Of a DNA stretch of 64,000 bases, positions 1-64,000 are shown in pieces (position 1 is the stretch's first letter; the number at the start of each line of letters is the position of its first letter). Under the pieces are notes generated by a model that worked only from the letters and a program-made list of their open reading frames with translations, did no database searches and was not told the origin of the DNA. Made by a program: the position numbers and the translations under genes. This DNA comes from an uncultured Pseudomonadota bacterium (GTDB lineage: Bacteria; Myxococcota_A; UBA796; SXON01), in the NCBI GenBank assembly GCA_903921785.1, contig CAIXRH010000014.1, positions 1,697-65,696 of the forward strand, given 5' to 3'.

Positions 1-2613
1 CACCGTGACGTAGCCTTCTTCCCCCTTCGTGCCCGAGATCCCGCCGATGTTGAACTCGCGGTCATAGGAGAAGTCGTCGTCTTCGTCGATCTCGTCCTGG
101 TCGAGCCACTTCGTGGAGTAGGGCTCCTCGCCGGGGAGGAGAGCACCGCCGTCCGCGGTGCACTGCTGCACCAGCACCTGGTCGTAGAAGGTCTCAGGCA
201 TGGGCTCGCCGGAGTCGAGCACGCCGTCGCGGTCGAAGTCGACATCGCAGGTGGTGGGGTCCGTCTCCGGCACGCCGCACGCGTCCGTCACGGTCTGCTC
301 GCTGCCCATGGTACCCGAAAGGAAGACCTGGGCGTACAGGTAGTCGAGCACCGAGTCGGGGTAGCTGAACGTCGGGGCCCCGGTGCACAACGCGCTCGAT
401 GAGGTACCGGTCGTGGTCGGAACGGGGAGGAACGCGGCGGGAACCACTGCGATCCACGGATCGGAGGGGTAGCTGTCGCCCCCGTCATCGAACCGCCGGT
501 CGAGCCATACGGCGACGTAGACCTCCTCGCCGGGGGTTCGATCCGTGAGGTCGAGGAGCCAGCGGTCAGTGTCGACCACCTCGCTGGACGTCGCGGCTCC
601 GTCCGCGTCGATCGCGCTGACGTCCTCTGGCTCACGGAGCTCGCCGAGCCCGATGATCGTCGTGCCGTCGGACGGCAGCGCGGGAAGCGTGACGGAGTCG
701 ACGGCGCGCGGGGAGAAGATGTTCTCCACGGCGTAGTCCTTCGTGGTCGGGTCATTCCAGCGCACGACCTCGGCCAGGAAGCCTGCGCCTTCGAACTGGA
801 GCTCCAGGCCGGCGGCGTCGTAGGGGATGCCATCGAGGCGCACCACCTGCGCGCCGTAGTCCCCGTCGATCCAGCCGTTGAACGAGAAGGCCGGATCGTA
901 GTGGTAGTAGTCGGTGCCCTCGAGGAGCACCGTCGAGCCGTCCTCGAGCTCCGGCGCGTCGCTGTCGCCGCCGGTGTAGGCGTAGTTCTTCCCGCGGAGG
1001 TTGACCCCGCGCTGGTAACCGTTGGCGCCGTACAGGTTGTCGAGGGCCGCAGGAGGCGACGAGAGCGTCTCCGCGTCGGGGTAGGCGACGAAGCTCGCGT
1101 CGGTGATGAGCGCGCTCCCGGCGCCGTCCGTCACCCCCGTGCCCAGCAGCGAGAGCTGCCAGCGGATCACGAGGTCGTCGAAGGTGATCCCGGTCTCGGT
1201 GGCGTGGGTGGTGAGCGAGGCTTCAACGCCGTCGGTCCCCACCTCGGACTGCGCGAGGATGTCCTGGAAGAACGTGTCCGGATCGTCGGTGTTCGTCTGC
1301 GCCCACTGGTAGAGCCAGAGGCCGAAGAGGTACTGCGCGCCCTTGGGCGTGGTGTCGAGGCTGCCCTTGGTGCCCGAAGCGAGCAACGGGTAGTTGTAAG
1401 GCGCGTCGAGGTAGTCCCAGGCGTCGGCGTGGAAGGGCGCGCCGAAGCCGCAGCGATCCGCGGCGAGGGTGCCGAGCACATCGTTGAGCCAGTCCTCCTC
1501 GACGCTCGTCCCCTCCGACACGATGATGTGCTGGTTGTAGCTCACCAACGACACCAGCGACCGCGCCACCTCAGCGAGCAGCGAGTAGTTGGTGTACTCG
1601 GGGATCGAGACCTCCTGCCCGTGGTGCAGGTAGCCCTGGGGGTCCGGCGCGTAGGCGTAGATCACCTCACGCTCGTCGCTCCCGGGGTTGGTCTTGATGT
1701 CGTAGTCGTCCAGGTCCACCGCCGGTTCGGCGTAGGAGTGCAGCACCGCGTCCTGGTTGGTTTCGGACGTGAAGGTGATGTGGTTGAGCTCGGGGGTGAT
1801 GAACAGGTCGACCCGGCCGTCTCCGTCGATGTCGGAGGGCTCGCCGAACAGCGTGGTGACGTTGGGGTAGATGTTGAGGTCGATGACGTCGGCGACCGTG
1901 TTCAGATCACAGTTGTCGAAGCCGTATGCGTCGTAAGGCGCGGGGACATCGACCGTGCCGTCGCAGTCGGTGTCCCAGTCGATCGCGACCTCGTTGTCCA
2001 CCCAGATCGCCACGTGGTCGCCGAGGGCCCAGAGCGTTGCGTCCTTGCTGGCCCACTCCTGGTCGACCATGTTGGTGCGTACCCAGAACTCGTCCTGCGT
2101 CACGCCGACGTCGTCGGTGCTCAACGCGTCGCGGTGGAACACCGGGGGCGTGGGGAAGCTGACGTGGCCGGGCGCGCTGACCGACGCCGCGCTCGCCGCG
2201 GCGCGAGCGCCATGGCCGGCCTTCTTCCGGGCGCTCGCCTCGGCATCCGAGACGTACCGGAGCCCGTAGGTCTGGTCCGAGGAGTCGTTGTTGACGAGGA
2301 GCAGGTAGAACTCCTGGTCCTGGTTGAACTCTCCGGATTCGTCGGCCAGCGACAGGGACGCGGGGGACTCCACCGCCTCCACCGGCGCGAGGTCGCCCGG
2401 GTCATCGAAGTTGTAGTCCTTGCCGCCCGAATCACCGCCCGTCTCGGTCGAGTCGTTGGTGTCGCTGGTGTCGTCGGAATCGCCGGTGTCCGGACCGCCG
2501 GTGTCGTCCGTGTCGATTGAGGACGAAGAACCATCGCCCACGCCGAAGTCGGGGTCCTTCACCCGGCAGCCAGCGAGCAGGAGCAGGGTCAAGGGCACGA
2601 GATACCGATGCAT
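1..2613 (-). CDS. Large acidic lipoprotein with peptidase M30-like domain lacking HEXXH (partial, runs off left edge)
   Basis: Not in ORF track; translated by hand. ATG at 2613 with GGAGG RBS; MHRYLVPLTLLLLAGC lipobox; YPNVTTLFGEPSDIDGDGRVDLFITPELN and SYNQH..EEDWLNDVLG resemble M30-like peptidases; frame open to position 1. Confidence 0.85.
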   Translation of the reverse strand, partial: MHRYLVPLTLLLLAGCRVKDPDFGVGDGSSSSIDTDDTGGPDTGDSDDTSDTNDSTETGGDSGGKDYNFDDPGDLAPVEAVESPASLSLADESGEFNQDQEFYLLLVNNDSSDQTYGLRYVSDAEASARKKAGHGARAAASAASVSAPGHVSFPTPPVFHRDALSTDDVGVTQDEFWVRTNMVDQEWASKDATLWALGDHVAIWVDNEVAIDWDTDCDGTVDVPAPYDAYGFDNCDLNTVADVIDLNIYPNVTTLFGEPSDIDGDGRVDLFITPELNHITFTSETNQDAVLHSYAEPAVDLDDYDIKTNPGSDEREVIYAYAPDPQGYLHHGQEVSIPEYTNYSLLAEVARSLVSLVSYNQHIIVSEGTSVEEDWLNDVLGTLAADRCGFGAPFHADAWDYLDAPYNYPLLASGTKGSLDTTPKGAQYLFGLWLYQWAQTNTDDPDTFFQDILAQSEVGTDGVEASLTTHATETGITFDDLVIRWQLSLLGTGVTDGAGSALITDASFVAYPDAETLSSPPAALDNLYGANGYQRGVNLRGKNYAYTGGDSDAPELEDGSTVLLEGTDYYHYDPAFSFNGWIDGDYGAQVVRLDGIPYDAAGLELQFEGAGFLAEVVRWNDPTTKDYAVENIFSPRAVDSVTLPALPSDGTTIIGLGELREPEDVSAIDADGAATSSEVVDTDRWLLDLTDRTPGEEVYVAVWLDRRFDDGGDSYPSDPWIAVVPAAFLPVPTTTGTSSSALCTGAPTFSYPDSVLDYLYAQVFLSGTMGSEQTVTDACGVPETDPTTCDVDFDRDGVLDSGEPMPETFYDQVLVQQCTADGGALLPGEEPYSTKWLDQDEIDEDDDFSYDREFNIGGISGTKGEEGYVTV

Positions 2614-2683
2614 GGGCGTCCTCCGAGCGCGGGCGGCTCGATGCCGGCACGCTACCACATCGGCTCCGCCCGCGTCCATTCCC

Positions 2684-2712
2684 TTGACTCACGCGGGGCC
2701 GCTCTGTATAAG
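2684..2712 (+). promoter_or_regulatory. Sigma70-like promoter
   Basis: TTGACT-N17-TATAAG, 25 nt upstream of ATG 2738, in very GC-rich DNA. Confidence 0.6.
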
Positions 2713-2737
2713 CCGCGCTACCCCCGCGAGGCCCGAG

Positions 2738-3649
2738 ATGTCCTTTCGCTACAGCTTCCTCCTGCTCTTCGCCGCCGCCTGCGCCACGAGCGGCTCGGGC
2801 GACACCGACACCAGCTCGAGCACCGTCGAGCCGCGGGAGTTCTCCGACTTCGTGAACACCACCGAGGCGCCCACGGGCGACCTCACGTGCAAGGACGCCG
2901 CGCTCGGCACGGTCGACCCGGCGAAGCAGGTGGACGTGACCTTCAACGGCGAGGTCCATGACTTCCAGCTGAAGGACGTCGTCGCGGAGGCCACGGTGAA
3001 CTTCTGGTTCGACGACGACGTGAGCGCCACCATGTCCACGACCGTCCAGGCGGACACCAAGGGCGCCTTCACGGTCGACCTTCCGGCGTGTACGCCGCTC
3101 GCCTACGAGAGCACGACCCCCGTCGACTGGCAGCAGACCGTCGACACGTACGAGGTTCACCAGATCTACGGCTACGAGGAGGACGGATCGGTCGACGGCG
3201 AGTACGTCAACTCCGTCAGCCAGCAGACCAGCACTCTCATCCCAGCGCTCATCGGGCTGGAGTGGGATCCCACGACGGGCATCATCGCCGGCACGGCCTA
3301 TGACTGCACCGAGACGGGGATCGGCAACGCCCAGGTCTTCATCCACGACGAGGCGGGGAACGCGCCGCCCACCGGCGAGATCTTCTACTTCAACAGCAGC
3401 GATCTGCCGACCGCCCGCGACCCCGAAGACGCCGCCACCGCGCGCACCAACCCCGACAACGGCCTCTGGGTCGCCATCAACGTCCCGGTCGGTGTCTGGA
3501 TCGCCGAGATGTACATCTGGGACGGCAGCACCTACGTGATGCTCGGGAGCACCCAGCTTGAGATCAAGGCCGGCTCGGTGAACATCTCGAACATCTACAC
3601 CGGTCACACCGACGGCATCGCCTACCCCCCCTCGTGCCTGGTGCAGTGA
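2738..3649 (+). CDS. Lipoprotein, beta-sandwich/carboxypeptidase-regulatory-like
   Basis: MSFRYSFLLLFAAAC lipobox; beta-rich acidic sequence; TGATG overlap with next gene. Confidence 0.8.
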   Translation: MSFRYSFLLLFAAACATSGSGDTDTSSSTVEPREFSDFVNTTEAPTGDLTCKDAALGTVDPAKQVDVTFNGEVHDFQLKDVVAEATVNFWFDDDVSATMSTTVQADTKGAFTVDLPACTPLAYESTTPVDWQQTVDTYEVHQIYGYEEDGSVDGEYVNSVSQQTSTLIPALIGLEWDPTTGIIAGTAYDCTETGIGNAQVFIHDEAGNAPPTGEIFYFNSSDLPTARDPEDAATARTNPDNGLWVAINVPVGVWIAEMYIWDGSTYVMLGSTQLEIKAGSVNISNIYTGHTDGIAYPPSCLVQ

Positions 3650-5262
3650 TGCTCGCTGCGCTCTGGCTCGCGCTCGCGGCCACCCCCGCGCATGCCGATG
3701 CGCCGGACAACTGGAAGTTCAGCCTCGACGGCTACTACCGGGTGCGGGGCCACGCCTTCTGGGACCTCTACGAGGGCCAGGCCGCGGCCGGCACGTACAT
3801 GACGCACCGGGTGCGCCTCCAGCCGCAGTTGAACTTCGAGGACCGCGCGAAGTTCTTCATGCAGGTGGATGCGCTGGACGGGGCGGTGTTCGGGGACAAC
3901 ATGTCCCAGGCATCCACAGCGTTGTTCGCCGGTGATCCGTCGAACACCGGGATTGACGGCATCGAGGGCAGCGCCATCACCGTCCGCCGCGCGTGGACCG
4001 AGTTCAAGGTCCCGGTGGGCCTGTTCCGAGTCGGCCGCCAGGCGAGCTCCTGGGGCATGGGCCTGCTCGCCAACGACGGCAACGGGTTCGACGACACCTT
4101 CGGCGAGAACAAGTACGGGTCAACCTACGACCGGGTGCTCTTCGCCACCCGACCCATCACGGTCGGCACCACCGTCGCGAACATGATCAACCCCAAGAAC
4201 AAGGTGCAGGACATCCCGCTCATCGCGGCCTTCGGGGTGGATCGACTGGTGGAGGACCCCCTCATCCAGTACTACGGCTACACCTGTGATCCGACCGAGA
4301 CGACCGACGATCCCCGCTGCGGCGCGTCCGACGACCACGGCTACACCCTCGAGCGGGATCCGACCCGTCGTAACGACACCTGGTGGGTCGACACCCAGGA
4401 CGACGTCTACGAGATGGTCTACGTGCTGGTGTACCGCGGTGAAGGCCTGAAGTTCTCTGAGTCCATCACCGGCGACCTCACCGCAGGCGTCTACGTGGTG
4501 AACCGGAAGCAGGCCGAGACCCAGAGCGACGTGCTGATCGTCGATGGCTACGTCAAAGAGGCCATCGCGAACACCTACGCCGAGGCCGAGGTGCTCACCA
4601 TCCAGGGCGATACGCACGCGATCACCCTGGCGAGCTCCGACCCGGAGGACCCGCTGGCCAAGAAGGCGGCCATCTGGGGCTACGTGGTGCGCGCCGGCTA
4701 TCAGGACCCGCAGCTCAGCCTCATCATGGAGCACGGCTACGCGTCAGGCGACGACAAGCCCACCGACGAGAACTTCACCGGTCGGCCGCTGCACCCGGAC
4801 CACAACGTCGGCCTCCTCTTCTACGAGGAGATCATGTCCCGCGTCACGGCGAACAGCTGGGGCGACGGGGCAAAGGGCCTGTGGAGCAACGGCGGCGTGT
4901 ACAACAGCCGGTACATCTTTCCGAACGTACGCTTTCGCCCGATCCCCAACCTCGAGGTGCTCGGCGGGTTCATGATGGCGTGGCCCGACAAGCCCGACGG
5001 AAGCCGCATCCTCTGCAAGGAGGGAGACGATGTCGAGTGCGTCACCTACTCCGCCACCAGCGACTACCTCGCCTGGGAGGGAGACCTCGCGGTGAAGCAC
5101 AAGTGGGCCGACCACATCAACGTCACCGTAGAGGGTGGGTTCGCCCACGTCACGGACCGCATCCCGCTGCGTACGACCGGCCTGCAGTTCGAGACCGACG
5201 CCGACGGCCACGACTTCGGCGACTTCTGGACCGTCCAGTCGCGCGTCGCGTACGAGTTCTGA
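3649..5262 (+). CDS. Outer-membrane beta-barrel protein (TIGR04551/alginate-export-like)
   Basis: Signal peptide ending AHA; FSLDGYYRVR, VRRAW, RVGRQASSWGMGLLANDG, YDRVLF motifs; C-terminal YEF. Confidence 0.75.
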   Translation: MLAALWLALAATPAHADAPDNWKFSLDGYYRVRGHAFWDLYEGQAAAGTYMTHRVRLQPQLNFEDRAKFFMQVDALDGAVFGDNMSQASTALFAGDPSNTGIDGIEGSAITVRRAWTEFKVPVGLFRVGRQASSWGMGLLANDGNGFDDTFGENKYGSTYDRVLFATRPITVGTTVANMINPKNKVQDIPLIAAFGVDRLVEDPLIQYYGYTCDPTETTDDPRCGASDDHGYTLERDPTRRNDTWWVDTQDDVYEMVYVLVYRGEGLKFSESITGDLTAGVYVVNRKQAETQSDVLIVDGYVKEAIANTYAEAEVLTIQGDTHAITLASSDPEDPLAKKAAIWGYVVRAGYQDPQLSLIMEHGYASGDDKPTDENFTGRPLHPDHNVGLLFYEEIMSRVTANSWGDGAKGLWSNGGVYNSRYIFPNVRFRPIPNLEVLGGFMMAWPDKPDGSRILCKEGDDVECVTYSATSDYLAWEGDLAVKHKWADHINVTVEGGFAHVTDRIPLRTTGLQFETDADGHDFGDFWTVQSRVAYEF

Positions 5263-5263
5263 G

Positions 5264-5947
5264 GTGCTGAGCCTCCTCTGGGCCAGCTGGGCGCTCGCGG
5301 GCGTGCCGGAGGATGTAGAGTTCGCGGCCGACGCCGACAAGCCCCTGGAGCTCCGCCAGGACGCCTTCTCCCGCCTGCACGACGAATCGGCGGTCGCCAC
5401 CCTCCTGAAGATCGCCAAGGACAAGGACACGTCTCCGCCGCGGCGCTGGGTCGCCGTGCGAGCGCTGGGGCTCAACCCCTCCGGCGAGGCCCGCTCCGCG
5501 CTCATCGCGTTCCTCGCCTCGGACAACGCCCCCACGCGCATCGCCGCCCTCGCCGCCCTCGGTGAGCGCAAGGACAGGTCCACCTCTGGACACGTCGCGG
5601 CGCGACTGGAGGACAAGGCGCTCCTCGTCCGGCAGGCCGCCGCCGACGCCCTCGCCCTCCTCGGCGACCCTGCCACCCTCCCCGACCTCGGTCGCGCGCT
5701 CGCCGATCCCTCCGGCACCTACCGGGGCACGTCGATGTGGGTGCGCCGCCACTACGTCGAGGCGATGGGCGCGATCGGCAGCAACGACGCCATTCCCTTC
5801 CTGGCGAAGGCGCTCGTCGATCCCGACGCCGACGTGGTGAACGCCGCGGTGAAGGGCCTGGAGAAGGTCGCTGGCTTCAGCTACGCCGCCGGCCGCACCC
5901 ACGCCGAGGAGATCGAGGCGTGGACCCGTTGGAGCAAGGGCCGCTGA
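5264..5947 (+). CDS. Secreted HEAT-repeat protein
   Basis: GTG start 1 nt after barrel stop; repeated VRxAAAxALxxLG-type HEAT units. Confidence 0.8.
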   Translation: MLSLLWASWALAGVPEDVEFAADADKPLELRQDAFSRLHDESAVATLLKIAKDKDTSPPRRWVAVRALGLNPSGEARSALIAFLASDNAPTRIAALAALGERKDRSTSGHVAARLEDKALLVRQAAADALALLGDPATLPDLGRALADPSGTYRGTSMWVRRHYVEAMGAIGSNDAIPFLAKALVDPDADVVNAAVKGLEKVAGFSYAAGRTHAEEIEAWTRWSKGR

Positions 5948-5993
5948 CCGGACGCGGCGGTCCCGCCGTTTCGGAGCTACCCTGTCGCGCGCG

Positions 5994-7538
5994 ATGCCCT
6001 ACGACTGGACCAGCCCCCCCCGCGGCGACGCCGTCGCGCTGATCTCGGTGTACGACATCGAGAACAACGCGGTGCGACAGCTCGCGGCCGGGCTGCGGGC
6101 GAGAGGGCGCCGCGTCGTCGAGGTCTACTTCAAGGACTGGCGGAACAACCGGTTCGAAGAGCCGATCGACGCCGAGCTCAAGAGCCTCCTCCACGTCCTG
6201 CAACGGGAGCGGGTCGGCCTGGCCGCCTTCAGCCTCCGGGCGAGCGCCTACGAGGCCGTGGTCCGGCAGCTCGCGGGGTACGTGCGGGGGCACACCGGCC
6301 TCCCGATCGTCGTCGGCGGCTGGCACCCCACGGTGCGGCCGGAAGCGGTCATCCCGTTCGCCGACGCGATCGTCCGCGGCGAGGCCGACACCACGTTCCC
6401 GACCTTCATCGAACGGTTTTTCGCCAACGACCCGGCCCTTCCCGAGAGCCTCGGCACCTGGGTGAACGCCGGTGGCGCCGTCCACAAGAACGCCCCCGCC
6501 CCGCTGGTCTCCCCGCTCGACGCCCTCCCCTGGCGCGACTATACCAGCGTCGACAAGTGGGTCATCGACCGGCATTCGGTGCGGCAGGGCGATCCCATGG
6601 CTGCCGACCCGCTGTTCCAGGTCCTCTGCAGCCTCGGCTGCATCCAGGAATGCAGCTTCTGCCACAACAGCTTCGACGACGGGGCGCCCGGCGCGCGCCT
6701 GCGTTTTCGAAGCGTGTCCTCCGTCCTCGACGAGCTGGCCGCCCGCCGCAAGGCCAACCCCACGATCCGCCGCGTCCGCTTCGACGACGAGATCTTCGGC
6801 ATCGACCGCCGCTGGCTCCGCGAGTTCGCCGAGCGGTATCCCAAGGAGGTCGGTCTGCCGTTCGACTTCCTCACGGAGCCCACCGTGGTCAGCGAAGAGT
6901 ACGCGGAGCTCCTCGCGAAGGCCGGCGCCGCGTGGGTGCACATGGGCATCCAGAGCACCGAGGAGGTGAACCGGGACAAGCTCGCGCGTCGCGCGAACCG
7001 GGACACCACGCGAGCGGCCGTGGAGCGACTCAGCAAGCACGGAATCCGCATCCGCTACCTCACGATGGTGGACATCCCGGGCGTGAACGAAGCGCAGAAG
7101 CGCGAGCTCTTCGAGTTCTTCCAGGCGCTCCCCCGCCCCTGGGACCTCTACCTGTTCTCCCTGACCCACTTCCCCGGCAGCCGCATGGTGGAGGACCTCC
7201 TCCACGACGGCGTGCTGGACCCGAGCGAAGTGGAGGGCGCCGCGCACAAGACCTTCTCGCAGTACCGCGTGGAGCTGAGCTGGCCGCGCGACCCTGAGGA
7301 CACCTGGTGGATCGCGCTCTACGTGATGCAGGCGAGCGGCGTGGTTCCCCGACGCCTCCTCGGTGCACTGGCGAAGTCGGGGTTCGCGAAGGACGCGCCA
7401 CGTCCCGTGGTCCTCGCCGCCCATGGCGCCACGCTGGCGAAGACCGCCCGGGTGGCGGCGCGAATGGTCCGCAACGGGGAGCTCACCCCGACGTTGGTCA
7501 AACGCTGGTGGAACCCCCTCGCCATGGTCACGATGTAG
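5994..7538 (+). CDS. B12-binding-domain radical SAM protein
   Basis: VVGGWHPT, IVRGEAD (B12-binding domain); CIQECSFC (CxxxCxxC); FDDEIF; MGIQS. Confidence 0.9.
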   Translation: MPYDWTSPPRGDAVALISVYDIENNAVRQLAAGLRARGRRVVEVYFKDWRNNRFEEPIDAELKSLLHVLQRERVGLAAFSLRASAYEAVVRQLAGYVRGHTGLPIVVGGWHPTVRPEAVIPFADAIVRGEADTTFPTFIERFFANDPALPESLGTWVNAGGAVHKNAPAPLVSPLDALPWRDYTSVDKWVIDRHSVRQGDPMAADPLFQVLCSLGCIQECSFCHNSFDDGAPGARLRFRSVSSVLDELAARRKANPTIRRVRFDDEIFGIDRRWLREFAERYPKEVGLPFDFLTEPTVVSEEYAELLAKAGAAWVHMGIQSTEEVNRDKLARRANRDTTRAAVERLSKHGIRIRYLTMVDIPGVNEAQKRELFEFFQALPRPWDLYLFSLTHFPGSRMVEDLLHDGVLDPSEVEGAAHKTFSQYRVELSWPRDPEDTWWIALYVMQASGVVPRRLLGALAKSGFAKDAPRPVVLAAHGATLAKTARVAARMVRNGELTPTLVKRWWNPLAMVTM

Positions 7539-7622
7539 TGGCTGCGGCTCCGCCGATTCGGATCGTTGGCCGAAGATCGTTGCCAGGCCTCAAGCAATCC
7601 TCCCGCTGACCGATGGGAGGAC

Positions 7623-9122
7623 ATGCTGCTCCTCGCCTCGATCGCGCTCGCCAGTTCTTCGTCGGCCTCCTTTGCCGTCGATTCCGGTGCTTGGAGCGGC
7701 GGTACGGTGAGCGACGGCGTCTTGGAGATCGCCGATGGCAGCGCCACGCTGGACCTCGGCGTGGTCTCGTCCTTCACCTTTGCGGCGCGGATGCGCCTCG
7801 CCTCCGGCGACCAGTTCAGCGTCGGCACCGGCTCCATCTGCACCTTCACCGCCGACTACACCGGCGCCCAGGCGCTGAGCCTCGACAGCGCGAGCGTCCC
7901 CTTCAACGTGGACGAGCTGGCGTTCACGGCCAGCTCCCAGGCCGTCGTCGAGCCCGACGACCTCTCCGAAGCGGCCGGCGTCGGCGATCCGGACGTGGTC
8001 AGCTTCGGCGGCCAATGGTGGATGTTCTACACGGCCACCGACCTCGGCAGCCTCCCTGCCGTCCACGCAGCCACCTCGTCCGACCTCACCACCTGGACGC
8101 GCCTGGACACGCTGGAGCTGGACGGCGGCGCGGAGCCCACCGCCCTCGACGACGGCGGCACGCTCGTCGTCTACTACGCCGCCGGCGGCACGATCTACCG
8201 CACCACCACCACCGACGGCACGAGCTTCTCCTTCCCCACCGTCGCCCTCTCCCCGGGTCCGGACTTCGACAGCTCCGGCCTCGGCAACCCGAGCATCCTC
8301 CGCGGCGACGACGGCACGTGGCACCTGTGGTACTCGGTCACCGACTCCGGCGCGACCGGCCACGCGGTGAGCAACGACGGCCTCGGCTTCACCCGGAGCG
8401 GCGAGCTCTCCGCTGACGGCAGCCGTCTCGCCGCCCTCGACGTCACCGACGGGGCCTTCGGCTTCGAAGGCGTCTACACGATGCTCGACAGCGTGGGGTT
8501 CTCGCCGGGCGGGGACGACCCGGAGTTCATCGACGCCACCGCCGACGTCCGCCCCGCCCTGGCGATGAACGACACCTCCTGGAGCGAGGGTGGGTTCGGC
8601 TCAGCCGCGGCGGTCCGCGACAGCGCCGGCCTCACCCTCTTCGTCGACGGGGTCGACGCCGGACAGCGGGTCATCGGCCGGGTCGACACCGCCCCGGCCC
8701 CTGGCGGATGGGGCAGCCTGGTCCTCCGCTGGGACGGCACCACGCTCACAGCGTCCTGGAATGACGGGCCTGACCTCACCTGCGCGCTCAGCAACGTCGG
8801 TCCATTCGTGGTGACGGCGACGGGCACCGCGGAGCTGGACGAGGTCCGTGTCGACTACTCCGGCACCGCCACCACCGACACGGCGGACACCGGCACCCCG
8901 AACGACTCGGGCGCCGACACCGCCACAGCCGACACCGGCGACAGCGCCCTGGACTCCGCCGACACCGGCGCCCTCGGCTTCAACGCCGGTGAGTGGCTCG
9001 GGGAGCCCGGCGGCTGCGGCTGCCAGTCCACCTCCCCTCCCCGCGCCACCCCGGTGCTCACCGTCTTCGCCTCTCTCCTGCTGATCCGGGCCGCGCTCGT
9101 CCGCCCGGCGAGGACCGCATGA
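7623..9122 (+). CDS. Surface protein with glycoside-hydrolase-like 5-bladed beta-propeller and MYXO-CTERM-like tail
   Basis: GGAGG RBS; GDPDVV..WWMFYT, EPTAL, GNPSIL..WHLWYS blade motifs; DT-rich linker; GGCGC + hydrophobic + basic C-terminus. Confidence 0.7.
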   Translation: MLLLASIALASSSSASFAVDSGAWSGGTVSDGVLEIADGSATLDLGVVSSFTFAARMRLASGDQFSVGTGSICTFTADYTGAQALSLDSASVPFNVDELAFTASSQAVVEPDDLSEAAGVGDPDVVSFGGQWWMFYTATDLGSLPAVHAATSSDLTTWTRLDTLELDGGAEPTALDDGGTLVVYYAAGGTIYRTTTTDGTSFSFPTVALSPGPDFDSSGLGNPSILRGDDGTWHLWYSVTDSGATGHAVSNDGLGFTRSGELSADGSRLAALDVTDGAFGFEGVYTMLDSVGFSPGGDDPEFIDATADVRPALAMNDTSWSEGGFGSAAAVRDSAGLTLFVDGVDAGQRVIGRVDTAPAPGGWGSLVLRWDGTTLTASWNDGPDLTCALSNVGPFVVTATGTAELDEVRVDYSGTATTDTADTGTPNDSGADTATADTGDSALDSADTGALGFNAGEWLGEPGGCGCQSTSPPRATPVLTVFASLLLIRAALVRPARTA

Positions 9123-12100
9123 CCTTCCTGCTCCTCTGCAGCGCCGCCGCCGGGGCCACCCTCGAGGTCGGCTCCAGCTACGCGACGATCCAGGAGGCGA
9201 TCGACGCGGCCGTGGACGGCGACACGGTGCACATCCCCTCCGGCACCTGGACCGAGGCGGTCAATCTCGGAAACAAGGCGCTGACCCTCCGTGGAGATGG
9301 CACGGGCTCCTCCGGCACCGTGCTCTCCCCGGGCACGGCGACCGACGTCGTGACCATGAACAGCGGCAAGGTCGCCCACCTCGAAGACCTCTCCATCGAG
9401 CCCTACGGCGCCACCGGCGTGCACCTCGAGCGCGGCGAGCTGCACGTCGCCAACGTCAACATCGTCTCTGCGGGCGACGGTGTCGCGCGGGGCGGCGCCA
9501 TCTATGTGGACGGCGGTGAGCTGGAGCTCACCACGGTGAACATCACCGGCTCGACCGCCGCGTATGGCGGCGCCATCTACGCCACAGGCGGCGCGGTCGT
9601 CACCGGCGCCGGCGTGGACATCCAGGACGGCACTGCGACCTACGGCGGCGGAATCTACGCGGAGGACGCCAGCTCCCTCGACTTCACGCTCCTCACCGTG
9701 GACGGTCCCACCGCCACCTCCAACGGCGGCTTCGCCTACCTGGACGGCGCCGACTTCACCGCCACCGACCTCACCCTGAGCAACCCGGTCGGGCGGAACA
9801 CCTCCGGCGTCGGCTTCTACGTGGTCGGCCACGGCTCGCTACAGCTGACCGCCGCGACCCTCTCTGGCGCCGCCGCCACGGGGCGTGCGAGCGGCTACGG
9901 CGGCGGCGCGCTCTACCTGGGGGATGGTTCTTCCGCGACCATCGACGACACCGTGTTCAGCGACAACGTGGCCTGGGACGGTGGGGCGGTGCTCCTCGCC
10001 GACGCCGCGACCGCCACGTTCGACAACGTCCGCTTCGACAGCAACACGGCGGACACCGACGGCGGCGCCCTCCACCTCACCGACGGCGCCACGGCGGAGT
10101 GTTCGGCCTGCGTCTTCGTGGACAACGCCGCGACGGACGGGGGCGCGGTCCTCCTCGCCACGGGCACCCGCCTCACCGACGACGGCGGCGCGTGGACCGA
10201 CAACGAAGCCGCCGGCTCCGGCGGCGCGGTGGCGATGGCCGGGAACGCCCAGCTTGAGCTGAGCAGCTCCACGTTCTCCGGCAACGGCGCGGATGGGGAC
10301 GGCGGCGCGATCTTCACCGCCGGCGACGTGCAGCTCGACGACGCGAGCTTCAGCGGCAACCTCGCCCGCAGCGGCGACGGCGGCGCGCTGAGCGGCACCG
10401 GCGACCTGGTCGCCAACACCACCACCTTCGCGAGCAACGAAGCCCGGGCCGGCAGCGGCGGCGCGGTGTCGATCGGCGGCTCCGGCCGCCTGTCGAGCTG
10501 CCGCTTCACCGACAATTCGGCCCACGACTCCGGCGGGGCCCTCTGGGCGAACGGCGCGGACGAGCTCACCGTCTGGGAAGGAACGTTCTTCCGCAATACC
10601 GCGCGGACGGCCGGCGGCGCCATCGGGACCTCCGCCACCGCCGACGTGGCGATCACCCGCTCGTACCTCCACGGCAACTCCGCCAAGAACGGCGGCGGCG
10701 CCTGGCTCTGGGACGTCTCGTCCAGCGGCACCCTCAGCAACCTCCGCGTCACCGACAACGCCGCCACCAGCGACGGCGGCGGCCTCTGGCTCGACGGCAC
10801 GGTCGAGCTCAGCGTCGTCAACAACACCTTCGCCGGCAACGACGCCGCGCGGGACGGCGGCCACCTCTACGCCGACTCCGCGCTCTCCCTCGTCAACAAC
10901 CTCCTTCTCTCCGCGGTCGATGGCGGCGGCGCCTACGGCACCAGCGCCACCACCGACCGGTACTACAACCTCGCCTGGGACAACGCCGGCGGCGACTGGA
11001 ACGGCTGGAGTGATCCCACAGGAACCAGCGGAAACCTCGCGGTCGACCCCGAGGTGGAGGCGTACACCGCGGACGGCGACGAGACCAACGACGCCCTCTT
11101 CCTCTCCGCCGGCAGCCCCGCGATCGACGCGGGCAGCCCCTCCATCTTCGACTTCGACGGCACCCAGTCCGACATCGGCGCGTTCGGCGGCCCCGACGCC
11201 GACGTGGCCGACGACGACGGCGACGGCTTCTACGACAACGTCGACTGCGACGACGACAACCCGCTGATGAACCCGCGGCAGACCGACGTTCCCTACGACG
11301 GCCTCGACCAGGACTGCGACGGCGCCGACCTCACCGACGTCGACGGCGACGGGTTCGACGCCGCCGTCACTGGCGGCGCGGACTGCCACGACAGCGATCC
11401 GGCGATCCACCCTGGCGCCACGGAGACCTGGTACGACGGCGTCGACCAGGACTGCTCGGGCGGCAGCGACTACGACCAGGACGGCGACCTCCACGACGCC
11501 GCGTTCCAGCTCGGCGGCGACGACTGCAACGACCTCGACCTCACGATCCACGGCGGCGCGATCGAGATCTGGTACGACGGTGTCGACCAGGACTGCGACG
11601 GCCGCAACGACTTCGACCGCGACAAGGACGGGTTCATCGCGTGGGATCACGGCGGGTCCGACTGCGACGACTTCAACGCGGCCCGCCACCCCGGCAACGT
11701 CGAGATCCCCTACGACGACCTCGACGAAGACTGCGACGGCGCCGACCTGATCGACGTGGACGGCGACGGGTGGGTGGCCGAGGAAGCCGGCGGCACCGAC
11801 TGCAACGACGCGCAGGCCAGCGTGTACCCCGGCGCCACCGAGGACCCCACCGACGGCTTCGACACCGACTGCGACGGCTTCTCCGAGTGGGATCGCGACG
11901 GCGACGGCTGGGACGGCACCGACTTCGGCGGCGGCGACTGCAACGACTTCGACGCCGACGTGCACCCCGAGGCCGCGGAGACCTGGTACGACGGCGTCGA
12001 TCAGGACTGCGACGGCCGCGACGACGACCAGGACGGCGACGGCTTCCGCCTCGGCGAAGACTGCGACGACGTCGACGCCGCGACCTACCCGGGCGCCCGC

Positions 12101-12625
12101 GAGCGCTGGGACGGCAAGGACAACGACTGCGACGGCTACACCGAGCTCGACGATCGGGACAACGACGGCCTGTCGGACCTCCAGGAGTGGATGCTCGGCA
12201 CCGACCCTGACGACCCCGACACCGACGGCGACACCATGGCCGATGGCGCCGAGTTCGCGGCCGGGCCCGACTTCGACGGCGACCACGTCCCCGACCCGAT
12301 CGACACCGACGACGACAACGACGGCATCGCCTCGCGCCTGGAGCTGACGGTCGACGTCGACCACGACGGCACCTTCGACCTCGACGTGGACGGCGACGGG
12401 ATCGACAACGCCCGCGACCTCGACGCCGACGCCGACGGCGCCTCCGACGCCGACGAGGGCCAGACCGACTCCGACTTCGACGGGGTCGGCGACTGGGTGG
12501 ACTTCCAGGGTGAGCTGGTCGGCGGCGGCTGCGGCTCTCCGTGGGCCACCGGCGCGTTCGCACCCGGCTTCGTACTTGCGCTCTGGCGCCGCCGCGCCGC
12601 CCGCTCCACCCGGAAGGGGGCCTGA
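9119..12625 (+). CDS. Large surface protein: right-handed beta-helix (GGA/FxxN repeats), 7 MopE-type metal-binding repeats, TSP3-like repeats, MYXO-CTERM-like tail
   Basis: YATIQEAIDAA..GD; many GGA(I/V/L)..FxxN units; DCxD..PGA.E..YDG.DQDCDG x7; DxDxDG repeats; GGGC..LALWRRR; ATGA overlap with upstream gene. Confidence 0.9.
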   Translation: MTFLLLCSAAAGATLEVGSSYATIQEAIDAAVDGDTVHIPSGTWTEAVNLGNKALTLRGDGTGSSGTVLSPGTATDVVTMNSGKVAHLEDLSIEPYGATGVHLERGELHVANVNIVSAGDGVARGGAIYVDGGELELTTVNITGSTAAYGGAIYATGGAVVTGAGVDIQDGTATYGGGIYAEDASSLDFTLLTVDGPTATSNGGFAYLDGADFTATDLTLSNPVGRNTSGVGFYVVGHGSLQLTAATLSGAAATGRASGYGGGALYLGDGSSATIDDTVFSDNVAWDGGAVLLADAATATFDNVRFDSNTADTDGGALHLTDGATAECSACVFVDNAATDGGAVLLATGTRLTDDGGAWTDNEAAGSGGAVAMAGNAQLELSSSTFSGNGADGDGGAIFTAGDVQLDDASFSGNLARSGDGGALSGTGDLVANTTTFASNEARAGSGGAVSIGGSGRLSSCRFTDNSAHDSGGALWANGADELTVWEGTFFRNTARTAGGAIGTSATADVAITRSYLHGNSAKNGGGAWLWDVSSSGTLSNLRVTDNAATSDGGGLWLDGTVELSVVNNTFAGNDAARDGGHLYADSALSLVNNLLLSAVDGGGAYGTSATTDRYYNLAWDNAGGDWNGWSDPTGTSGNLAVDPEVEAYTADGDETNDALFLSAGSPAIDAGSPSIFDFDGTQSDIGAFGGPDADVADDDGDGFYDNVDCDDDNPLMNPRQTDVPYDGLDQDCDGADLTDVDGDGFDAAVTGGADCHDSDPAIHPGATETWYDGVDQDCSGGSDYDQDGDLHDAAFQLGGDDCNDLDLTIHGGAIEIWYDGVDQDCDGRNDFDRDKDGFIAWDHGGSDCDDFNAARHPGNVEIPYDDLDEDCDGADLIDVDGDGWVAEEAGGTDCNDAQASVYPGATEDPTDGFDTDCDGFSEWDRDGDGWDGTDFGGGDCNDFDADVHPEAAETWYDGVDQDCDGRDDDQDGDGFRLGEDCDDVDAATYPGARERWDGKDNDCDGYTELDDRDNDGLSDLQEWMLGTDPDDPDTDGDTMADGAEFAAGPDFDGDHVPDPIDTDDDNDGIASRLELTVDVDHDGTFDLDVDGDGIDNARDLDADADGASDADEGQTDSDFDGVGDWVDFQGELVGGGCGSPWATGAFAPGFVLALWRRRAARSTRKGA
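11243..12135 (+). repeat. Coding tandem repeats (7 MopE-type motifs)
   Basis: Recurrent gactgc(a/g)acgac ... tacgacggc..cgaccaggactgc units, in frame within the CDS. Confidence 0.85.
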
Positions 12626-12627
12626 AC

Positions 12628-14094
12628 ATGCTGCTCCTCGCCCTCTCCACCGCCTTCGCCCTCGACGCCTCCGGCTTCGAGCTCCTCGGCACCTCCGGCG
12701 ACCCCGACAGCTTCGCCCGCATCGGCTCGGCACGCGCCAGCCGGTCCGGCTCCTGGGACGCGCTCCTCGGCTTCGGCTACGCGAACGCCCCGCTCGCCGA
12801 GTCGTTCCCCTGGGGCCGCGAGACCGTCCTCGACTCCGTGGGCACCGTCTACGTCGGCGGCTCCTACAGCTTCGGCGGCCTCCGCCTCGACGGCGCCCTC
12901 CCCGTCCACGCGCTGGGCGCGGACCAGACCGGCAGCTTCACCACCACCGGGGACGCCCGCGTCGGCGTGATGGTCCCCGCCTTCGGCGAGTCCGGGCTCC
13001 GTCCCGCGCTCGGGGTCCAGACCAACCTCTGGCTCCCGACCGGCGACGAGACGCACCACCTCGGGAGCATCGGCCCCCGCGCGAGCCTCAGCGCCCTCGC
13101 CGAGAAAGAAGCCGGCCCGTTCACCCTGGTCGCCAGCCTGGGTGCCGAGGTCGGCTACCCGGAGACCGAGCGCAACGTCGTCGCCGAGATCGGCCCGATG
13201 TTGGCGTTGGGCGCCAACTACCGGATCACCGACGCCGCGAGCGCCGGGCTGGAGCTCACCTCCCAGTCGGACATGGGGCTCACCACGTGGCCCGTCGAGG
13301 CCACAGCCAGCGCCCGCTATCGCCTGCCCACCGGCGCGTGGGCCGCGGTCGGCGGCAGCGCCGGCCTCACCGAGGGCGTCGGCGCCGCCTCCTGGCGCGC
13401 CTTCGTCACGGTCGGGTGGACCTACACTCGGCCCGCCCCGCCCGCGCCGCCGCCCGCCATCGACCCCAACCTCGACACCGACGGCGACGGCATCCCGGAC
13501 GTGACCGACCAGTGCGACGATATGGCCGAGACCTTCGACGGCTTCGACGACGAGGACGGCTGCCCCGAGTTCGACGGCGACGCCGACGGCGTGCCCTTCG
13601 AGCGCGACGTCTGCCCCCGCGACCCCATCCGCCCCGAGCAGGACCCCCGCTACAGCGACGGCTGCCCGAAGGTGGCGGAATTCGCCGGCGATCGGATCGT
13701 CATCACCCAGGCGATCTTCTTCGCCGAAGGCAGGGCCGAGCTGATGCCCAGCGCCGCGCCGGTCCTGGAGGCCGTGCTCGGCGTCATCGAGCAGCACCCG
13801 GAGATCCCGTACTTCCTCGTCGAGGGTCACACCAACAGCAACGGCTCCGACGCCTACAACCTCCGCCTCTCCGACGCCCGCGCCTTCGCCGTCATGACCT
13901 GGCTCGGCGACCACGGCGTCCCGAGCACCCGACTGTTGAGCAAGGGCTTCGGCGAGTCGAGGCCCCTGGTGGAGGACGGCTCCCCCGACGCGGAGGCGGT
14001 CAACCGCCGCGTGGAGTTCCGGGTGGTGAAGATCGAGGACATCCCTCGGGATGCGCGCCGGCTCGACATCCCCGGCGATGTGCGCCAGCGCTGA
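12628..14094 (+). CDS. OmpA-family protein: N-terminal beta-barrel, TSP3 repeats, OmpA C-terminal domain (TraB-like architecture)
   Basis: DTDGDGIPD..DQC, DGFDDEDGCP; VEGHTN, YNLRLSDARA, NRRVEF. Confidence 0.9.
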   Translation: MLLLALSTAFALDASGFELLGTSGDPDSFARIGSARASRSGSWDALLGFGYANAPLAESFPWGRETVLDSVGTVYVGGSYSFGGLRLDGALPVHALGADQTGSFTTTGDARVGVMVPAFGESGLRPALGVQTNLWLPTGDETHHLGSIGPRASLSALAEKEAGPFTLVASLGAEVGYPETERNVVAEIGPMLALGANYRITDAASAGLELTSQSDMGLTTWPVEATASARYRLPTGAWAAVGGSAGLTEGVGAASWRAFVTVGWTYTRPAPPAPPPAIDPNLDTDGDGIPDVTDQCDDMAETFDGFDDEDGCPEFDGDADGVPFERDVCPRDPIRPEQDPRYSDGCPKVAEFAGDRIVITQAIFFAEGRAELMPSAAPVLEAVLGVIEQHPEIPYFLVEGHTNSNGSDAYNLRLSDARAFAVMTWLGDHGVPSTRLLSKGFGESRPLVEDGSPDAEAVNRRVEFRVVKIEDIPRDARRLDIPGDVRQR

Positions 14095-14100
14095 CCGGCC

Positions 14101-14826
14101 TCAAGCCCGCCACCGCCAGCCGAACCGCGGCTTTCGGTAGGGAGAGAGTACGCTCTCGACCTGCCCGAGCGCCTCGACCGCGATCCCCGCCTCGCGGAAC
14201 AACTGCGCCTGAACCTCGGCCTCCGCAGCCCCCTGGTTCACCACCAGCGCCTCTCCGCCCGGCGCGAGCAGCCGCCGGACCGCGTCGAGGGCGCCAGCGG
14301 GGTCGAACAACGCTGCGGGCAGGCCCCACGCCGCGTGCGGCTCGGGCACGACGAACGGGAGGAACCAGGTGATCCGGGCGTAGCTCCCCTCCCGATCCCG
14401 CACATCCCCGGCGAAGAAGCGGCAACCCGGGAACCGCGCCGCGATCGTTTCCCCCACGGCCCGGCGGGTGTGCCCGGTGACGTACCGCCGGTGCGCATCG
14501 CGCTCCACGCCGTCCCAGGCGCCCCCGAACGTGGCAAGTCCGGGGAGATAGGCGCCATATTTGCTGCCGACGTCGAGCCCCCGATCGCCCGCGGTCATCG
14601 GCCGGACGAACCGGTCGAGGAGATCGAGCGTGTAGAGCGACTCGTCGCGCTCGACGGGGCCCGTCGCGGCGAGGAGCGGCCCGAGATCGTACCGTTTCCC
14701 CAAGGCGTCCACCCGCAGCCGCGCCTCGCTGGACAGGTCGTCGAGCGTGCTCGGCCCCGGACAGCGCGCCCGCGGCGACCACGTCACCGTCTCCCGGAGC
14801 CGGAACGCGAGGTCCCCCAGGCTCAC
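14101..14826 (-). CDS. Class I SAM-dependent methyltransferase-like protein
   Basis: GLDVGSKYG motif I, DGVE, FFAGDV, LLAPGG; start (GTG 14826) uncertain. Confidence 0.7.
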   Translation of the reverse strand: MSLGDLAFRLRETVTWSPRARCPGPSTLDDLSSEARLRVDALGKRYDLGPLLAATGPVERDESLYTLDLLDRFVRPMTAGDRGLDVGSKYGAYLPGLATFGGAWDGVERDAHRRYVTGHTRRAVGETIAARFPGCRFFAGDVRDREGSYARITWFLPFVVPEPHAAWGLPAALFDPAGALDAVRRLLAPGGEALVVNQGAAEAEVQAQLFREAGIAVEALGQVESVLSPYRKPRFGWRWRA

Positions 14827-14853
14827 CGGTGACTCGCCGCGATAGACCGGCGC

Positions 14854-15240
14854 ATGTCGTCCAAGCTGCCCACCGTCCGGGTGTGGTTCCTCTCCGCGAT
14901 CGCCATCGTGATCGTCCTCGTGGTGGGCATGACGATGTCCTACTTCGACCCCAGCGACGCCGTCGACTCGTTGGAGGTCGGAGTCTACCCCGACGGCGCG
15001 AAGGTCTCGGTGGAAGGCGCCACACTCACGGTGCACGTCGGGCAGAAGCAGATGGGCCCCGGCTGGTTCGGGGTGGGCACCTGGCCCTACGACGCCACGT
15101 TCCCCGACGGCACGGCGCTCGAGAACCAGGGTCCGCTGGTGATCCTGGACAAGCACGATCTGCTCGTGCGTTGTGACGCCGCTGCCCACACGTGCGCCGT
15201 CGTCCCCGCACCGAAGCCTGGGGCGGGGTCCGCTCCGTAG
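14854..15240 (+). CDS. Hypothetical membrane-anchored protein
   Basis: 128 aa; N-terminal TM helix; typical codon usage. Confidence 0.65.
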   Translation: MSSKLPTVRVWFLSAIAIVIVLVVGMTMSYFDPSDAVDSLEVGVYPDGAKVSVEGATLTVHVGQKQMGPGWFGVGTWPYDATFPDGTALENQGPLVILDKHDLLVRCDAAAHTCAVVPAPKPGAGSAP

Positions 15241-15249
15241 GCCGGCCCC

Positions 15250-15343
15250 GCGACGGAGGCGGATGGGGCGCATCCCCACCCTCGGCGCTTCAAGAGACCG
15301 ACAACGAGCGCACGGTCTCACTTCAACCCACCCTCCGCGCTTC
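15250..15343 (+). repeat. Dispersed intergenic repeat, copy 1
   Basis: gcgcatccccaccctcggcgct-N7-accgacaacgagcgc matches the reverse complement at 26621-26664; internal 17-bp direct repeat at 52-bp spacing. Confidence 0.75.
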
Positions 15344-15366
15344 TTTTGCCGGCGGCCGCCGCGGCG

Positions 15367-16095
15367 CTACCGGCGAGGGTTCGCGTCCACCCACTCCACG
15401 AAGCGGCGGATGATCGTCTGCGCGACCTCCGTGTCCGGCGACTCGGCCATCACCCGGTCGATCCGCGCGGCCTCCTCGGGGTCGCCGGAGTAGTGCTCGC
15501 GGTAGTAGTTCCAGCGCTCTGTCGTCGTCGCCTTGCGCAGCTCGGGGTGGAACTGCGCCGCCCAGAACGGAGCTCCTTCCACCTTGAACGCCTGATGGTA
15601 GGACACGCGACCGGTGGCGAGCAGCGTGACGCCCTTCGGGAGCCGGTCCACGTGGTCGTGGTGGCCGAGCTGGACGTCGAGCGTCGACGGGAGGTGATCG
15701 AAGAGCGGGTCGAGGGCCGCGGCCGCCGTGAGGTCCACCGGGAAGGCGCCGAGCTCCTGCCGGGCGTCGTCGCGGTTCACCTCGCCGCCGAGCGCGAGGG
15801 CGAGGCCCTGGAACCCGAAGCAGCTCGCCCAGGCCGGAATCTTACGATCCACGGTCTGAACCAGGCGATCCAGCATGTTGCGCACCCAGGGGTGGGTGTC
15901 GAGCACGGAGTACGCGCCGCTGCCCCCGAAGAAGAGCAGGCCCGCCTCGTCGAGGAGGCGGTCATCGAGCTGGCCTTCGCTGGCGAAGGCGATCTCGAGG
16001 TCCGGGATCCCCGAAGACTCGACGAAGCACCTGTGCTCCTGAAAGGCCATGGGGTCATGGGGGTCCCGCAAGGAGACGAGCACGCGTCGGGTCAT
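15367..16095 (-). CDS. Type 1 glutamine amidotransferase (GMP-synthase-like GATase)
   Basis: GGSG, SCFGFQ nucleophile elbow, HHDHV, QFHPE. Confidence 0.9.
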   Translation of the reverse strand: MTRRVLVSLRDPHDPMAFQEHRCFVESSGIPDLEIAFASEGQLDDRLLDEAGLLFFGGSGAYSVLDTHPWVRNMLDRLVQTVDRKIPAWASCFGFQGLALALGGEVNRDDARQELGAFPVDLTAAAALDPLFDHLPSTLDVQLGHHDHVDRLPKGVTLLATGRVSYHQAFKVEGAPFWAAQFHPELRKATTTERWNYYREHYSGDPEEAARIDRVMAESPDTEVAQTIIRRFVEWVDANPRR

Positions 16096-16186
16096 GGGCC
16101 CCGCGCCTAATTTCTTCAAGGCGTTTCGTCCCGAGGTGTAAGCGCGTGCAACGGGGCTCGTTGTCGCCGCGAATCCCCCCGGAGTC

Positions 16187-18484
16187 GTGATGCTGTTCTC
16201 CCTGATCCTCTGGTCCTGCGCCGCTCGTTCCGTCCCCACCGACGTCGCCCCCCCGGATGTCGACGCGAAGAACGGCACGATGGTCCCCGAAGCGGCCCCC
16301 GTGGCGAAGCCCGAGGTCCGGCTCCCCTCCGGCCAGCCGGTGGTCCGGGAGTGTTTCGCCGAGTCGCGCCGGGAGCGCGGCAGCGTGGGCAGCCGCTCGG
16401 GAAGTGGCGGCAAGGGTGGCGGCGGCTACGGCTCCGGCCCCGGTAGCAGCTCCTCCACCCGGTCGAAGTCGCCGGCCCCGATGACCGCCTCCGCGCCGCC
16501 CCCGCCCCCCGCCCCGAAGCCCACCGCCGCCCCCGCCAAGTCGGCGCCGAGCGCCTACGCCGCCGACGAGTCCGCCGCGGCGAGCGGCGCCGGCGGCTTG
16601 AGCTCGTACGAAACGCTCGGCAACGCCGGCCCCAGCGGCGGTGCGACGATGGGCGCCAACGCGGCCGGCGAGGGCAAGGGCGACAGTGGCGGCGGTCTCG
16701 CGAAGCAGAAGACCGCCCGCGCCACCAGCTCTCCCGCCGCCGACGCCGCCCCTGCCGCCGAGTACGCCCCCGCCGAGCCGGCGATGAGCCAGGGCCAGGC
16801 CGCGAGCACCGACAAGGACATGAAGTCCGGCGCGAAAAAGGAGACCGAAGACGCCAAGCCGCGCTCGATGACCCCGACCCCCGTGGTCGTCGCCGACCGC
16901 GAGGAAGCCGACCAGCCCGACGCCCGCTGGGACTGGGGCGGCGTGACCTACCTCAGCAACGACGACTCGATGTCGCTCGCGTCCGCCCAGCGCCTCCTCT
17001 GGGCCGTGCAGAACAAGGGCCCGGTCAAGACCAGCGAGATCCGCCCCCACGAGCTCCTCAACTACTTCAGCTTCGACACCAGCCCGGTCCCCGCCGGCGA
17101 CACCTTCAGCGTGCTGGCCTCCGCCGAGCAGACCGACGCGCAGACGCTCTCCCTGGCCTTCGCGGTCAAGGGCGTCACCCCCGAGCGGAAGCCCCTCGAC
17201 CTCACGCTCGTCCTCGACCGTTCCGGCTCGATGGATGCCGAAGGTCGCATGGAGTACCTCAAGCGTGGCCTGACCAAGATGACCGACCAGCTCGAGCGCG
17301 GCGATCGGGTCGACATCGTGCTCTTCGACGATGAAATCTGCTCCCCCCTGGAGAACTACGTCGTCGGCCGGGACGATCCGGCGCTGCTCGCCGGCGTCAT
17401 CTCCGACCTCGCCCCCCGCGGCTCCACCGACCTCGATTCCGGCCTGCGTGAAGGCTACCGCGTCGCGAAGAGCCACGGTGAGGTCGAGGGCCGCAACCGC
17501 CGGATGCTGCTCATCTCCGACGCGCTGCTCAACACCGGCGAGGTCAACCAGGACGTCGTCAGCGAGATCGGCAAGTCCTACGAGAGTTCGGGCATCCGCC
17601 TCTCCGCGATCGGCGTCGGCCGCGACTTCAACGACAAGGTCCTCGACATGCTCTCGGAGAAGGGCAAGGGCGCCTACGTGTACCTCGGGTCCGAAGCCGT
17701 CGTGGACCGCGTGTTCGGCGCCGGCTTCGGCTCGCTGACCCAGACCGTCGCCCACGACGTGCACTTCTCCCTCGACCTGCCCCCGTCGCTCGCCATGGAG
17801 AAGTTCTACGGCGAGGAGTCGAGCACCCACAAGGAGGACATCCAGCCGATCGACTACTACGCCGGGACCACCCAGCTCTTCGTGCAAGACCTCCACATGA
17901 AGGGCGGTCGCCCCGCGCGTAGCGAGTCGGTGAAGCTCACCGCCGAGTGGACCGACGTGGACACGGGGGAAGCCCGTACCCAGGTCTTCACCGCCTCGGT
18001 GGGCGACATCCTCGCCGCCGACCCGCACAACCTCCACAAGGGCCGCGCGCTCCTCGCCTGGACGGACATGATCACCGCCCGCAGCCTCGGCAACGACCCC
18101 TGCGGCGCCCCGTACCGCACCTGGGACGAGCGCATCGGCGACCTCGGCGACGACGCCGAGGTGGCCTGGCTCGACGGGCTGACCGCCCCCCTCTGCGGCC
18201 AGTCCCCGAGCACCCCCAAGCGCGTCGCGACCGTGCCCGGCGTCCCGTACAAGGTCAAGGTCGACGCGGACCAGGTGATCGCCGAGGTCGGCATCCAGTG
18301 CGCCGGCAAGACGCTCAGCGAGTCCCTCGCCGCGGGCAGCAACGTCGTCCGCTTCGACGCCCGCCCGGGCACCTGCCAGCTCGTGCTCTACGGAAACGTC
18401 CCGATGTACGCCCAGGTCGACGTGCCCTCCACCGGCGGCGACATCCGTTGCGTTGTTCGGGGTGGCCGCTTGAGCTGCGGGTAG
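16187..18484 (+). CDS. VWA-domain lipoprotein (YfbK-like) with low-complexity N-terminal linker
   Basis: LILWSC lipobox; IRPHELLNYF; VLDRSGSM MIDAS; GSTDL; SAIGVG. Confidence 0.85.
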   Translation: MMLFSLILWSCAARSVPTDVAPPDVDAKNGTMVPEAAPVAKPEVRLPSGQPVVRECFAESRRERGSVGSRSGSGGKGGGGYGSGPGSSSSTRSKSPAPMTASAPPPPPAPKPTAAPAKSAPSAYAADESAAASGAGGLSSYETLGNAGPSGGATMGANAAGEGKGDSGGGLAKQKTARATSSPAADAAPAAEYAPAEPAMSQGQAASTDKDMKSGAKKETEDAKPRSMTPTPVVVADREEADQPDARWDWGGVTYLSNDDSMSLASAQRLLWAVQNKGPVKTSEIRPHELLNYFSFDTSPVPAGDTFSVLASAEQTDAQTLSLAFAVKGVTPERKPLDLTLVLDRSGSMDAEGRMEYLKRGLTKMTDQLERGDRVDIVLFDDEICSPLENYVVGRDDPALLAGVISDLAPRGSTDLDSGLREGYRVAKSHGEVEGRNRRMLLISDALLNTGEVNQDVVSEIGKSYESSGIRLSAIGVGRDFNDKVLDMLSEKGKGAYVYLGSEAVVDRVFGAGFGSLTQTVAHDVHFSLDLPPSLAMEKFYGEESSTHKEDIQPIDYYAGTTQLFVQDLHMKGGRPARSESVKLTAEWTDVDTGEARTQVFTASVGDILAADPHNLHKGRALLAWTDMITARSLGNDPCGAPYRTWDERIGDLGDDAEVAWLDGLTAPLCGQSPSTPKRVATVPGVPYKVKVDADQVIAEVGIQCAGKTLSESLAAGSNVVRFDARPGTCQLVLYGNVPMYAQVDVPSTGGDIRCVVRGGRLSCG

Positions 18485-18576
18485 TCGGCGGCCTCCGCGT
18501 CGCGGGCCCCGGGGGTTGCCCCCCGGGGTCCGCTCGCGACTCGGTTCGTGGTATCCTCCGCCGCGCGGAGGTTCGG

Positions 18577-19266
18577 ATGTCGATCGTGTTTCTCGTTGTT
18601 TCCATGGCCCACGCCGAGAACTGGGACGGGGTGTACAGCGTCATCTCGAAGGAGGGCGCCTGGACGAATCAGGCCATCCTCCTCAGCCACGGCGCCACCG
18701 GCGGGGGCGGGATCCCCGGTGTCGCGCTCACCGAGGCGTACTGCACGCCCGACACCTTCCGGTGGCCCCAGGTGATCGCCGCGGGGAGCACGGCAAGCTG
18801 GATTGTCTTCCCCCTCAAGGACGCCGATCCGGGGACGAGCATCACCTGCACGGATCACGTGGACTCGTCCACCAAGCGGACCTTCACGATCACCCCGTGC
18901 AGCGGCGGCGGGTGCCCGGCGGTCAGCGGCGCAGGTCCATGGATCGCGCCGGCCTCCAGCACGCCGATCGTGAGCCTGAAGCCCGGCCTCTACCACGTGA
19001 CCTCCCACCGGGAGGACACCTCCGGCACCCGCACGAGCGCCACCGCGGACATGTTCGTCCGGCCCACCGCCAACGCAAACGAGCACCTGGAGACCTGGTG
19101 TGTCGGCAGCGGGTTCCTCTGGCCGCAGATGAGCCAGAGCACCGGCGGCGTCACCTACAAGCGCACGTGGTTGGAGTACACGGTTGACGCGACGAACGGC
19201 GCCCCCGCGACCGTCACCTGCCCGGGCGGCACCACCCGCGCCGACTTCAAGTACACGATCGACTGA
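18577..19266 (+). CDS. Secreted hypothetical protein with internally duplicated Cys-containing domain
   Basis: GGAGG RBS; signal ending AHA; YCTPDTFRWPQ..ITC and WCVGSGFLWPQ..VTC. Confidence 0.7.
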   Translation: MSIVFLVVSMAHAENWDGVYSVISKEGAWTNQAILLSHGATGGGGIPGVALTEAYCTPDTFRWPQVIAAGSTASWIVFPLKDADPGTSITCTDHVDSSTKRTFTITPCSGGGCPAVSGAGPWIAPASSTPIVSLKPGLYHVTSHREDTSGTRTSATADMFVRPTANANEHLETWCVGSGFLWPQMSQSTGGVTYKRTWLEYTVDATNGAPATVTCPGGTTRADFKYTID

Positions 19267-19272
19267 GCGCGA

Positions 19273-22200
19273 TCAGGCGGGTGGCGTTCGGCCACCCGCT
19301 GCGTCCCCCGAGGGCGCAGCGGCGAGGTACCGGAGGATCTCGCCGCGGTCGAGGACCTCGAGGCGCACCCCGCCGGGCACGGGCTCGAGGCTGGGGCGGT
19401 CCACGCTGGCCACCAGGGCAGGTTGGGTGATCGCGACCAACGCCAGGACCTGGAGGTGGATCCGCGGGTGCGAGGTCGTGGCCTCGCGGATGAGCTCGAC
19501 GGGGTCCACGGAGGGGCCGCCGCAGGCCACGACCAGCGCCCCGGCCAGCAGCGCGGCCCCCGGCCGGTTCACCGCCCGCGCGGCAGCCGCCGACTCCGTG
19601 GCCCGGAGGATGCAAAGGGCGGCGTCGCCCTTCCGCCACGCCACGGCGGCGGCGGACAGGCAGAGGTTGGCGTGCACCAGGTCCTCGCCCACCAGGGCCG
19701 AGGCCGCGACCGTCTCGTCGTCGATGGCCTGCGTGAGCCGACCCAGGCGGTACTCGGCGCAGACCTGGAGGACGAAGCCCCACCGTTCGAACATCGGCAG
19801 CCGGAGATGGCGCGCCGCGAGGGTGAGGCGCTCGGCGACCTCCTGGGCCTCCGCGGACCGGAAGCTGTCCAGGAGCGCCACGGCGAGGTTGGTGTTCGCG
19901 ACGATCCGGCGGAGCGGCGTCGGCGCGAGGGCGAGGGACTCGGCGTGCCAGTGCGCTGCGGCCGGGAAGTCTCCAGCGGCGTAGGCCGCGAGGCCGCGCC
20001 AGCTCGCGAAGCGGGATCGACCGGCGGCGCTCATCGCGGCGCCCCCGTCCAGCTCGTCGAGAAGGGCGGAGATGGGCCGGGTCTGGCCCAGGTTGGCGCA
20101 GCGCACGAGCACCGCCTGCCGCGTTCCCTCCAGGGTTTCGTGCTCGAACGGGCCCAGCGCCTCCGCGGCCGCGGCGGCCTCCGCCCAGCGGCCGCGCGTC
20201 GCATCCGCGACCGCCCGGGCGAGGCGCGCGAGGGAGAGGGCGAGCGGGTCGCCGCGCCGCTCGGCGTACCGCGCGGTGTCCTCCGCCGCCGCGAAGCTGA
20301 AGTCCGAGAGCGCCACCCCGACGTGGCCGACGAGCGCCTGGCTCTCGAGGTCCTCCCGGTTCGCGCCGCGCGCGGCGCGGATGGCGGCCGCGTACAGCCC
20401 CTTCGCGCGCCCGAGGCGGGCAATGTCGGCGAACGACTCCGCGGCCTCCAACGCGGCCGCCACCGCGGGCTCGACCTCGGCGCAGGCGAGCCAGTGGCGC
20501 ATCCGCGACTCGGGTTCGTCGGCCCGGGCCGCCGCCAACTGCCGGTGCATCCCGGCGATGCGCTCCTCGGGGAGGTCGTCGAGGTGCGCGGGGATCACGC
20601 TGGCCTCGACCCGGCCGTCCGCACGACGGTGCGCGTGCCCGAGGGCCTCGAGCTCCTGAAGCTCGAGCTCCAGCTCCCACACCGGAATCCCCATGGCGGC
20701 GCCGAGCGTCTCCATCCGCACCGGGCCGGCGAGCACCATCCAGGCGAGCACCTCGAGCAGCGGCGCCTCCAGCTTCAGAGGAACCGCGCCGCCGAGGCCG
20801 TGGATCGCGATGCCCGGCCAGGCCTCCAGCTCGTCGAGTTGGGTCCGGCTCAGCGTGAGGCGCGGGGGGGCGCCCGCCGTGTCCCACGCCGCCCGACCGA
20901 CCGCCAACCAGGTGCGGAGCTCGCGCTCGATCCGCACGGGAAGCCCCTGGGTGCGCAGGTAGAGGAGGCGGGCGCCGTCCTCGGCGAGGTGCAGGAAGGG
21001 ATCCGGCCCGACGAAGAGGACGCGCAGGGCGTCCGCCGAGAGCGGCTCAAGCACCTCGGCGCCCGGCCGCCGGGCCACGATCGCGAGACCGCCGGCGGCG
21101 AAGCAGCGGTCCACCACTCGCCGCGTCCAACTGTCGTGCGCGTCGAGGTCGTCCACCAGCACGCGGAGCCCTCCGCGCAGCAGGGCGTCGAGCCGCTCGG
21201 CGGCGGCCGCGAGCCCACCCATGCCCTCGGGGAGCGCGCCGATGACCGGGAAGAGCCCCGAGAACGGACGATCGCCCGGCGTGAGCGCGACCACCGTGTG
21301 GCCCGCCGCCTCCAGCCGGGCCCGGAGCTGCGCCAGCAGCCGCGTCTTGCCCGTGCCCGCGCCGCCCGTCACCGCGAAGCTCCCGCCCTCCACCAGGGCA
21401 TTGAACGCCCGCTCCACGCACGCCTCGCGCCCGATGAACGGGATGGGGATCGGCGGCGCCAACGGCGCCCCGAGGACCTCCGCCAGACGCTCCGCGACCG
21501 CGCGCGCCGACACGGGCCGCCGCTCGGGTTGCCGCTCCAACAGCGCCGCGACCACCTGGTTGAGCTCGTCCGGCACCCCCTCGATCGGCGCACGCGGAAG
21601 CTCAACATCCTCGCCGCGGAGGAGCGCGCGGAGGCCTTCCCCGGAGGGGCGACGCCAATGCCCGCCGAGCGCCTCGTACAGCATGACCCCCAGGGAGTAG
21701 AGATCGGCGCGTAGATCCGGCAGACAGCCCCGAAGCTGCTCCGGCGCGAGATAGCCGACGGTCCCGACGATGCCCCCGGCCTCCGTCACGGGCTCCGCGA
21801 GGGGCTCTCCGCGAGCGAGCCCGAAGTCGAGGAGCACCACCCGCCCGTCGGGCTCCACGATCACGTTGGCGGGCTTGAGGTCGCGGTGGACCACACCCAG
21901 CGTGTGCACGCGGTCGAGGGTCTCGCACAGCGCGAGGGTGCGCCGAACCACCAGGGGCCAGTCCCCCTGCTCCATCGCCCCTGGGAACGCCGCCCCCGTG
22001 AGCAGCTCCATCGCGAGGTAGGGTTCGCCGTCCACCTCCCCGACATCGAAGAGTCTCACCACCCCCGGGAGCTGGAGCATGCGGAGCGCCGCCACCTCGC
22101 GCCGCACCCGAGCGCGGTGCGAGGTGGAGTAGACGAAAACCCGCTTGAGCGCCACGGGCGCGTCGGTGTCCACGTCGTGAGCCCGCCACACGACCCCGCT

Positions 22201-22281
22201 GCCGCCGCTGCCGATGGTGTGAAGGAGCCGGTAGCGGGCGTCGAACAGCGTCCGGCGCGCTTCGGCCGTCAGGTCCGCCAT
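19273..22281 (-). CDS. Ser/Thr protein kinase with P-loop ATPase and TPR-like C-terminus
   Basis: GSGGSG, VALK, HRDLKPAN, DFG, APE; FIGRE and GGAGTGKT Walker A. Confidence 0.92.
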   Translation of the reverse strand: MADLTAEARRTLFDARYRLLHTIGSGGSGVVWRAHDVDTDAPVALKRVFVYSTSHRARVRREVAALRMLQLPGVVRLFDVGEVDGEPYLAMELLTGAAFPGAMEQGDWPLVVRRTLALCETLDRVHTLGVVHRDLKPANVIVEPDGRVVLLDFGLARGEPLAEPVTEAGGIVGTVGYLAPEQLRGCLPDLRADLYSLGVMLYEALGGHWRRPSGEGLRALLRGEDVELPRAPIEGVPDELNQVVAALLERQPERRPVSARAVAERLAEVLGAPLAPPIPIPFIGREACVERAFNALVEGGSFAVTGGAGTGKTRLLAQLRARLEAAGHTVVALTPGDRPFSGLFPVIGALPEGMGGLAAAAERLDALLRGGLRVLVDDLDAHDSWTRRVVDRCFAAGGLAIVARRPGAEVLEPLSADALRVLFVGPDPFLHLAEDGARLLYLRTQGLPVRIERELRTWLAVGRAAWDTAGAPPRLTLSRTQLDELEAWPGIAIHGLGGAVPLKLEAPLLEVLAWMVLAGPVRMETLGAAMGIPVWELELELQELEALGHAHRRADGRVEASVIPAHLDDLPEERIAGMHRQLAAARADEPESRMRHWLACAEVEPAVAAALEAAESFADIARLGRAKGLYAAAIRAARGANREDLESQALVGHVGVALSDFSFAAAEDTARYAERRGDPLALSLARLARAVADATRGRWAEAAAAAEALGPFEHETLEGTRQAVLVRCANLGQTRPISALLDELDGGAAMSAAGRSRFASWRGLAAYAAGDFPAAAHWHAESLALAPTPLRRIVANTNLAVALLDSFRSAEAQEVAERLTLAARHLRLPMFERWGFVLQVCAEYRLGRLTQAIDDETVAASALVGEDLVHANLCLSAAAVAWRKGDAALCILRATESAAAARAVNRPGAALLAGALVVACGGPSVDPVELIREATTSHPRIHLQVLALVAITQPALVASVDRPSLEPVPGGVRLEVLDRGEILRYLAAAPSGDAAGGRTPPA

Positions 22282-22290
22282 GCCGTCCGG

Positions 22291-22818
22291 TTAACGCCGC
22301 GACCGCCAGCGTGCGCATTCATCGCTGAGAACCTCCGTCCACACGGCGCCAGCTTCCCGATCACGCCCGCACTCGGTGAACGTGACGTAGCCCGGGTACG
22401 CGGAGGTGCGATCCCAGTCCTCGGCAGGGTCGGCCGGAGGCGGTAGCAGATGATCCGCGTTTTCACGAAGGGGGTGGAGCCAGCAGGCTCGAGGTTTGTA
22501 CGCCCAACGATCGAGCCCGTCGGCCTCGGCGAGCACCTGGAGCGCACATCGGGCATCCGGGAGACAGAACACACAACGCGTGCGCGGAAAGTGCGCAGGG
22601 AAATCGGGGGATCGATACGCGTGGGGGCGCGTCGCCGTCTTGTGCGCGCCGTCCGCGGACTCCAGGAATCGGTCTGGGAGACCCGGAAAATCGCCGCGAC
22701 GGCGGAAGACGAGCCGGCGTAGGGCGCGAGCCTCCTCCGGCTCAAGCCACGCACCGTCGTGGCAGCACATCCCCTCACACACCGCGAGGTCGCAGGCTTT
22801 GAGCTTCGCGGGCGTCAC
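22291..22818 (-). CDS. DUF3109/YkgJ-like Cys-cluster protein
   Basis: CxxxxCxGxCCxDG, RCVF, RCAL, KPRACWLHP; GTGA overlap with GNAT gene. Confidence 0.8.
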   Translation of the reverse strand: MTPAKLKACDLAVCEGMCCHDGAWLEPEEARALRRLVFRRRGDFPGLPDRFLESADGAHKTATRPHAYRSPDFPAHFPRTRCVFCLPDARCALQVLAEADGLDRWAYKPRACWLHPLRENADHLLPPPADPAEDWDRTSAYPGYVTFTECGRDREAGAVWTEVLSDECARWRSRR

Positions 22819-23327
22819 GGGCGCCGCCAATCTGTGAAACCCAGGGCCAGCTCCAAGGAGTCACGCCACTCGCCGCGGAGCTCGAGCGTACGCGGGACGT
22901 GGCGAAGCACCCGGAACCCGAGCCCGGTGAGCAGCCGCAGGCACCGCCGGTTCTCCGGGTCCACCTCGGCGTGGAGCTCGGTGAAGGCCCGAGGTCCGAA
23001 GCCGTGAGCCACGAGCGCCTGGAGCGCCTCGCGCGCGATGCCCTGCCCGTGCTGGTCACGACGGAGCAAGAACCCGAGCTCCGACGCCCGCCAGAAGCCG
23101 GCCTTGCCGACCACCACGCCATCACGCTCCACCACAAAGTCGTCTGGGCCGGACCCGTCGACGTAGCCGTGCATCATCCGGCGCACGAAGCTGGCCGTAT
23201 CTTCCACCGACGGATGAGGCTCCGTGGACCAGTAGCGCATGACCTCGGGGTCCGACATCGCCAGGAACAAGGACGGAGCATCGTCGACCGTCGCATGGCG
23301 GAGACGGAGGCGCTCGGTGAGGATCAC
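22815..23327 (-). CDS. GNAT acetyltransferase (RimJ/RimL type)
   Basis: TERLRLR, ELGF, HGQGIAREA, PENRRCLRLL..LGF. Confidence 0.9.
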   Translation of the reverse strand: MILTERLRLRHATVDDAPSLFLAMSDPEVMRYWSTEPHPSVEDTASFVRRMMHGYVDGSGPDDFVVERDGVVVGKAGFWRASELGFLLRRDQHGQGIAREALQALVAHGFGPRAFTELHAEVDPENRRCLRLLTGLGFRVLRHVPRTLELRGEWRDSLELALGFTDWRRP

Positions 23328-23899
23328 CGGCCTTCCGCCCGGGCAAGCGCCATCGACCCCGCGTCGCGGGCGAGGAGGCGCCAGCGGTCAAAGGGCCGTC
23401 CCCAGGCGGGCGAGCGCACCGCCCACGCGACCGCCTCCGGGAAGCCCACCCGCCGCGCCAGGAGCAGCGCCCGGGCCACGTGGAACGGCTCCGTGACCAG
23501 GATCACCCGCCGCGCGTCGGGGAGCAGTCCGCGGGCGAAGAGTAGGTTTCCATGGGTGTTCCGACTCTTCTCCTCCAGGAGGATCACCGAGTCGGGAACC
23601 CCCGCCGCCAAGAGGATCTCCCGAGCCACCACGGCCTCCCCCGGCGGACCCGCGTGGTGTGCGCCCGTCGTGACCACCCACGGCGCCCGACCCGCGTGAT
23701 AGAGTTCGGCCGCGCCCTCCGCCCGAGATCGAAGCGAACCGCTCGCGACGCCCCCGGGCAGGACCCTGGCGCCGAGGACGATGATCGCGTCCGCCGTCCC
23801 CTCCGCCGGTGCGAGCTTCGTCCCCGCCCACACCGCCGATACCGCGGCGGGCAGCTCCGTCACCGCGCGCAGGGGCAGGGCCGGGTCCCAGCGCCGCAT
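23324..23899 (-). CDS. YdcF/DUF218 (ElyC-like) protein
   Basis: DAIIVLGA, EEKSRNTHGN, LVTEPFHVARA. Confidence 0.88.
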   Translation of the reverse strand: MRRWDPALPLRAVTELPAAVSAVWAGTKLAPAEGTADAIIVLGARVLPGGVASGSLRSRAEGAAELYHAGRAPWVVTTGAHHAGPPGEAVVAREILLAAGVPDSVILLEEKSRNTHGNLLFARGLLPDARRVILVTEPFHVARALLLARRVGFPEAVAWAVRSPAWGRPFDRWRLLARDAGSMALARAEGR

Positions 23900-24501
23900 C
23901 AGGTCTTCGGACGCCGCAGATACCAGGCAGCGCCGCCGATACCGAGGAGCACGAGCACCGCGGGGATGAGCTTCTCCAACGCGCCTTCGCCGAGGAGCCC
24001 GTCGATCCGGGCGGTCAGCGATTCATCGGGGGGGACGGTCGCGTCCACCACCACGGAGGTGGGGCGCGGCTTCTCCATCAGCGCGATCTGCTCCTTGTCC
24101 CCCGGCTTCAGCCGCCCGTCGGTGTAGGTGGCGACCGGGGTGTACCAGGCGAACTGCTTGAACACCGCCGCGTGCTCGGGGACGGGGCTCGGCCGGCCAC
24201 GACGCGCCCGAACGCCGTCCGCGATGAGGCGCCGGTCGGCGGGCGAGAGCTTCTCCACGTAGACCGGGTTGAACGGGGTGTCCGCGCGCTGGAGCATCCA
24301 CATCGCCAGCGCCCGACTCAGCCGTGGGTCGCTCGGGTACTCGAGGAGCTCGGTGACGATGCTGGTCGCCGCCTCGTCCGTCTCGATGAGGCACTTGTAG
24401 GCCATCGGCGAACCGTGTTCGCGGACGTCCACCAGCGCGGTGGGGACGGAGCACGGCTCGTCGGCCAGGGCGAACGAAGCGCCGAGGAGGAGGGCGATCA
24501 T
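23899..24501 (-). CDS. Exported protein with degenerate YARHG-like domain and C-terminal TM anchor
   Basis: Signal peptide; [31 protein letters not shown]; C-terminal TM helix followed by RR. Confidence 0.65.
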
Positions 24502-25964
24502 GCTTTCGCCACCGCGGCCGCCCAGGCCGCCCGCCGGATGTCGCGGTCCGCGACCGAGAGCGTGGGCTCGAACACGCGGTCCCGCGCCCACGCCGCCGTG
24601 ACGGCGTCCGGGGACGCCCAGAAGCCGACGCCGAGGCCCGCGAGGTACGCCGCGCCCATGGCGGTGGTCTCCAGGTTGGTGGGGCGCACACAGCGCACAC
24701 CGAGGACATCTGCCTGGAACTGCATCATCAGGTCGTTACGGGCGGCGCCGCCGTCGACGCGGAGCTCGCCCAGGGCGCGACCGGCGTCGTGGGCCATCGC
24801 GTCGAGGAGGTCGGTGATCTGGAGGGCCACGCCCTCAAGGACGGCACGGGCGAGGTGCCCCCGGGTGACGCCGCGAGTGATCCCGACGATGACGCCCCGC
24901 GCGTCGGGACGCCAGTGCGGGGCGCCGAGCCCCGCGAGCGCCGGCACGAACATGACGCCCGCGCTGTCGGGAACACTCGCGGCGAGCGCCTCGACCTCCG
25001 CGCTGGTCTGGATGATCCCCAGCCCGTCCCGCAGCCACTGGACCGCCGCACCGGCGATGAACGCCGAGCCCTCGAGGGCGTAGGTGGTCTTGCCGCCCAG
25101 ACGCCAGCCGACGGTGGTCAGCATCCCCGTCGTGCTCGGCACGGGACGATCCCCCGTGTTCCAGAGGAGAAACGCGCCGGTGCCGTAGGTGCACTTCGCC
25201 ATGCCAGGCGTGAAGCACGCCTGACCGAAGAGCGCCGACTGCTGGTCGCCGGCGATGCCCGCCACCGGGATGCCATCCGGGAGGAAGCCGACCCCGCGCG
25301 TGACGCCGATGATCCCGGCGTTGTCCACCACCCGTGGGAGGCAGGCGGCCGGCACGCCGAACAGCGCGCAGAGCTCCTCGTCCCACGCGAGGCGGTGGAG
25401 GTCGAACAGGAGCGTACGGGAGGCGTTGCTCGGATCGGTGACGTGTTCACCGGTGAGCTTCCACACGACGAAGCTGTCGATCGTGCCGTAGCGGAGCCGC
25501 CCGCTCGCCGCGCCTTCGGCGACCCCGGCTCGGTTCTGCACCATCCACTCGGCCTTGGTTCCGGAGAAGTACGGATCCAAGACCAGGCCCGTACGCGCAC
25601 GCACCTCCGCTTCCTTGCCGGCCGCCTTCAGCGCCTCACACCGCGGCGCGGTGCGCCGGTCCTGCCAGACCAGCGCCCGGCCGGCCGGCTCGCCCGTCGT
25701 GCCGTCCCAGAACAGGCTCGTCTCCCGCTGGTTGGTGATGCCGATCGCCGCGATCCGCCCCGGGTCCACGCCCTGCAAGACCGCCGTGACGGCCTGGCGG
25801 ATGCTGCCCCAGATCTCGTCGGCGTCGTGCTCCACGAGGCCAGGCGCGGGGAAGTAGTTGGGGAACTCCACGTTCTTGGACGCGAGCACCCGGCTCTGAT
25901 GGTCCACGAGAACGGCGGTTGAGCCGGTCGTGCCCTGGTCGATGGCGAGGACGAGGTCGGACAT
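24498..25964 (-). CDS. glpK: Glycerol kinase
   Basis: [63 protein letters not shown]. Confidence 0.97.
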
Positions 25965-26018
25965 GTGGGGCTGGACTATCAAGGAATCCCCGACCGAGCC
26001 GACCGGCCGTGCGGGCCG

Positions 26019-26435
26019 TCAGTCTCCCAGCGCCGCCGTCGCCTCCAGCGTCGGCTCGCTCCTCCCGCTCTGGTTGTCGCCCCGGGTCCAGACCTCCACG
26101 CGGTCGGTGACGGACGGGAGGGTCATGGTGAGGTCGTAGAGACAGTCGCAGCCGGCGACCGCGGCCGGGTTCATGTCGATTGGCTGCACCAGGACGCTCA
26201 ACCCGTCGTTCGCCTCGATCCAGAAGCCCTGCACGTCCTGGGCGCACCGGAACCCGACCGGGCCGACAGCAACGCTGGACTCCGAGTCGTTCTGGGCGAG
26301 CGTGGCGACGGGCTCCCCGACGCCGGTGTCGTAGGCGCTCTCGGAGCACTCCGCCTGGTGGAAGTCGGGGATGAGGTGCGCACCTTCGAAGTCGGGGGGG
26401 AGGTCGAAGCAGCCGAAGGCGAGGACGAGCAGCAT
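26019..26435 (-). CDS. Small Cys-rich lipoprotein
   Basis: MLLVLAFGC lipobox; GGAG RBS; FRCA and AGCDCLYDL. Confidence 0.7.
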   Translation of the reverse strand: MLLVLAFGCFDLPPDFEGAHLIPDFHQAECSESAYDTGVGEPVATLAQNDSESSVAVGPVGFRCAQDVQGFWIEANDGLSVLVQPIDMNPAAVAGCDCLYDLTMTLPSVTDRVEVWTRGDNQSGRSEPTLEATAALGD

Positions 26436-26588
26436 GGTGACTCCAGGTGCCGAGGAACATGCACACGCCGTGCCGGGGGAGGCCCCCCGCGCCAGGTTCG
26501 GCGCCCGGGCCGCATCGCCCGCCGGGCGGAGCGTCGACGGGCGGCCCAACCGCGACACCAGGATCGCGCCTGGACTCCAGCCGCCACC

Positions 26589-26678
26589 GGAGCGCCGACG
26601 CGGGCTCGAAGCGCAACCGCGCGCTCGTTGTCGGTGGGTCGGAGCGCCGAGGGTGGGGATGCGCACCCGCGCCGTCGC
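26589..26678 (-). repeat. Dispersed intergenic repeat, copy 2
   Basis: Inverted copy of the 15250-15343 element with the same 52-bp internal spacing of ggagcgccga. Confidence 0.75.
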
Positions 26679-26745
26679 CACCCGCCGCCCCCTCCCCCCC
26701 GGGATGAGCCTCACCGGCCTGCGAGGGGTCCGCCGCGATCGGAGC

Positions 26746-27804
26746 TCAGCCCTGGCTTCGCCGCACCCGGATGCGCGGGCCGTCGTCGAGCGGGCGGAGC
26801 TGGCCGATCGGCGCCGCGGCCAACGCCCCTCGCTCCTTCAGCCGGGCCACCACCGCGTCGACCTGCGCTTCCGGCACCGCGAGCACCATGCCGCCCGAGG
26901 TCTGGGGATCGGCGAGGATCAGCTTCGCGAGGGGATCGAGGTCGTCGTCCCACGCCGCCGAGGGCCCGTAGTAGGCGAGGTTTCGCCCGGTGGCCCCGGG
27001 GACCACCCCCGCCGCGATGCTCGCGTGCGCCCCGGCCATGAGCGGCACTCGGTCGAACCACAGGTCGAGCCCCAGGTTCGAGCCGGCGGCCACCTCATGG
27101 GTGTGCCCGAGCACGCCGAAGCCGGTGACGTCCGTGGCACACCGTAGCCCCGCCTCCACCGCGACCTCACTGGGGATCCGGTTGAGAAAGGTTGCCACCC
27201 GCACCAGCTCTGCGTAGTCCGCCTCGGAGATGGAGCCGCGCTTCACCGCGCTGGCGAGCGAGCCGCTGCCCACCGGCTTGGTGAGGATCAGCACGTCGCC
27301 CGCCGCCCCCCGGTCATTCCGCAGGATCCGATCGGGGTGCACGACGCCCGTGACCGAGAGCCCGAACTTCATCTCTTCGTCGTCGATGCTGTGGCCGCCA
27401 GCGATCGGGATCCCCGCCTCCGTACAGATCTCCGCCCCGCCCGCCAGCACCTCGCCCATCACCTCCGGCGCGATCTTCTTGAGCGGGAGCCCCACGATGG
27501 CGAGGGCCAGGATGGGTCGGCCGCCCATGGCGTACACGTCCGAGATGGAGTTCGCCGCCGCAATCCTTCCGTAGTCCCGCGGGTCGTCGACCACGGGCAT
27601 GAAAAAGTCCAGCGTCTGCACGACGGCAAGGTCGTCGCGCAGCCGGTAGACAGCCGCGTCGTCGCTGGAGGCGATCCCCACGAGGAGCTCGGGGGGCACC
27701 ATCCGCGGCAATTTGGCGAGCATACGTTCCAGGTCCGCCGGACCCAGCTTGCACCCTCACCCACCGCCGTGGCTGTACTGGGTGAGGCGGATGCGATCCG
27801 GCAT
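26746..27804 (-). CDS. selD: Selenophosphate synthetase, selenocysteine-containing (Sec16)
   Basis: MPDRIRLTQYSHGGG-UGA-GCKLGP, in frame with the ORF carrying DDAAVY, QTLDFF, AANSISDVYAMGG, GGHS, TDVTGFG, DPQTSGG. Confidence 0.95.
27729..27747 (-). promoter_or_regulatory. Candidate bacterial SECIS hairpin
   Basis: mRNA CUGGGUCC-GGC-GGACCUGG; loop starts about 17 nt after the UGA (27757-27759) and begins with G. Confidence 0.65.
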
Positions 27805-27832
27805 GGGTGACCCCGAGGAAAGAGACGAGAAC

Positions 27833-29170
27833 CTAACCGGAAGCGGCCTCGGCCCGCGCGCCGTCTGCGCCGAGCACTTCGCTGACCGCCGCGGCCACCG
27901 CCGCGACCAGCTGGTCGAGGGCCGCGTCGTCGATCACCAGGGGCGGCATCACCACCACCGTGTCGCCGAGGTTGCGGATGATCGCGCCGTGGCGCCGGGC
28001 CGCGAGCGAGACCCGGTGCCCGAACCGGCCGACGGCTGGCAACGGACGACCACCGGGAGCCGTCAACAGGATCGCGCCCATCATCCCCACCCGGCGCACC
28101 TCGGTGACACATGGGTGATGTATCGCCCGAAGCGCGGCGTCGAGGCGGAGTCCGGCGCGTTGAGCGCGCTCGAGGATCGCCTCGTCCCGATACACGTCGA
28201 GCGTGGCGTTGGCCACCGCCACCGCGAGCGGATTCCCGGTATAGGTATGCCCGTGGTAGAACGTACGGTGCGCCGAGTACGGTCCTCGGAAACATCCGTA
28301 TACTGTTTCACTCGTCAGGGTGGCGGCGAGCGGTAGATAGCCGCCCGTGATCGCCTTGGCGAGGCAGAGGAAGTCAGGACGGATCCCCGCCGCCTCACAG
28401 GCGAACATCGGCCCGCTGCGGCCGAAGCCGGTGGCCACCTCGTCCACGACCAGCCAAGCCCCGGCTGCGCGGGCCAGGCGGGCCAATTCGCGCAAGAAGC
28501 CCACGCTGTGGGTCCGCATGCCCGCGGCACCCTGAACGAGCGGTTCCACGACCAGCGCAGCGATCTCCTCCCCGTGTTCGGCGAACAGCGCACGCGCCTG
28601 GGCGAGGCACCGGGCTTCCTCCGCAGGGTCCGACCGCTCGGGGCTCTCCACGCGCAGGGCAGAGAACAACAACGGGCGGTAGATCCCATGGAACAGGTCA
28701 ATGCCCCCCAGTGATACACTGCCGACTGTATCACCGTGATACGCCTCAGAGAGCGCGGCGAACCGGGTGCGTCGCGTCTCGCCCAGCTGCTGCTTTCCCT
28801 GGAAGGCCATCTTCAACGCCACCTCCACCGCGGTGGAGCCCGAATCGCTGTAGAACACCCGGTCGAGGCCGGTGAGCGCGCAGAGCCGCTCCGCGTGCTC
28901 GATCGCGCCCGGGTGGGTGAGCCCGAGCATCGTGGTGTGGGCGATCCGCCCCGCCTGCTCGGCCAGGGCGGCGTCCAACCGAGGGTGCCGGTGCCCGAGC
29001 ACGTTGCACCACAACGAGGAGGTGCCGTCGACGTAGCGCCGCCCCGCCGTGTCGATGAGCCAGACGCCCTCGCCCCGCTCGATGACCAGGTTTTCCTCCT
29101 GCTTCTCCCACTCGTCCGCCTGGGTGAAGGGGTGCCAGAGGGAAGCGTAGTCGCGCCGAAGCCAGTCCAT
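27833..29170 (-). CDS. bioA: Adenosylmethionine-8-amino-7-oxononanoate aminotransferase
   Basis: LWHPFTQ, SSLWCN, SDSGSTAVEVALKMA, YHGDT, EPLVQGAAGM, DEVATGFGR, AKAITGGYLPL. Confidence 0.95.
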   Translation of the reverse strand: MDWLRRDYASLWHPFTQADEWEKQEENLVIERGEGVWLIDTAGRRYVDGTSSLWCNVLGHRHPRLDAALAEQAGRIAHTTMLGLTHPGAIEHAERLCALTGLDRVFYSDSGSTAVEVALKMAFQGKQQLGETRRTRFAALSEAYHGDTVGSVSLGGIDLFHGIYRPLLFSALRVESPERSDPAEEARCLAQARALFAEHGEEIAALVVEPLVQGAAGMRTHSVGFLRELARLARAAGAWLVVDEVATGFGRSGPMFACEAAGIRPDFLCLAKAITGGYLPLAATLTSETVYGCFRGPYSAHRTFYHGHTYTGNPLAVAVANATLDVYRDEAILERAQRAGLRLDAALRAIHHPCVTEVRRVGMMGAILLTAPGGRPLPAVGRFGHRVSLAARRHGAIIRNLGDTVVVMPPLVIDDAALDQLVAAVAAAVSEVLGADGARAEAASG

Positions 29171-29222
29171 CGCCGCGCGCTAACCCACGCGCCCGGACCC
29201 GCCGGGGCGATACGCTGCGACC

Positions 29223-30206
29223 ATGGTGCTGTTCTTCCTCGCTTGTGAGCCGGATGACCCCGCGCCCGCCCCGATGGACCCCACGGTGGAGGGGCCGTAC
29301 GGCGTGGGACGGAAGACCGCCGCACTCGACGATGATCGGGGCGGCACCCTGACGGTTGACGTGTGGTACCCGGCGGACGTGAGCGGCGAGCCCGACCCCT
29401 ACGCGCCGACCGTCTTCACCGGCCTCGCGCGCATCGGCGCGCCGCGGGTCGAGGGGGAGTTCCCCCTGGTGGTGTTCTCCCACGGCAACGGGGGCATCCG
29501 CTTCCAGAGCTTCTTCCTGACCGAGTGGCTCGCCTCCCACGGGTTCGTCGTGGTCGCGCCGGACCATCCGCACAACACCGCCTTCGACTACGACGACAGC
29601 GTGCTCGACGAGGTGATGGCGCGCCGCCCCGGCGATGTCTCGCGTGCCGCCGACTACGCGATCGAGAGCTACGGCACGGAGGAGCAGTACCTGGTCATGG
29701 GGCACTCCTTCGGCGGATGGACCACCCTCGCCGTCGCCGGTGGCACGTTGGACTTCACGTGGATGGACCAGTGGTGTGCGGACGGCGGCGTCGGCGAGCT
29801 CTGCGGGATCGACCACCCGACGGAAACCATCGCCGACCAGCCCGACCCGCGGGCCTACGGCGGGGTCGCGATGGCCCCCTGTGGCTGGTACAGCTTCGGT
29901 GAGAGCGGCCTGGCCAACGAGACGGGGGTGGCGGTGATGGCCGGAGAGAAGGACACAACCTGCCCGCTGGAGGGCGAAGCGAAGCCTACGGTGGAGCGGC
30001 TCGGTGCCCCCACCGCCCTCTACACCGTGGCCGGCGGAGGTCACTTCGTGTTCTCCATCCTGTGCGACCTCGGCCCGATCCAGGAAGAATGTGGCGATCC
30101 CACCTACGCCAGCACCGAGGAGGCACAGCCCGGCATCGCCGCGTGGGCCACCGCCTGGGCGCTCCGCCGCTGGACCGGAGACGAAGCGTACGACGCCTGG
30201 CTCTGA
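29223..30206 (+). CDS. Alpha/beta hydrolase lipoprotein (dienelactone hydrolase/PAF-AH-like)
   Basis: FFLAC lipobox; [29 protein letters not shown]. Confidence 0.88.
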
Positions 30207-30373
30207 ACCGCGGGGATGGGCGCCGGGGGAGCCACTCCGCCCGCCTCGCCATTCTCGCCGACCAGGGCGGCTCGACCGCCGACGGGTCCGGGGGGCAAGG
30301 CGGTGGGGCGCCACCAGCCCCTCGACATGCCAACGCCAACCTGCGCAGGTTAGCCACGCCGTCCGGAGCGCCC

Positions 30374-31018
30374 ATGCCCCCCATCGTCTCCCCCAGCATC
30401 CTCAGCGCCGACTTCTCCCGCCTCGGCGCCGAGCTCGAGAGCGTGCGCTCCGCCGACTGGATCCACGTCGACGTGATGGACGGGCGCTTCGTGCCCAACC
30501 TCACGATCGGTCCGCTGGTCGTGGAGGCCGCCCGCCGGTCCACCACGCTGCCGCTGGACGTGCACCTGATGATCGTCGAGCCCGACAAGTACATCGAGGA
30601 CTTCCGCAAGGCGGGAGCGGACTGGATCACGGTGCACGCCGAAGCGTGCCCCCACCTCGACCGGAGCCTCCAGGCCATCCGCGCGACCGGCGCCAAGGCG
30701 GGCGTCGCCCTGAACCCGCACACGCCGGAGTCGGTGCTCGACTACGTGCTCGAGGTCACCGATCTCGTGCTGGTGATGAGCGTGAACCCCGGGTTTGGCG
30801 GCCAGTCGCTCATCGATCGGGTGTTCCCCAAGATCGAGCGCCTCCGCCGCCGGATCGACGGCCAGGGCCTCCGCACGCTCATCGAGGTGGACGGCGGCGT
30901 GAAACCGTCGAACGCCCGGCGCTTCGTGGAAGCCGGCGCCCACGCCCTGGTGGCCGGCTCTGCGGTGTTCGGCGCGCCGGACCGCGCGGCTGCGATCCGG
31001 GCGATCCGCGAGGCGTGA
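30374..31018 (+). CDS. rpe: Ribulose-phosphate 3-epimerase
   Basis: [41 protein letters not shown]. Confidence 0.97.
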
Positions 31019-31028
31019 GCCCTGGCGA

Positions 31029-31409
31029 TCAGAGGACGATCTGATCGTCCGCGAGGCCTGCCCGCACCACCGCGGCGAGCTCCCGCTCCAACGACTCCGG
31101 ATCCAAGGCGTTCTGGAGCACGAGGATGTCCCCGAGCCGCGGCGTCTGGCGGCGCTGATCGATCAAGAGGTGGTCGACGTCGGCGGCGGTGAGGTAGCCC
31201 AGCGCAACGGCCACAGTGCCGAACGGCTCCTTGGACTCCGTCTGCTTCGAGAGAACCTCCAGCACCTGCCGGACGCTCATCTTGCGCTCACGCAGCGCCA
31301 ATTGGCCGATTCGCGGTCGGCGCTGCTCCTGGAAATCCAGGGCGTCGATGAGCTGCTCGGGGCTGATGAGGCCCTGGCGGATGAGGTGTAGGCCAAGGGT
31401 CAAGCGCAT
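31029..31409 (-). CDS. Stand-alone MshEN-repeat protein (putative c-di-GMP binder)
   Basis: Four (R/T/P)(L/I/F)GxxL/A...LxxQ-type units: TLGLHLIRQGLI, RIGQLAL, PFGTVAVALGYL, RLGDILV; overlaps cheA stop. Confidence 0.7.
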   Translation of the reverse strand: MRLTLGLHLIRQGLISPEQLIDALDFQEQRRPRIGQLALRERKMSVRQVLEVLSKQTESKEPFGTVAVALGYLTAADVDHLLIDQRRQTPRLGDILVLQNALDPESLERELAAVVRAGLADDQIVL

Positions 31410-33103
31410 GGATACTCCGTGGAGGGGAACGTCCGGACCAGCTCGGCCAGCCCGACCGGATCGACGATTAACCCGACTCGGCCGTCTCCGAGGATCGCCG
31501 CCCCGGAGACGCCGTCCAACGGACCGAGGTCCGTGCCGATCGACTTCGCGACCACCTGTTGCTGGCCGAGGAGCTCGTCCACCTGCAGCGCATACGGTTC
31601 GCTCCCCGCGCGAAGGATGACCACAAGCCGCGCCCCCTCCGCGCTCTCCGGATTCCCAAACAAGCGAGACAGCCGATACACGGGCAGCACCCGCTCGCGA
31701 AGTCGCAGCATCTCGCCACGCCCCCAGAGCGTGAACAGGTCGCCTGCGGCGGGCTGCGCCACCGTCTCGATGCTCGAGGTGGGGATGACGTACCGCTGCT
31801 CGCCGGAGCGCACCAGCATGCCATCCAGGATCGCGAGTGTGAGCGGCAACGTGATGGTGAAGGTGGAGCCCTGTCCCACGACGGAGCGGATCTCCACCCG
31901 CCCCTTGAGCGTCTCCACGTTCCGACGGACGACGTCCATCCCGACCCCTCGCCCGCTGAGATCGGTCACGGTCTCGGCGGTGGAGAAGCCGGGGAGGAAG
32001 ATGAGCTCGAGCGACTCCTTCTCGGAGAGCACCGCGTCGGCGGCGATGAGCCCCCGACTCACGGCCTTCGCGCGGATGCGCTCGGGGTCCATGCCCCGAC
32101 CATCGTCGCTGAGCTCGACGATCACGGCGCCGCCCTCCTGGTAGGCCGCCAGCCGAACCGTGCCCGCCTCCGGCTTGCCCGCGGCCAGCCGCACCTCCGG
32201 CGACTCAAGGCCGTGGTCGATCGCGTTTCGGAGCATGTGCACCAGCGGATCGCCCAGCGCCTCGACCACGTTCCGGTCGAGCTCTGTCTCTTCCCCGGAG
32301 CTGACGAACTCCACCGGGCGGCGCACACGGTGGGCCGTGTCCCGCACCACGCGGTGTGCACGTTGGAACAGCTGCTTGAGCGGGACCATGCGCAAGGACA
32401 TGGCCAGGCTCTGGAGCTGGCGCACGATGCCGATCTGCTGCTCGATGTCCCGCCCGAAGCCAGTGTCAAGCCCCGTCGAGCGCTGCATGCCCTGCATCAC
32501 GATCGACGAAGCGATGACCAGCTCGCTGACCATGTCGACCATCCGGTCGAGACGGTCGGTACGGACGCGGACCCAGGCATCGGCGGCGGCGGCCGCGTTC
32601 GGAGACGCCGCGGGGGTCCCCGGCTCGATGGCCGCCTCTTGCGTCGAGGGGCGGGCAGCCACCAATGGGGCCGCCAACGGCTGATCCTCGAGGGTGAGCA
32701 CCAACAGTCGAGTCTCGATCGCTTCCAGGTCTCCCGGCAACTCAGCCGGGCGGCCCTGCGCGGCCGCCCCGGTCGCTTCCACCAGGAGCCGGAGCCCGTC
32801 GAGCGCGGCGATGCAGGCGTTCGCTCTCTCTCCAGCGAAGGTCATCTCCCCCGCGCGGATCCTCGAGAGCAGGGACTCGGCCTTGTGGGCGAGCGAGACC
32901 AGCGCGTCCAGACCGAGGAACCCGGCGACCCCCTTGATCGTGTGAAACGCCCGGAAGACCGCACCGATCGCCGCTGCATCGTCGGGGCGCTGCTCCAAGG
33001 CGAGGAGGTTGGTCTCGGCGGTGGCCACCTGCTCCGCCGCCTCGACGAGGAACTCGGACAGGAGCTCCATGTCGGTGTCGGCGGGAAGTGTGAGGCTGGC
33101 CAT
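31400..33103 (-). CDS. cheA: Chemotaxis histidine kinase CheA (copy 1)
   Basis: FRAFHTIKG Hpt; HMLRNAIDHG, DDGRG, GFST, SGRGVGMDVV; CheW domain GAAILGDG. Confidence 0.95.
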   Translation of the reverse strand: MASLTLPADTDMELLSEFLVEAAEQVATAETNLLALEQRPDDAAAIGAVFRAFHTIKGVAGFLGLDALVSLAHKAESLLSRIRAGEMTFAGERANACIAALDGLRLLVEATGAAAQGRPAELPGDLEAIETRLLVLTLEDQPLAAPLVAARPSTQEAAIEPGTPAASPNAAAAADAWVRVRTDRLDRMVDMVSELVIASSIVMQGMQRSTGLDTGFGRDIEQQIGIVRQLQSLAMSLRMVPLKQLFQRAHRVVRDTAHRVRRPVEFVSSGEETELDRNVVEALGDPLVHMLRNAIDHGLESPEVRLAAGKPEAGTVRLAAYQEGGAVIVELSDDGRGMDPERIRAKAVSRGLIAADAVLSEKESLELIFLPGFSTAETVTDLSGRGVGMDVVRRNVETLKGRVEIRSVVGQGSTFTITLPLTLAILDGMLVRSGEQRYVIPTSSIETVAQPAAGDLFTLWGRGEMLRLRERVLPVYRLSRLFGNPESAEGARLVVILRAGSEPYALQVDELLGQQQVVAKSIGTDLGPLDGVSGAAILGDGRVGLIVDPVGLAELVRTFPSTEYPCA

Positions 33104-33115
33104 GGCGGTGCCTCC

Positions 33116-33142
33116 GCATCGGATCGCGCCCCGCGCACTTGA
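33116..33142 (-). promoter_or_regulatory. Sigma28 (FliA)-like promoter for cheA1
   Basis: Minus strand TCAA-N15-TCCGATGC, immediately upstream of the GGAGG RBS. Confidence 0.5.
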
Positions 33143-33186
33143 GGGTGTTCTCGGCGGATCTCGATCGGCCAACGCCGGGCCTCCCC

Positions 33187-33213
33187 TACAGTCCGGCAGG
33201 GAATTGCCGATGG
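33187..33213 (+). promoter_or_regulatory. Sigma28 (FliA)-like promoter for the che operon
   Basis: TACA-N15-GCCGATGG versus consensus TAAA-N15-GCCGATAA. Confidence 0.55.
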
Positions 33214-33224
33214 GGTGGGGCACC

Positions 33225-33494
33225 ATGGCGTCAGCCCCGCTCGCACCTGTCGGCCACCTCGGAACGGAGGCCGCCCTCGACCTCCTCGCCGAAGCACGCG
33301 CCGTGGTCCTGGAAGGGGGGGATGTCACCGTTTCCCTCGCTGCGGTCGATGACCTCGGCGGGGCCTGCGCGCAGGTCCTCGTCTCCCTCTCCCGCACGCT
33401 CGAGCGCCGCGGCAACCACCTCCACCTCGTCGACGTGCCGCCCGGGATCGCCCCGATTCTCGGCTGGTGTGGCCTCCCCGCATCTGGAGCCTGA
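33225..33494 (+). CDS. STAS-domain protein
   Basis: VSLAAVDDLGGACAQVL; position directly before cheY-cheA. Confidence 0.75.
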   Translation: MASAPLAPVGHLGTEAALDLLAEARAVVLEGGDVTVSLAAVDDLGGACAQVLVSLSRTLERRGNHLHLVDVPPGIAPILGWCGLPASGA

Positions 33495-33860
33495 ATGGGC
33501 AAGACCGTCCTCGTCCTCGATGACTCTGCGAGCGTTCGCCGTCTCGTTGTCGCCACCCTCCAAGGGGCCGGCTACTCCGTCGTGGAAGGCGAGCATGGCG
33601 CCGAGGGGCTCGCCGCGCTCGACCGCTCCGCCGTAGACGCCATCGTCACCGACCTGAACATGCCGGTGATGAACGGGCTGGACTTCGTCCGCGCCGCTCG
33701 GCGCCGACCCGCCAATCGGTTCACGCCCATCCTGATGCTCACCACCGAGACCGGAGAGGCCAAGAAGCAGGAAGGCCGGGCCGCCGGATGTACCGGCTGG
33801 ATCAACAAGCCCGTGTCGCCGCCCACGCTGTTGCAGGTCCTGGCCCGGGCGGTGCCGTGA
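33495..33860 (+). CDS. cheY: Chemotaxis response regulator
   Basis: LDDS, TDLNMPVMNG, MLTTE, GWINKP. Confidence 0.93.
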   Translation: MGKTVLVLDDSASVRRLVVATLQGAGYSVVEGEHGAEGLAALDRSAVDAIVTDLNMPVMNGLDFVRAARRRPANRFTPILMLTTETGEAKKQEGRAAGCTGWINKPVSPPTLLQVLARAVP

Positions 33861-35866
33861 CCGAGGGGTCCCCGCTCGATCTCAGCCGCTTCCTCCCCCT
33901 GTTCTTCGAGGAGGCGGAGGAGCACCTCGAGGTGCTCGAGCGCGGCTTGATGGCGGCGGAGTCCGGCGCCGACCCGCGCCCGTTCATCGACGACTGCTTC
34001 CGGGCCGCCCACTCGCTCAAGGGCTCGGCGGGGAGCCTCGGCCTCCACATCGTCGTGGGCCACACCCACGTCCTGGAGACCGAGCTCGACGCCGTTCGCG
34101 GCGGGGCCCGCCCGCTCGACCGGGCCCTCGCCGGACACCTCCTCGTGGGGGTGGACCTGCTCCGGCGGGTCCTCGATTCGCTCACGGCCGGCGGAGACGG
34201 ACAGGTGGAGGGCGCCGCCGAGTGGACTCACGGGGCCGTCTCCGGAGCCGTGAGCCCGGTGGAAGCCCGCCCCGAAGCGGCAAGGGGCGGGCTGCGCCTG
34301 CGCCTGTCGACGCACGCGGACACGTTCCGATGCGGCCTCGACCCCCTGCCCCTCCTCCGCGACCTGGACATGCTCGCGGGCGTCGTGCGCGCCGAGCTCG
34401 CCGCCATCCCGGAGCTCGACGAGCTCGATCCGACGACCTGTCACCTGACCTGGACCCTCGGCCTCGCCGAGTCTCCTCCGCCGGAGATGGTCGACGAGCT
34501 GTTTGGCTTCGCAGACCATCTGTTCACGGTGGAACATCTGCCCGACGTCGCAGACGTGCCCCAGGCCGTGGCAACGCCAGCCGTTTCTGTGGCCCCGGGG
34601 CCCGCCCACGTCGCCGCGCCGGCGCCGCGTCCCGAACGCGCAACACTCCGGATCGCGACGGAGAAGGTCGACCGATTGGTCGACCTCGTCGGCGAGCTGG
34701 TGATCTCCCAGGCGATCCTCGGCGAGGTGCTCCACGAGCTGGGGCAAGCCGCCAGCGAGCGCGTGCAGAGCGCATTCGCAACCTTGGAGCGCAACACTCG
34801 CGAGGTTCAGGAGCGCGCGATGGGCATCCGGATGCTCCCAGTCGCCATGGCGTTCGACCGGCTGCCTCGGTTGGTCCGCGACCTCGGCGAGCGCCTCGGC
34901 AAGCGCATGGGGGTGGTGATCGAAGGGGAGGAGACGGAGCTCGACCGGAGCGTGCTCGAGCACCTCACTGACCCCCTCACCCACCTCATCCGCAACTGCG
35001 CCGACCACGGCATCGAGCCGGCCGCCGATCGCGAAGCGGCCGGAAAACCCCCGGTCGGCACCGTGCTGGTCCGCGCGATGCACCAGGGCTCCACGGTGAT
35101 CATCGAGGTTTCCGACGACGGCCGCGGGCTCGACTACGCGCGCATCCGCACCCGCGCCGTGGAGCGGGGCATCCTCGGCGCCGAAGCCGCGCTCAGCGAA
35201 GCCGAGACGATCGAATTGCTCTTCGCTCCCGGCTTCTCCACCGCGGACACGGTCTCCGACGTCAGCGGTCGTGGCGTCGGGATGGACGTCGTCCGGCACA
35301 GCATCGAGGCTCTCGGCGGGCGCGTGGCGATGTCCAGCAAGCTCGGCGAGGGCACCCGCGTACGGATGACCTTCCCGCTCACCCTCGCCATCGTGGAGGG
35401 GCTCTGCGTGCGCGTGGCCGACACCACCTACGTGGTGCCCATGGCGGCGATCACCAGCTCGTTCCGCCCGAACCCCCGCGATCTCAAGCCAGTGCTCGGC
35501 CGCGGAGAGCTGGTGATCTCGCAAGGCGTGCAGATGCCGCTCGTCCGGCTCTCCGAAGTGCTCTCCGGGCCACCGGGCGTCGAGGACCCGTGCCGCGGGC
35601 TCCTGGTCGTGGTCCAGCACGAGGCCGACCAGGCTGCCCTGTTGGTCGATGGGGTCATCGGGTCCACCCAGGCCGTCATCAAGAACCTCGAACGGAACTT
35701 CCAACGGGTGGAGGGGGTGATGGGCGCCACCATCCTCGGCGACGGCCGCGTCGCGCTCGTCCTCGATGTCGCCGGCGTCCTCCGCCTGGCCCGCCGGCGC
35801 ACCGGTTCTTCACGCGTTCGCACTTCTATCGCTCTCGGAGCCGCATCATGCACGGTCCAACCTTGA
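33857..35866 (+). CDS. cheA: Chemotaxis histidine kinase CheA (copy 2)
   Basis: FRAAHSLKG; HLIRNCADHG; SGRGVGMDVV; GATILGDG; GTGA overlap with cheY. Confidence 0.95.
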   Translation: MTEGSPLDLSRFLPLFFEEAEEHLEVLERGLMAAESGADPRPFIDDCFRAAHSLKGSAGSLGLHIVVGHTHVLETELDAVRGGARPLDRALAGHLLVGVDLLRRVLDSLTAGGDGQVEGAAEWTHGAVSGAVSPVEARPEAARGGLRLRLSTHADTFRCGLDPLPLLRDLDMLAGVVRAELAAIPELDELDPTTCHLTWTLGLAESPPPEMVDELFGFADHLFTVEHLPDVADVPQAVATPAVSVAPGPAHVAAPAPRPERATLRIATEKVDRLVDLVGELVISQAILGEVLHELGQAASERVQSAFATLERNTREVQERAMGIRMLPVAMAFDRLPRLVRDLGERLGKRMGVVIEGEETELDRSVLEHLTDPLTHLIRNCADHGIEPAADREAAGKPPVGTVLVRAMHQGSTVIIEVSDDGRGLDYARIRTRAVERGILGAEAALSEAETIELLFAPGFSTADTVSDVSGRGVGMDVVRHSIEALGGRVAMSSKLGEGTRVRMTFPLTLAIVEGLCVRVADTTYVVPMAAITSSFRPNPRDLKPVLGRGELVISQGVQMPLVRLSEVLSGPPGVEDPCRGLLVVVQHEADQAALLVDGVIGSTQAVIKNLERNFQRVEGVMGATILGDGRVALVLDVAGVLRLARRRTGSSRVRTSIALGAASCTVQP

Positions 35867-36324
35867 CCTCCAACCAGCCGGCCGTGGCCGACATCCCCCG
35901 CCAATGCCTCACGTTCGTGCTCGCCAAGGAAGAGTACGGCGTCGACATTCTCCGCGTGCAGGAGATCAAGGGGTTCACCGCGGTCACCCCGCTGCCGAAC
36001 ACCCCGCCGCACATCCGGGGGGTGATGAACCTCCGCGGGACCGTGGTGCCGGTGATCGATCTCCGCAGCCGCTTCGGCATGCCCGAGCACCCGTACGACA
36101 AGTTCACCGTCATCATCGTGCTCACGGTGGGGACCCGCGTGGTCGGTCTCGTGGTGGACGCGGTGAGCGACGTGCTGGAGATGGCCGACGTGGGCGTGGA
36201 CGCGACGCCCGACCTCGGCGCGGGCGTGGACACCTCGTTCCTCCGCGGGGTGTGCCGCTCGGGCGAACGGCTCGTCATGCTCCTGGACATCGACCAGGTC
36301 GTCGGCCTGGACACCGGGCGCTGA
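35848..36324 (+). CDS. cheW: CheW adaptor
   Basis: [38 protein letters not shown]. Confidence 0.95.
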
Positions 36325-36325
36325 C

Positions 36326-37600
36326 GTGTCCCTCTCGAGGCTGAACCTCGTGCAGCAGGCGCTCGTGGTCCACGGAGCCCAGGCGGTGGCGCTGATCGGC
36401 CTGGGCGCTTGGGTGGCGTCGCGTGCCGAGTCGGGCGGGATGGTCTTCCTGATTGGCACGGTCATCCTCGCGGTCCTCGGCCTCGCCAGCGCCACGTTGG
36501 TGGCCCACGGCTGCGCCCGGGTGCTGGAGCAGGCGGCGGCGGTGCTCGACGCCGCCCGGCAGCGGGACCTCCGGGGCCGCGTGCCCACCGAACGAACGGA
36601 CGAGGCCGGGCGAATCGCCCGCGCGGTCGGCCACACGCTTGACGTCCTCTCGCGGGCCTTCGGCGAGGTCCGAGGCGCGGCGCAGCACCTCGGAAGCGCG
36701 GCCGGGAGCGTCACCGAGTGGGCGCGGGAGGCCGAGGAGGCCGCCGGCCAGCAGGCGATCGCGCTCGAGGCGGCGCTGCAGGGCATCGCCGAGGCGCGCG
36801 CGGGCGTGGTGTCGAACGCCGATCAGGCGCGACAGGCGCATCAACTGGCGCTGCGAAACCGCGAGATCGCCGAAAGTGGCGGCGTCGTGCTCCGCTCCAC
36901 GGTTCGGGCGGTCACCGACATCGACGAAGCCAGCGCCCGCATCCGGGAGATCGTCACCACCATCGACGACATCGCCTTCCAGACCAACCTGCTCGCGCTC
37001 AACGCGGCGGTGGAAGCGGCCCGGGCCGGGGAAAACGGCCGGGGCTTCGCGGTCGTGGCCAGCGAAGTACGCAACCTCGCCCAACGGAGCGCGACCGCCG
37101 CGAGAGAGGCGAAGACCCTCATCGGACAGTCCGTCGAGCGCGCCCAGAACGGCGCTCGCCTCGCCGCGAAGGCGGGGGCCACCTTCGAGGAGGTCATCGC
37201 CAGCAGCCGTCGGGTCGCCGACATCGTCGCCGAGCTCTCGGCGGGGCTCACCGAGGAGGGCAGCACGCTCAACCGTGCCGACGCCGCCACGGCCGACGCC
37301 CTGGGTCGGGGGCGACAGTTGGCCGAGTCCGGCGCCCAGCTCGTGCTCCATGCGGACGCGCTGCGCTCCGCGGTCACGTCCTTGACCACCCTCGCCGACG
37401 CGTTCTCCGGCGTACAAGCCGTCGCCCCGCCGCTGGTGATGCCGACGCCGGTCGAAGACACCGGGGACTTCCTCCCCGAGCCCGCGCTCGCGCCCCTCGA
37501 CGCTCCCGTGCCCGCTCCGCGCCGGGTGAGCAGCGACTCGGTCGACTTCGCCGGCATGCGCCCCACCCCACCCAGCGACGACGCCTTCGACGGCAATTGA
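36326..37600 (+). CDS. Methyl-accepting chemotaxis protein without periplasmic sensor domain
   Basis: Two closely spaced hydrophobic segments, HAMP-like region, [34 protein letters not shown]. Confidence 0.9.
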
Positions 37601-37601
37601 C

Positions 37602-39146
37602 ATGTCCACCCTCGACGCAACCCAGCTGGCCAGCCTCGACACCGCGACGTTTGACGCGATCCGTCGACGGATCTACGAACTCGCGGGGATCTCGCTGGGG
37701 GAAGGGAAGCGCCTGATGGTCGAAGGGCGGCTCGGCAAGCGCGTCCGCCAACTGGGTCTGCCTTCGTACAAGGCCTACCTCGCCCGGCTCGACGAGGCGG
37801 GGCAGGAAGAAGAACGCACCTTCATCAACGCGCTCACCACCAACAAGACCGACTTCTTCCGAGAGGAGCACCACTTCGAGTACCTCGCCTCCGCCGTCTT
37901 CCCGGCCGTGCTCGCGCGCGCCGAACGCGGAGGGCCGAAGCGCTTGCGCATCTGGTGCGCCGCGTCGAGCACCGGGGAGGAGCCCTGGTCGTTGGCGATG
38001 ACGGTCGCGGAGTCGTTCGGCGTACGGCCCGGGTGGGACGTGCAGATCGTCGCCAGTGACATCGACACCGACGTGCTGGAACGGGCAAAACGGGGGGTGT
38101 ACGAAGAAGACCGGATGAGCGGTGTGAGCGTCGCGAGGCGCAACAAGCACTTCCAGCAGGGCCGCGGGGAAGCCGACGGATGGTTCCGGGTGAAGGACTC
38201 CCTCCGGAGCCTGGTGTCGTTCCGCCAGCTGAACCTCATCGGCGAGCGCTGGGACCTGCCCGACGCCATTGACGTCATCTTCTGCCGCAACGTGATCATC
38301 TACTTCGACCGCCCCACGCAGACGCGCCTGTTCGCGCGGATGGCGGACCGAGTGGCGCCCGGCGGGTACCTCTTCGCCGGCCACTCCGAGTCGCTCCTCG
38401 GCGTCACTGATCGCTTCGAGCCGATCGGCAACACCGTGTACCGGCTCGCCGGCTCCACAAATGTCCGCCCCGCGCCTTCGGCCCCCGCGCCCGCGAAACA
38501 CGGTCACGGACATGGCCACGGACATGGCCACGGGCACGCCCAGGTCCACCCAGCGGCTTCCCCCCGGGCAACCCCGCCGCCACCCCAAGCGCCCGAAGTC
38601 AGCGCCGAGGCCAAACTTCCCCTCAAGCGGATCATCGTCGGCGAAGTCCACGCCAGCGCCGAGCCCGTCCGGATCGCCACCGTACTCGGCTCCTGCGTGG
38701 CCGCCTGCTTGTGGGACCCGGTGAGCGGCATCGGGGGGATGAACCACTTCCTCCTTCCGGACGGAGAACATGGCGGGGGCGGCGACGCCGCCCGCTACGG
38801 GATCCACGCGATGGAGCTCCTGATCAACCAGATCATGGGCCTCGGCGGCGACCGTCGGCGGTTGCAGGCGAAGGTCATGGGCGCGAGTCAGCTCTCGAAC
38901 CTGCAAAGCAACGTGGCCGTGCGTAACGCCACCTTTGTCCGCGAGTTCCTCCGCGATGAGGGGATCAGCGTCGTGGCCGAGCGCCTGCTCGGCGACAAGC
39001 CGCTCGAAGTGCACTTCCTGCCTCACACCGGCGTGGTCCTGGTCCGGGAGGTCGGCCGGCAGGCCGTCACCGCCGCGGAGACCGAGGCCGCGCGCCTGGC
39101 CAAGGAGCTTGAGTCCGAAAAAGCTCCGTCCGTCACCCTGTTCTGA
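37602..39146 (+). CDS. CheR-CheD fusion protein with His/Gly/Pro-rich linker
   Basis: CheR motifs TTNKTDFFRE, SSTGEEPWS, IFCRNVIIYFD, GHSES; CheD motifs TVLGSCVA, GGMNHFLLP, RYG; one continuous frame. Confidence 0.92.
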   Translation: MSTLDATQLASLDTATFDAIRRRIYELAGISLGEGKRLMVEGRLGKRVRQLGLPSYKAYLARLDEAGQEEERTFINALTTNKTDFFREEHHFEYLASAVFPAVLARAERGGPKRLRIWCAASSTGEEPWSLAMTVAESFGVRPGWDVQIVASDIDTDVLERAKRGVYEEDRMSGVSVARRNKHFQQGRGEADGWFRVKDSLRSLVSFRQLNLIGERWDLPDAIDVIFCRNVIIYFDRPTQTRLFARMADRVAPGGYLFAGHSESLLGVTDRFEPIGNTVYRLAGSTNVRPAPSAPAPAKHGHGHGHGHGHGHAQVHPAASPRATPPPPQAPEVSAEAKLPLKRIIVGEVHASAEPVRIATVLGSCVAACLWDPVSGIGGMNHFLLPDGEHGGGGDAARYGIHAMELLINQIMGLGGDRRRLQAKVMGASQLSNLQSNVAVRNATFVREFLRDEGISVVAERLLGDKPLEVHFLPHTGVVLVREVGRQAVTAAETEAARLAKELESEKAPSVTLF

Positions 39147-39155
39147 GTATCCCTC

Positions 39156-40295
39156 ATGGCCCGCACCCGCGTCCTGGTCGTCGATGACTCCGCGCTCATG
39201 CGCCAGTTGCTCACCGACCTCATCAATCGATCCCCGGACTTCGAGGTGGTCGGCAGCGCCCCGGACCCCTACGCGGCGTGGGACCGCATCAAGCAGCTCC
39301 GGCCCGACGTCCTCACCCTCGACGTGGAGATGCCCCGCCTCGACGGGATCAGCTTCCTCGAGCGGCTGATGCGCAATTTTCCGATGCGCGTGGTGATGGT
39401 CAGCTCGCTCACCGAGCGCGGCTGCGAAACCACGCTTCGCGCGCTGGAGATCGGCGCGATCGACTATGTCGCCAAGCCGAAGCTCGATCTCACCCGGGGA
39501 ATGGAGTCCCTTGGGGAGGAGCTGCTCGACAAGCTCCGCAACGCAGCGGCCGCACGGGTGCCCACCGCCCGAACCGCCGCAGCCCCGCCCCCGGCCACGT
39601 ACACTCCGTCGCCGCCCCCCGCCACGACGGCGCCCGCTCCGACGCGCCCGGCCGCGGGGCTCTCCTTCGCCGCCACCCACAAGGTCATCGCGATCGGCGC
39701 CTCCACCGGGGGGACCGAAGCGCTCAAGGACGTGCTGGCGGCGGTCCCCGCGGACTCGCCCGGGGTGGTGATCGTCCAACACATGCCCCCGATGTTCACC
39801 GCGCAGTTCGCTGAACGTCTCAACCGGATGAGCCGGATGACGGTGAAGGAGGCGAAGGACGGGGACCGGGTGCTCCCCGGCGTCGCGCTGCTCGCGCCCG
39901 GCGGCCAACAGATGGAGGTGGTGCGCAGCGGCGCCCAATACTCGGTCAAGGTGTACGCGGGTCCGCCGGTGAGCCGGCACTGCCCGAGCGTGGATGTGCT
40001 CTTCGACTCCTGTGCCCGGCAGGTGGGCGCCAACGCGGTGGGGGTGATCCTCACCGGGATGGGCGACGACGGCGCCAAGGGCATGCTCGCCATGCGCCAG
40101 GCCGGAGCCCGCACGATCGCCCAGGATGAACGGTCCTGTGTGGTTTTCGGGATGCCCAAGGAGGCGATCGCGCGGGGCGGCGTGGAGTCGGTGCTCCCGC
40201 TCGGCTCCATCGGCCCCTCGATGCTCGCCATGGCGAACGGAAACCTCAAGACCGACCGTGTTCGTGCCGATCAGGGTGCCGCACCTGTTTCCTGA
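39156..40295 (+). CDS. cheB: Chemotaxis methylesterase
   Basis: Receiver domain plus GASTGG, QHMP, PSVDVLF, LTGMGDDGA, VVFGMP. Confidence 0.96.
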   Translation: MARTRVLVVDDSALMRQLLTDLINRSPDFEVVGSAPDPYAAWDRIKQLRPDVLTLDVEMPRLDGISFLERLMRNFPMRVVMVSSLTERGCETTLRALEIGAIDYVAKPKLDLTRGMESLGEELLDKLRNAAAARVPTARTAAAPPPATYTPSPPPATTAPAPTRPAAGLSFAATHKVIAIGASTGGTEALKDVLAAVPADSPGVVIVQHMPPMFTAQFAERLNRMSRMTVKEAKDGDRVLPGVALLAPGGQQMEVVRSGAQYSVKVYAGPPVSRHCPSVDVLFDSCARQVGANAVGVILTGMGDDGAKGMLAMRQAGARTIAQDERSCVVFGMPKEAIARGGVESVLPLGSIGPSMLAMANGNLKTDRVRADQGAAPVS

Positions 40296-40305
40296 GGAGA
40301 TCCCC

Positions 40306-40662
40306 ATGAACGTCCTGATCGTGGATGACAGCAAGGCGATGCGCATGATCGTGGCGCGTACGCTCCGCCAGATGGCGGTGGCCGTGACGTCGATCACCGA
40401 GGCCGCGGACGGCTCCGACGCCCTCCCGCTGGCGAAAGCCGGCAAGTACGACCTCATCATCTGCGACTGGAACATGCCCCAGATGAACGGGATCGACTTC
40501 CTCCGCGAGCTCCGCAAGGCGGGCATCCGCACCCGCTTCGGGTTCTGCACCTCGGAGGCCACCCCCGACATGCGCGTGATGGGGATGCAAGCCGGCGCCC
40601 AGTTCTTCGTCACCAAGCCGTTCACCGCTGACACCTTCCAGAACGCCATGAAGGCGGCGTAG
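40306..40662 (+). CDS. CheY-like response regulator
   Basis: VDDS, CDWNMPQMNG, TKPF; GAGGAG RBS. Confidence 0.9.
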   Translation: MNVLIVDDSKAMRMIVARTLRQMAVAVTSITEAADGSDALPLAKAGKYDLIICDWNMPQMNGIDFLRELRKAGIRTRFGFCTSEATPDMRVMGMQAGAQFFVTKPFTADTFQNAMKAA

Positions 40663-40671
40663 CGAGGCCCC

Positions 40672-41163
40672 ATGGCGATCGTCCTTCCTCCTGCCGTTCC
40701 CGACGCGGAAGAGCTCCGCGCGCTGCTCGCACAGCTCCTTGGCAAGCCCGTCGCCCTCAAGTCCCCCGTCGGGCCACCGAAGCCGAACATCGCCCCGCAG
40801 GTGCAGGCCATGTACTGCGCGGCGGACGGGACTGCGCGCGCGATGGCATCGGTCGACCTTCCGCTCGCCGCCAACCTCGGCGCCGCGCTGGCGATGATGC
40901 CCGCGGCCACCGCCGCCGAAGCCGCCCGCTCCGGCCGGATGAACGAGCTGCTGTCCGACTGTCTCCACGAGGTCCTCAACGTCTGTGCACGCCTGCTCAA
41001 CCGCCCGGGCGGGATGCACGTGGTGCTCAAGAAGGTCGCCGCGGCGCCGGACTCGCTCCCGGCCGACGTACGCGCGGCCCTGTCCAAGGCGCCGCTCCAG
41101 CGGGAGTACGACCTCGAGATCGCCGGGTACGGCCGAGGGAAGATCGTGTTCCGCGCCGCCTGA
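40672..41163 (+). CDS. CheX/CheC-like phosphatase (putative)
   Basis: DCLHEVLNV carries an ExxN motif; follows a CheY gene. Confidence 0.55.
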   Translation: MAIVLPPAVPDAEELRALLAQLLGKPVALKSPVGPPKPNIAPQVQAMYCAADGTARAMASVDLPLAANLGAALAMMPAATAAEAARSGRMNELLSDCLHEVLNVCARLLNRPGGMHVVLKKVAAAPDSLPADVRAALSKAPLQREYDLEIAGYGRGKIVFRAA

Positions 41164-41184
41164 ACCCCGTCCCGTCGCGACACC

Positions 41185-41217
41185 ACACACCCGCCCTCCG
41201 GCGGGTGTGTTCGTTTT
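41185..41217 (+). terminator. Intrinsic terminator
   Basis: acacacccgcc-ctcc-ggcgggtgtgt 11-bp stem followed by tcgtttt. Confidence 0.8.
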
Positions 41218-41289
41218 GAGACTCCGGATCACTACCTAAAGTCGCCGGTACAACGATCCGACGTTGAACCATCGCACCACGGAGTGGGC

Positions 41290-43008
41290 ATGTCTCTGTC
41301 GATTCGGTCGCGGCTCTTCGGGCTGGTGGGGCTCGCCGGCCTGAGCATCGGCGGGTTCGCCGGTTACGTCTATGTCAACACCGAGGAGCACGTCGAGGAG
41401 TCCGATTTCCGCCCAGTCAACGAGGTCAACGTGCTGCTCGCGGACGAGCTGCCGCCCCCGGCCTACGCGATCGAAGCCTTCCTGGTGTGTCAGCGCCTCG
41501 AGGACACCACGGACCCGGCCGCGCGCGCCTCTTTGATCGAAGAATTCGGAAAACGTGAGGCTGAGTTCCATAGCCGGATCGCCTACTGGTCCGAACACTT
41601 GCCCGACGGTCCCCTCCGGGCGCAGATCACCGGTCCCATGGCAAAGTCGGGCGATGCGTTCTTCGGCGCGGTGCACGGCAAGTTCCTCCCGGCCATCGAA
41701 TCGAACGATCTCGCCGCAGCCAGCACGATCACCAGCAGCACCCTCACCCCGCTCTTCCTCGACCACCGCGAGGCGGTGGTGCGGGCCGTTGAGGTCACCA
41801 ACCTCGAACTCGCCGCACGAACCTCCACGGTGGAGCGCCAGATCGGCACAACCAAGACCGAATTCGCCGTCCTCGGTTCGTTCCTCGCGGCGCTCGGCCT
41901 CGCCATCGGCGCCTGGATCACCCGCGACCTGTCTTCACGCCTCACCGCCGCGGATCACACCCTCCGTTCCGTCGCCGACGGCGACTACCGGGTGCGCATG
42001 GAGGAGGGCGCGGACGACGAGCTCGGGCAGATGGCGCGGTCGCTCAACCGGGCCGTCGGCGCGGTCGAGCAGGCCATCGCCGATGTACGGGGGATTGCGG
42101 AGGGGCTGGCAGACTCGGCCCGGCGCCTGAGCAGCTCCGCGGAGGAGATCAGCGCCGGCGCCCAGTCCCAGGCCAGCGCCCTCGAAGAGACCGCAGCCAA
42201 CCTGGAAGAGATCACCGCGACCATCCATGCCTCCAGCTCCCGCGCGGGCGGCGCCCGACAGCTCGCTGTGGCGTCGCGAGACGTCGCGGTGCAGGGAGGC
42301 AAGGTGGTCGAGGACGCGGTCTCCGCGATGACCGCCATCAACCAGTCGTCCACGCGGATCGCCGCGATCATCGGCACGATCGACGAGATCGCCTTCCAGA
42401 CCAACCTCCTCGCGCTCAACGCCGCGGTCGAAGCGGCCCGGGCGGGAGAGCAAGGCCGCGGGTTCGCGGTCGTGGCCGCCGAAGTGCGGAACCTGGCGCA
42501 GCGGAGCGCCACCGCGGCCCGCGAGACCAAGGAGCTCATCCAAGACAGCCAGCGGAAGGTGGGCGACGGCACCCAGCTGGTGAACCGCTCCGGCGACATC
42601 CTGCGGGAGATCGTCACCAGCGCCAAGGGCGTGGCCGAGACCGTGGACGAGATGGCCGGCGCCTTCCGGGACCAGTCCACGGGCGTGAATGAGGTGCACA
42701 AGGCGGTGAGCCAGATGGACACGGTGACGCAGACCAATTCGGCCGCCACCACCGACCTGAGCGACATGTCCGCGGGCCTTGCGGCCCAGGCCACCCAGCT
42801 CAGCCATGCGATGTCCCGGTTCCACGTCGGTGTCGCCGCCAACGTCGCCCCGGTGGCCGTCAGCACCGCCCTCCACACGCCGAAGGTGGCGATGGCCAAG
42901 CGCGCCCGTCCGGCGAGCCGGCCGCGCCCCGCCCCGGGTGTCGGAGCGCCGGCCTCCAGGGGTCCGTCCGACTTCCCGTCCGACACCGAGATGTTCGACA
43001 CGCTCTGA
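41290..43008 (+). CDS. Methyl-accepting chemotaxis protein (TM, helical sensor, TM, HAMP, signalling domain)
   Basis: DELGQMARSLN HAMP; [30 protein letters not shown]. Confidence 0.95.
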   Translation: MSLSIRSRLFGLVGLAGLSIGGFAGYVYVNTEEHVEESDFRPVNEVNVLLADELPPPAYAIEAFLVCQRLEDTTDPAARASLIEEFGKREAEFHSRIAYWSEHLPDGPLRAQITGPMAKSGDAFFGAVHGKFLPAIESNDLAAASTITSSTLTPLFLDHREAVVRAVEVTNLELAARTSTVERQIGTTKTEFAVLGSFLAALGLAIGAWITRDLSSRLTAADHTLRSVADGDYRVRMEEGADDELGQMARSLNRAVGAVEQAIADVRGIAEGLADSARRLSSSAEEISAGAQSQASALEETAANLEEITATIHASSSRAGGARQLAVASRDVAVQGGKVVEDAVSAMTAINQSSTRIAAIIGTIDEIAFQTNLLALNAAVEAARAGEQGRGFAVVAAEVRNLAQRSATAARETKELIQDSQRKVGDGTQLVNRSGDILREIVTSAKGVAETVDEMAGAFRDQSTGVNEVHKAVSQMDTVTQTNSAATTDLSDMSAGLAAQATQLSHAMSRFHVGVAANVAPVAVSTALHTPKVAMAKRARPASRPRPAPGVGAPASRGPSDFPSDTEMFDTL

Positions 43009-43029
43009 GCCGGCCCGACCGGCGGAGCG

Positions 43030-43053
43030 CGCGGCCACCTTCGGGTGGCCGCG
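43030..43053 (+). terminator. Stable hairpin (cUUCGg loop) after MCP
   Basis: cgcggccacc-ttcg-ggtggccgcg; no clear U-tract. Confidence 0.55.
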
Positions 43054-43104
43054 GCAATTGTGGAAACCATTCCGGCGAACCGGCATCGGAGCCCCGGAGG
43101 CCCC

Positions 43105-44100
43105 ATGCCCACCCGCCGCTCCTTCCTCGGGGCGCTCGCCGCCACGGCGTGCGCTTCCGCGACCTCGCGTTCAACGCCCACCAACCCCGGCCCCCCGGCC
43201 GATCCTGGCGACGACGCCCCTCTCGATCCGATCACCTCCAACGAGGACTTCTACCGGATCTTCGTGTCTCCCACCGTCCCGGACGAAGCGGCGGTCGCGG
43301 CATGGGAGCTGACCCTCGCGACCGAGGACGGGGACGAGGAGGTGCTGACGCCCGCGGCCGTCGAGGCAATTGGCGGGGAGGAGCAGGAGCGCACGCTGAG
43401 CTGCATCGGCGGATCATCGTCTTCCACCGTGGGCAACGCCCTCTGGACCGCCACCCGGCTCGACACGCTGCTCGACGCGGTCGGCCTCACGCCCGACGCC
43501 CGCCTCAAGTGGGTGCGCTTCACGGCGTTCGACAGGTACACCACCTGCGTGCCCCGGTCCGACCTCGACGCGGGCCTCGCGCTGGCCTGGAGGATGAACG
43601 GCGTGGCGCTGCCGGTGAGCCATGGCGCCCCGTTCCGGGCGCTCGTCCCCGGGCGCTACGGCATGAAGAACCCGAAGTGGATCCAGCGGATCGACTTCAT
43701 CGAGGAGCTGGAAGCAGGCTTCTGGGAGAGCCGCGGCTGGTCCCAGGACGCGGAGTACCAGGTGGCGTCGTGGTTCGTGGCGCCGAACGCGGGCGCGGAG
43801 GTCACGCCGGACGGCGCCTGGCTCAAGGGCATCGCGTTCGCGGGCGAGGCGGGCATCTCCCGGGTCGATCTCAGCGACGACGGCGGGCTCTCCTGGTTCG
43901 AAGCCGAGATCACCTACCCCGGCGGCCCCGGGGTTTGGACGCTGTGGCGGGTGAAGTGGGTGCCTCCCGCACCGGGCTCGTACACTCTCCTGGTGCGCGC
44001 CACCGCGGCAGATGGCCGGGTACAAGCCGATCTTGAGCCCTACGACGGCGACCTCGACGGCCTGGAGGCGCTCGACCCGCGCGGAGTGACCGCGACCTGA
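43105..44100 (+). CDS. Sulfite-oxidase-family molybdopterin oxidoreductase, Tat-exported (lipo)protein
   Basis: MPTRRSFLG Tat motif; LSCIG Mo-ligand Cys; MNG..LP..HG.P.R..VPG.YG.K.PKW; C-terminal Ig-like dimerisation domain. Confidence 0.9.
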   Translation: MPTRRSFLGALAATACASATSRSTPTNPGPPADPGDDAPLDPITSNEDFYRIFVSPTVPDEAAVAAWELTLATEDGDEEVLTPAAVEAIGGEEQERTLSCIGGSSSSTVGNALWTATRLDTLLDAVGLTPDARLKWVRFTAFDRYTTCVPRSDLDAGLALAWRMNGVALPVSHGAPFRALVPGRYGMKNPKWIQRIDFIEELEAGFWESRGWSQDAEYQVASWFVAPNAGAEVTPDGAWLKGIAFAGEAGISRVDLSDDGGLSWFEAEITYPGGPGVWTLWRVKWVPPAPGSYTLLVRATAADGRVQADLEPYDGDLDGLEALDPRGVTAT

Positions 44101-44153
44101 CCCGTGGCGGGCGGCCGTCCGGCCGCATAGACGCGCGCCACCTCGGAGTTCCC

Positions 44154-45410
44154 ATGGCCCTCGTCCCCGTCCACGGTGGTCTCGACGCCCCGGTCGACCG
44201 CTTCCTCCCCTTCAGCAAGAAGTCGGCCCTCCTCGCCGAGTCTGCCGGCATGCCGCGCATCGCGGTCACCGACGCCGACCTCTCGGTGGTCTACCGCATC
44301 GCCGACGGCACGCTGTCGCCGCTCACCGGCTTCATGGACGAGGCCACCTACAACCACGTCCTCGACGAGAAGAACCTCGTCCGCAACGGCGAGAAGTACG
44401 CGTGGGCCATCCCCCTCGCCCTCCCGGTCACCGAGGCCGAGGCCGCCGCGCTCAAGCCGGGCGTGGTCGCCGCCCTGGTGGACAGCACCGGCGCCGTCTT
44501 CGGGACGATCGCCGTCAACAGCGTCTTCGGCTGGAACAAGCAGCGCTACGTCGAGAAGGTGTACCTCACCTCCCGGCTCGACCACCCCGGCGCCGCCATC
44601 GCCACCGGCGATGATCGCACCACGCTCGTCGGCGGCGACATCTCCGTGCTCCCGGCCCGCCGCCACGTCGAGTACGGCGACCTGATGAACTCCCCGGCGC
44701 GCACCCGGCAGATGATCGCCGAGCGGAAGTTCACCGCGGCCCTGGCTTTCCAGACGCGCAACCCGCTCCACCGCGCCCACGAGTACGCGCTGGTTTACGG
44801 CGTGGAGCAGCTCACCCGTGCCGGCCACTACGCGGGCGTGGTGCTCAACCCCCTCGTCGGGCAGCTCAAGAACGACGATGTGGACGCGTCCACCCGCGTG
44901 CGCACCTACCGCATGCTCCGCGACCGCCGCCTCCTCGGCCAGGGCGACAGCGACCGCGCCCTCTGGGAAAAGGTCGGCTACGACCTCAACGACGTCTTCG
45001 AGCTGGTCTGCCTGGACATGAAGATGTTCTACGGCGGCCCCTCCGAAGCGATCATGCACAGCATCTACCGCCAGAACCACGGGTTCTCGCACATCGTCAT
45101 CGGCCGCAAGCACGCCGACGCTCCCTACTTCGACAAGTCGGCGATCTGGGGCGACTTCGACGCGCAGGAGATCTTCGAGAAGCTCCCCGGCACGCTGCAC
45201 ACCCGCCCGGTGAAGGTTGGGTTCGCGGCCTACTACGAGAGCATCGGCCGGGTGGACCTCACCGAGAACCACAAGGGCGAGGAGCCCTACAGCATCTCCG
45301 GCACCAAGATGCGCGAGCAGCTCGTGGGCGGCGAACGCCCCGACGCCCGCATCATCCGCGGCGACGTGGCGGACGTGCTGATCGAAGCCTACCGGGCGAA
45401 GGGCAACTAG
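44154..45410 (+). CDS. sat: Sulfate adenylyltransferase (ATP sulfurylase)
   Basis: LSPLTGFM, FQTRNPLHRAHEY, YGGPSEA, RQNHGFSHIVIGRKHA, ISGTKMRE. Confidence 0.93.
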   Translation: MALVPVHGGLDAPVDRFLPFSKKSALLAESAGMPRIAVTDADLSVVYRIADGTLSPLTGFMDEATYNHVLDEKNLVRNGEKYAWAIPLALPVTEAEAAALKPGVVAALVDSTGAVFGTIAVNSVFGWNKQRYVEKVYLTSRLDHPGAAIATGDDRTTLVGGDISVLPARRHVEYGDLMNSPARTRQMIAERKFTAALAFQTRNPLHRAHEYALVYGVEQLTRAGHYAGVVLNPLVGQLKNDDVDASTRVRTYRMLRDRRLLGQGDSDRALWEKVGYDLNDVFELVCLDMKMFYGGPSEAIMHSIYRQNHGFSHIVIGRKHADAPYFDKSAIWGDFDAQEIFEKLPGTLHTRPVKVGFAAYYESIGRVDLTENHKGEEPYSISGTKMREQLVGGERPDARIIRGDVADVLIEAYRAKGN

Positions 45411-45535
45411 TCCGAACAGGGCGGTCCGGCGGGCCCGAGGCCCGCCGTCGGGCTGCTCCAGGCTCGGCTGACGCCTCGGTCCCTGCGGGACCGGCGGCCG
45501 TTGGCCGCCGCCTTCCGCATCCCTACCGCGGCGCC

Positions 45536-46615
45536 TCAGCAGCCGCTGCTGGCCTTCCCCGGCGAGCCCTTGTCCGACGCCGCGCCCGAGATCGCCGACG
45601 TGGCCATGCACCAGCTTCGGGCCGAGTCGTTCGAGCTGGTGTCGGCCTTGCTGTCGTTGAGCTCGATGCTCGCGCCCTTGGCGAGGGGCCAGCCGGCGGT
45701 CTCGTCCCAGGTCACCGCATCGAGCGTGGTGGTGTTGCCGCCGTTCGCGCGGCCGACGTAGAGGTCGTCGCCCGAGTTGTTGAAATTCACGCCACGACCT
45801 GCATAGTCGAAGTCAGCGGTCACCCCACCGTTGAGCGTGGAGTCGCCCTGCGCCGCGAAAACGAGGCGGTCCCCGTCCGTGGCCACCAGGGCGCTGTCCA
45901 CGGTGAACAGGTCGGCCGCCCCGAAGCTCGGGTCATCCGCCACCCGGAGCCCCTCGAGGTTCACCGAGGTCTCCGTGCTGACGAGGAGCTCGAACCACTC
46001 GCCGTCCCCGTCACTGACCGCGTCGGGGTCGTACATGATCTCGGTGATGACCAGCTCGCCGGCCTTGAGGTCGGCCACGCCGTAGTCCGCGCCGTCGCAG
46101 TCCTTGTCCACGTCGTCGCCGCGGGTCTCCTTCGCGTCGGGGTGCACGCTGGCGTTCCCATCATCGCAGTCGGTGCCGTGAACGGCCTCGCTGGCGTAGC
46201 CGTCCCCGTCCGCGTCGGCCTCCGCGGTGGCGTCCTTGCCGTCGCAGTCCTGGTCGATCTTGTCGCCCGCGGGGTCCGCGGCGCCGGGGTGGATGCTCGG
46301 ATCCTCGTCGTTGCAGTCCACCGCGTCGGAGTAGCCGTCTGCGTCGGCGTCCACGAAGCTCCCGGTGTCCGACCCGGTGTCGGCGCCGGTGTCATTGTTG
46401 TAGCCGTCTGCGTCGTCGCAATTGGCGTCGATCCCGTCGCCGGCGGCGTCGTTGGCGCCAGGATGCACATTCGGATCGGCGTCGTCACAATCCACGGAGG
46501 CCAGGTAGCCGTCGTGGTCCGCGTCCACGAAGTCGGTCCCGGAGGCCCCACTGTCGTTGGCGATGGACGTGGAGGTATCACAGGCAGCCAGGGCCAGCAG
46601 GAGCAGAGGGGTCAT
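45536..46615 (-). CDS. Lipoprotein with 3 MopE-type repeats and lamin-tail domain
   Basis: LLALAAC lipobox; DCxD....HP.A x3; LVITEIMYDP..GEWFEL; GSPG. Confidence 0.88.
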   Translation of the reverse strand: MTPLLLLALAACDTSTSIANDSGASGTDFVDADHDGYLASVDCDDADPNVHPGANDAAGDGIDANCDDADGYNNDTGADTGSDTGSFVDADADGYSDAVDCNDEDPSIHPGAADPAGDKIDQDCDGKDATAEADADGDGYASEAVHGTDCDDGNASVHPDAKETRGDDVDKDCDGADYGVADLKAGELVITEIMYDPDAVSDGDGEWFELLVSTETSVNLEGLRVADDPSFGAADLFTVDSALVATDGDRLVFAAQGDSTLNGGVTADFDYAGRGVNFNNSGDDLYVGRANGGNTTTLDAVTWDETAGWPLAKGASIELNDSKADTSSNDSARSWCMATSAISGAASDKGSPGKASSGC

Positions 46616-46687
46616 GCATCGAGTGTACCGCCACGCCGTCACGGAAGGAGGGCAAGCCGTCACCGAACCGTACTCGGGAAGGAAACG

Positions 46688-47611
46688 TCAGCCGATGCCC
46701 AGCTCCGCCATCGCACGCGCGAGCTCAACCCGCACCAGCTTCTTCCGCCACGCGGGGGAGGCAAGGTGCGTCGTGAGCGGCTGCACCTCGGCCATGGCCG
46801 CTTCCACCAGCTCCGGCGGCGAGGTGGCCTCCAGCCGGAGCGGCGCTGGCCCCACCGCGGAGACGACACATCGCCATGTATCATGGATGTGTTGCACCGC
46901 GGTGAGCAGCTGCGGGTAGTCGATCGCGCCGCGGGCACGCAGCTTCCGGTAGGCGATGGGCGCGCCGGGCGGGGGCACCTCAAGGCGCACCAGCACCGAA
47001 CCGCCAGGAACCTGCAACCACGTACGGCCATCCACCCCGTACAGCTCACGGATCGGGACGTGTCGTTCCCCGTGCGCCGTGGCGAACACCACCGATACAT
47101 CGAGCAACATCATCACCGGAACAGTGTCCGCACTATGGGCTGCATAGCAGCCCTTCCCCTTCGGGGCGACGTGACACACCGGACCTTCGCACTTGAGACA
47201 GCCACCCAACGCCACGCGCCAACCCGCCGGCTGGTTGTAGTATCGGCAGCGCGTGTCGAGCATGACGTTTCCGCCGATCGTGCCCATCGCCTGGATGGTC
47301 GGGGTCGCGACGGTCCGGGCGGCCTTCGCCAACGCCGGGTAGTCGCGCTGGACCACAGGCATCGCCGCCACCTCACGGAGCGTCACCGCCGCGCCGAGGG
47401 ACAGCCCGCCCTCCGGCAGGGGCTCCACCTGGCGGAGCTCCGGCACCCGCATGGTCGAGACGAGGCGAGTGGGCGCGAACAGCCGATGTTTCATCGACGG
47501 CAGGAGGTCCGTACCTCCGGACACGAGGCGCGCGCCGGGCTCACCAGCGAGCCTGACCAGCTCCGCGAGGTCCGTGGGGTCGGCGAAATCGAATCGAGGG
47601 AGCGGAAGCAT
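46688..47611 (-). CDS. hcrB: XDH-family FAD subunit with [4Fe-4S] insertion, 4-hydroxybenzoyl-CoA reductase beta-like
   Basis: GGTDL, GTIGGN, DTRCRYYNQ..CLK..VCHV..GCYAAHSADTVP, YRKLRARGAIDYP. Confidence 0.75.
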   Translation of the reverse strand: MLPLPRFDFADPTDLAELVRLAGEPGARLVSGGTDLLPSMKHRLFAPTRLVSTMRVPELRQVEPLPEGGLSLGAAVTLREVAAMPVVQRDYPALAKAARTVATPTIQAMGTIGGNVMLDTRCRYYNQPAGWRVALGGCLKCEGPVCHVAPKGKGCYAAHSADTVPVMMLLDVSVVFATAHGERHVPIRELYGVDGRTWLQVPGGSVLVRLEVPPPGAPIAYRKLRARGAIDYPQLLTAVQHIHDTWRCVVSAVGPAPLRLEATSPPELVEAAMAEVQPLTTHLASPAWRKKLVRVELARAMAELGIG

Positions 47612-49935
47612 CAGCGCCCTCCCGAACGACGGCGCCGGTCCAGCGCCCGAAGCACCTTCTCCGGCGTGAACGGCGGATCGTTGAGCCAGAGTCCCGTGGC
47701 GTCGTGAATCGCGTTTGCGATGGCCGGCACGGTGCTCAGCTGCGGCCCCTCCCCCGCCTCCTTGGCGCCGAGGGGCCCTTCCGGATCGTGGGACTCCACC
47801 GGAAAGACCACGATCTCCGGGCACTCGTGGATCGTCGGCACCTTGTACTCCAGGAGGCTCGGGGCCCGGATCAGCCCCTTGTCGTAGGCCTGTTCTTCGC
47901 TCACCGCTTCGCCGACCCCCATGTAGACACACCCCTCGATCTGCCCCTCTACGATGGCGAGGTTGAGCACGCGGCCGCAGTCGTGCGCCACCCAGACCTT
48001 CTCCACCCGGACCTCCCCGGTCTCCTCGTCCACGGCCACCTCGGCCACCTGCGCGGTGAACGAATAGGCCGGCGAGGGCCCCACCGACTGGCGTCGGAAT
48101 CGGCTGCCGATCTTGGGCGGAGTGTAGCCTCCAGCGTGAATCAGGGGCCCGAAGCGCTCCTCTGCCAGCCACACCGCGTCCACCCAAGAGACATCGGATG
48201 TTTCCGTACCCACCCGCGGTCCGTCGCCGCGCTCGGGGTGGCCCGCGAGGCCGAAGCGCACCTCCTCCGGGGCGCAGCCGAGCTTGGCGGCCACGGCCTC
48301 CACGATCTTGGCCCGCAACGGGCGCACGCCCGCGAGCGCGGCGTTGCCCGCCATGAAGGTGACCCGGCTGGAGTAGCTGCCGAGGTCCACCGGGGTGAGC
48401 GACGTGTCGCCCTCGATCACCCGGATGTCCTCCGGGTGCAGCCCCAGCTCCGCCGCCACGAGCCCGGCGAGCATGTGGTTGCTGCCCTGGCCGATGTCGG
48501 CAGTCCCGGCGCTCACGACCACCTCCCCGCTGCGGTCGATCTTCACTTGCACCGCGCTGTGGGGCATCTCGTTCTGATACACCGGGTGCAACGCCCCGCA
48601 CATGTAGGCGCTCGCGGCGAGGCCCAGTCCCCGGCCAGGCCCCAGCGTTCCCCGCCGGGTTTCGTAGCCGCTCGCCTTCACCACGGCGTCGATACACTCG
48701 CGGATGCCCACCGAGGTGACCCGGAGGCCGTTGCACGTCTCCGTGTTCGGCTCGATGCAGTTGCGTCGACGGAGCTCGGCGGGGTCTAGCCCCAGCCGTG
48801 CCGCCGCCTTGTCGAGGTGGGCCTCCAGCGCGAAGCGGGGCTGGATGGCCCCGTGGCCGCGTTTGGGTCCGCACGGGGGCTTGTTGGTGTAGAGCCGGTG
48901 CGACTCGAACCGGTAGTTCTCCACCCGGTACGGCAGCGTCATGAAGACGCCGAGGTAGTAGCTGGTGACCACGCCGTAGCTGGCGTACGCGCCACCGTCC
49001 GCCCAGGCCTTGAAGTCGATCGCGGTGATGTCTCCGGCCGCCGAGAAGCCCATCTTGAGCCACAGCCGCGTGGGGTGGCGACCGCGGTGCGCGTAGAAGA
49101 CCTCTTCGCGCTCCAGGACGATTCGGACCGGTCGTCCTAGCTTCCGCGCCAGGTACGCCGAACAGATGTCGGTGCAGAAGGGATCGCACTTTCCGCCGTA
49201 GCCGGCGCCGACGGCGGGCTTGATGAGCCGGACGTCCTGCTCGCGGAGCCCGAGCACCCGCGCCACATCCCGATGCACGTAGTGGGGGTTCTGCGTGCTA
49301 CTCCAAAGGGTGAGCTTGCCGTCGGGCTCCACCTGGGCCAGGGCCGCGTGGCTCTCCAGCGCGGCGTGCGTCGATCCCGGGTATACGTATTCTTCCTCAA
49401 TCACCACCTCGGCGGCGGCGAAGCCGGCGTCGACGTTGCCGTACGCCTGGTGCACCCGCCGGAGCACGTTGCTCGGCTTGCGCGCGTAGTCATGGATGAC
49501 GGGCTTGCTGGCGTCGAGCGCGTCCTCGATCGTGAGCACCGGCGGAAGCACCTCGTAGTCCACGCGCACGGCGGCACAGGCCCGATGTGCGGTCTCTTCG
49601 TCCACCGCCGCGATACACACCACGGGCTCGCCGATGTATCGCACCTTCCCAAGTGCCAACGCCGTCTCATCCTGGGCGACCGGGATCACCCCGTATCGTT
49701 TGGGGAGCTCCTCGCCGATGCAGGCGCCGAAGACGCCGGGGAGGGCCAGCGCGGCGTCAAGGTGGATCGCCACGATGCGCGCGTGGGGGTGCGGCGAGCG
49801 GACGAACTTGGCGTGCGCCATCCGGGGGACCGTGAGGTCCGCTACGAACTGCGCCCGGCCGGCGATCCGCTCGCGACCGTCGATCTTCCGCGCGTAGGCG
49901 CCGATGGGGCTCGGCACGGGCTCGGGCTGACGCAT
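47611..49935 (-). CDS. hcrA: XDH-family molybdenum subunit, 4-hydroxybenzoyl-CoA reductase alpha-like
   Basis: YGVIPVAQDE, AHRGR, GGAYASYG, TNKPPCGPKRGHG, DIGQGSN, GSYSSRVTFMAGN and GAKEAGEG resemble Thauera HcrA as I recall it. Confidence 0.78.
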   Translation of the reverse strand: MRQPEPVPSPIGAYARKIDGRERIAGRAQFVADLTVPRMAHAKFVRSPHPHARIVAIHLDAALALPGVFGACIGEELPKRYGVIPVAQDETALALGKVRYIGEPVVCIAAVDEETAHRACAAVRVDYEVLPPVLTIEDALDASKPVIHDYARKPSNVLRRVHQAYGNVDAGFAAAEVVIEEEYVYPGSTHAALESHAALAQVEPDGKLTLWSSTQNPHYVHRDVARVLGLREQDVRLIKPAVGAGYGGKCDPFCTDICSAYLARKLGRPVRIVLEREEVFYAHRGRHPTRLWLKMGFSAAGDITAIDFKAWADGGAYASYGVVTSYYLGVFMTLPYRVENYRFESHRLYTNKPPCGPKRGHGAIQPRFALEAHLDKAAARLGLDPAELRRRNCIEPNTETCNGLRVTSVGIRECIDAVVKASGYETRRGTLGPGRGLGLAASAYMCGALHPVYQNEMPHSAVQVKIDRSGEVVVSAGTADIGQGSNHMLAGLVAAELGLHPEDIRVIEGDTSLTPVDLGSYSSRVTFMAGNAALAGVRPLRAKIVEAVAAKLGCAPEEVRFGLAGHPERGDGPRVGTETSDVSWVDAVWLAEERFGPLIHAGGYTPPKIGSRFRRQSVGPSPAYSFTAQVAEVAVDEETGEVRVEKVWVAHDCGRVLNLAIVEGQIEGCVYMGVGEAVSEEQAYDKGLIRAPSLLEYKVPTIHECPEIVVFPVESHDPEGPLGAKEAGEGPQLSTVPAIANAIHDATGLWLNDPPFTPEKVLRALDRRRRSGGR

Positions 49936-50417
49936 CAGGACTTCCCGGCGTAGATGGCCTGCGCTTCGCGGGCCGCGGTGAGGATCTTGGTGTAGCCGGT
50001 GCACCGGCAGAGGTTGCTCCCCAGGGCCTCGCGAAGCTCCGCCTCGTTCGCCGTCGGGTTCTCGGCGAACAGGTGTCGGAGCGTCATCACAAAGCCCGGC
50101 GTGCAATAGCCACACTGCGCCGCCACGTGGTGATCGAAGGCCGCCTGGATCGGATCCGGGCCGGCGGGAGTGGCGACGCCCTCGATGGTCTCCACCCGCG
50201 CGCCCTCACAACCGACGGCGAGGGTGATGCACGAGAGCCGCGGGGCGCCGTCCACCAGGACGGTGCAGGCGCCGCAGTCGCCCACGTCGCAGCCATGTTT
50301 GGTGCCGGTGAGCCGAAGCGGCCCGCGGAGCACCTCGAGGAGCGTCTGGGCGGGCTCGACGAGCAAGCGGACGGGCTCGCCGTTGACGGTGAAGGAGAGG
50401 ATGCGGTCGGTGGGCAT
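49935..50417 (-). CDS. hcrC: XDH-family 2x[2Fe-2S] subunit, Hcr gamma-like
   Basis: GTKHGCDVGDCGAC, QCGYCTPG, NLCRCTGY; C-A-B gene order. Confidence 0.78.
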   Translation of the reverse strand: MPTDRILSFTVNGEPVRLLVEPAQTLLEVLRGPLRLTGTKHGCDVGDCGACTVLVDGAPRLSCITLAVGCEGARVETIEGVATPAGPDPIQAAFDHHVAAQCGYCTPGFVMTLRHLFAENPTANEAELREALGSNLCRCTGYTKILTAAREAQAIYAGKS

Positions 50418-50425
50418 GCGCCCGC

Positions 50426-50650
50426 TCAACCTAGCCGGCGCACCAACTTCGGCGAGGGCTCGAAGCAAGAACGCCGCGCGCCACAGGAGCCGGGCTCACA
50501 GACCCGGTCATCCGGGCCCCAGGGCTGGGCGGTGCGGTTGCACGTCCACGGCACGTCGTTGAGCGCGTAGAGGCTGGCCAGCTCGGCCTCCTCGACCACG
50601 TCGCGGCCGTAGAGCGACTTGGCCCGCATCCATCGACAGAGCTCGATCAT
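50426..50650 (-). CDS. Small Cys-rich protein (74 aa)
   Basis: MIELCRWMRAKSLY..WTCNRT..WGPDD..C....C.....CFE; ATGA overlap upstream; 8-nt gap to hcrC. Confidence 0.75.
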   Translation of the reverse strand: MIELCRWMRAKSLYGRDVVEEAELASLYALNDVPWTCNRTAQPWGPDDRVCEPGSCGARRSCFEPSPKLVRRLG

Positions 50651-51639
50651 CGGCGGCCTCGGGGCGCGGGGGTGGCTGGCGCGGGTACCGCGGGCGGGGC
50701 GAAGGACGGGGCGGGGAGCGCGGCCGGGACCCCGCCGAGCCGCGCGACCACGATCTCCACGGCCCGGGCGAGCTGCGGGAACTTGGTGCGGGTGGAGGTC
50801 GATGCGTGCGGAGCCGAGGCGGCGAGCGTGGCGACCACCGGATCCAGCGGGGCCCCGGCGAGGAGCGCAGCTTCCAGCTCGGGGACGCGCGCGGGGACCG
50901 AGTGCATCCCGCCCACCGCGACCCGGGCGAACCCTGGCGCGAGATGGAGGATGACCTCGACCAGCGGCCATTCGGCGCGCCCGCGCGACGCGACCCTGAA
51001 CCACCCCGATACCGCGCCGGGGCGTGGCGGGGGGAGGATCGCGGCGACGAGCAGCTCCTCCTCGGTGACGGTGTGCTCGGCGCCCGCGGCCATGCCGTCG
51101 CCGTAGAGCGCAGCGACTTCGATCAGCCCGCGCGGCTCGATCTCCACCTTCGCGTCGAACGCGAGGAGGGCGAGGGCGAGGGTGCTCGGGTGGGGGGCGA
51201 CGCACGGGCCCGTGCTCAGCGGGGCGTGCCACGGGTGGTCCACCCCGGCAGCCGGACAGCCCGTGCCGCCGGCCTTGTAGCAGCGGAAGTCGGGGCTGCG
51301 GAACCACGCGCAACGGGTGCGCTGGAGGAGGCTGCCCCCGAACGTCGCCACGTTGCGGATCTGGGGGTTCGCGAGGCCGCCCGCGGCGTCGGCGAGCGCG
51401 GGCCACCCGGCCCGAACCCGCTCGTCCGCGGCGAGCTCCGCGAGTCGGACGGCAGACCCCACCCGGAGCCCGCCGCCCGGCGCGGGGCCGACGCCGTCGA
51501 GGCCGGGGACGTCACGGAGGTCCACGATCGGCGCGGCGATGCGCCCGTGGTGGAGACGGTCCATCACGTCGGTCCCGCCGGCGCGGCGTTCGCCCCAGAT
51601 CGCCTGGGCGCGGAGGGTGGGGTGGCGAACGTCACTCAT
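50647..51639 (-). CDS. XDH-family FAD subunit (PaoB/YagS-like, [4Fe-4S] insertion)
   Basis: AGGTD, PQIRNVATFGG.LLQRTRC.WFR..CYK.GG.GC..CVAPHPS. Confidence 0.88.
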   Translation of the reverse strand: MSDVRHPTLRAQAIWGERRAGGTDVMDRLHHGRIAAPIVDLRDVPGLDGVGPAPGGGLRVGSAVRLAELAADERVRAGWPALADAAGGLANPQIRNVATFGGSLLQRTRCAWFRSPDFRCYKAGGTGCPAAGVDHPWHAPLSTGPCVAPHPSTLALALLAFDAKVEIEPRGLIEVAALYGDGMAAGAEHTVTEEELLVAAILPPPRPGAVSGWFRVASRGRAEWPLVEVILHLAPGFARVAVGGMHSVPARVPELEAALLAGAPLDPVVATLAASAPHASTSTRTKFPQLARAVEIVVARLGGVPAALPAPSFAPPAVPAPATPAPRGRR

Positions 51640-54413
51640 GCCGACACCCCCGCGAGCACCCGATCGGGCCGGAGTGGGAGCGCCCGTGGCGCCCATCCCG
51701 TCGCCGCGCGCACCGCGTTGGCGATGCTCGCCGCGACCGGCACCGCGACGAGCTCGGAGAGCCCGATACCGCCGCCGAGCACGTCTTCGTACCCCGCTTC
51801 GTCGAACTCCACGGCCATCTCCGGCGCGTCCGCGATGCCGGGCACGCGGTAGTCTTCAAGGTTTGCGGAGACCAACCCGCCGGTGACCGGGTCGACGAGG
51901 CGCGCTTCATAGAGCGCCGCCCCGACCCCCTGGATCACCCCGCCTTCCACCTGGGAGCGCGCGAGCCGAGGAACGGCGATGTGGCCCACGCCCACCCCCG
52001 TCCACGTGCGGAGGACCCGCACGCGGCCGAGCCAGGTGTCGACCTCCACCTCGGCGACCTGCACGGCCACCCCGAGGTGGTTGCCGATCGAGAGGTTCGC
52101 GATGGCGAAGGGGAGGAAGTAGGGCGCGTGGTCGTGGCGACGATGGCCGATCCGGCTCATGCGCGGCGCCACCTTGAGGACGTCGGCCCACGGGGCGAGC
52201 CCGCCCGCGTGGGCCACGCCGCCCGGCGCCGCCTTCGCCTGCTGCAACCCGAGCGCCCGCCCGGCCCGCGACGCGAGGTCCGCGGCGAGCTGCGTGAGCG
52301 CGTCCTCCACGGCCGGGACGATCGAGGCGGTGGTGCGGCTCCCTGCGGACATGGGGCCGGTGGGAAAGCTCGACTCCCCGAGCTCCACCCGGAACAACGA
52401 GCGGTCCGCGCCGAGGACCCGGGCGGCGGTCTCGGCGATCACCGTGCGGGTGCCGTTGCCCATGTCCTGCGCGGCGGTGCGCAGCACGATGAGCCCGTCG
52501 GCCACCTCCGCCTGCACCTCGGTGTTGCCCTGGAGGAAGTACATCCAGGCGCCGTTGGCGAGCCCCACGCCGCGGCGGAACCGGCCGGTCTGGCCGGACT
52601 GGGGCCGATCCTTCCAGAGCGGGAGGGCCTCCACGCGGTCATAGAGCCGGTTGCGCACCGGGTTGGGGTCCCAGCCGCGCCGCAGGGCGAGTGTATCCTT
52701 GCCGAGCTTCGTGGCGAGCTCGTCCATGGCGCCTTCGAGGGCGAAGAGCGCGGGGAACCCGCCGGGGCCCCGCATGGGGCGGGTGGGCGGGGTGTTCGAG
52801 GCGATGTCCCACTCCTGGAGCCGCTTCTCGGCGAACGGGTAGAGCAGCCGGAAGAGGATGCCCATGCTGTTGCCGATGCAGGCGCCGCCGTGGCCGTACG
52901 CCTCGAGATCGAGCCCCGCCGGCGACCCGTCGGCCTTCGCGCCGACGCGGAGGTTCGCCTCCTGCCCCGCGCGGATCGCCACCGTGAGCTCGCCCGGCCG
53001 GTCGAGCACCAGTCGCACCGCCCGCCCGGTGACCTTCGCGATCTCCACGCAGGCCTTGATCTGGATGTCGAAGCTCGCCTTGGCGCCGAAGCCGCCGCCG
53101 ACGTGCTCGGTGTGCACGCGCACCCGGTCCCGGGTGAGGCCGAAGACCTCGGCGAGGTCGTCCGCCATCGCGGTGACGGCCTGGGTGCTCAACCAAACGT
53201 CCAGGCCGTTGTCTTGCCACATCGCGAGCGCGGCATGAGGCTCCAGCGCGGTGTGGCAGAGCGGCTCGGTGGTCCACGTGTCCTCGACGAGCACGACCGA
53301 CGCGTCCGCGAGCGCCCTGGGGACGGCGCCGGGGCGGCCGCCGATGGAGAGGTCGGTCGGACCTCGGGCGTTGCCGGACCACTTCGCGGGCGTCGTGGGC
53401 AGCTCCGCGCCGAGCGGCATCGTGGCGTGCGGCTCGAACACCACGGGGGCGCCGGGCGCCCGCGCCGCGGCGAGCGTGATGGCGGCGGGCAGGACCTCCC
53501 ACTCCGCGACGATCGCGGCCAGGCCCGCCCGGGCCGCCTCCCGCGACTCCGCCGCGAGGACCGCGATCTCGTGGCCGACGAACCGCGCCCGCGCGCCGAC
53601 CTCGGCCAGCGCGACGGCGCCGCGGACGCCGGGCACCTTCAGGGCCGGCGCCAGGTCGAGCCGACGCAAGATGGCGCTGGCGTGGGGGCTTCGGAACAGC
53701 ACGCCTTCGAGCTGGCCTTCCAGACGAACATCCACCGTGTAGCGGGCGCGGCCGGTGACCTTCTCCACCGCCTCGACCCGCGGGGGCGCCACCGCGGAGT
53801 CCTCGTCGTACTGGCCGGCGCAGGCTGCTTGCACCGCGGCGTAGATCGCGCCATACGCCCCGCACCGGCACAGGTGCCCGGCGAGCGCCCCCGCGACCTC
53901 GTCCCGCGACGGTGCGACCCGGCCCTTCTCCGCCCGCCACCGGGCGAAGAACGCCACCGCCTCGGTGACAAAGCCCGGGGTGCAGTAGCCGCACTGGAGC
54001 GCGTCCTCTGCGGCGAACGCCCGCTGCATCGGGTGGAGCTTCGCGCCGTCGGCGAAGGTCTCCACCGTCTCGAGGTGGCGGCCGCCGAGGTGGCTCGCGG
54101 GGTGCAGGCAGCTCGCGACGCTCGCACCATCCACCAGGACCGTGCAGGCCCCGCACGCGCCGTGGCCACAGCCGTGCTTCGTCCCGGTGAGGCCGAGGCG
54201 CTCCCGCACCAACTCCAGCGTGGTCTCGGTCGGTCCGGGCGTGACCCTGACCGCCTTGCCATTGACCCAGAGGTCCAGCGAAGCGGGTGGATCGCCGGCG
54301 GGCGCCGCGGCAGCGGCACCCGCGGCAGCGGAGGCGGCTTCGGGGACGAGGGCCACCGCCGCAGTAGCGCCGAGCACACTACGGAGGAAGCCACGACGAG
54401 TCGCGTGGGGCAT
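51636..54413 (-). CDS. Tat-exported fused [2Fe-2S]/molybdenum aldehyde oxidoreductase (PaoA-PaoC fusion-like)
   Basis: TRRGFL Tat motif; CGHGACGAC, QCGYC, CRC; EKVTGRARY, GGGFGAK, MRGPG, QDMGNG, GLSEL. Confidence 0.88.
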   Translation of the reverse strand: MPHATRRGFLRSVLGATAAVALVPEAASAAAGAAAAAPAGDPPASLDLWVNGKAVRVTPGPTETTLELVRERLGLTGTKHGCGHGACGACTVLVDGASVASCLHPASHLGGRHLETVETFADGAKLHPMQRAFAAEDALQCGYCTPGFVTEAVAFFARWRAEKGRVAPSRDEVAGALAGHLCRCGAYGAIYAAVQAACAGQYDEDSAVAPPRVEAVEKVTGRARYTVDVRLEGQLEGVLFRSPHASAILRRLDLAPALKVPGVRGAVALAEVGARARFVGHEIAVLAAESREAARAGLAAIVAEWEVLPAAITLAAARAPGAPVVFEPHATMPLGAELPTTPAKWSGNARGPTDLSIGGRPGAVPRALADASVVLVEDTWTTEPLCHTALEPHAALAMWQDNGLDVWLSTQAVTAMADDLAEVFGLTRDRVRVHTEHVGGGFGAKASFDIQIKACVEIAKVTGRAVRLVLDRPGELTVAIRAGQEANLRVGAKADGSPAGLDLEAYGHGGACIGNSMGILFRLLYPFAEKRLQEWDIASNTPPTRPMRGPGGFPALFALEGAMDELATKLGKDTLALRRGWDPNPVRNRLYDRVEALPLWKDRPQSGQTGRFRRGVGLANGAWMYFLQGNTEVQAEVADGLIVLRTAAQDMGNGTRTVIAETAARVLGADRSLFRVELGESSFPTGPMSAGSRTTASIVPAVEDALTQLAADLASRAGRALGLQQAKAAPGGVAHAGGLAPWADVLKVAPRMSRIGHRRHDHAPYFLPFAIANLSIGNHLGVAVQVAEVEVDTWLGRVRVLRTWTGVGVGHIAVPRLARSQVEGGVIQGVGAALYEARLVDPVTGGLVSANLEDYRVPGIADAPEMAVEFDEAGYEDVLGGGIGLSELVAVPVAASIANAVRAATGWAPRALPLRPDRVLAGVSA

Positions 54414-54431
54414 CGGGTTCCCGGTATCCGG

Positions 54432-54722
54432 TTACGCGCGCAGCCGCCCTCGCGCCTCCCCCGCACCGATCCGCACCCCGTCGAGCCACACCTCGTCCGC
54501 CGCGCCGTCCGCCAGCTCCACCGGGACGCCGCTTCGGACACACCACAAAAGCAGGCGACCCAGCTCGCCGTCGGCGCCCGTGCGCACCAGGCGCAAGCGG
54601 GCACCGGGCGCGGAGACCACCGGCGTCTCCACCCGGACGCGACGCGCCGCCACCGCGATCATCCGGGGGTCGTCCCGGGGACCGAGGCCGGCGGCGCGTT
54701 CGAGGCGGGCGCGGAGGCTCAC
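54432..54722 (-). CDS. Small hypothetical protein (96 aa)
   Basis: GTGA overlap with boxB stop; fills the gap up to 18 nt before the next ATG. Confidence 0.5.
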   Translation of the reverse strand: MSLRARLERAAGLGPRDDPRMIAVAARRVRVETPVVSAPGARLRLVRTGADGELGRLLLWCVRSGVPVELADGAADEVWLDGVRIGAGEARGRLRA

Positions 54723-56143
54723 GCCTGCGGCGGCTTCACGTACTCGAAGTCCATGGAATTGCCGTGGATGCCCTTCTTGGGCGCCGCGATCCAGTTCGCC
54801 ATCTTCCCGGGCTCCTGCACGCGGTGCATGAGGCTCGTGACGTAGGCGCGGTCTTCGGCCGAGGGCAGCCAGTTGCCGATGTTGCGGTCGTATTCGTCCT
54901 GGGCGAGCAGCTGACCGTCCGGGCCGAACGGGAGGTTGGCGTAGATGCCCTGCCGACGGAAGAAGCGGCTGTCCGGGAGCGTGATGCGCTCCGAGGAACC
55001 TTCCTCCTCCAACGCCTGGTTCCAGCGCTTGACGACCCGCTCGGCGTCCTTGATGTAGGACTGGCGGAGCATCTCGTTCATGGCGTTGCGCAGCGGCACC
55101 TCCTTGGAGGTGAGCTTGCCGTTCTCCACGGTGGCGAGGCGGTGCCACTGGTTGAGCGCCGTGTGCTCGTCGTAGTCCTTGGCCTCGGCCCAGCGGCCCT
55201 TGAGGCCCGCAGCGAAGAAGTCCGCCGCGTTGGTGCTGATCTCGGAGCCGAACAGGTCGATGCTGTAGCAGAACCAGTAGTTGATCCACTTCTGGGTCAT
55301 CGCCACCGGCACGCCACCCTGGGCCCGCGCGTCGCCGTTGCGGTCCAGCTTCGCGAGCTGGGCGCCGCGGCGGAGGATGCGCTCGACGCCGGTCTCGCCG
55401 ACGAAGAGGTGATGGGCCTCCTCGGTGAGCATGAAGCGGCAGGTGCGGGAGAGCGGGTCGAAGCCGGACTCGGCGAGGGCGCCGAGCTGGTACTTCCCAT
55501 CGCGGTCGGTGAAGCAGGTGAAGCAGAAGAAGGTGAGCCAGTCCGGACAGGGCTGGTTGAACGCGTCGAGGATGCGGGGCTTGTCGGCGTCGCCGGCGCG
55601 GCGGGCGAGCAGGTCATCCGCCTCGTCGCGGCCGTCCTTGCCGAAGTAGGCGTGGAGCAGGTACACCATCGCCCAGAGGTGACGGCCCTCCTCGACGTTG
55701 ACCTGGAACAGGTTGCGCATGTCGTAGAGCGAGGGGGCGGTCATGCCCAGCCAGCGCTGCTGCTCGACGCTCGCGGGCTCGGTGTCGGCCTGGGTGACGA
55801 TGATGCGGCGGAGCACGTTGCGGTACTCGCCCGGCACTTCCTGCCAGACGGGCTCGCCGGCGTGGTCGCCGCAGGGGATGCGCCGATCGGCGACCTTGTC
55901 ATCGAGGAAGATGCCCCAGCGGTACTCGGGCATCTTGACGTAGCCGAACTGCGCCCAGCCGCCCGGCTCGGTGCTCACCGCGGTGCGGAGGTACACGTCG
56001 TGGAGCTGGAAGCTCTCCGGGCCCATCTGGTTCCACCAGTCCAGGTAGGCGGGCTGCCACTTCTCGAGGGCGCGCTGCAGGCGCTTGTCCGAGTCGAGGT
56101 TGACGTTGTTCGGGATGAGGCTCTGGTAGTCGATGTCGGCCAT
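54719..56143 (-). CDS. boxB: Benzoyl-CoA 2,3-epoxidase subunit B
   Basis: IPNNVNL, VKMPEYRWGIF, QADTEPASVEQQ, NVEEGRH, DRDGKYQL, TEEAHH di-iron motifs. Confidence 0.96.
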   Translation of the reverse strand: MADIDYQSLIPNNVNLDSDKRLQRALEKWQPAYLDWWNQMGPESFQLHDVYLRTAVSTEPGGWAQFGYVKMPEYRWGIFLDDKVADRRIPCGDHAGEPVWQEVPGEYRNVLRRIIVTQADTEPASVEQQRWLGMTAPSLYDMRNLFQVNVEEGRHLWAMVYLLHAYFGKDGRDEADDLLARRAGDADKPRILDAFNQPCPDWLTFFCFTCFTDRDGKYQLGALAESGFDPLSRTCRFMLTEEAHHLFVGETGVERILRRGAQLAKLDRNGDARAQGGVPVAMTQKWINYWFCYSIDLFGSEISTNAADFFAAGLKGRWAEAKDYDEHTALNQWHRLATVENGKLTSKEVPLRNAMNEMLRQSYIKDAERVVKRWNQALEEEGSSERITLPDSRFFRRQGIYANLPFGPDGQLLAQDEYDRNIGNWLPSAEDRAYVTSLMHRVQEPGKMANWIAAPKKGIHGNSMDFEYVKPPQA

Positions 56144-56168
56144 GGGGGACTCCGAAAGGGAAGAAGGA

Positions 56169-57797
56169 TCAGGTACGCTTGTAGTCGAAGACGGGGCGCT
56201 CGGGCGCACCGAACATCTTGAGCGCACCGCGCTCGCCGACGGCGTTGGGGCGCTGGAAGATCCAGTTCTGCCAGGCGGTGAGCCGGCCGTAGATCTTGTT
56301 GTCCATCGTCTCGGGGCCGCCGAACCGGAGGTTCTGCTCCATGCCGGTGAGCGCGTCGGGGGAGAGGCTCGCGCGCTCCTCGATGGCGATGCGGACCTCG
56401 TCTTCGTAGTCGATCTCGTCGGGCGTCATGGTGACGAGCTCGAGCTCCTCGGCGCCCTCCGCGTCGATCGTCGCGCCGACGGCGAGCACCTTGGCCGGCT
56501 GGCCGGGCGCGCCGGGGAAGCGGGACTGAAGGCGGGTGAGGCCGGAGTGCATCGGAAAGAGCCCACCGGAGACCTTCGAGACGAAGACCTTGTTGATCCC
56601 GTCGTCGTCCGCCAGCATGTAGGAGCGGTCGGCCGCGAGCACGATCTCGAACAGCGAGCCGGAAAAGGCGTTGCCCGGCTCGACGAGGGCGAAGATCGTC
56701 TTGGCCATGTTGTCGAGGCGGCGGAGGACACGCGCTTGGAAGAGCTGCACCTCGCGGCCGAACCAGCCCTGGGTCTCCAGCGCGGCGTCGGCTTCGAGGA
56801 CCTTGTGGCGATCCCCCTCGGCCTTGACCACGAGCAGCCCGATGTCGAGGTGGTTCACGCGGAGGCGGAGCAGCGCGTCGTCGAGCTCGCGCCAGGCGCG
56901 CAGCGCCCACGTGGAGCTGTCGGCGCAAGGCGCGGTGTCCGGCGCCTTGATGGTGAGGTGCGCGACACGCGCTTCGTTGTCCACCTTCACGGTGACGTAG
57001 CGGTATTCGAGGTGGTTCCCCGCGACCTCGCTCGGGGCGAGCGGCTCGAGCACCACCGAGAAGGCCCCTTCCGGCATCGGGTTGGCGCCGGCCACGGCCT
57101 GGGCGCGCGCATCCAGGCTCGCCTGCCACTTGCTGCGGGCGAAAGAAGCATCGACGAAGCGGTACTTCACGGCGTCGCGCGCCTTGAAGCCCTCGGCCTT
57201 GGTGCAGAACACATCCGCCATGTCGCGGCGGACCTTCCGCTTGTCGGTGAGGCGGGTGAGGCCGCCGGTGCCAGGGAGCACGCCGAGCAGCGGCACCTCG
57301 GGGAGGGAGACGGCGGAGTTCCCGTCGTCGATCAGGTAGATCTCCTTGCAGCACATCGCGAGCTCGTACCCGCCGCCGGACGCGGTGCCGTTGAGCGCGG
57401 CCACGTACACCGCGCCGCCGCTGTCGGTGGCCTCCTCGATGCCGCAGCGCGTTTCATTGGTGAACTTGCAGAAGTTCACCTTGAACGCGTGGCTCGACTG
57501 GGCGAGCATGCGGATGTTCGCGCCGGCGCAGAACACCTTGTCGTACCCGCCGGTGACGACCACGCAGCGGACCTGCGGGTGCTCAAAGCGGAGGCGCTGG
57601 ACGGCGTCGGCCAGCTCCACGTCCACCCCGAGGTCGTAGCTGTTGAGCTTGAGCTCGTACTTCCCGGGCCACATCCCGCCATCTTCCTGCACGCGCATGG
57701 TGAGCGTGGCGATGGCCCCCTGCACATCCAGCTTCCAATGCCGGTAACGATCGGGGTGGGTCTCGAAGTTCACAGCGGGGTACGCGATCTCGGCCAT
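56169..57797 (-). CDS. boxC: 2,3-epoxybenzoyl-CoA dihydrolase
   Basis: YRHWKL, KLNSYDLGVDVELADA, KVNFCKFTNETR, LPGTGGL, RLTAWQNWIFQRPNA. Confidence 0.96.
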   Translation of the reverse strand: MAEIAYPAVNFETHPDRYRHWKLDVQGAIATLTMRVQEDGGMWPGKYELKLNSYDLGVDVELADAVQRLRFEHPQVRCVVVTGGYDKVFCAGANIRMLAQSSHAFKVNFCKFTNETRCGIEEATDSGGAVYVAALNGTASGGGYELAMCCKEIYLIDDGNSAVSLPEVPLLGVLPGTGGLTRLTDKRKVRRDMADVFCTKAEGFKARDAVKYRFVDASFARSKWQASLDARAQAVAGANPMPEGAFSVVLEPLAPSEVAGNHLEYRYVTVKVDNEARVAHLTIKAPDTAPCADSSTWALRAWRELDDALLRLRVNHLDIGLLVVKAEGDRHKVLEADAALETQGWFGREVQLFQARVLRRLDNMAKTIFALVEPGNAFSGSLFEIVLAADRSYMLADDDGINKVFVSKVSGGLFPMHSGLTRLQSRFPGAPGQPAKVLAVGATIDAEGAEELELVTMTPDEIDYEDEVRIAIEERASLSPDALTGMEQNLRFGGPETMDNKIYGRLTAWQNWIFQRPNAVGERGALKMFGAPERPVFDYKRT

Positions 57798-57816
57798 GGG
57801 GTCCGTCCGGAGCGTT

Positions 57817-57874
57817 GGCACTATACTGCACGTGCTCGGGGTAGACAAGCACACAAACATGCAGTATACTGCAT
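57817..57874. promoter_or_regulatory. BzdR/BoxR-type operators
   Basis: Perfect palindrome ATGCAGTATACTGCAT (57859-57874; TGCA-N6-TGCA) and near copy GGCACTATACTGCA (57817-57830) between divergent boxC and regulator. Confidence 0.8.
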
Positions 57875-57888
57875 CCGTGAGCATTCCC

Positions 57889-58689
57889 ATGCCCGAGCTG
57901 CTCCCTCGTGTCGGCGCACGCGTACGCCAGCTCCGCGAGTCCCGGGAGCTCACCCAAGCCGAGCTCGCCCGGCGATCGGGGGTGAGCCTACGTTTTCTGG
58001 CCGACGTGGAGGGCGGCACCGGCAACGCCAGCCTGCTGCGCCTCGCCGAGCTGGCGCTGGTCCTGGGGGTGAGCCTCGCGGAGCTGGTGGTCGACGCCGG
58101 CCCGGTGGTCGACGACCTCACCCGCTTCGGCCGCCTCGCCCCGGCGGAGCGGCGCCTCCGCCTCGGCGGCACCCGCGTGGCCATCGGCCTCGTCGGCCTT
58201 CGCGGCGCCGGCAAGTCCTCCGCCGGAGCCGGCCTCGCCGCGCGCCTCGGCGTGCCCTTCGTAGAGGTCGACGCCGCGATCGAAGCGCGTGCGGGGATGC
58301 CGTTGGCGGAGCTGTTCACCGACCACGGCGTCGCGCGCTACCGCGAGCTGGAGCGAGAAGTCCTCGACGCGACGCTCGCCACCGGACGGCCGGTTGTATT
58401 CGCCGCGGGCGGCTCCCTGGTCACCGACACCGCGGCCTGGGCCGACGTGCGGCGGCGCGCGCGCACCACCTGGCTGCGCGCCCGGCCGGAGACCCACCTG
58501 CGCCGCGTCGAATCCCAGGGCGATCATCGGCCCATGCGCGGGCGGCGCGACGCCCTGTCCGAGCTGCGGGGGCTGCTCAGCGCCCGCGAGCCGCTCTACG
58601 CGCTCGCTGACCTCACGCTGGACACCGACCGGCTCGACCTGTTGGAGACGATCTGGGCGCTGGAGGCGTGGGCGAACGAGCCGGCCTGA
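57889..58689 (+). CDS. boxR: BzdR/BoxR-family regulator (XRE HTH plus shikimate-kinase-like domain)
   Basis: LTQAELARRSGVSLRFLADVE.G.GN; IGLVGLRGAGKS; AAGGSLV; QGDHRPM. Confidence 0.9.
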   Translation: MPELLPRVGARVRQLRESRELTQAELARRSGVSLRFLADVEGGTGNASLLRLAELALVLGVSLAELVVDAGPVVDDLTRFGRLAPAERRLRLGGTRVAIGLVGLRGAGKSSAGAGLAARLGVPFVEVDAAIEARAGMPLAELFTDHGVARYRELEREVLDATLATGRPVVFAAGGSLVTDTAAWADVRRRARTTWLRARPETHLRRVESQGDHRPMRGRRDALSELRGLLSAREPLYALADLTLDTDRLDLLETIWALEAWANEPA

Positions 58690-58768
58690 ACGGCTCCTGC
58701 GCGGGGAGGAGCGGTGCCCCCCTCCGCTCAGCCCCTCCTCGCCCCGCTCCACGGGCCCTGGGGGCGGC

Positions 58769-60031
58769 CTAGGTCTCCGGGCGGAGCTTCTCGGGCCCGA
58801 AGGTGCCCTTGAACTCCTTGAAGGTCATGCCCTTCTTCTTCTCGCGGAGCTTCGTGAGCTCCTCGCGCACGGCATCGCCCTTCTTCTTCACCGCCGACTT
58901 CTTCTTCTCGTAGTCGTCGTTGAGCTTCTTGAGGACCAGGTTCTCCTTCTCGGAGAGCGGCCGGTTCTCGGCCTTCGCCAACTTGCGCAGCTTCACCGTC
59001 GTGGACACGGTGAGGTCCTGCGCGTCCGTCGCCGGCTTCTCGAGCTTCTTGAGGGCGGCCTCGAGCTTCTCGATACGATCCGACGGGTCGTCCTGTGCGT
59101 CGACGACCTCCTCCTTGCCGTCGACCAGGGTCACCGCGAGGCCGAGGTTGCCGACCACCTGCAGGTACGGGTAGCCCTTGGCGACGAGCCCGCGGTACAC
59201 GGTGAAGGCGAAGTTCTGGGGCGTGGCGCCCGCCGCGGTGTAACAGCCGTCGAGGTACACCTTGCCGGCGTAGGTCTTCGGCAGCTTCAGTTTGCTGGTG
59301 AGGTAGGTGATCACCTGCGCGGGCGTCATGTCCGCGAACTCGGAGGCGTACACCTTCGAATTCGACTCCCAGGTCTTCGAGGGAGTCCCGTGACCCAGGA
59401 GCACGACCGGGGAGTCGTCGCCGATGTCCTTGAGCTCATCCTTCGGGGCGTCCTTCTTGCGCCCGAGCATCTTGTCGAGCAGGGTCCGCTTGACCTTGGG
59501 CTTCTCCTCGTGGTGCTCCTCGGCCTCCGCGTAGTCGTCGCCCTCGCGACGGATTGGCGCGTCCATCCCCAAGGTGCGGGCCTTGGCGAGCCGCTCGGAG
59601 GACTCGCGGATGGTCTTGTCGTCGTTGTCCAGGTCGATGACGGCGCCCTTGCCGGCCTGGCGAGCGCCGAGGAACGTCGCCTTGTCTACTCCCTTGCTGA
59701 GCGCGTTGAGCCCCGGGACCGCCGCGACCGCCTTCCACGCCTTCACGAACGCGTCGGGCGCCAGCGTCTTGTTCGACGCCGCGGTGTTGATGGCGAACTG
59801 CACCTTGCCGTCCACGACGTCCACCTGCCCGATGACGATCGACTTCAGCTTGAGGATCGGGTCCTCTTTCGCCATGAGCTTGCCGAAGCCCTCCTTGCTC
59901 ACCTCGGCCTTCTTCGGGCTGAGCATCAGGCTCGGAACCGGCGTACTATCCGGAGCAAGCGCGAACCAGAGCGGCGCCGTCTTGAGGTTGTTCCACTGGG
60001 TGGTGAGCTTCGCCTTGTACTCAGGGGTCAT
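58769..60031 (-). CDS. Lys-rich protein with C80/CPD-like cysteine protease domain and C-terminal coiled coil
   Basis: VVLLGHG..KVYLDGCYTA His-Cys dyad pattern; no signal peptide. Confidence 0.65.
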   Translation of the reverse strand: MTPEYKAKLTTQWNNLKTAPLWFALAPDSTPVPSLMLSPKKAEVSKEGFGKLMAKEDPILKLKSIVIGQVDVVDGKVQFAINTAASNKTLAPDAFVKAWKAVAAVPGLNALSKGVDKATFLGARQAGKGAVIDLDNDDKTIRESSERLAKARTLGMDAPIRREGDDYAEAEEHHEEKPKVKRTLLDKMLGRKKDAPKDELKDIGDDSPVVLLGHGTPSKTWESNSKVYASEFADMTPAQVITYLTSKLKLPKTYAGKVYLDGCYTAAGATPQNFAFTVYRGLVAKGYPYLQVVGNLGLAVTLVDGKEEVVDAQDDPSDRIEKLEAALKKLEKPATDAQDLTVSTTVKLRKLAKAENRPLSEKENLVLKKLNDDYEKKKSAVKKKGDAVREELTKLREKKKGMTFKEFKGTFGPEKLRPET

Positions 60032-60301
60032 GACTCGGGGCCGCGGGGTGACACGGGAGTGGGGTGGACGCTCCGGGCCCTCGGGCCCGGCGACGCGCTC
60101 GATTATCGGCCCCCCGCAGGCGACGCGATCATGCCTGACATACCGTGAAGGCATCACGCGCCGCGGGCGCCCCACCCCGCGCGTCCACGGTCCCCCGAAG
60201 CGCCGACCGTTCACGGCCGGCTCCGCCGGCCGGCGCCGCCGAACGGTGGTCCGGAGCGCCGACGTCGGTCTGGCGCCCCCTTCGGAAACGTCAGGATTTC
60301 C

Positions 60302-61261
60302 CTAGGGAGCGAGGCGCGCGACCTCGCGGACCGGCTCCGCCAGCGCGGCCCCCAGCCACGCGTGACCCGCGGGCGAAGGGTGCTCCCAGTCGGTGCTCCC
60401 AGCGTTGAACCACGCTCGTTCGGGGCCGGCCCGGAGCACGGCCAAGCCGTCGACGTAGGGCAGGCCCACGGACGCCACGATCTCGGCCTCGCGTGCGGTG
60501 CGCTCGAGCGCTTCCGCGCAACGGCCCGGAGCGCCGGCCCGGGCGTCGCACCGGGAGAGGTCGGGCTCGGCGAGGACATGCGCGGCGAGCCCGACCACCA
60601 CCAACGGCACGGAGTGGAGCGCGGCTTCGTCCCGCATCGCCAAGAGCGCGGCTCGGTATCGCTCCGGGTCCTCCACCTCGGTGAACCCCCGGGCGCGGAA
60701 CGCCCCCTCGGCCAGCCGCGCCAGCGACGACCGTTCCCGGAGGAGCGTCGGCAGCGTGCCCGCGTCGCCGACCCAGGCGAAGAGCGGCGGTTCACCCACG
60801 GTGATGAGCTCGCTCGGCACGAGATCGTTGGCGTAGGTGGCGAAGAGCACGGCCGCCGGGCGGAAGCGCCACCCGAAGGTCCGGAGCGTCGCCAGCGACT
60901 GCTCCGCGTCGTAGCCGTAGTGGCTGAGGTTGATGGTCCGGATCTCGGGCCCGAGCGCCGCCTCCAACGCGCGGGGCCACGCCTGGTCGGCCGAGCCGGT
61001 GCCCCAGGTCATCGAGTCGCCGAGGACAACGACACGGCGCTCGCCGGACGGGGGCTCATCGGAGAGCTCCCGCTCGTGGAAACCCAGGAAATTGGCGCCG
61101 TGTTCGCCCGGAGCGGTGGCGAAACGCCGCCCGTCGACGGGAAAACGGAGCGTCCCATCGTGGTGGCGGGCGAGCGCCTCCGCTGCGGCCAGCGCCGCCG
61201 CGAACCCGCACAATCCAAGCCCGAGCCGCGCGGCGACCCGGGCCGGGCGCTTCGGCGTCAG
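60302..61261 (-). CDS. SGNH/GDSL hydrolase with N-terminal membrane anchor
   Basis: VLGDSMTWG, INLSHYGY, YANDL, DWEHPS..GH; start codon uncertain. Confidence 0.82.
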   Translation of the reverse strand: MTPKRPARVAARLGLGLCGFAAALAAAEALARHHDGTLRFPVDGRRFATAPGEHGANFLGFHERELSDEPPSGERRVVVLGDSMTWGTGSADQAWPRALEAALGPEIRTINLSHYGYDAEQSLATLRTFGWRFRPAAVLFATYANDLVPSELITVGEPPLFAWVGDAGTLPTLLRERSSLARLAEGAFRARGFTEVEDPERYRAALLAMRDEAALHSVPLVVVGLAAHVLAEPDLSRCDARAGAPGRCAEALERTAREAEIVASVGLPYVDGLAVLRAGPERAWFNAGSTDWEHPSPAGHAWLGAALAEPVREVARLAP

Positions 61262-61938
61262 CCGGGCTTCGGAGCGGCGCCGGCTCCGCCGCCACCGCCG
61301 CCACCCCCGCCACCGCCGTGACCGCCGTGCCCACCACCGCCACCCCCGCCCGGAGGCGGCGGGGGCGTAGCCGGGGGCCCGCTCGCGCCGTTGGGGGCGG
61401 ACGTGGGATCGAACTTCTGCAGGGTGAGCGCCACGCCGGAGACGGCGTCGGTCTTCACGTCGATCCACCCGCTGGCGGCCATGGGCTCGCCGGGCGTGGG
61501 GCCGTCCCCCGTGGCGTCGATGAACACGGTGAACTGCGCGGGACCGAGGTCCTTGGGCAGCTCGACCTCAAACGGCCCGAGCCCCTTGAGCGAGGTGGAG
61601 TAGACCAGCTCGGGCATCGTCTCGGTCTTCTTCAGTACGTCGAGCCGGAGGGTGCCCTCGACGGTTCCAGCGAACGCGGTGGTGCCCGTGACCTTCACGC
61701 CCGTGCCGGGCTCTACCTGCACCAGCGTCGGGCCGGCGCCAGGCGGCGGCGCGCCGGCGCTACCCTCGGGGGGCGGGCCGGGCGGCGTGCCCGGAGCGGC
61801 GCCGCCGTTCGGCGAGGGCGTGGCGGCGACGGCCCCCGGAGTTTCCCCGCCCGCAGGCGCGGGAGTGGCGACAGGTGCGCCCTCTTCGGGGGCCTCGGAC
61901 GGGCAGCCCATGAGGGCGACGAACAGCAGCGAGATCAC
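61258..61938 (-). CDS. Pro/Gly-rich lipoprotein
   Basis: GTG start; LLFVALMGC lipobox; small beta domain (FIDATGDGP); poly-Gly tail. Confidence 0.7.
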   Translation of the reverse strand: MISLLFVALMGCPSEAPEEGAPVATPAPAGGETPGAVAATPSPNGGAAPGTPPGPPPEGSAGAPPPGAGPTLVQVEPGTGVKVTGTTAFAGTVEGTLRLDVLKKTETMPELVYSTSLKGLGPFEVELPKDLGPAQFTVFIDATGDGPTPGEPMAASGWIDVKTDAVSGVALTLQKFDPTSAPNGASGPPATPPPPPGGGGGGGHGGHGGGGGGGGGGGAGAAPKPG

Positions 61939-61996
61939 CAGCGACTCCAGGTTGTCCAGAGCTTGCCAACTCCGGACCGTACGCGCAAGGCCGCCG

Positions 61997-63988
61997 CTAC
62001 GGATTCCTCGGAGTCGGGGCCGAGGCGCCGACCGGGAGGGGCGGTCCCTGGGGCGCGTGCGCGGGGCCGGACGGCGGTGGCGGCGCGGCGGAACCGTCGG
62101 CGGGCGCGGTGCCCGCGGGGAGCGTGCCGTCGGACGCCGCGGCCGGCGCGAGAACGGTGGCGTCGGCCGAGGTGGCGGCGGCGCTGGCGGCCTCCGAGGC
62201 GCCCCCCGGGGCCGCAGCGCCGGAGGTCGTCCCCGAATCCGTCGCGGCGCCGGGCCTCCGCTCGACGCCAACTCCCGGCGGGAGCGCGGGGCCGCCGGGG
62301 GTACCGGGCGTGCCGGGAGGCGGCCGAAGGTCCCAGACGAGCACCGGGCCGTACTCGTGCGGATCGCCGAGGTGGGCGCGGAGCCAGGTCTCGAGGTCGG
62401 CGGTGCCGCCGAGGTCGGTATGCAGCGCGATCCAGCCGAGATCGCCCTTTTTGTAGGCGGACTTCGGCACCGCGTCGAGCTGGCCGGGGCGCTGGTACAC
62501 CAACGCCGAGGCGAACTGGTTCCGGTACATGGTGAACGCGTCGGCGCGGACGTTGGGCCCGAAGGGGATCGGCTGCCCGTGCAGCGTCTGGAAGAAGAGC
62601 GCGCGCGAGCTGGCCATGCCGTGACCGGGGACCTCCACGGGAAGGTCGAGCACCACGGGCGTCTGACCCTCGAACCGACGCGCGTCCGCGGTGCCGCCGA
62701 TGGCCTCGGCGTAGCGGACGTCCACCGCCGGCACGCGCGCCACCGGCCATGGCGCGGGGCTCAGCAGGAGCAGCTCCACGAGGAGGCCAGCGGCGAGCCA
62801 CGGCACGTCCCGCTCCCGCACCCGTGAAGCGCCGAGGCCGGCGACCAACGCCATGCCCAGGAAGCCCAGCCGCTGCGGGTGGGCGATGGAGCCGGGAGGG
62901 AGGATGTCGAGCAGAAGCCGGTAGGGCAGCGCCACGAGGTGCCCCCCCACCCGCACCCAGTCGCCCCATACCCAGAGGAACGGGCCGAGGGAGAAGACCA
63001 GCGGCACGGCGGCCGCCCACAACCACCGGCGCCGGCTCGAGAAAAACGCCGGCACGAGCACCAGCCAGCCGAGGTAGCTGGTGTGGCGGAAGTTCTCGCC
63101 GAGGGAGGCGAGGTCCACCGACTGGAAGTCGCCGGGGAGGAGGAAGCTGAGCGGGTCGACCGCGTTGTGCTGGAGCGCCCAGAAGCGGTCCTGCCAGGCG
63201 CCATCCTGGCGGGGAATGATCGCCTGCGCGGAGTCGGCGACGGTGGAGTGTACGACCATCGCCACAGGCACCGCGATCACCATCGCCGGGAGCGCCCCCG
63301 CGAGCATCCCGCGCAGCAAAAGCAGGCGGGGACCGCGCCAGAGGGCGCCAAGGAGCAGCGGCGCCGCGACCAGGAACAAGCTGATGGCGTAGTAGTAGGT
63401 GCCGAGCGCGGTGAGCCCGCCGAGGAGCCCGGTGATCACCCACTGACGGCTCCGCGCGGGCTCGTCGATCGCGCGCACCAACGCCGCGAGCGCGAAAACC
63501 GGCCACGCCACGCCCGAGGCCTCGCTGATCCCGTTGTGGAGCTCCGAGATCAGGTGCGGCGAGGCGGCCACGCCGATCGCCCCAATCCAGCTCGCCCGGT
63601 CGGCGGCGCCGAGCGCGCGGGCCAGGGTCCGCCCCGCCACGCTCGCAGCGGTGACCAGGAAGAGGATCGTGAGGTTCCAGGCGGCGGTGAGCCCGACGAG
63701 CGGCACCAGGCCCATGCCCACGAGGCCCCCGATGGGGTCGATGAACCAGAGGCGCCCGCCGGCCGGCGCGTTGAGCAGCGTGGTGGAAAGCGGGAGGACG
63801 CCGTCCTTGAGGCAACTCCAGAACCACCAGAGTCCCCACGCGTGGTTCCACACGTCGACGTCGGGGTGGCCGATGAGCCGCACGTCGAGCGTGAGCACCA
63901 TCGGCGCGGTGACCAGCAGCGCGAGCGCGACGTGGCCGAGCGCCGCCAGCCCTCGCTCCGCCGCCAGCTTCCGGATCCCTTCGCCCAT
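61997..63988 (-). CDS. Polytopic membrane protein, GT-C/YfhO-like glycosyltransferase
   Basis: DVDVWNHAWGLWW after TM1; many TM helices; SYLG, SLGP, HPQR; true start may lie beyond the window. Confidence 0.65.
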   Translation of the reverse strand: MGEGIRKLAAERGLAALGHVALALLVTAPMVLTLDVRLIGHPDVDVWNHAWGLWWFWSCLKDGVLPLSTTLLNAPAGGRLWFIDPIGGLVGMGLVPLVGLTAAWNLTILFLVTAASVAGRTLARALGAADRASWIGAIGVAASPHLISELHNGISEASGVAWPVFALAALVRAIDEPARSRQWVITGLLGGLTALGTYYYAISLFLVAAPLLLGALWRGPRLLLLRGMLAGALPAMVIAVPVAMVVHSTVADSAQAIIPRQDGAWQDRFWALQHNAVDPLSFLLPGDFQSVDLASLGENFRHTSYLGWLVLVPAFFSSRRRWLWAAAVPLVFSLGPFLWVWGDWVRVGGHLVALPYRLLLDILPPGSIAHPQRLGFLGMALVAGLGASRVRERDVPWLAAGLLVELLLLSPAPWPVARVPAVDVRYAEAIGGTADARRFEGQTPVVLDLPVEVPGHGMASSRALFFQTLHGQPIPFGPNVRADAFTMYRNQFASALVYQRPGQLDAVPKSAYKKGDLGWIALHTDLGGTADLETWLRAHLGDPHEYGPVLVWDLRPPPGTPGTPGGPALPPGVGVERRPGAATDSGTTSGAAAPGGASEAASAAATSADATVLAPAAASDGTLPAGTAPADGSAAPPPPSGPAHAPQGPPLPVGASAPTPRNP

Positions 63989-64000
63989 CCCCTCCCCTCG

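What the first reader, a model, noticed from the sequence alone, without database searches (positions are those of the whole stretch)
46688..58689. Hybrid aromatic-degradation operon: boxC-boxB without boxA, joined to a Pao-like molybdoenzyme and an hcrCAB-like reductase under one BzdR/BoxR regulator
Seen: nine minus-strand genes from 57797 to 46688 with junctions of 25 nt, GTGA, 18 nt, ATGA, ATGA, 8 nt, TGATG and TGATG, so one apparent transcript, divergent from a BzdR-type regulator with TGCA-N6-TGCA operators. Known: BoxB/BoxC form the O2-dependent benzoyl-CoA epoxide pathway and normally need the NADPH reductase BoxA. HcrCAB is the anaerobic-pathway enzyme that removes the OH from 4-hydroxybenzoyl-CoA. 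PaoABC oxidises aromatic aldehydes in the periplasm. Inference: a funnel from aromatic aldehyde to acid, to 4-OH-benzoyl-CoA, to benzoyl-CoA, to the epoxide, mixing anaerobic-type and aerobic chemistry. Alternatively the Hcr-like complex supplies electrons to BoxB in place of BoxA. I do not know of a characterised operon with this layout.
Basis: partly seen in the sequence, partly recalled or inferred. Interest (0 to 1): 0.85.

Follow-up and report, generated by a model that had tools for sequence, protein, structure and literature searches.

The report
BoxA-less box operon with two molybdoenzymes
A lake myxobacterium has one operon joining the oxygen-dependent benzoyl-CoA ring-opening enzymes, without their usual reductase, to two molybdenum enzymes that probably feed it aromatic acids; the pairing with one of them recurs across its whole order.

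Summary
Nine tightly packed minus-strand genes (57797-46688) lie divergent from a BoxR/BzdR regulator. They are boxC, boxB, a 96-aa ORF, a Tat-signalled PaoA-PaoC fusion, a PaoB-like gene, a 74-aa Cys-rich ORF and hcrC/A/B-like genes.

BoxA is missing from this 96%-complete genome and from 0 of 41 genomes sampled from the same order, while BoxB is found in 36 of 41. A missing boxA is therefore normal for this lineage.

The Hcr-like Mo subunit belongs to a well-supported sister clade of canonical HcrA and keeps the four-Cys [4Fe-4S] loop. Hcr-like genes co-occur with BoxB in 33 of 36 BoxB-positive order genomes. They lie within 10 kb of boxB in 14 of those 33, and in loci labelled as five further groups.

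The genome also has class I benzoyl-CoA reductase, BoxD, a benzoate-CoA ligase family gene and a 2-oxoacid:ferredoxin oxidoreductase, but no PobA.

Best reading (about 0.5): a 4-hydroxybenzoyl-CoA-reductase-type enzyme supplies benzoyl-CoA to BoxBC, with ferredoxin as the probable electron donor.

The idea that Hcr replaces BoxA gets no support once phylogeny is corrected for. The Pao-like link is seen only within the genus.

Verdict: a new variant of a known kind.

The parts
57889..58689 (+). boxR/bzdR-type regulator (XRE HTH plus shikimate-kinase-like domain). The ORF as listed starts at 57796; the likely start is ATG 57889.
   Evidence: NF006015 242 bits over cut-off 204, with PF01381 and PF01202. 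The profile match starts at residue 33 of the long ORF. Start choice rests on the sequence.
57817..57873 (.). Divergent promoter/operator region. It holds the perfect palindrome TGCAGTATACTGCA (57860-57873) and a one-mismatch copy GGCACTATACTGCA (57817-57830). Each overlaps a -10 hexamer.
   Evidence: The promoter-like sites are + 57842-57870 (10 of 12 matches) and - 57848-57820 (9 of 12 matches).
56169..57797 (-). boxC, 2,3-epoxybenzoyl-CoA dihydrolase (542 aa)
   Evidence: TIGR03222 725 bits over cut-off 712.3.
54719..56143 (-). boxB, diiron benzoyl-CoA 2,3-epoxidase subunit (474 aa)
   Evidence: TIGR03225 719 bits over cut-off 499.1. It is the only copy in the genome. EExxH-type columns are invariant in 19 sequences.
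54432..54722 (-). small1, a 96-aa ORF whose GTG start overlaps the boxB stop; no known family
   Evidence: No Pfam or NCBIfam match. Homologues follow boxB in L123, L005 and L124, lie upstream of boxR in L004, and occur in congener L218. An RNA-library contig bridges the boxB/small1 junction.
51636..54413 (-). Tat-signalled fusion of a PaoA-like 2x[2Fe-2S] domain and a PaoC-like Mo-binding domain (925 aa)
   Evidence: Pfam Fer2, Fer2_2, Ald_Xan_dh_C, MoCoBD_1 and MoCoBD_2. PaoC model 245 bits, cut-off 1180. The N-terminus reads TRRGFLR followed by a hydrophobic stretch. Closest solved chains are 5y6q_C and 5g5h_C.
50647..51639 (-). PaoB-like FAD subunit with a four-Cys loop (330 aa)
   Evidence: PF00941. 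Best solved match is E. coli PaoB, 5g5g_B, 118.9 bits, with the Cys loop aligned.
50426..50650 (-). small2, a 74-aa Cys-rich ORF of unknown function
   Evidence: No family. It sits between PaoB-like and hcrC-like genes in two congeners at 47-48% identity. Atlas feature hits are clusters of 72-78-aa hypothetical proteins.
49935..50417 (-). hcrC-like 2x[2Fe-2S] small subunit (160 aa)
   Evidence: PF01799 and PF00111. TIGR03193 161 bits, cut-off 257.8.
47611..49935 (-). hcrA-like Mo-cofactor subunit (774 aa), clade A of the sister group of canonical HcrA
   Evidence: TIGR03194 813 bits, cut-off 994.55, next family 486. 1rm6_A 604 bits over the full length. Tree placement.
46688..47611 (-). hcrB-like FAD subunit with the four-Cys [4Fe-4S] loop (307 aa)
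   Evidence: TIGR03195 220 bits, cut-off 404.55. 1rm6_B 164.5 bits with the Cys residues aligned. C122, C138, C146 and C155 are invariant in 18 box-linked homologues.

Best explanation
This is a BoxR-controlled operon of a freshwater Myxococcota genome. [quoted passage not shown]

The cytoplasmic HcrCAB-like complex most likely removes the para-hydroxyl from 4-hydroxybenzoyl-CoA, or from a close para-hydroxyaroyl-CoA. That yields benzoyl-CoA, the substrate of BoxB. BoxC then opens the epoxide. An unlinked BoxD and an unlinked benzoate-CoA ligase family enzyme complete the route.

The Tat-exported PaoABC-like enzyme probably oxidises aromatic aldehydes to acids outside the cytoplasm.

Neither BoxB nor Hcr has a dedicated reductase here. 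Electrons are inferred to come from a ferredoxin pool reduced by 2-oxoacid:ferredoxin oxidoreductase.

Shown: gene content, layout, family and clade placement, absence of BoxA, and recurrence of the hcr-box pairing. Inferred: the substrate, the direction of catalysis, the electron donor and the role of the Pao-like enzyme.
For: Similarity to 4-HBCR.
- The hcrA-like protein matches Thauera 4-HBCR alpha over its full length (604 bits; the next solved chain scores 269).
- It scores 813 bits on TIGR03194 against 486 for the next family.
- The beta subunit keeps the four Cys of the [4Fe-4S] loop.

Tree of 58 Mo subunits. One clade (support 100) holds the three sequences over the TIGR03194 cut-off together with a 33-row sister group (support 98). 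In that sister group, subclades A and B hold all 12 box-linked rows. Subclade C holds 14 rows, none box-linked.

Linkage in loci fetched by BoxB similarity. hcrCAB-like genes lie within 10 kb of boxB in 11 of 80 genome loci and 12 of 80 metagenome loci. By record title these are Myxococcota, Planctomycetota, Rokubacteria/Methylomirabilota, SAR324 and Limnocylindria. In the SAR324 locus the five genes are contiguous.

Order-wide sample of 41 genomes.
- BoxB and Hcr-like both present in 33; BoxB only in 3; Hcr-like only in 1; neither in 4.
- The two genes lie within 10 kb on one contig in 14 of the 33.
- Class I BcrB was found in only 12 of the 41.

Own genome.
- BoxD, 619 bits.
- Benzoate-CoA ligase family, 483 bits.
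- 2-oxoacid:ferredoxin oxidoreductase alpha, 647 bits.
- No PaaA and no PobA.

Hcr-linked genomes G002-G005 show neither BcrB over the cut-off nor any AOR-family (BamB-type) gene.

Congeners keep PaoAC-PaoB-small2-hcrCAB as one block. boxB lies about 4.3 kb (G086) and about 17 kb (G090) upstream of it.
Against: - All three Hcr-like subunits score below NCBIfam's equivalog cut-offs, and the protein lies outside the canonical clade. Identity of function is not shown.
- Canonical 4-HBCR is oxygen-sensitive and ferredoxin-dependent (passages of PMC12771579), yet here it is co-transcribed with an O2-requiring epoxidase.
- The genome carries a second Hcr-like set on contig C116. Which copy acts on 4-hydroxybenzoyl-CoA is open.
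- The operon holds no CoA ligase and no ferredoxin gene.
- In most Myxococcota relatives hcrCAB is separated from boxCB by variable genes, some on the other strand.
- The Pao-like link is confined to the genus, to three congeners.
- MAG incompleteness affects every absence count.
Confidence: 0.5

Rival explanations
1. The Hcr-like complex is the missing electron-delivery module of BoxB. It would oxidise a substrate at its Mo centre, for instance the aldehyde made by BoxC, 3,4-dehydroadipyl-CoA semialdehyde. Electrons would pass through the [2Fe-2S] clusters, FAD and the surface [4Fe-4S] to the diiron site. It would thereby replace BoxA, and in some lineages BoxD as well.
For: - BoxA is absent from 12 of 12 genomes with a box-linked hcr set and from 0 of 41 order genomes. 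Hcr-like genes accompany BoxB in 33 of 36 of the BoxB-positive order genomes.
- Raw association in 81 BoxB genomes: an Hcr-family gene in 32 of 54 BoxA-less genomes against 6 of 27 with BoxA (Fisher p 0.002).
- BoxD is not found in 5 of the 10 Hcr-linked genomes searched for it, G005-G009. The authors of PMC4782131 also missed BoxD in SAR324 bins (passages read).
Against: - On the BoxB tree, BoxA presence changes only 5 times. In the 4-5 independent pairs, Hcr goes the same way about 1.0 times and the other way about 1.1 times. The raw association is therefore explained by shared ancestry.
- 22 of 54 BoxA-less genomes have no Hcr-family gene at 700 bits or more. They include an isolate (Oceanibacterium hippocampi, L025) and a record titled as a chromosome (L040).
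- Three order genomes that are 91-96% complete have BoxB but neither BoxA nor Hcr-like genes.
- The window's own genome has a BoxD-class aldehyde dehydrogenase and no paa pathway.
- The closest characterised relative is a reductase that consumes electrons.
Confidence: 0.13
2. The Hcr-like and Pao-like enzymes act on other substrates, such as other hydroxyaroyl-CoA esters, N-heterocycles or aldehydes. They sit beside boxCB only as part of a loosely organised aromatic-catabolism neighbourhood, with no direct metabolic hand-over to BoxB.
For: - All Hcr-like subunits score under the equivalog cut-offs.
- Two paralogous clades, A and C, coexist in most genomes of the order, which suggests diverged specificities.
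- The intervening genes vary, and in L005 they lie on the opposite strand.
- In congeners the Pao-Hcr block follows a FAD_binding_4 oxidase and a halogenase-like flavoprotein rather than boxB directly.
Against: - The pairing recurs in distant groups, with operon-like contiguity in SAR324 and Rokubacteria-type loci.
- Across the order, Hcr-like genes track BoxB (33 of 34 Hcr-positive genomes) far better than BcrB (12 of 34).
- In this window the junctions overlap, and no promoter-like site lies between boxC and hcrB.
Confidence: 0.22

Closest known systems
boxABC-boxR cluster of Aromatoleum (Azoarcus) evansii and Burkholderiales (aerobic benzoyl-CoA epoxide pathway)
   Same: BoxB and BoxC score over NCBIfam's equivalog cut-offs. 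The regulator is a divergent BoxR/BzdR type with a TGCA-N6-TGCA palindrome. The operator consensus itself is recalled, not taken from a call.
   Different: There is no BoxA in the genome or in 41 order genomes. In betaproteobacterial-type loci boxA follows boxB directly, in 22 of 80 loci. BoxD and the CoA ligase are unlinked here. Two Mo enzymes and two small ORFs are added.
4-hydroxybenzoyl-CoA reductase HcrCAB of Thauera aromatica (PDB 1RM6, 1SB3) and HbaBCD of Rhodopseudomonas palustris
   Same: Same three-subunit make-up and same gene order (gamma, alpha, beta). Full-length match to the alpha chain. The four-Cys [4Fe-4S] loop in beta is kept. It belongs to the same well-supported clade.
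   Different: It lies in a sister clade, and all subunits score under the equivalog cut-offs. It is linked to the O2-dependent box genes rather than to bcr. The C-terminal part of beta matches the model only to position 239 of 321. Activity is untested.
Periplasmic aldehyde oxidoreductase PaoABC of Escherichia coli (PDB 5G5G, 5G5H)
   Same: A Tat-type signal on the FeS part, and a FAD subunit with a four-Cys loop. PaoB is the best solved match of the FAD subunit, and PaoC is the second-best solved match of the Mo part.
   Different: PaoA and PaoC are fused into one 925-aa protein. PaoC scores 245 bits against a cut-off of 1180. No XdhC/PaoD-type gene is in the operon. A 74-aa Cys-rich ORF follows instead.
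SAR324 benzoyl-CoA ligase/BoxB/BoxC cluster described in PMC4782131
   Same: The authors report BoxB, BoxC and a ligase in one cluster, no BoxD, and a 4-hydroxybenzoyl-CoA reductase in some bins (passages read). Locus L044, a SAR324 MAG, has boxC-boxB-hcrCAB contiguous.
   Different: In the passages read, that paper does not link the reductase to the box genes.
Sulfuritalea hydrogenivorans: box genes used together with a 4-hydroxybenzoyl-CoA reductase (recalled from memory; the paper is not in the library)
   Same: The same idea: Hcr feeds benzoyl-CoA to the Box pathway in an organism without the usual reductive route. Two Sulfuritalea MAGs here (L070, L080) have HcrA over the cut-off.
   Different: Those two genomes (L070, L080) carry BoxA and canonical HcrA, and no hcr-like genes were seen within their box loci. 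The recollection was not checked in any call.

Membership tests
BoxB (benzoyl-CoA 2,3-epoxidase, TIGR03225) | Score over the curated equivalog cut-off across the full length | tested here: met
   719.2 bits against 499.1; profile positions 1-470 of 471.
BoxB (benzoyl-CoA 2,3-epoxidase, TIGR03225) | Conserved carboxylate/histidine motifs of a diiron centre (assignment of these residues as ligands is recalled) | tested here: met
   E151, E152, H155, E241, E242, H244 and H245 are invariant in 19 aligned BoxB sequences.
Two-component BoxAB epoxidase | A BoxA reductase (TIGR03224) encoded in the cluster or elsewhere in the genome | tested here: not met
   Best hit 28 bits against a cut-off of 459. 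tblastn with a verified BoxA (L034, 712 bits) found only ferredoxin-like fragments. Found in 0 of 41 order genomes.
BoxC (TIGR03222) | Score over the curated equivalog cut-off | tested here: met
   725 bits against 712.3.
BoxR/BzdR regulators (NF006015) | XRE HTH plus shikimate-kinase-like domain, score over the cut-off, divergent from the regulated operon | tested here: met
   241.9 bits against 204, with PF01381 and PF01202. It is divergent from boxC, with palindromes in the 91-bp spacer.
4-hydroxybenzoyl-CoA reductase (HcrCAB/HbaBCD) | Alpha, beta and gamma subunits over the NCBIfam equivalog cut-offs | tested here: not met
   Alpha 813 against 994.55; beta 220 against 404.55; gamma 161 against 257.8.
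4-hydroxybenzoyl-CoA reductase (HcrCAB/HbaBCD) | Extra [4Fe-4S] loop with four Cys in the FAD subunit | tested here: met
   The Cys residues align with those of 1rm6_B and are invariant in 18 homologues. PaoB-type subunits share this loop, so it is not exclusive to the family.
4-hydroxybenzoyl-CoA reductase (HcrCAB/HbaBCD) | Mo subunit inside the clade of characterised or equivalog-level HcrA | tested here: inconclusive
   It lies in the sister group (support 98) of the three over-cut-off sequences; the union has support 100. The characterised Thauera and Rhodopseudomonas sequences could not be put in the tree.
4-hydroxybenzoyl-CoA reductase (HcrCAB/HbaBCD) | Ferredoxin-dependent dehydroxylation of 4-hydroxybenzoyl-CoA | not testable with these tools
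   Needs an enzyme assay.
PaoABC periplasmic aldehyde oxidoreductase | PaoC and PaoA over the equivalog cut-offs | tested here: not met
   PaoC 245 against 1180; PaoA 139 against 322.
PaoABC periplasmic aldehyde oxidoreductase | Twin-arginine signal on the FeS subunit | tested here: met
   The N-terminus MPHATRRGFLRSVLGATAAVALV is read. The PaoA model aligns from residue 5. No signal-peptide predictor was run.
PaoABC periplasmic aldehyde oxidoreductase | Three separate subunits plus an XdhC-type chaperone gene (paoD) | tested here: not met
   PaoA and PaoC are fused. None of the nine products has an XdhC domain.

The most novel reading that the evidence does not exclude
In lineages that have no BoxA at all, the box-linked clades A and B of Hcr-like molybdoenzymes act as the redox partner of BoxB. 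They would oxidise a CoA-ester aldehyde, possibly BoxC's own product, and return the two electrons to the diiron epoxidase through their surface [4Fe-4S] cluster. That would make a self-contained electron loop, replacing the NADPH-linked BoxD/BoxA pair.
Probability: 0.1. Interest if true: 0.9.

Novelty: new variant of a known kind. Interest (0 to 1): 0.62.

Why it matters
Three things would follow if the best reading holds.

1. Aerobic or microaerobic degradation of 4-hydroxybenzoate, and of the lignin- and cresol-derived compounds that pass through it, could run entirely through CoA esters. It would use a molybdenum dehydroxylase so far known only from anaerobic metabolism. That implies an oxygen-adapted lineage of 4-hydroxybenzoyl-CoA reductase.

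2. The Box pathway is taught as BoxA-dependent. Here a whole order of Myxococcota shows BoxB in 36 of 41 genomes and BoxA in 0 of 41, and many other lineages also run it without BoxA. What reduces BoxB in these organisms becomes a concrete, testable question.

3. KEGG-style pathway calls that require BoxA will miss this capacity in freshwater, soil and marine MAGs.

Tried and rejected
1. Binding of BoxB to the HcrB-like subunit (complex prediction on alignments A1 and A2). The job gave no verdict: score 0.01 against a mark of 0.32, and the controls were not folded. It is not used for or against anything.

2. 'Hcr replaces BoxD'. BoxD is missing from G005-G009, but it is present in the window's genome and in G001-G004. 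It is also missing from many genomes without hcr linkage. The idea was rejected as a general explanation.

3. 'Hcr replaces BoxA' as a phyletic pattern. The raw counts look significant, but independent contrasts do not support it.

4. small1 and small2. Neither has a Pfam or NCBIfam family. The Atlas search gave only unnamed clusters for small2, and for small1 a weak thioredoxin-like fold match on a low-confidence model. small2 has no paralogue in the genome and no homologue in the loci held at that point, L003-L202. No function is assigned to either.

5. Expression. One lake-water RNA library (X7, contigs only, 95-99% identical, so a relative) has contigs on hcrB, hcrA, PaoAC, the small1/boxB junction, boxB and boxC. 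DNA can be present in such libraries, and contigs show neither strand nor a single transcript. This is a weak hint only. Stretches without cover say nothing.

6. Literature. Searches found no paper that links 4-hydroxybenzoyl-CoA reductase genes to box clusters or discusses BoxA-less BoxB in Myxococcota. One search led only to PMC10803450, which notes missing BoxA in a few clusters (passages read). The 2004 structure paper of 4-HBCR is not held, so active-site residues could not be compared. The Sulfuritalea work is recalled only.

7. In one search a helper step failed, so BoxD and BclA were never added to the query. Those two columns of that table are void and are not used.

8. Class II benzoyl-CoA reductase was tested only through the AOR family Pfam model, in 11 genomes. 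The AOR genes of G006-G010 were not resolved into BamB or others.

9. The three genome sets overlap. Identical hit coordinates show that G087, G111 and G101 are G001, G002 and G012. Some metagenome loci duplicate genome loci (L132 = L011; L136 resembles L020). The counts are therefore not independent.

Full report
WHAT IS THERE

The window is G000:C14:1697-65696 of a 7.48-Mb, 362-contig assembly that is 96% complete. GC is about 70%. The nearest BoxB loci carry Myxococcota titles.

Codon-position GC and a start-codon listing give nine minus-strand genes from 57797 to 46688. Products:
- BoxC: TIGR03222 725 bits, cut-off 712.3.
- BoxB: TIGR03225 719 bits, cut-off 499.1.
- A 96-aa ORF (small1) with no family.
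- A 925-aa fusion of PaoA-like 2x[2Fe-2S] domains with a PaoC-like Mo domain, behind a TRRGFLR twin-arginine N-terminus.
- A PaoB-like FAD subunit.
- A 74-aa Cys-rich ORF (small2) with no family.
- HcrC-, HcrA- and HcrB-like subunits.

The divergent gene is a BoxR/BzdR regulator (NF006015 242 bits, cut-off 204). Its real start is probably ATG 57889. That leaves a 91-bp spacer holding a perfect TGCAGTATACTGCA, unique in the window, and a one-mismatch copy. Each overlaps the -10 hexamer of one of two divergent promoter-like sites. No other promoter-like site lies inside the operon.

Flanking genes are unrelated: chemotaxis, a sulfite-oxidase-like protein, ATP sulfurylase, and MopE/LTD proteins.

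IS boxA REALLY MISSING, AND DOES THAT MATTER?

- The BoxA model finds nothing above 28 bits in the genome.
- A BoxA verified from locus L034 (712 bits) finds only ferredoxin-like fragments by tblastn.
- In a taxonomy-based sample of 41 genomes of the same order (7 families, 24 genera), BoxB is found in 36 (33 over the cut-off) and BoxA in 0.
- Among the 81 genomes behind the 80 most similar BoxB loci plus the window, BoxA is over the cut-off in 27 and absent from 54.

A BoxA-less box system is therefore the rule in this lineage and is common outside it.

THE REST OF THE PATHWAY IN THIS GENOME

- One boxB.
- A BoxD-class aldehyde dehydrogenase on C267 (NF008868 619 bits, cut-off 444), standing alone among unrelated genes. 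No PaaA was found.
- A benzoate-CoA ligase family gene on C292 (483 bits, cut-off 375).
- A 2-oxoacid:ferredoxin oxidoreductase alpha subunit (647 bits).
- No 4-hydroxybenzoate 3-monooxygenase.
- A complete-looking class I benzoyl-CoA reductase cluster, had-oah-dch-bcrCBAD, on C72; gene names other than bcrB are assigned from gene order and length.
- A second Hcr-like set on C116, with gamma and alpha fused.

The organism therefore looks like a facultative benzoyl-CoA degrader.

WHAT THE Hcr-LIKE ENZYME IS

The alpha subunit matches Thauera 4-HBCR alpha end to end (604 bits; the next solved chain scores 269). The beta subunit aligns with 1rm6_B, including the four Cys of the extra [4Fe-4S] loop. 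These Cys are invariant in 18 box-linked homologues. All three subunits stay below NCBIfam's equivalog cut-offs.

I built a tree of 58 Mo subunits (IQ-TREE quick search, LG+G4, SH-aLRT).
- One clade (support 100) holds the three sequences that pass the TIGR03194 cut-off, together with a 33-row sister group (support 98).
- The sister group splits into three subclades.
- Subclade A has 5 rows: the window, L005 and L006, which are box-linked, plus 2 others.
- Subclade B has 14 rows, 9 of them box-linked.
- Subclade C has 14 rows, none box-linked. It includes the window genome's C116 paralogue.
- One subclade-C locus (L089) sits beside bcrCBAD.

HOW CONSERVED THE LINKAGE IS

- hcrCAB-like genes lie within the fetched 10 kb of boxB in 11 of 80 genome loci and 12 of 80 metagenome loci. 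Many of those contigs are too short to tell.
- None of these loci has boxA. boxA is adjacent in 22 of 80 genome loci and in 17 of 80 metagenome loci, four of them only as contig-end fragments.
- By record title the linked loci are Myxococcota-like, Planctomycetota, Rokubacteria/Methylomirabilota, SAR324 and Limnocylindria.
- In SAR324 locus L044 the order is boxC-boxB-hcrC-hcrA-hcrB-marR.
- In the Rokubacteria type the order is hcrCAB, a regulator, boxCB, a Rid-family gene, then a CoA ligase.

In the order-wide sample:
- Hcr-like alpha genes occur in 34 of 41 genomes, usually as two copies.
- BoxB and Hcr-like are both present in 33, BoxB alone in 3, Hcr-like alone in 1 (a genome 80% complete), and neither in 4.
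- One copy lies on the boxB contig within 10 kb in 14 of the 33, and within 25 kb in 18 of the 33.
- BcrB is found in only 12 of 41. Hcr-like genes therefore track Box, not Bcr.

Hcr-linked genomes G002-G005 have neither BcrB over the cut-off nor any AOR-family gene.

THE Pao-LIKE PART

- Among the 160 BoxB loci, only the window has the fused PaoAC next to boxB.
- The fusion protein belongs to a large family of about 935-aa proteins. Of the named top hits, several are Myxococcota.
- Three congeners have orthologues at 61-65% identity.
- In G086 the order is boxR, boxC, boxB, small1, then 4.3 kb of other genes, then PaoAC, PaoB, small2, one gene on the opposite strand, and hcrCAB. The 4.3 kb holds a small ORF on the opposite strand, a FAD_binding_4 oxidase, an unknown gene and a halogenase-like flavoprotein.
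- In G090, PaoAC-PaoB-small2-hcrCAB are contiguous and boxB lies 17 kb upstream on the same contig.
- The window genome keeps the oxidase/unknown/halogenase trio on another contig.

The Pao-small2-Hcr block is thus a genus-level feature. Its direct fusion to boxCB-small1 was seen only in the window's genome.

Raw counts favour a link between BoxA absence and Hcr presence: 32 of 54 against 6 of 27 (Fisher p 0.002). On the BoxB tree, however, BoxA status changes only five times. The 4-5 independent pairs show no trend.

Genomes with BoxB and neither BoxA nor Hcr exist:
- 22 of the 54 BoxA-less genomes, among them an isolate and a record titled as a chromosome.
- 3 of the 36 BoxB-positive order genomes.

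The complex prediction gave no verdict.

MOST LIKELY MECHANISM

- BoxR represses two divergent promoters until its effector appears. Benzoyl-CoA as effector is recalled from the Azoarcus system, not tested here.
- The operon then makes BoxB and BoxC together with a 4-HBCR-type enzyme that converts 4-hydroxybenzoyl-CoA, or a close analogue, into benzoyl-CoA.
- It also makes an exported aldehyde oxidoreductase that turns aromatic aldehydes into acids.
- The unlinked ligase and BoxD complete the route.
- Electrons for both Hcr and BoxB are inferred to come from ferredoxin.
- The coexistence of a box-linked clade-A copy and a separate clade-C copy suggests isoenzymes for oxic and anoxic conditions. 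This is inference only.

NOVELTY

I found no paper linking hcr-type genes to box clusters or describing order-wide BoxA-less box systems. PMC4782131 lists both gene sets in SAR324 without connecting them in the passages read. PMC10803450 notes missing BoxA in single clusters. Supplements were closed.

I rate this a new variant of a known kind. Interest is 0.62.

Noticed in passing
G000 contig C72:45328-52862 (outside the window): A complete-looking class I benzoyl-CoA reductase cluster, had-oah-dch-bcrCBAD; gene names other than bcrB are assigned from gene order and length. BcrB scores 720 bits against a cut-off of 487. The organism therefore has both the reductive and the epoxide route for benzoyl-CoA.
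   Followed up: partly
G000 contig C116:655-4421 (outside the window): A second Hcr-like set with gamma and alpha fused into one 930-aa protein, plus a 321-aa beta subunit. It belongs to tree clade C and has no aromatic-pathway neighbours. Open frames of about 930-960 aa in most genomes of the order suggest the same fusion there.
   Followed up: partly
window 45536-46663 (-): A secreted or lipoprotein-like gene with MopE metal-binding repeats and a lamin-tail domain starts only 24-45 nt downstream of hcrB on the same strand. No terminator-like site lies between them. It may be a tenth gene of the transcript.
   Followed up: no
L025, L075 and L035, next to boxR: A conserved ORF of about 176 aa whose N-terminus looks flavodoxin-like by eye sits beside boxR. 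Two of the three loci (L025, L075) lack BoxA; L035 has it. This is a possible alternative electron carrier for BoxB. No family search was run on it.
   Followed up: no
L044:4522-16089 (SAR324 MAG): The locus reads MFS transporter, 349-aa cupin protein, thioesterase-like ORF, GST, boxC, boxB, hcrCAB, MarR. This is a compact box-hcr operon preceded by genes reminiscent of a gentisate-type branch.
   Followed up: partly
L218:6034-9883 and G000 contig C21:887-7180: A trio of a FAD_binding_4 oxidase (weak Pfam hit, 31.5 bits), an unknown 279-aa protein and a tryptophan-halogenase-like flavoprotein precedes PaoAC in the two congeners examined (L218; partly in L217). In the window's genome the trio lies on another contig.
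   Followed up: partly
window 37602-39146 (+): A single 514-aa protein carries both CheR methyltransferase and CheD domains. It lies inside a chemotaxis cluster (about 31400-43008) that has two CheA genes and two MCP genes.
   Followed up: no
window 43105-45410 (+): A sulfite-oxidase-family molybdoenzyme (Oxidored_molyb plus Mo-co_dimer) is followed by an ATP sulfurylase, just upstream of the operon's downstream neighbour.
   Followed up: no
window 50426-50650 (-): small2 belongs, by Atlas features (scores 0.90-0.91), to clusters of 72-78-aa hypothetical proteins found mostly in Myxococcota and Acidobacteriota. In three genomes of the genus it sits between the PaoB-like and hcrC-like genes.
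   Followed up: partly
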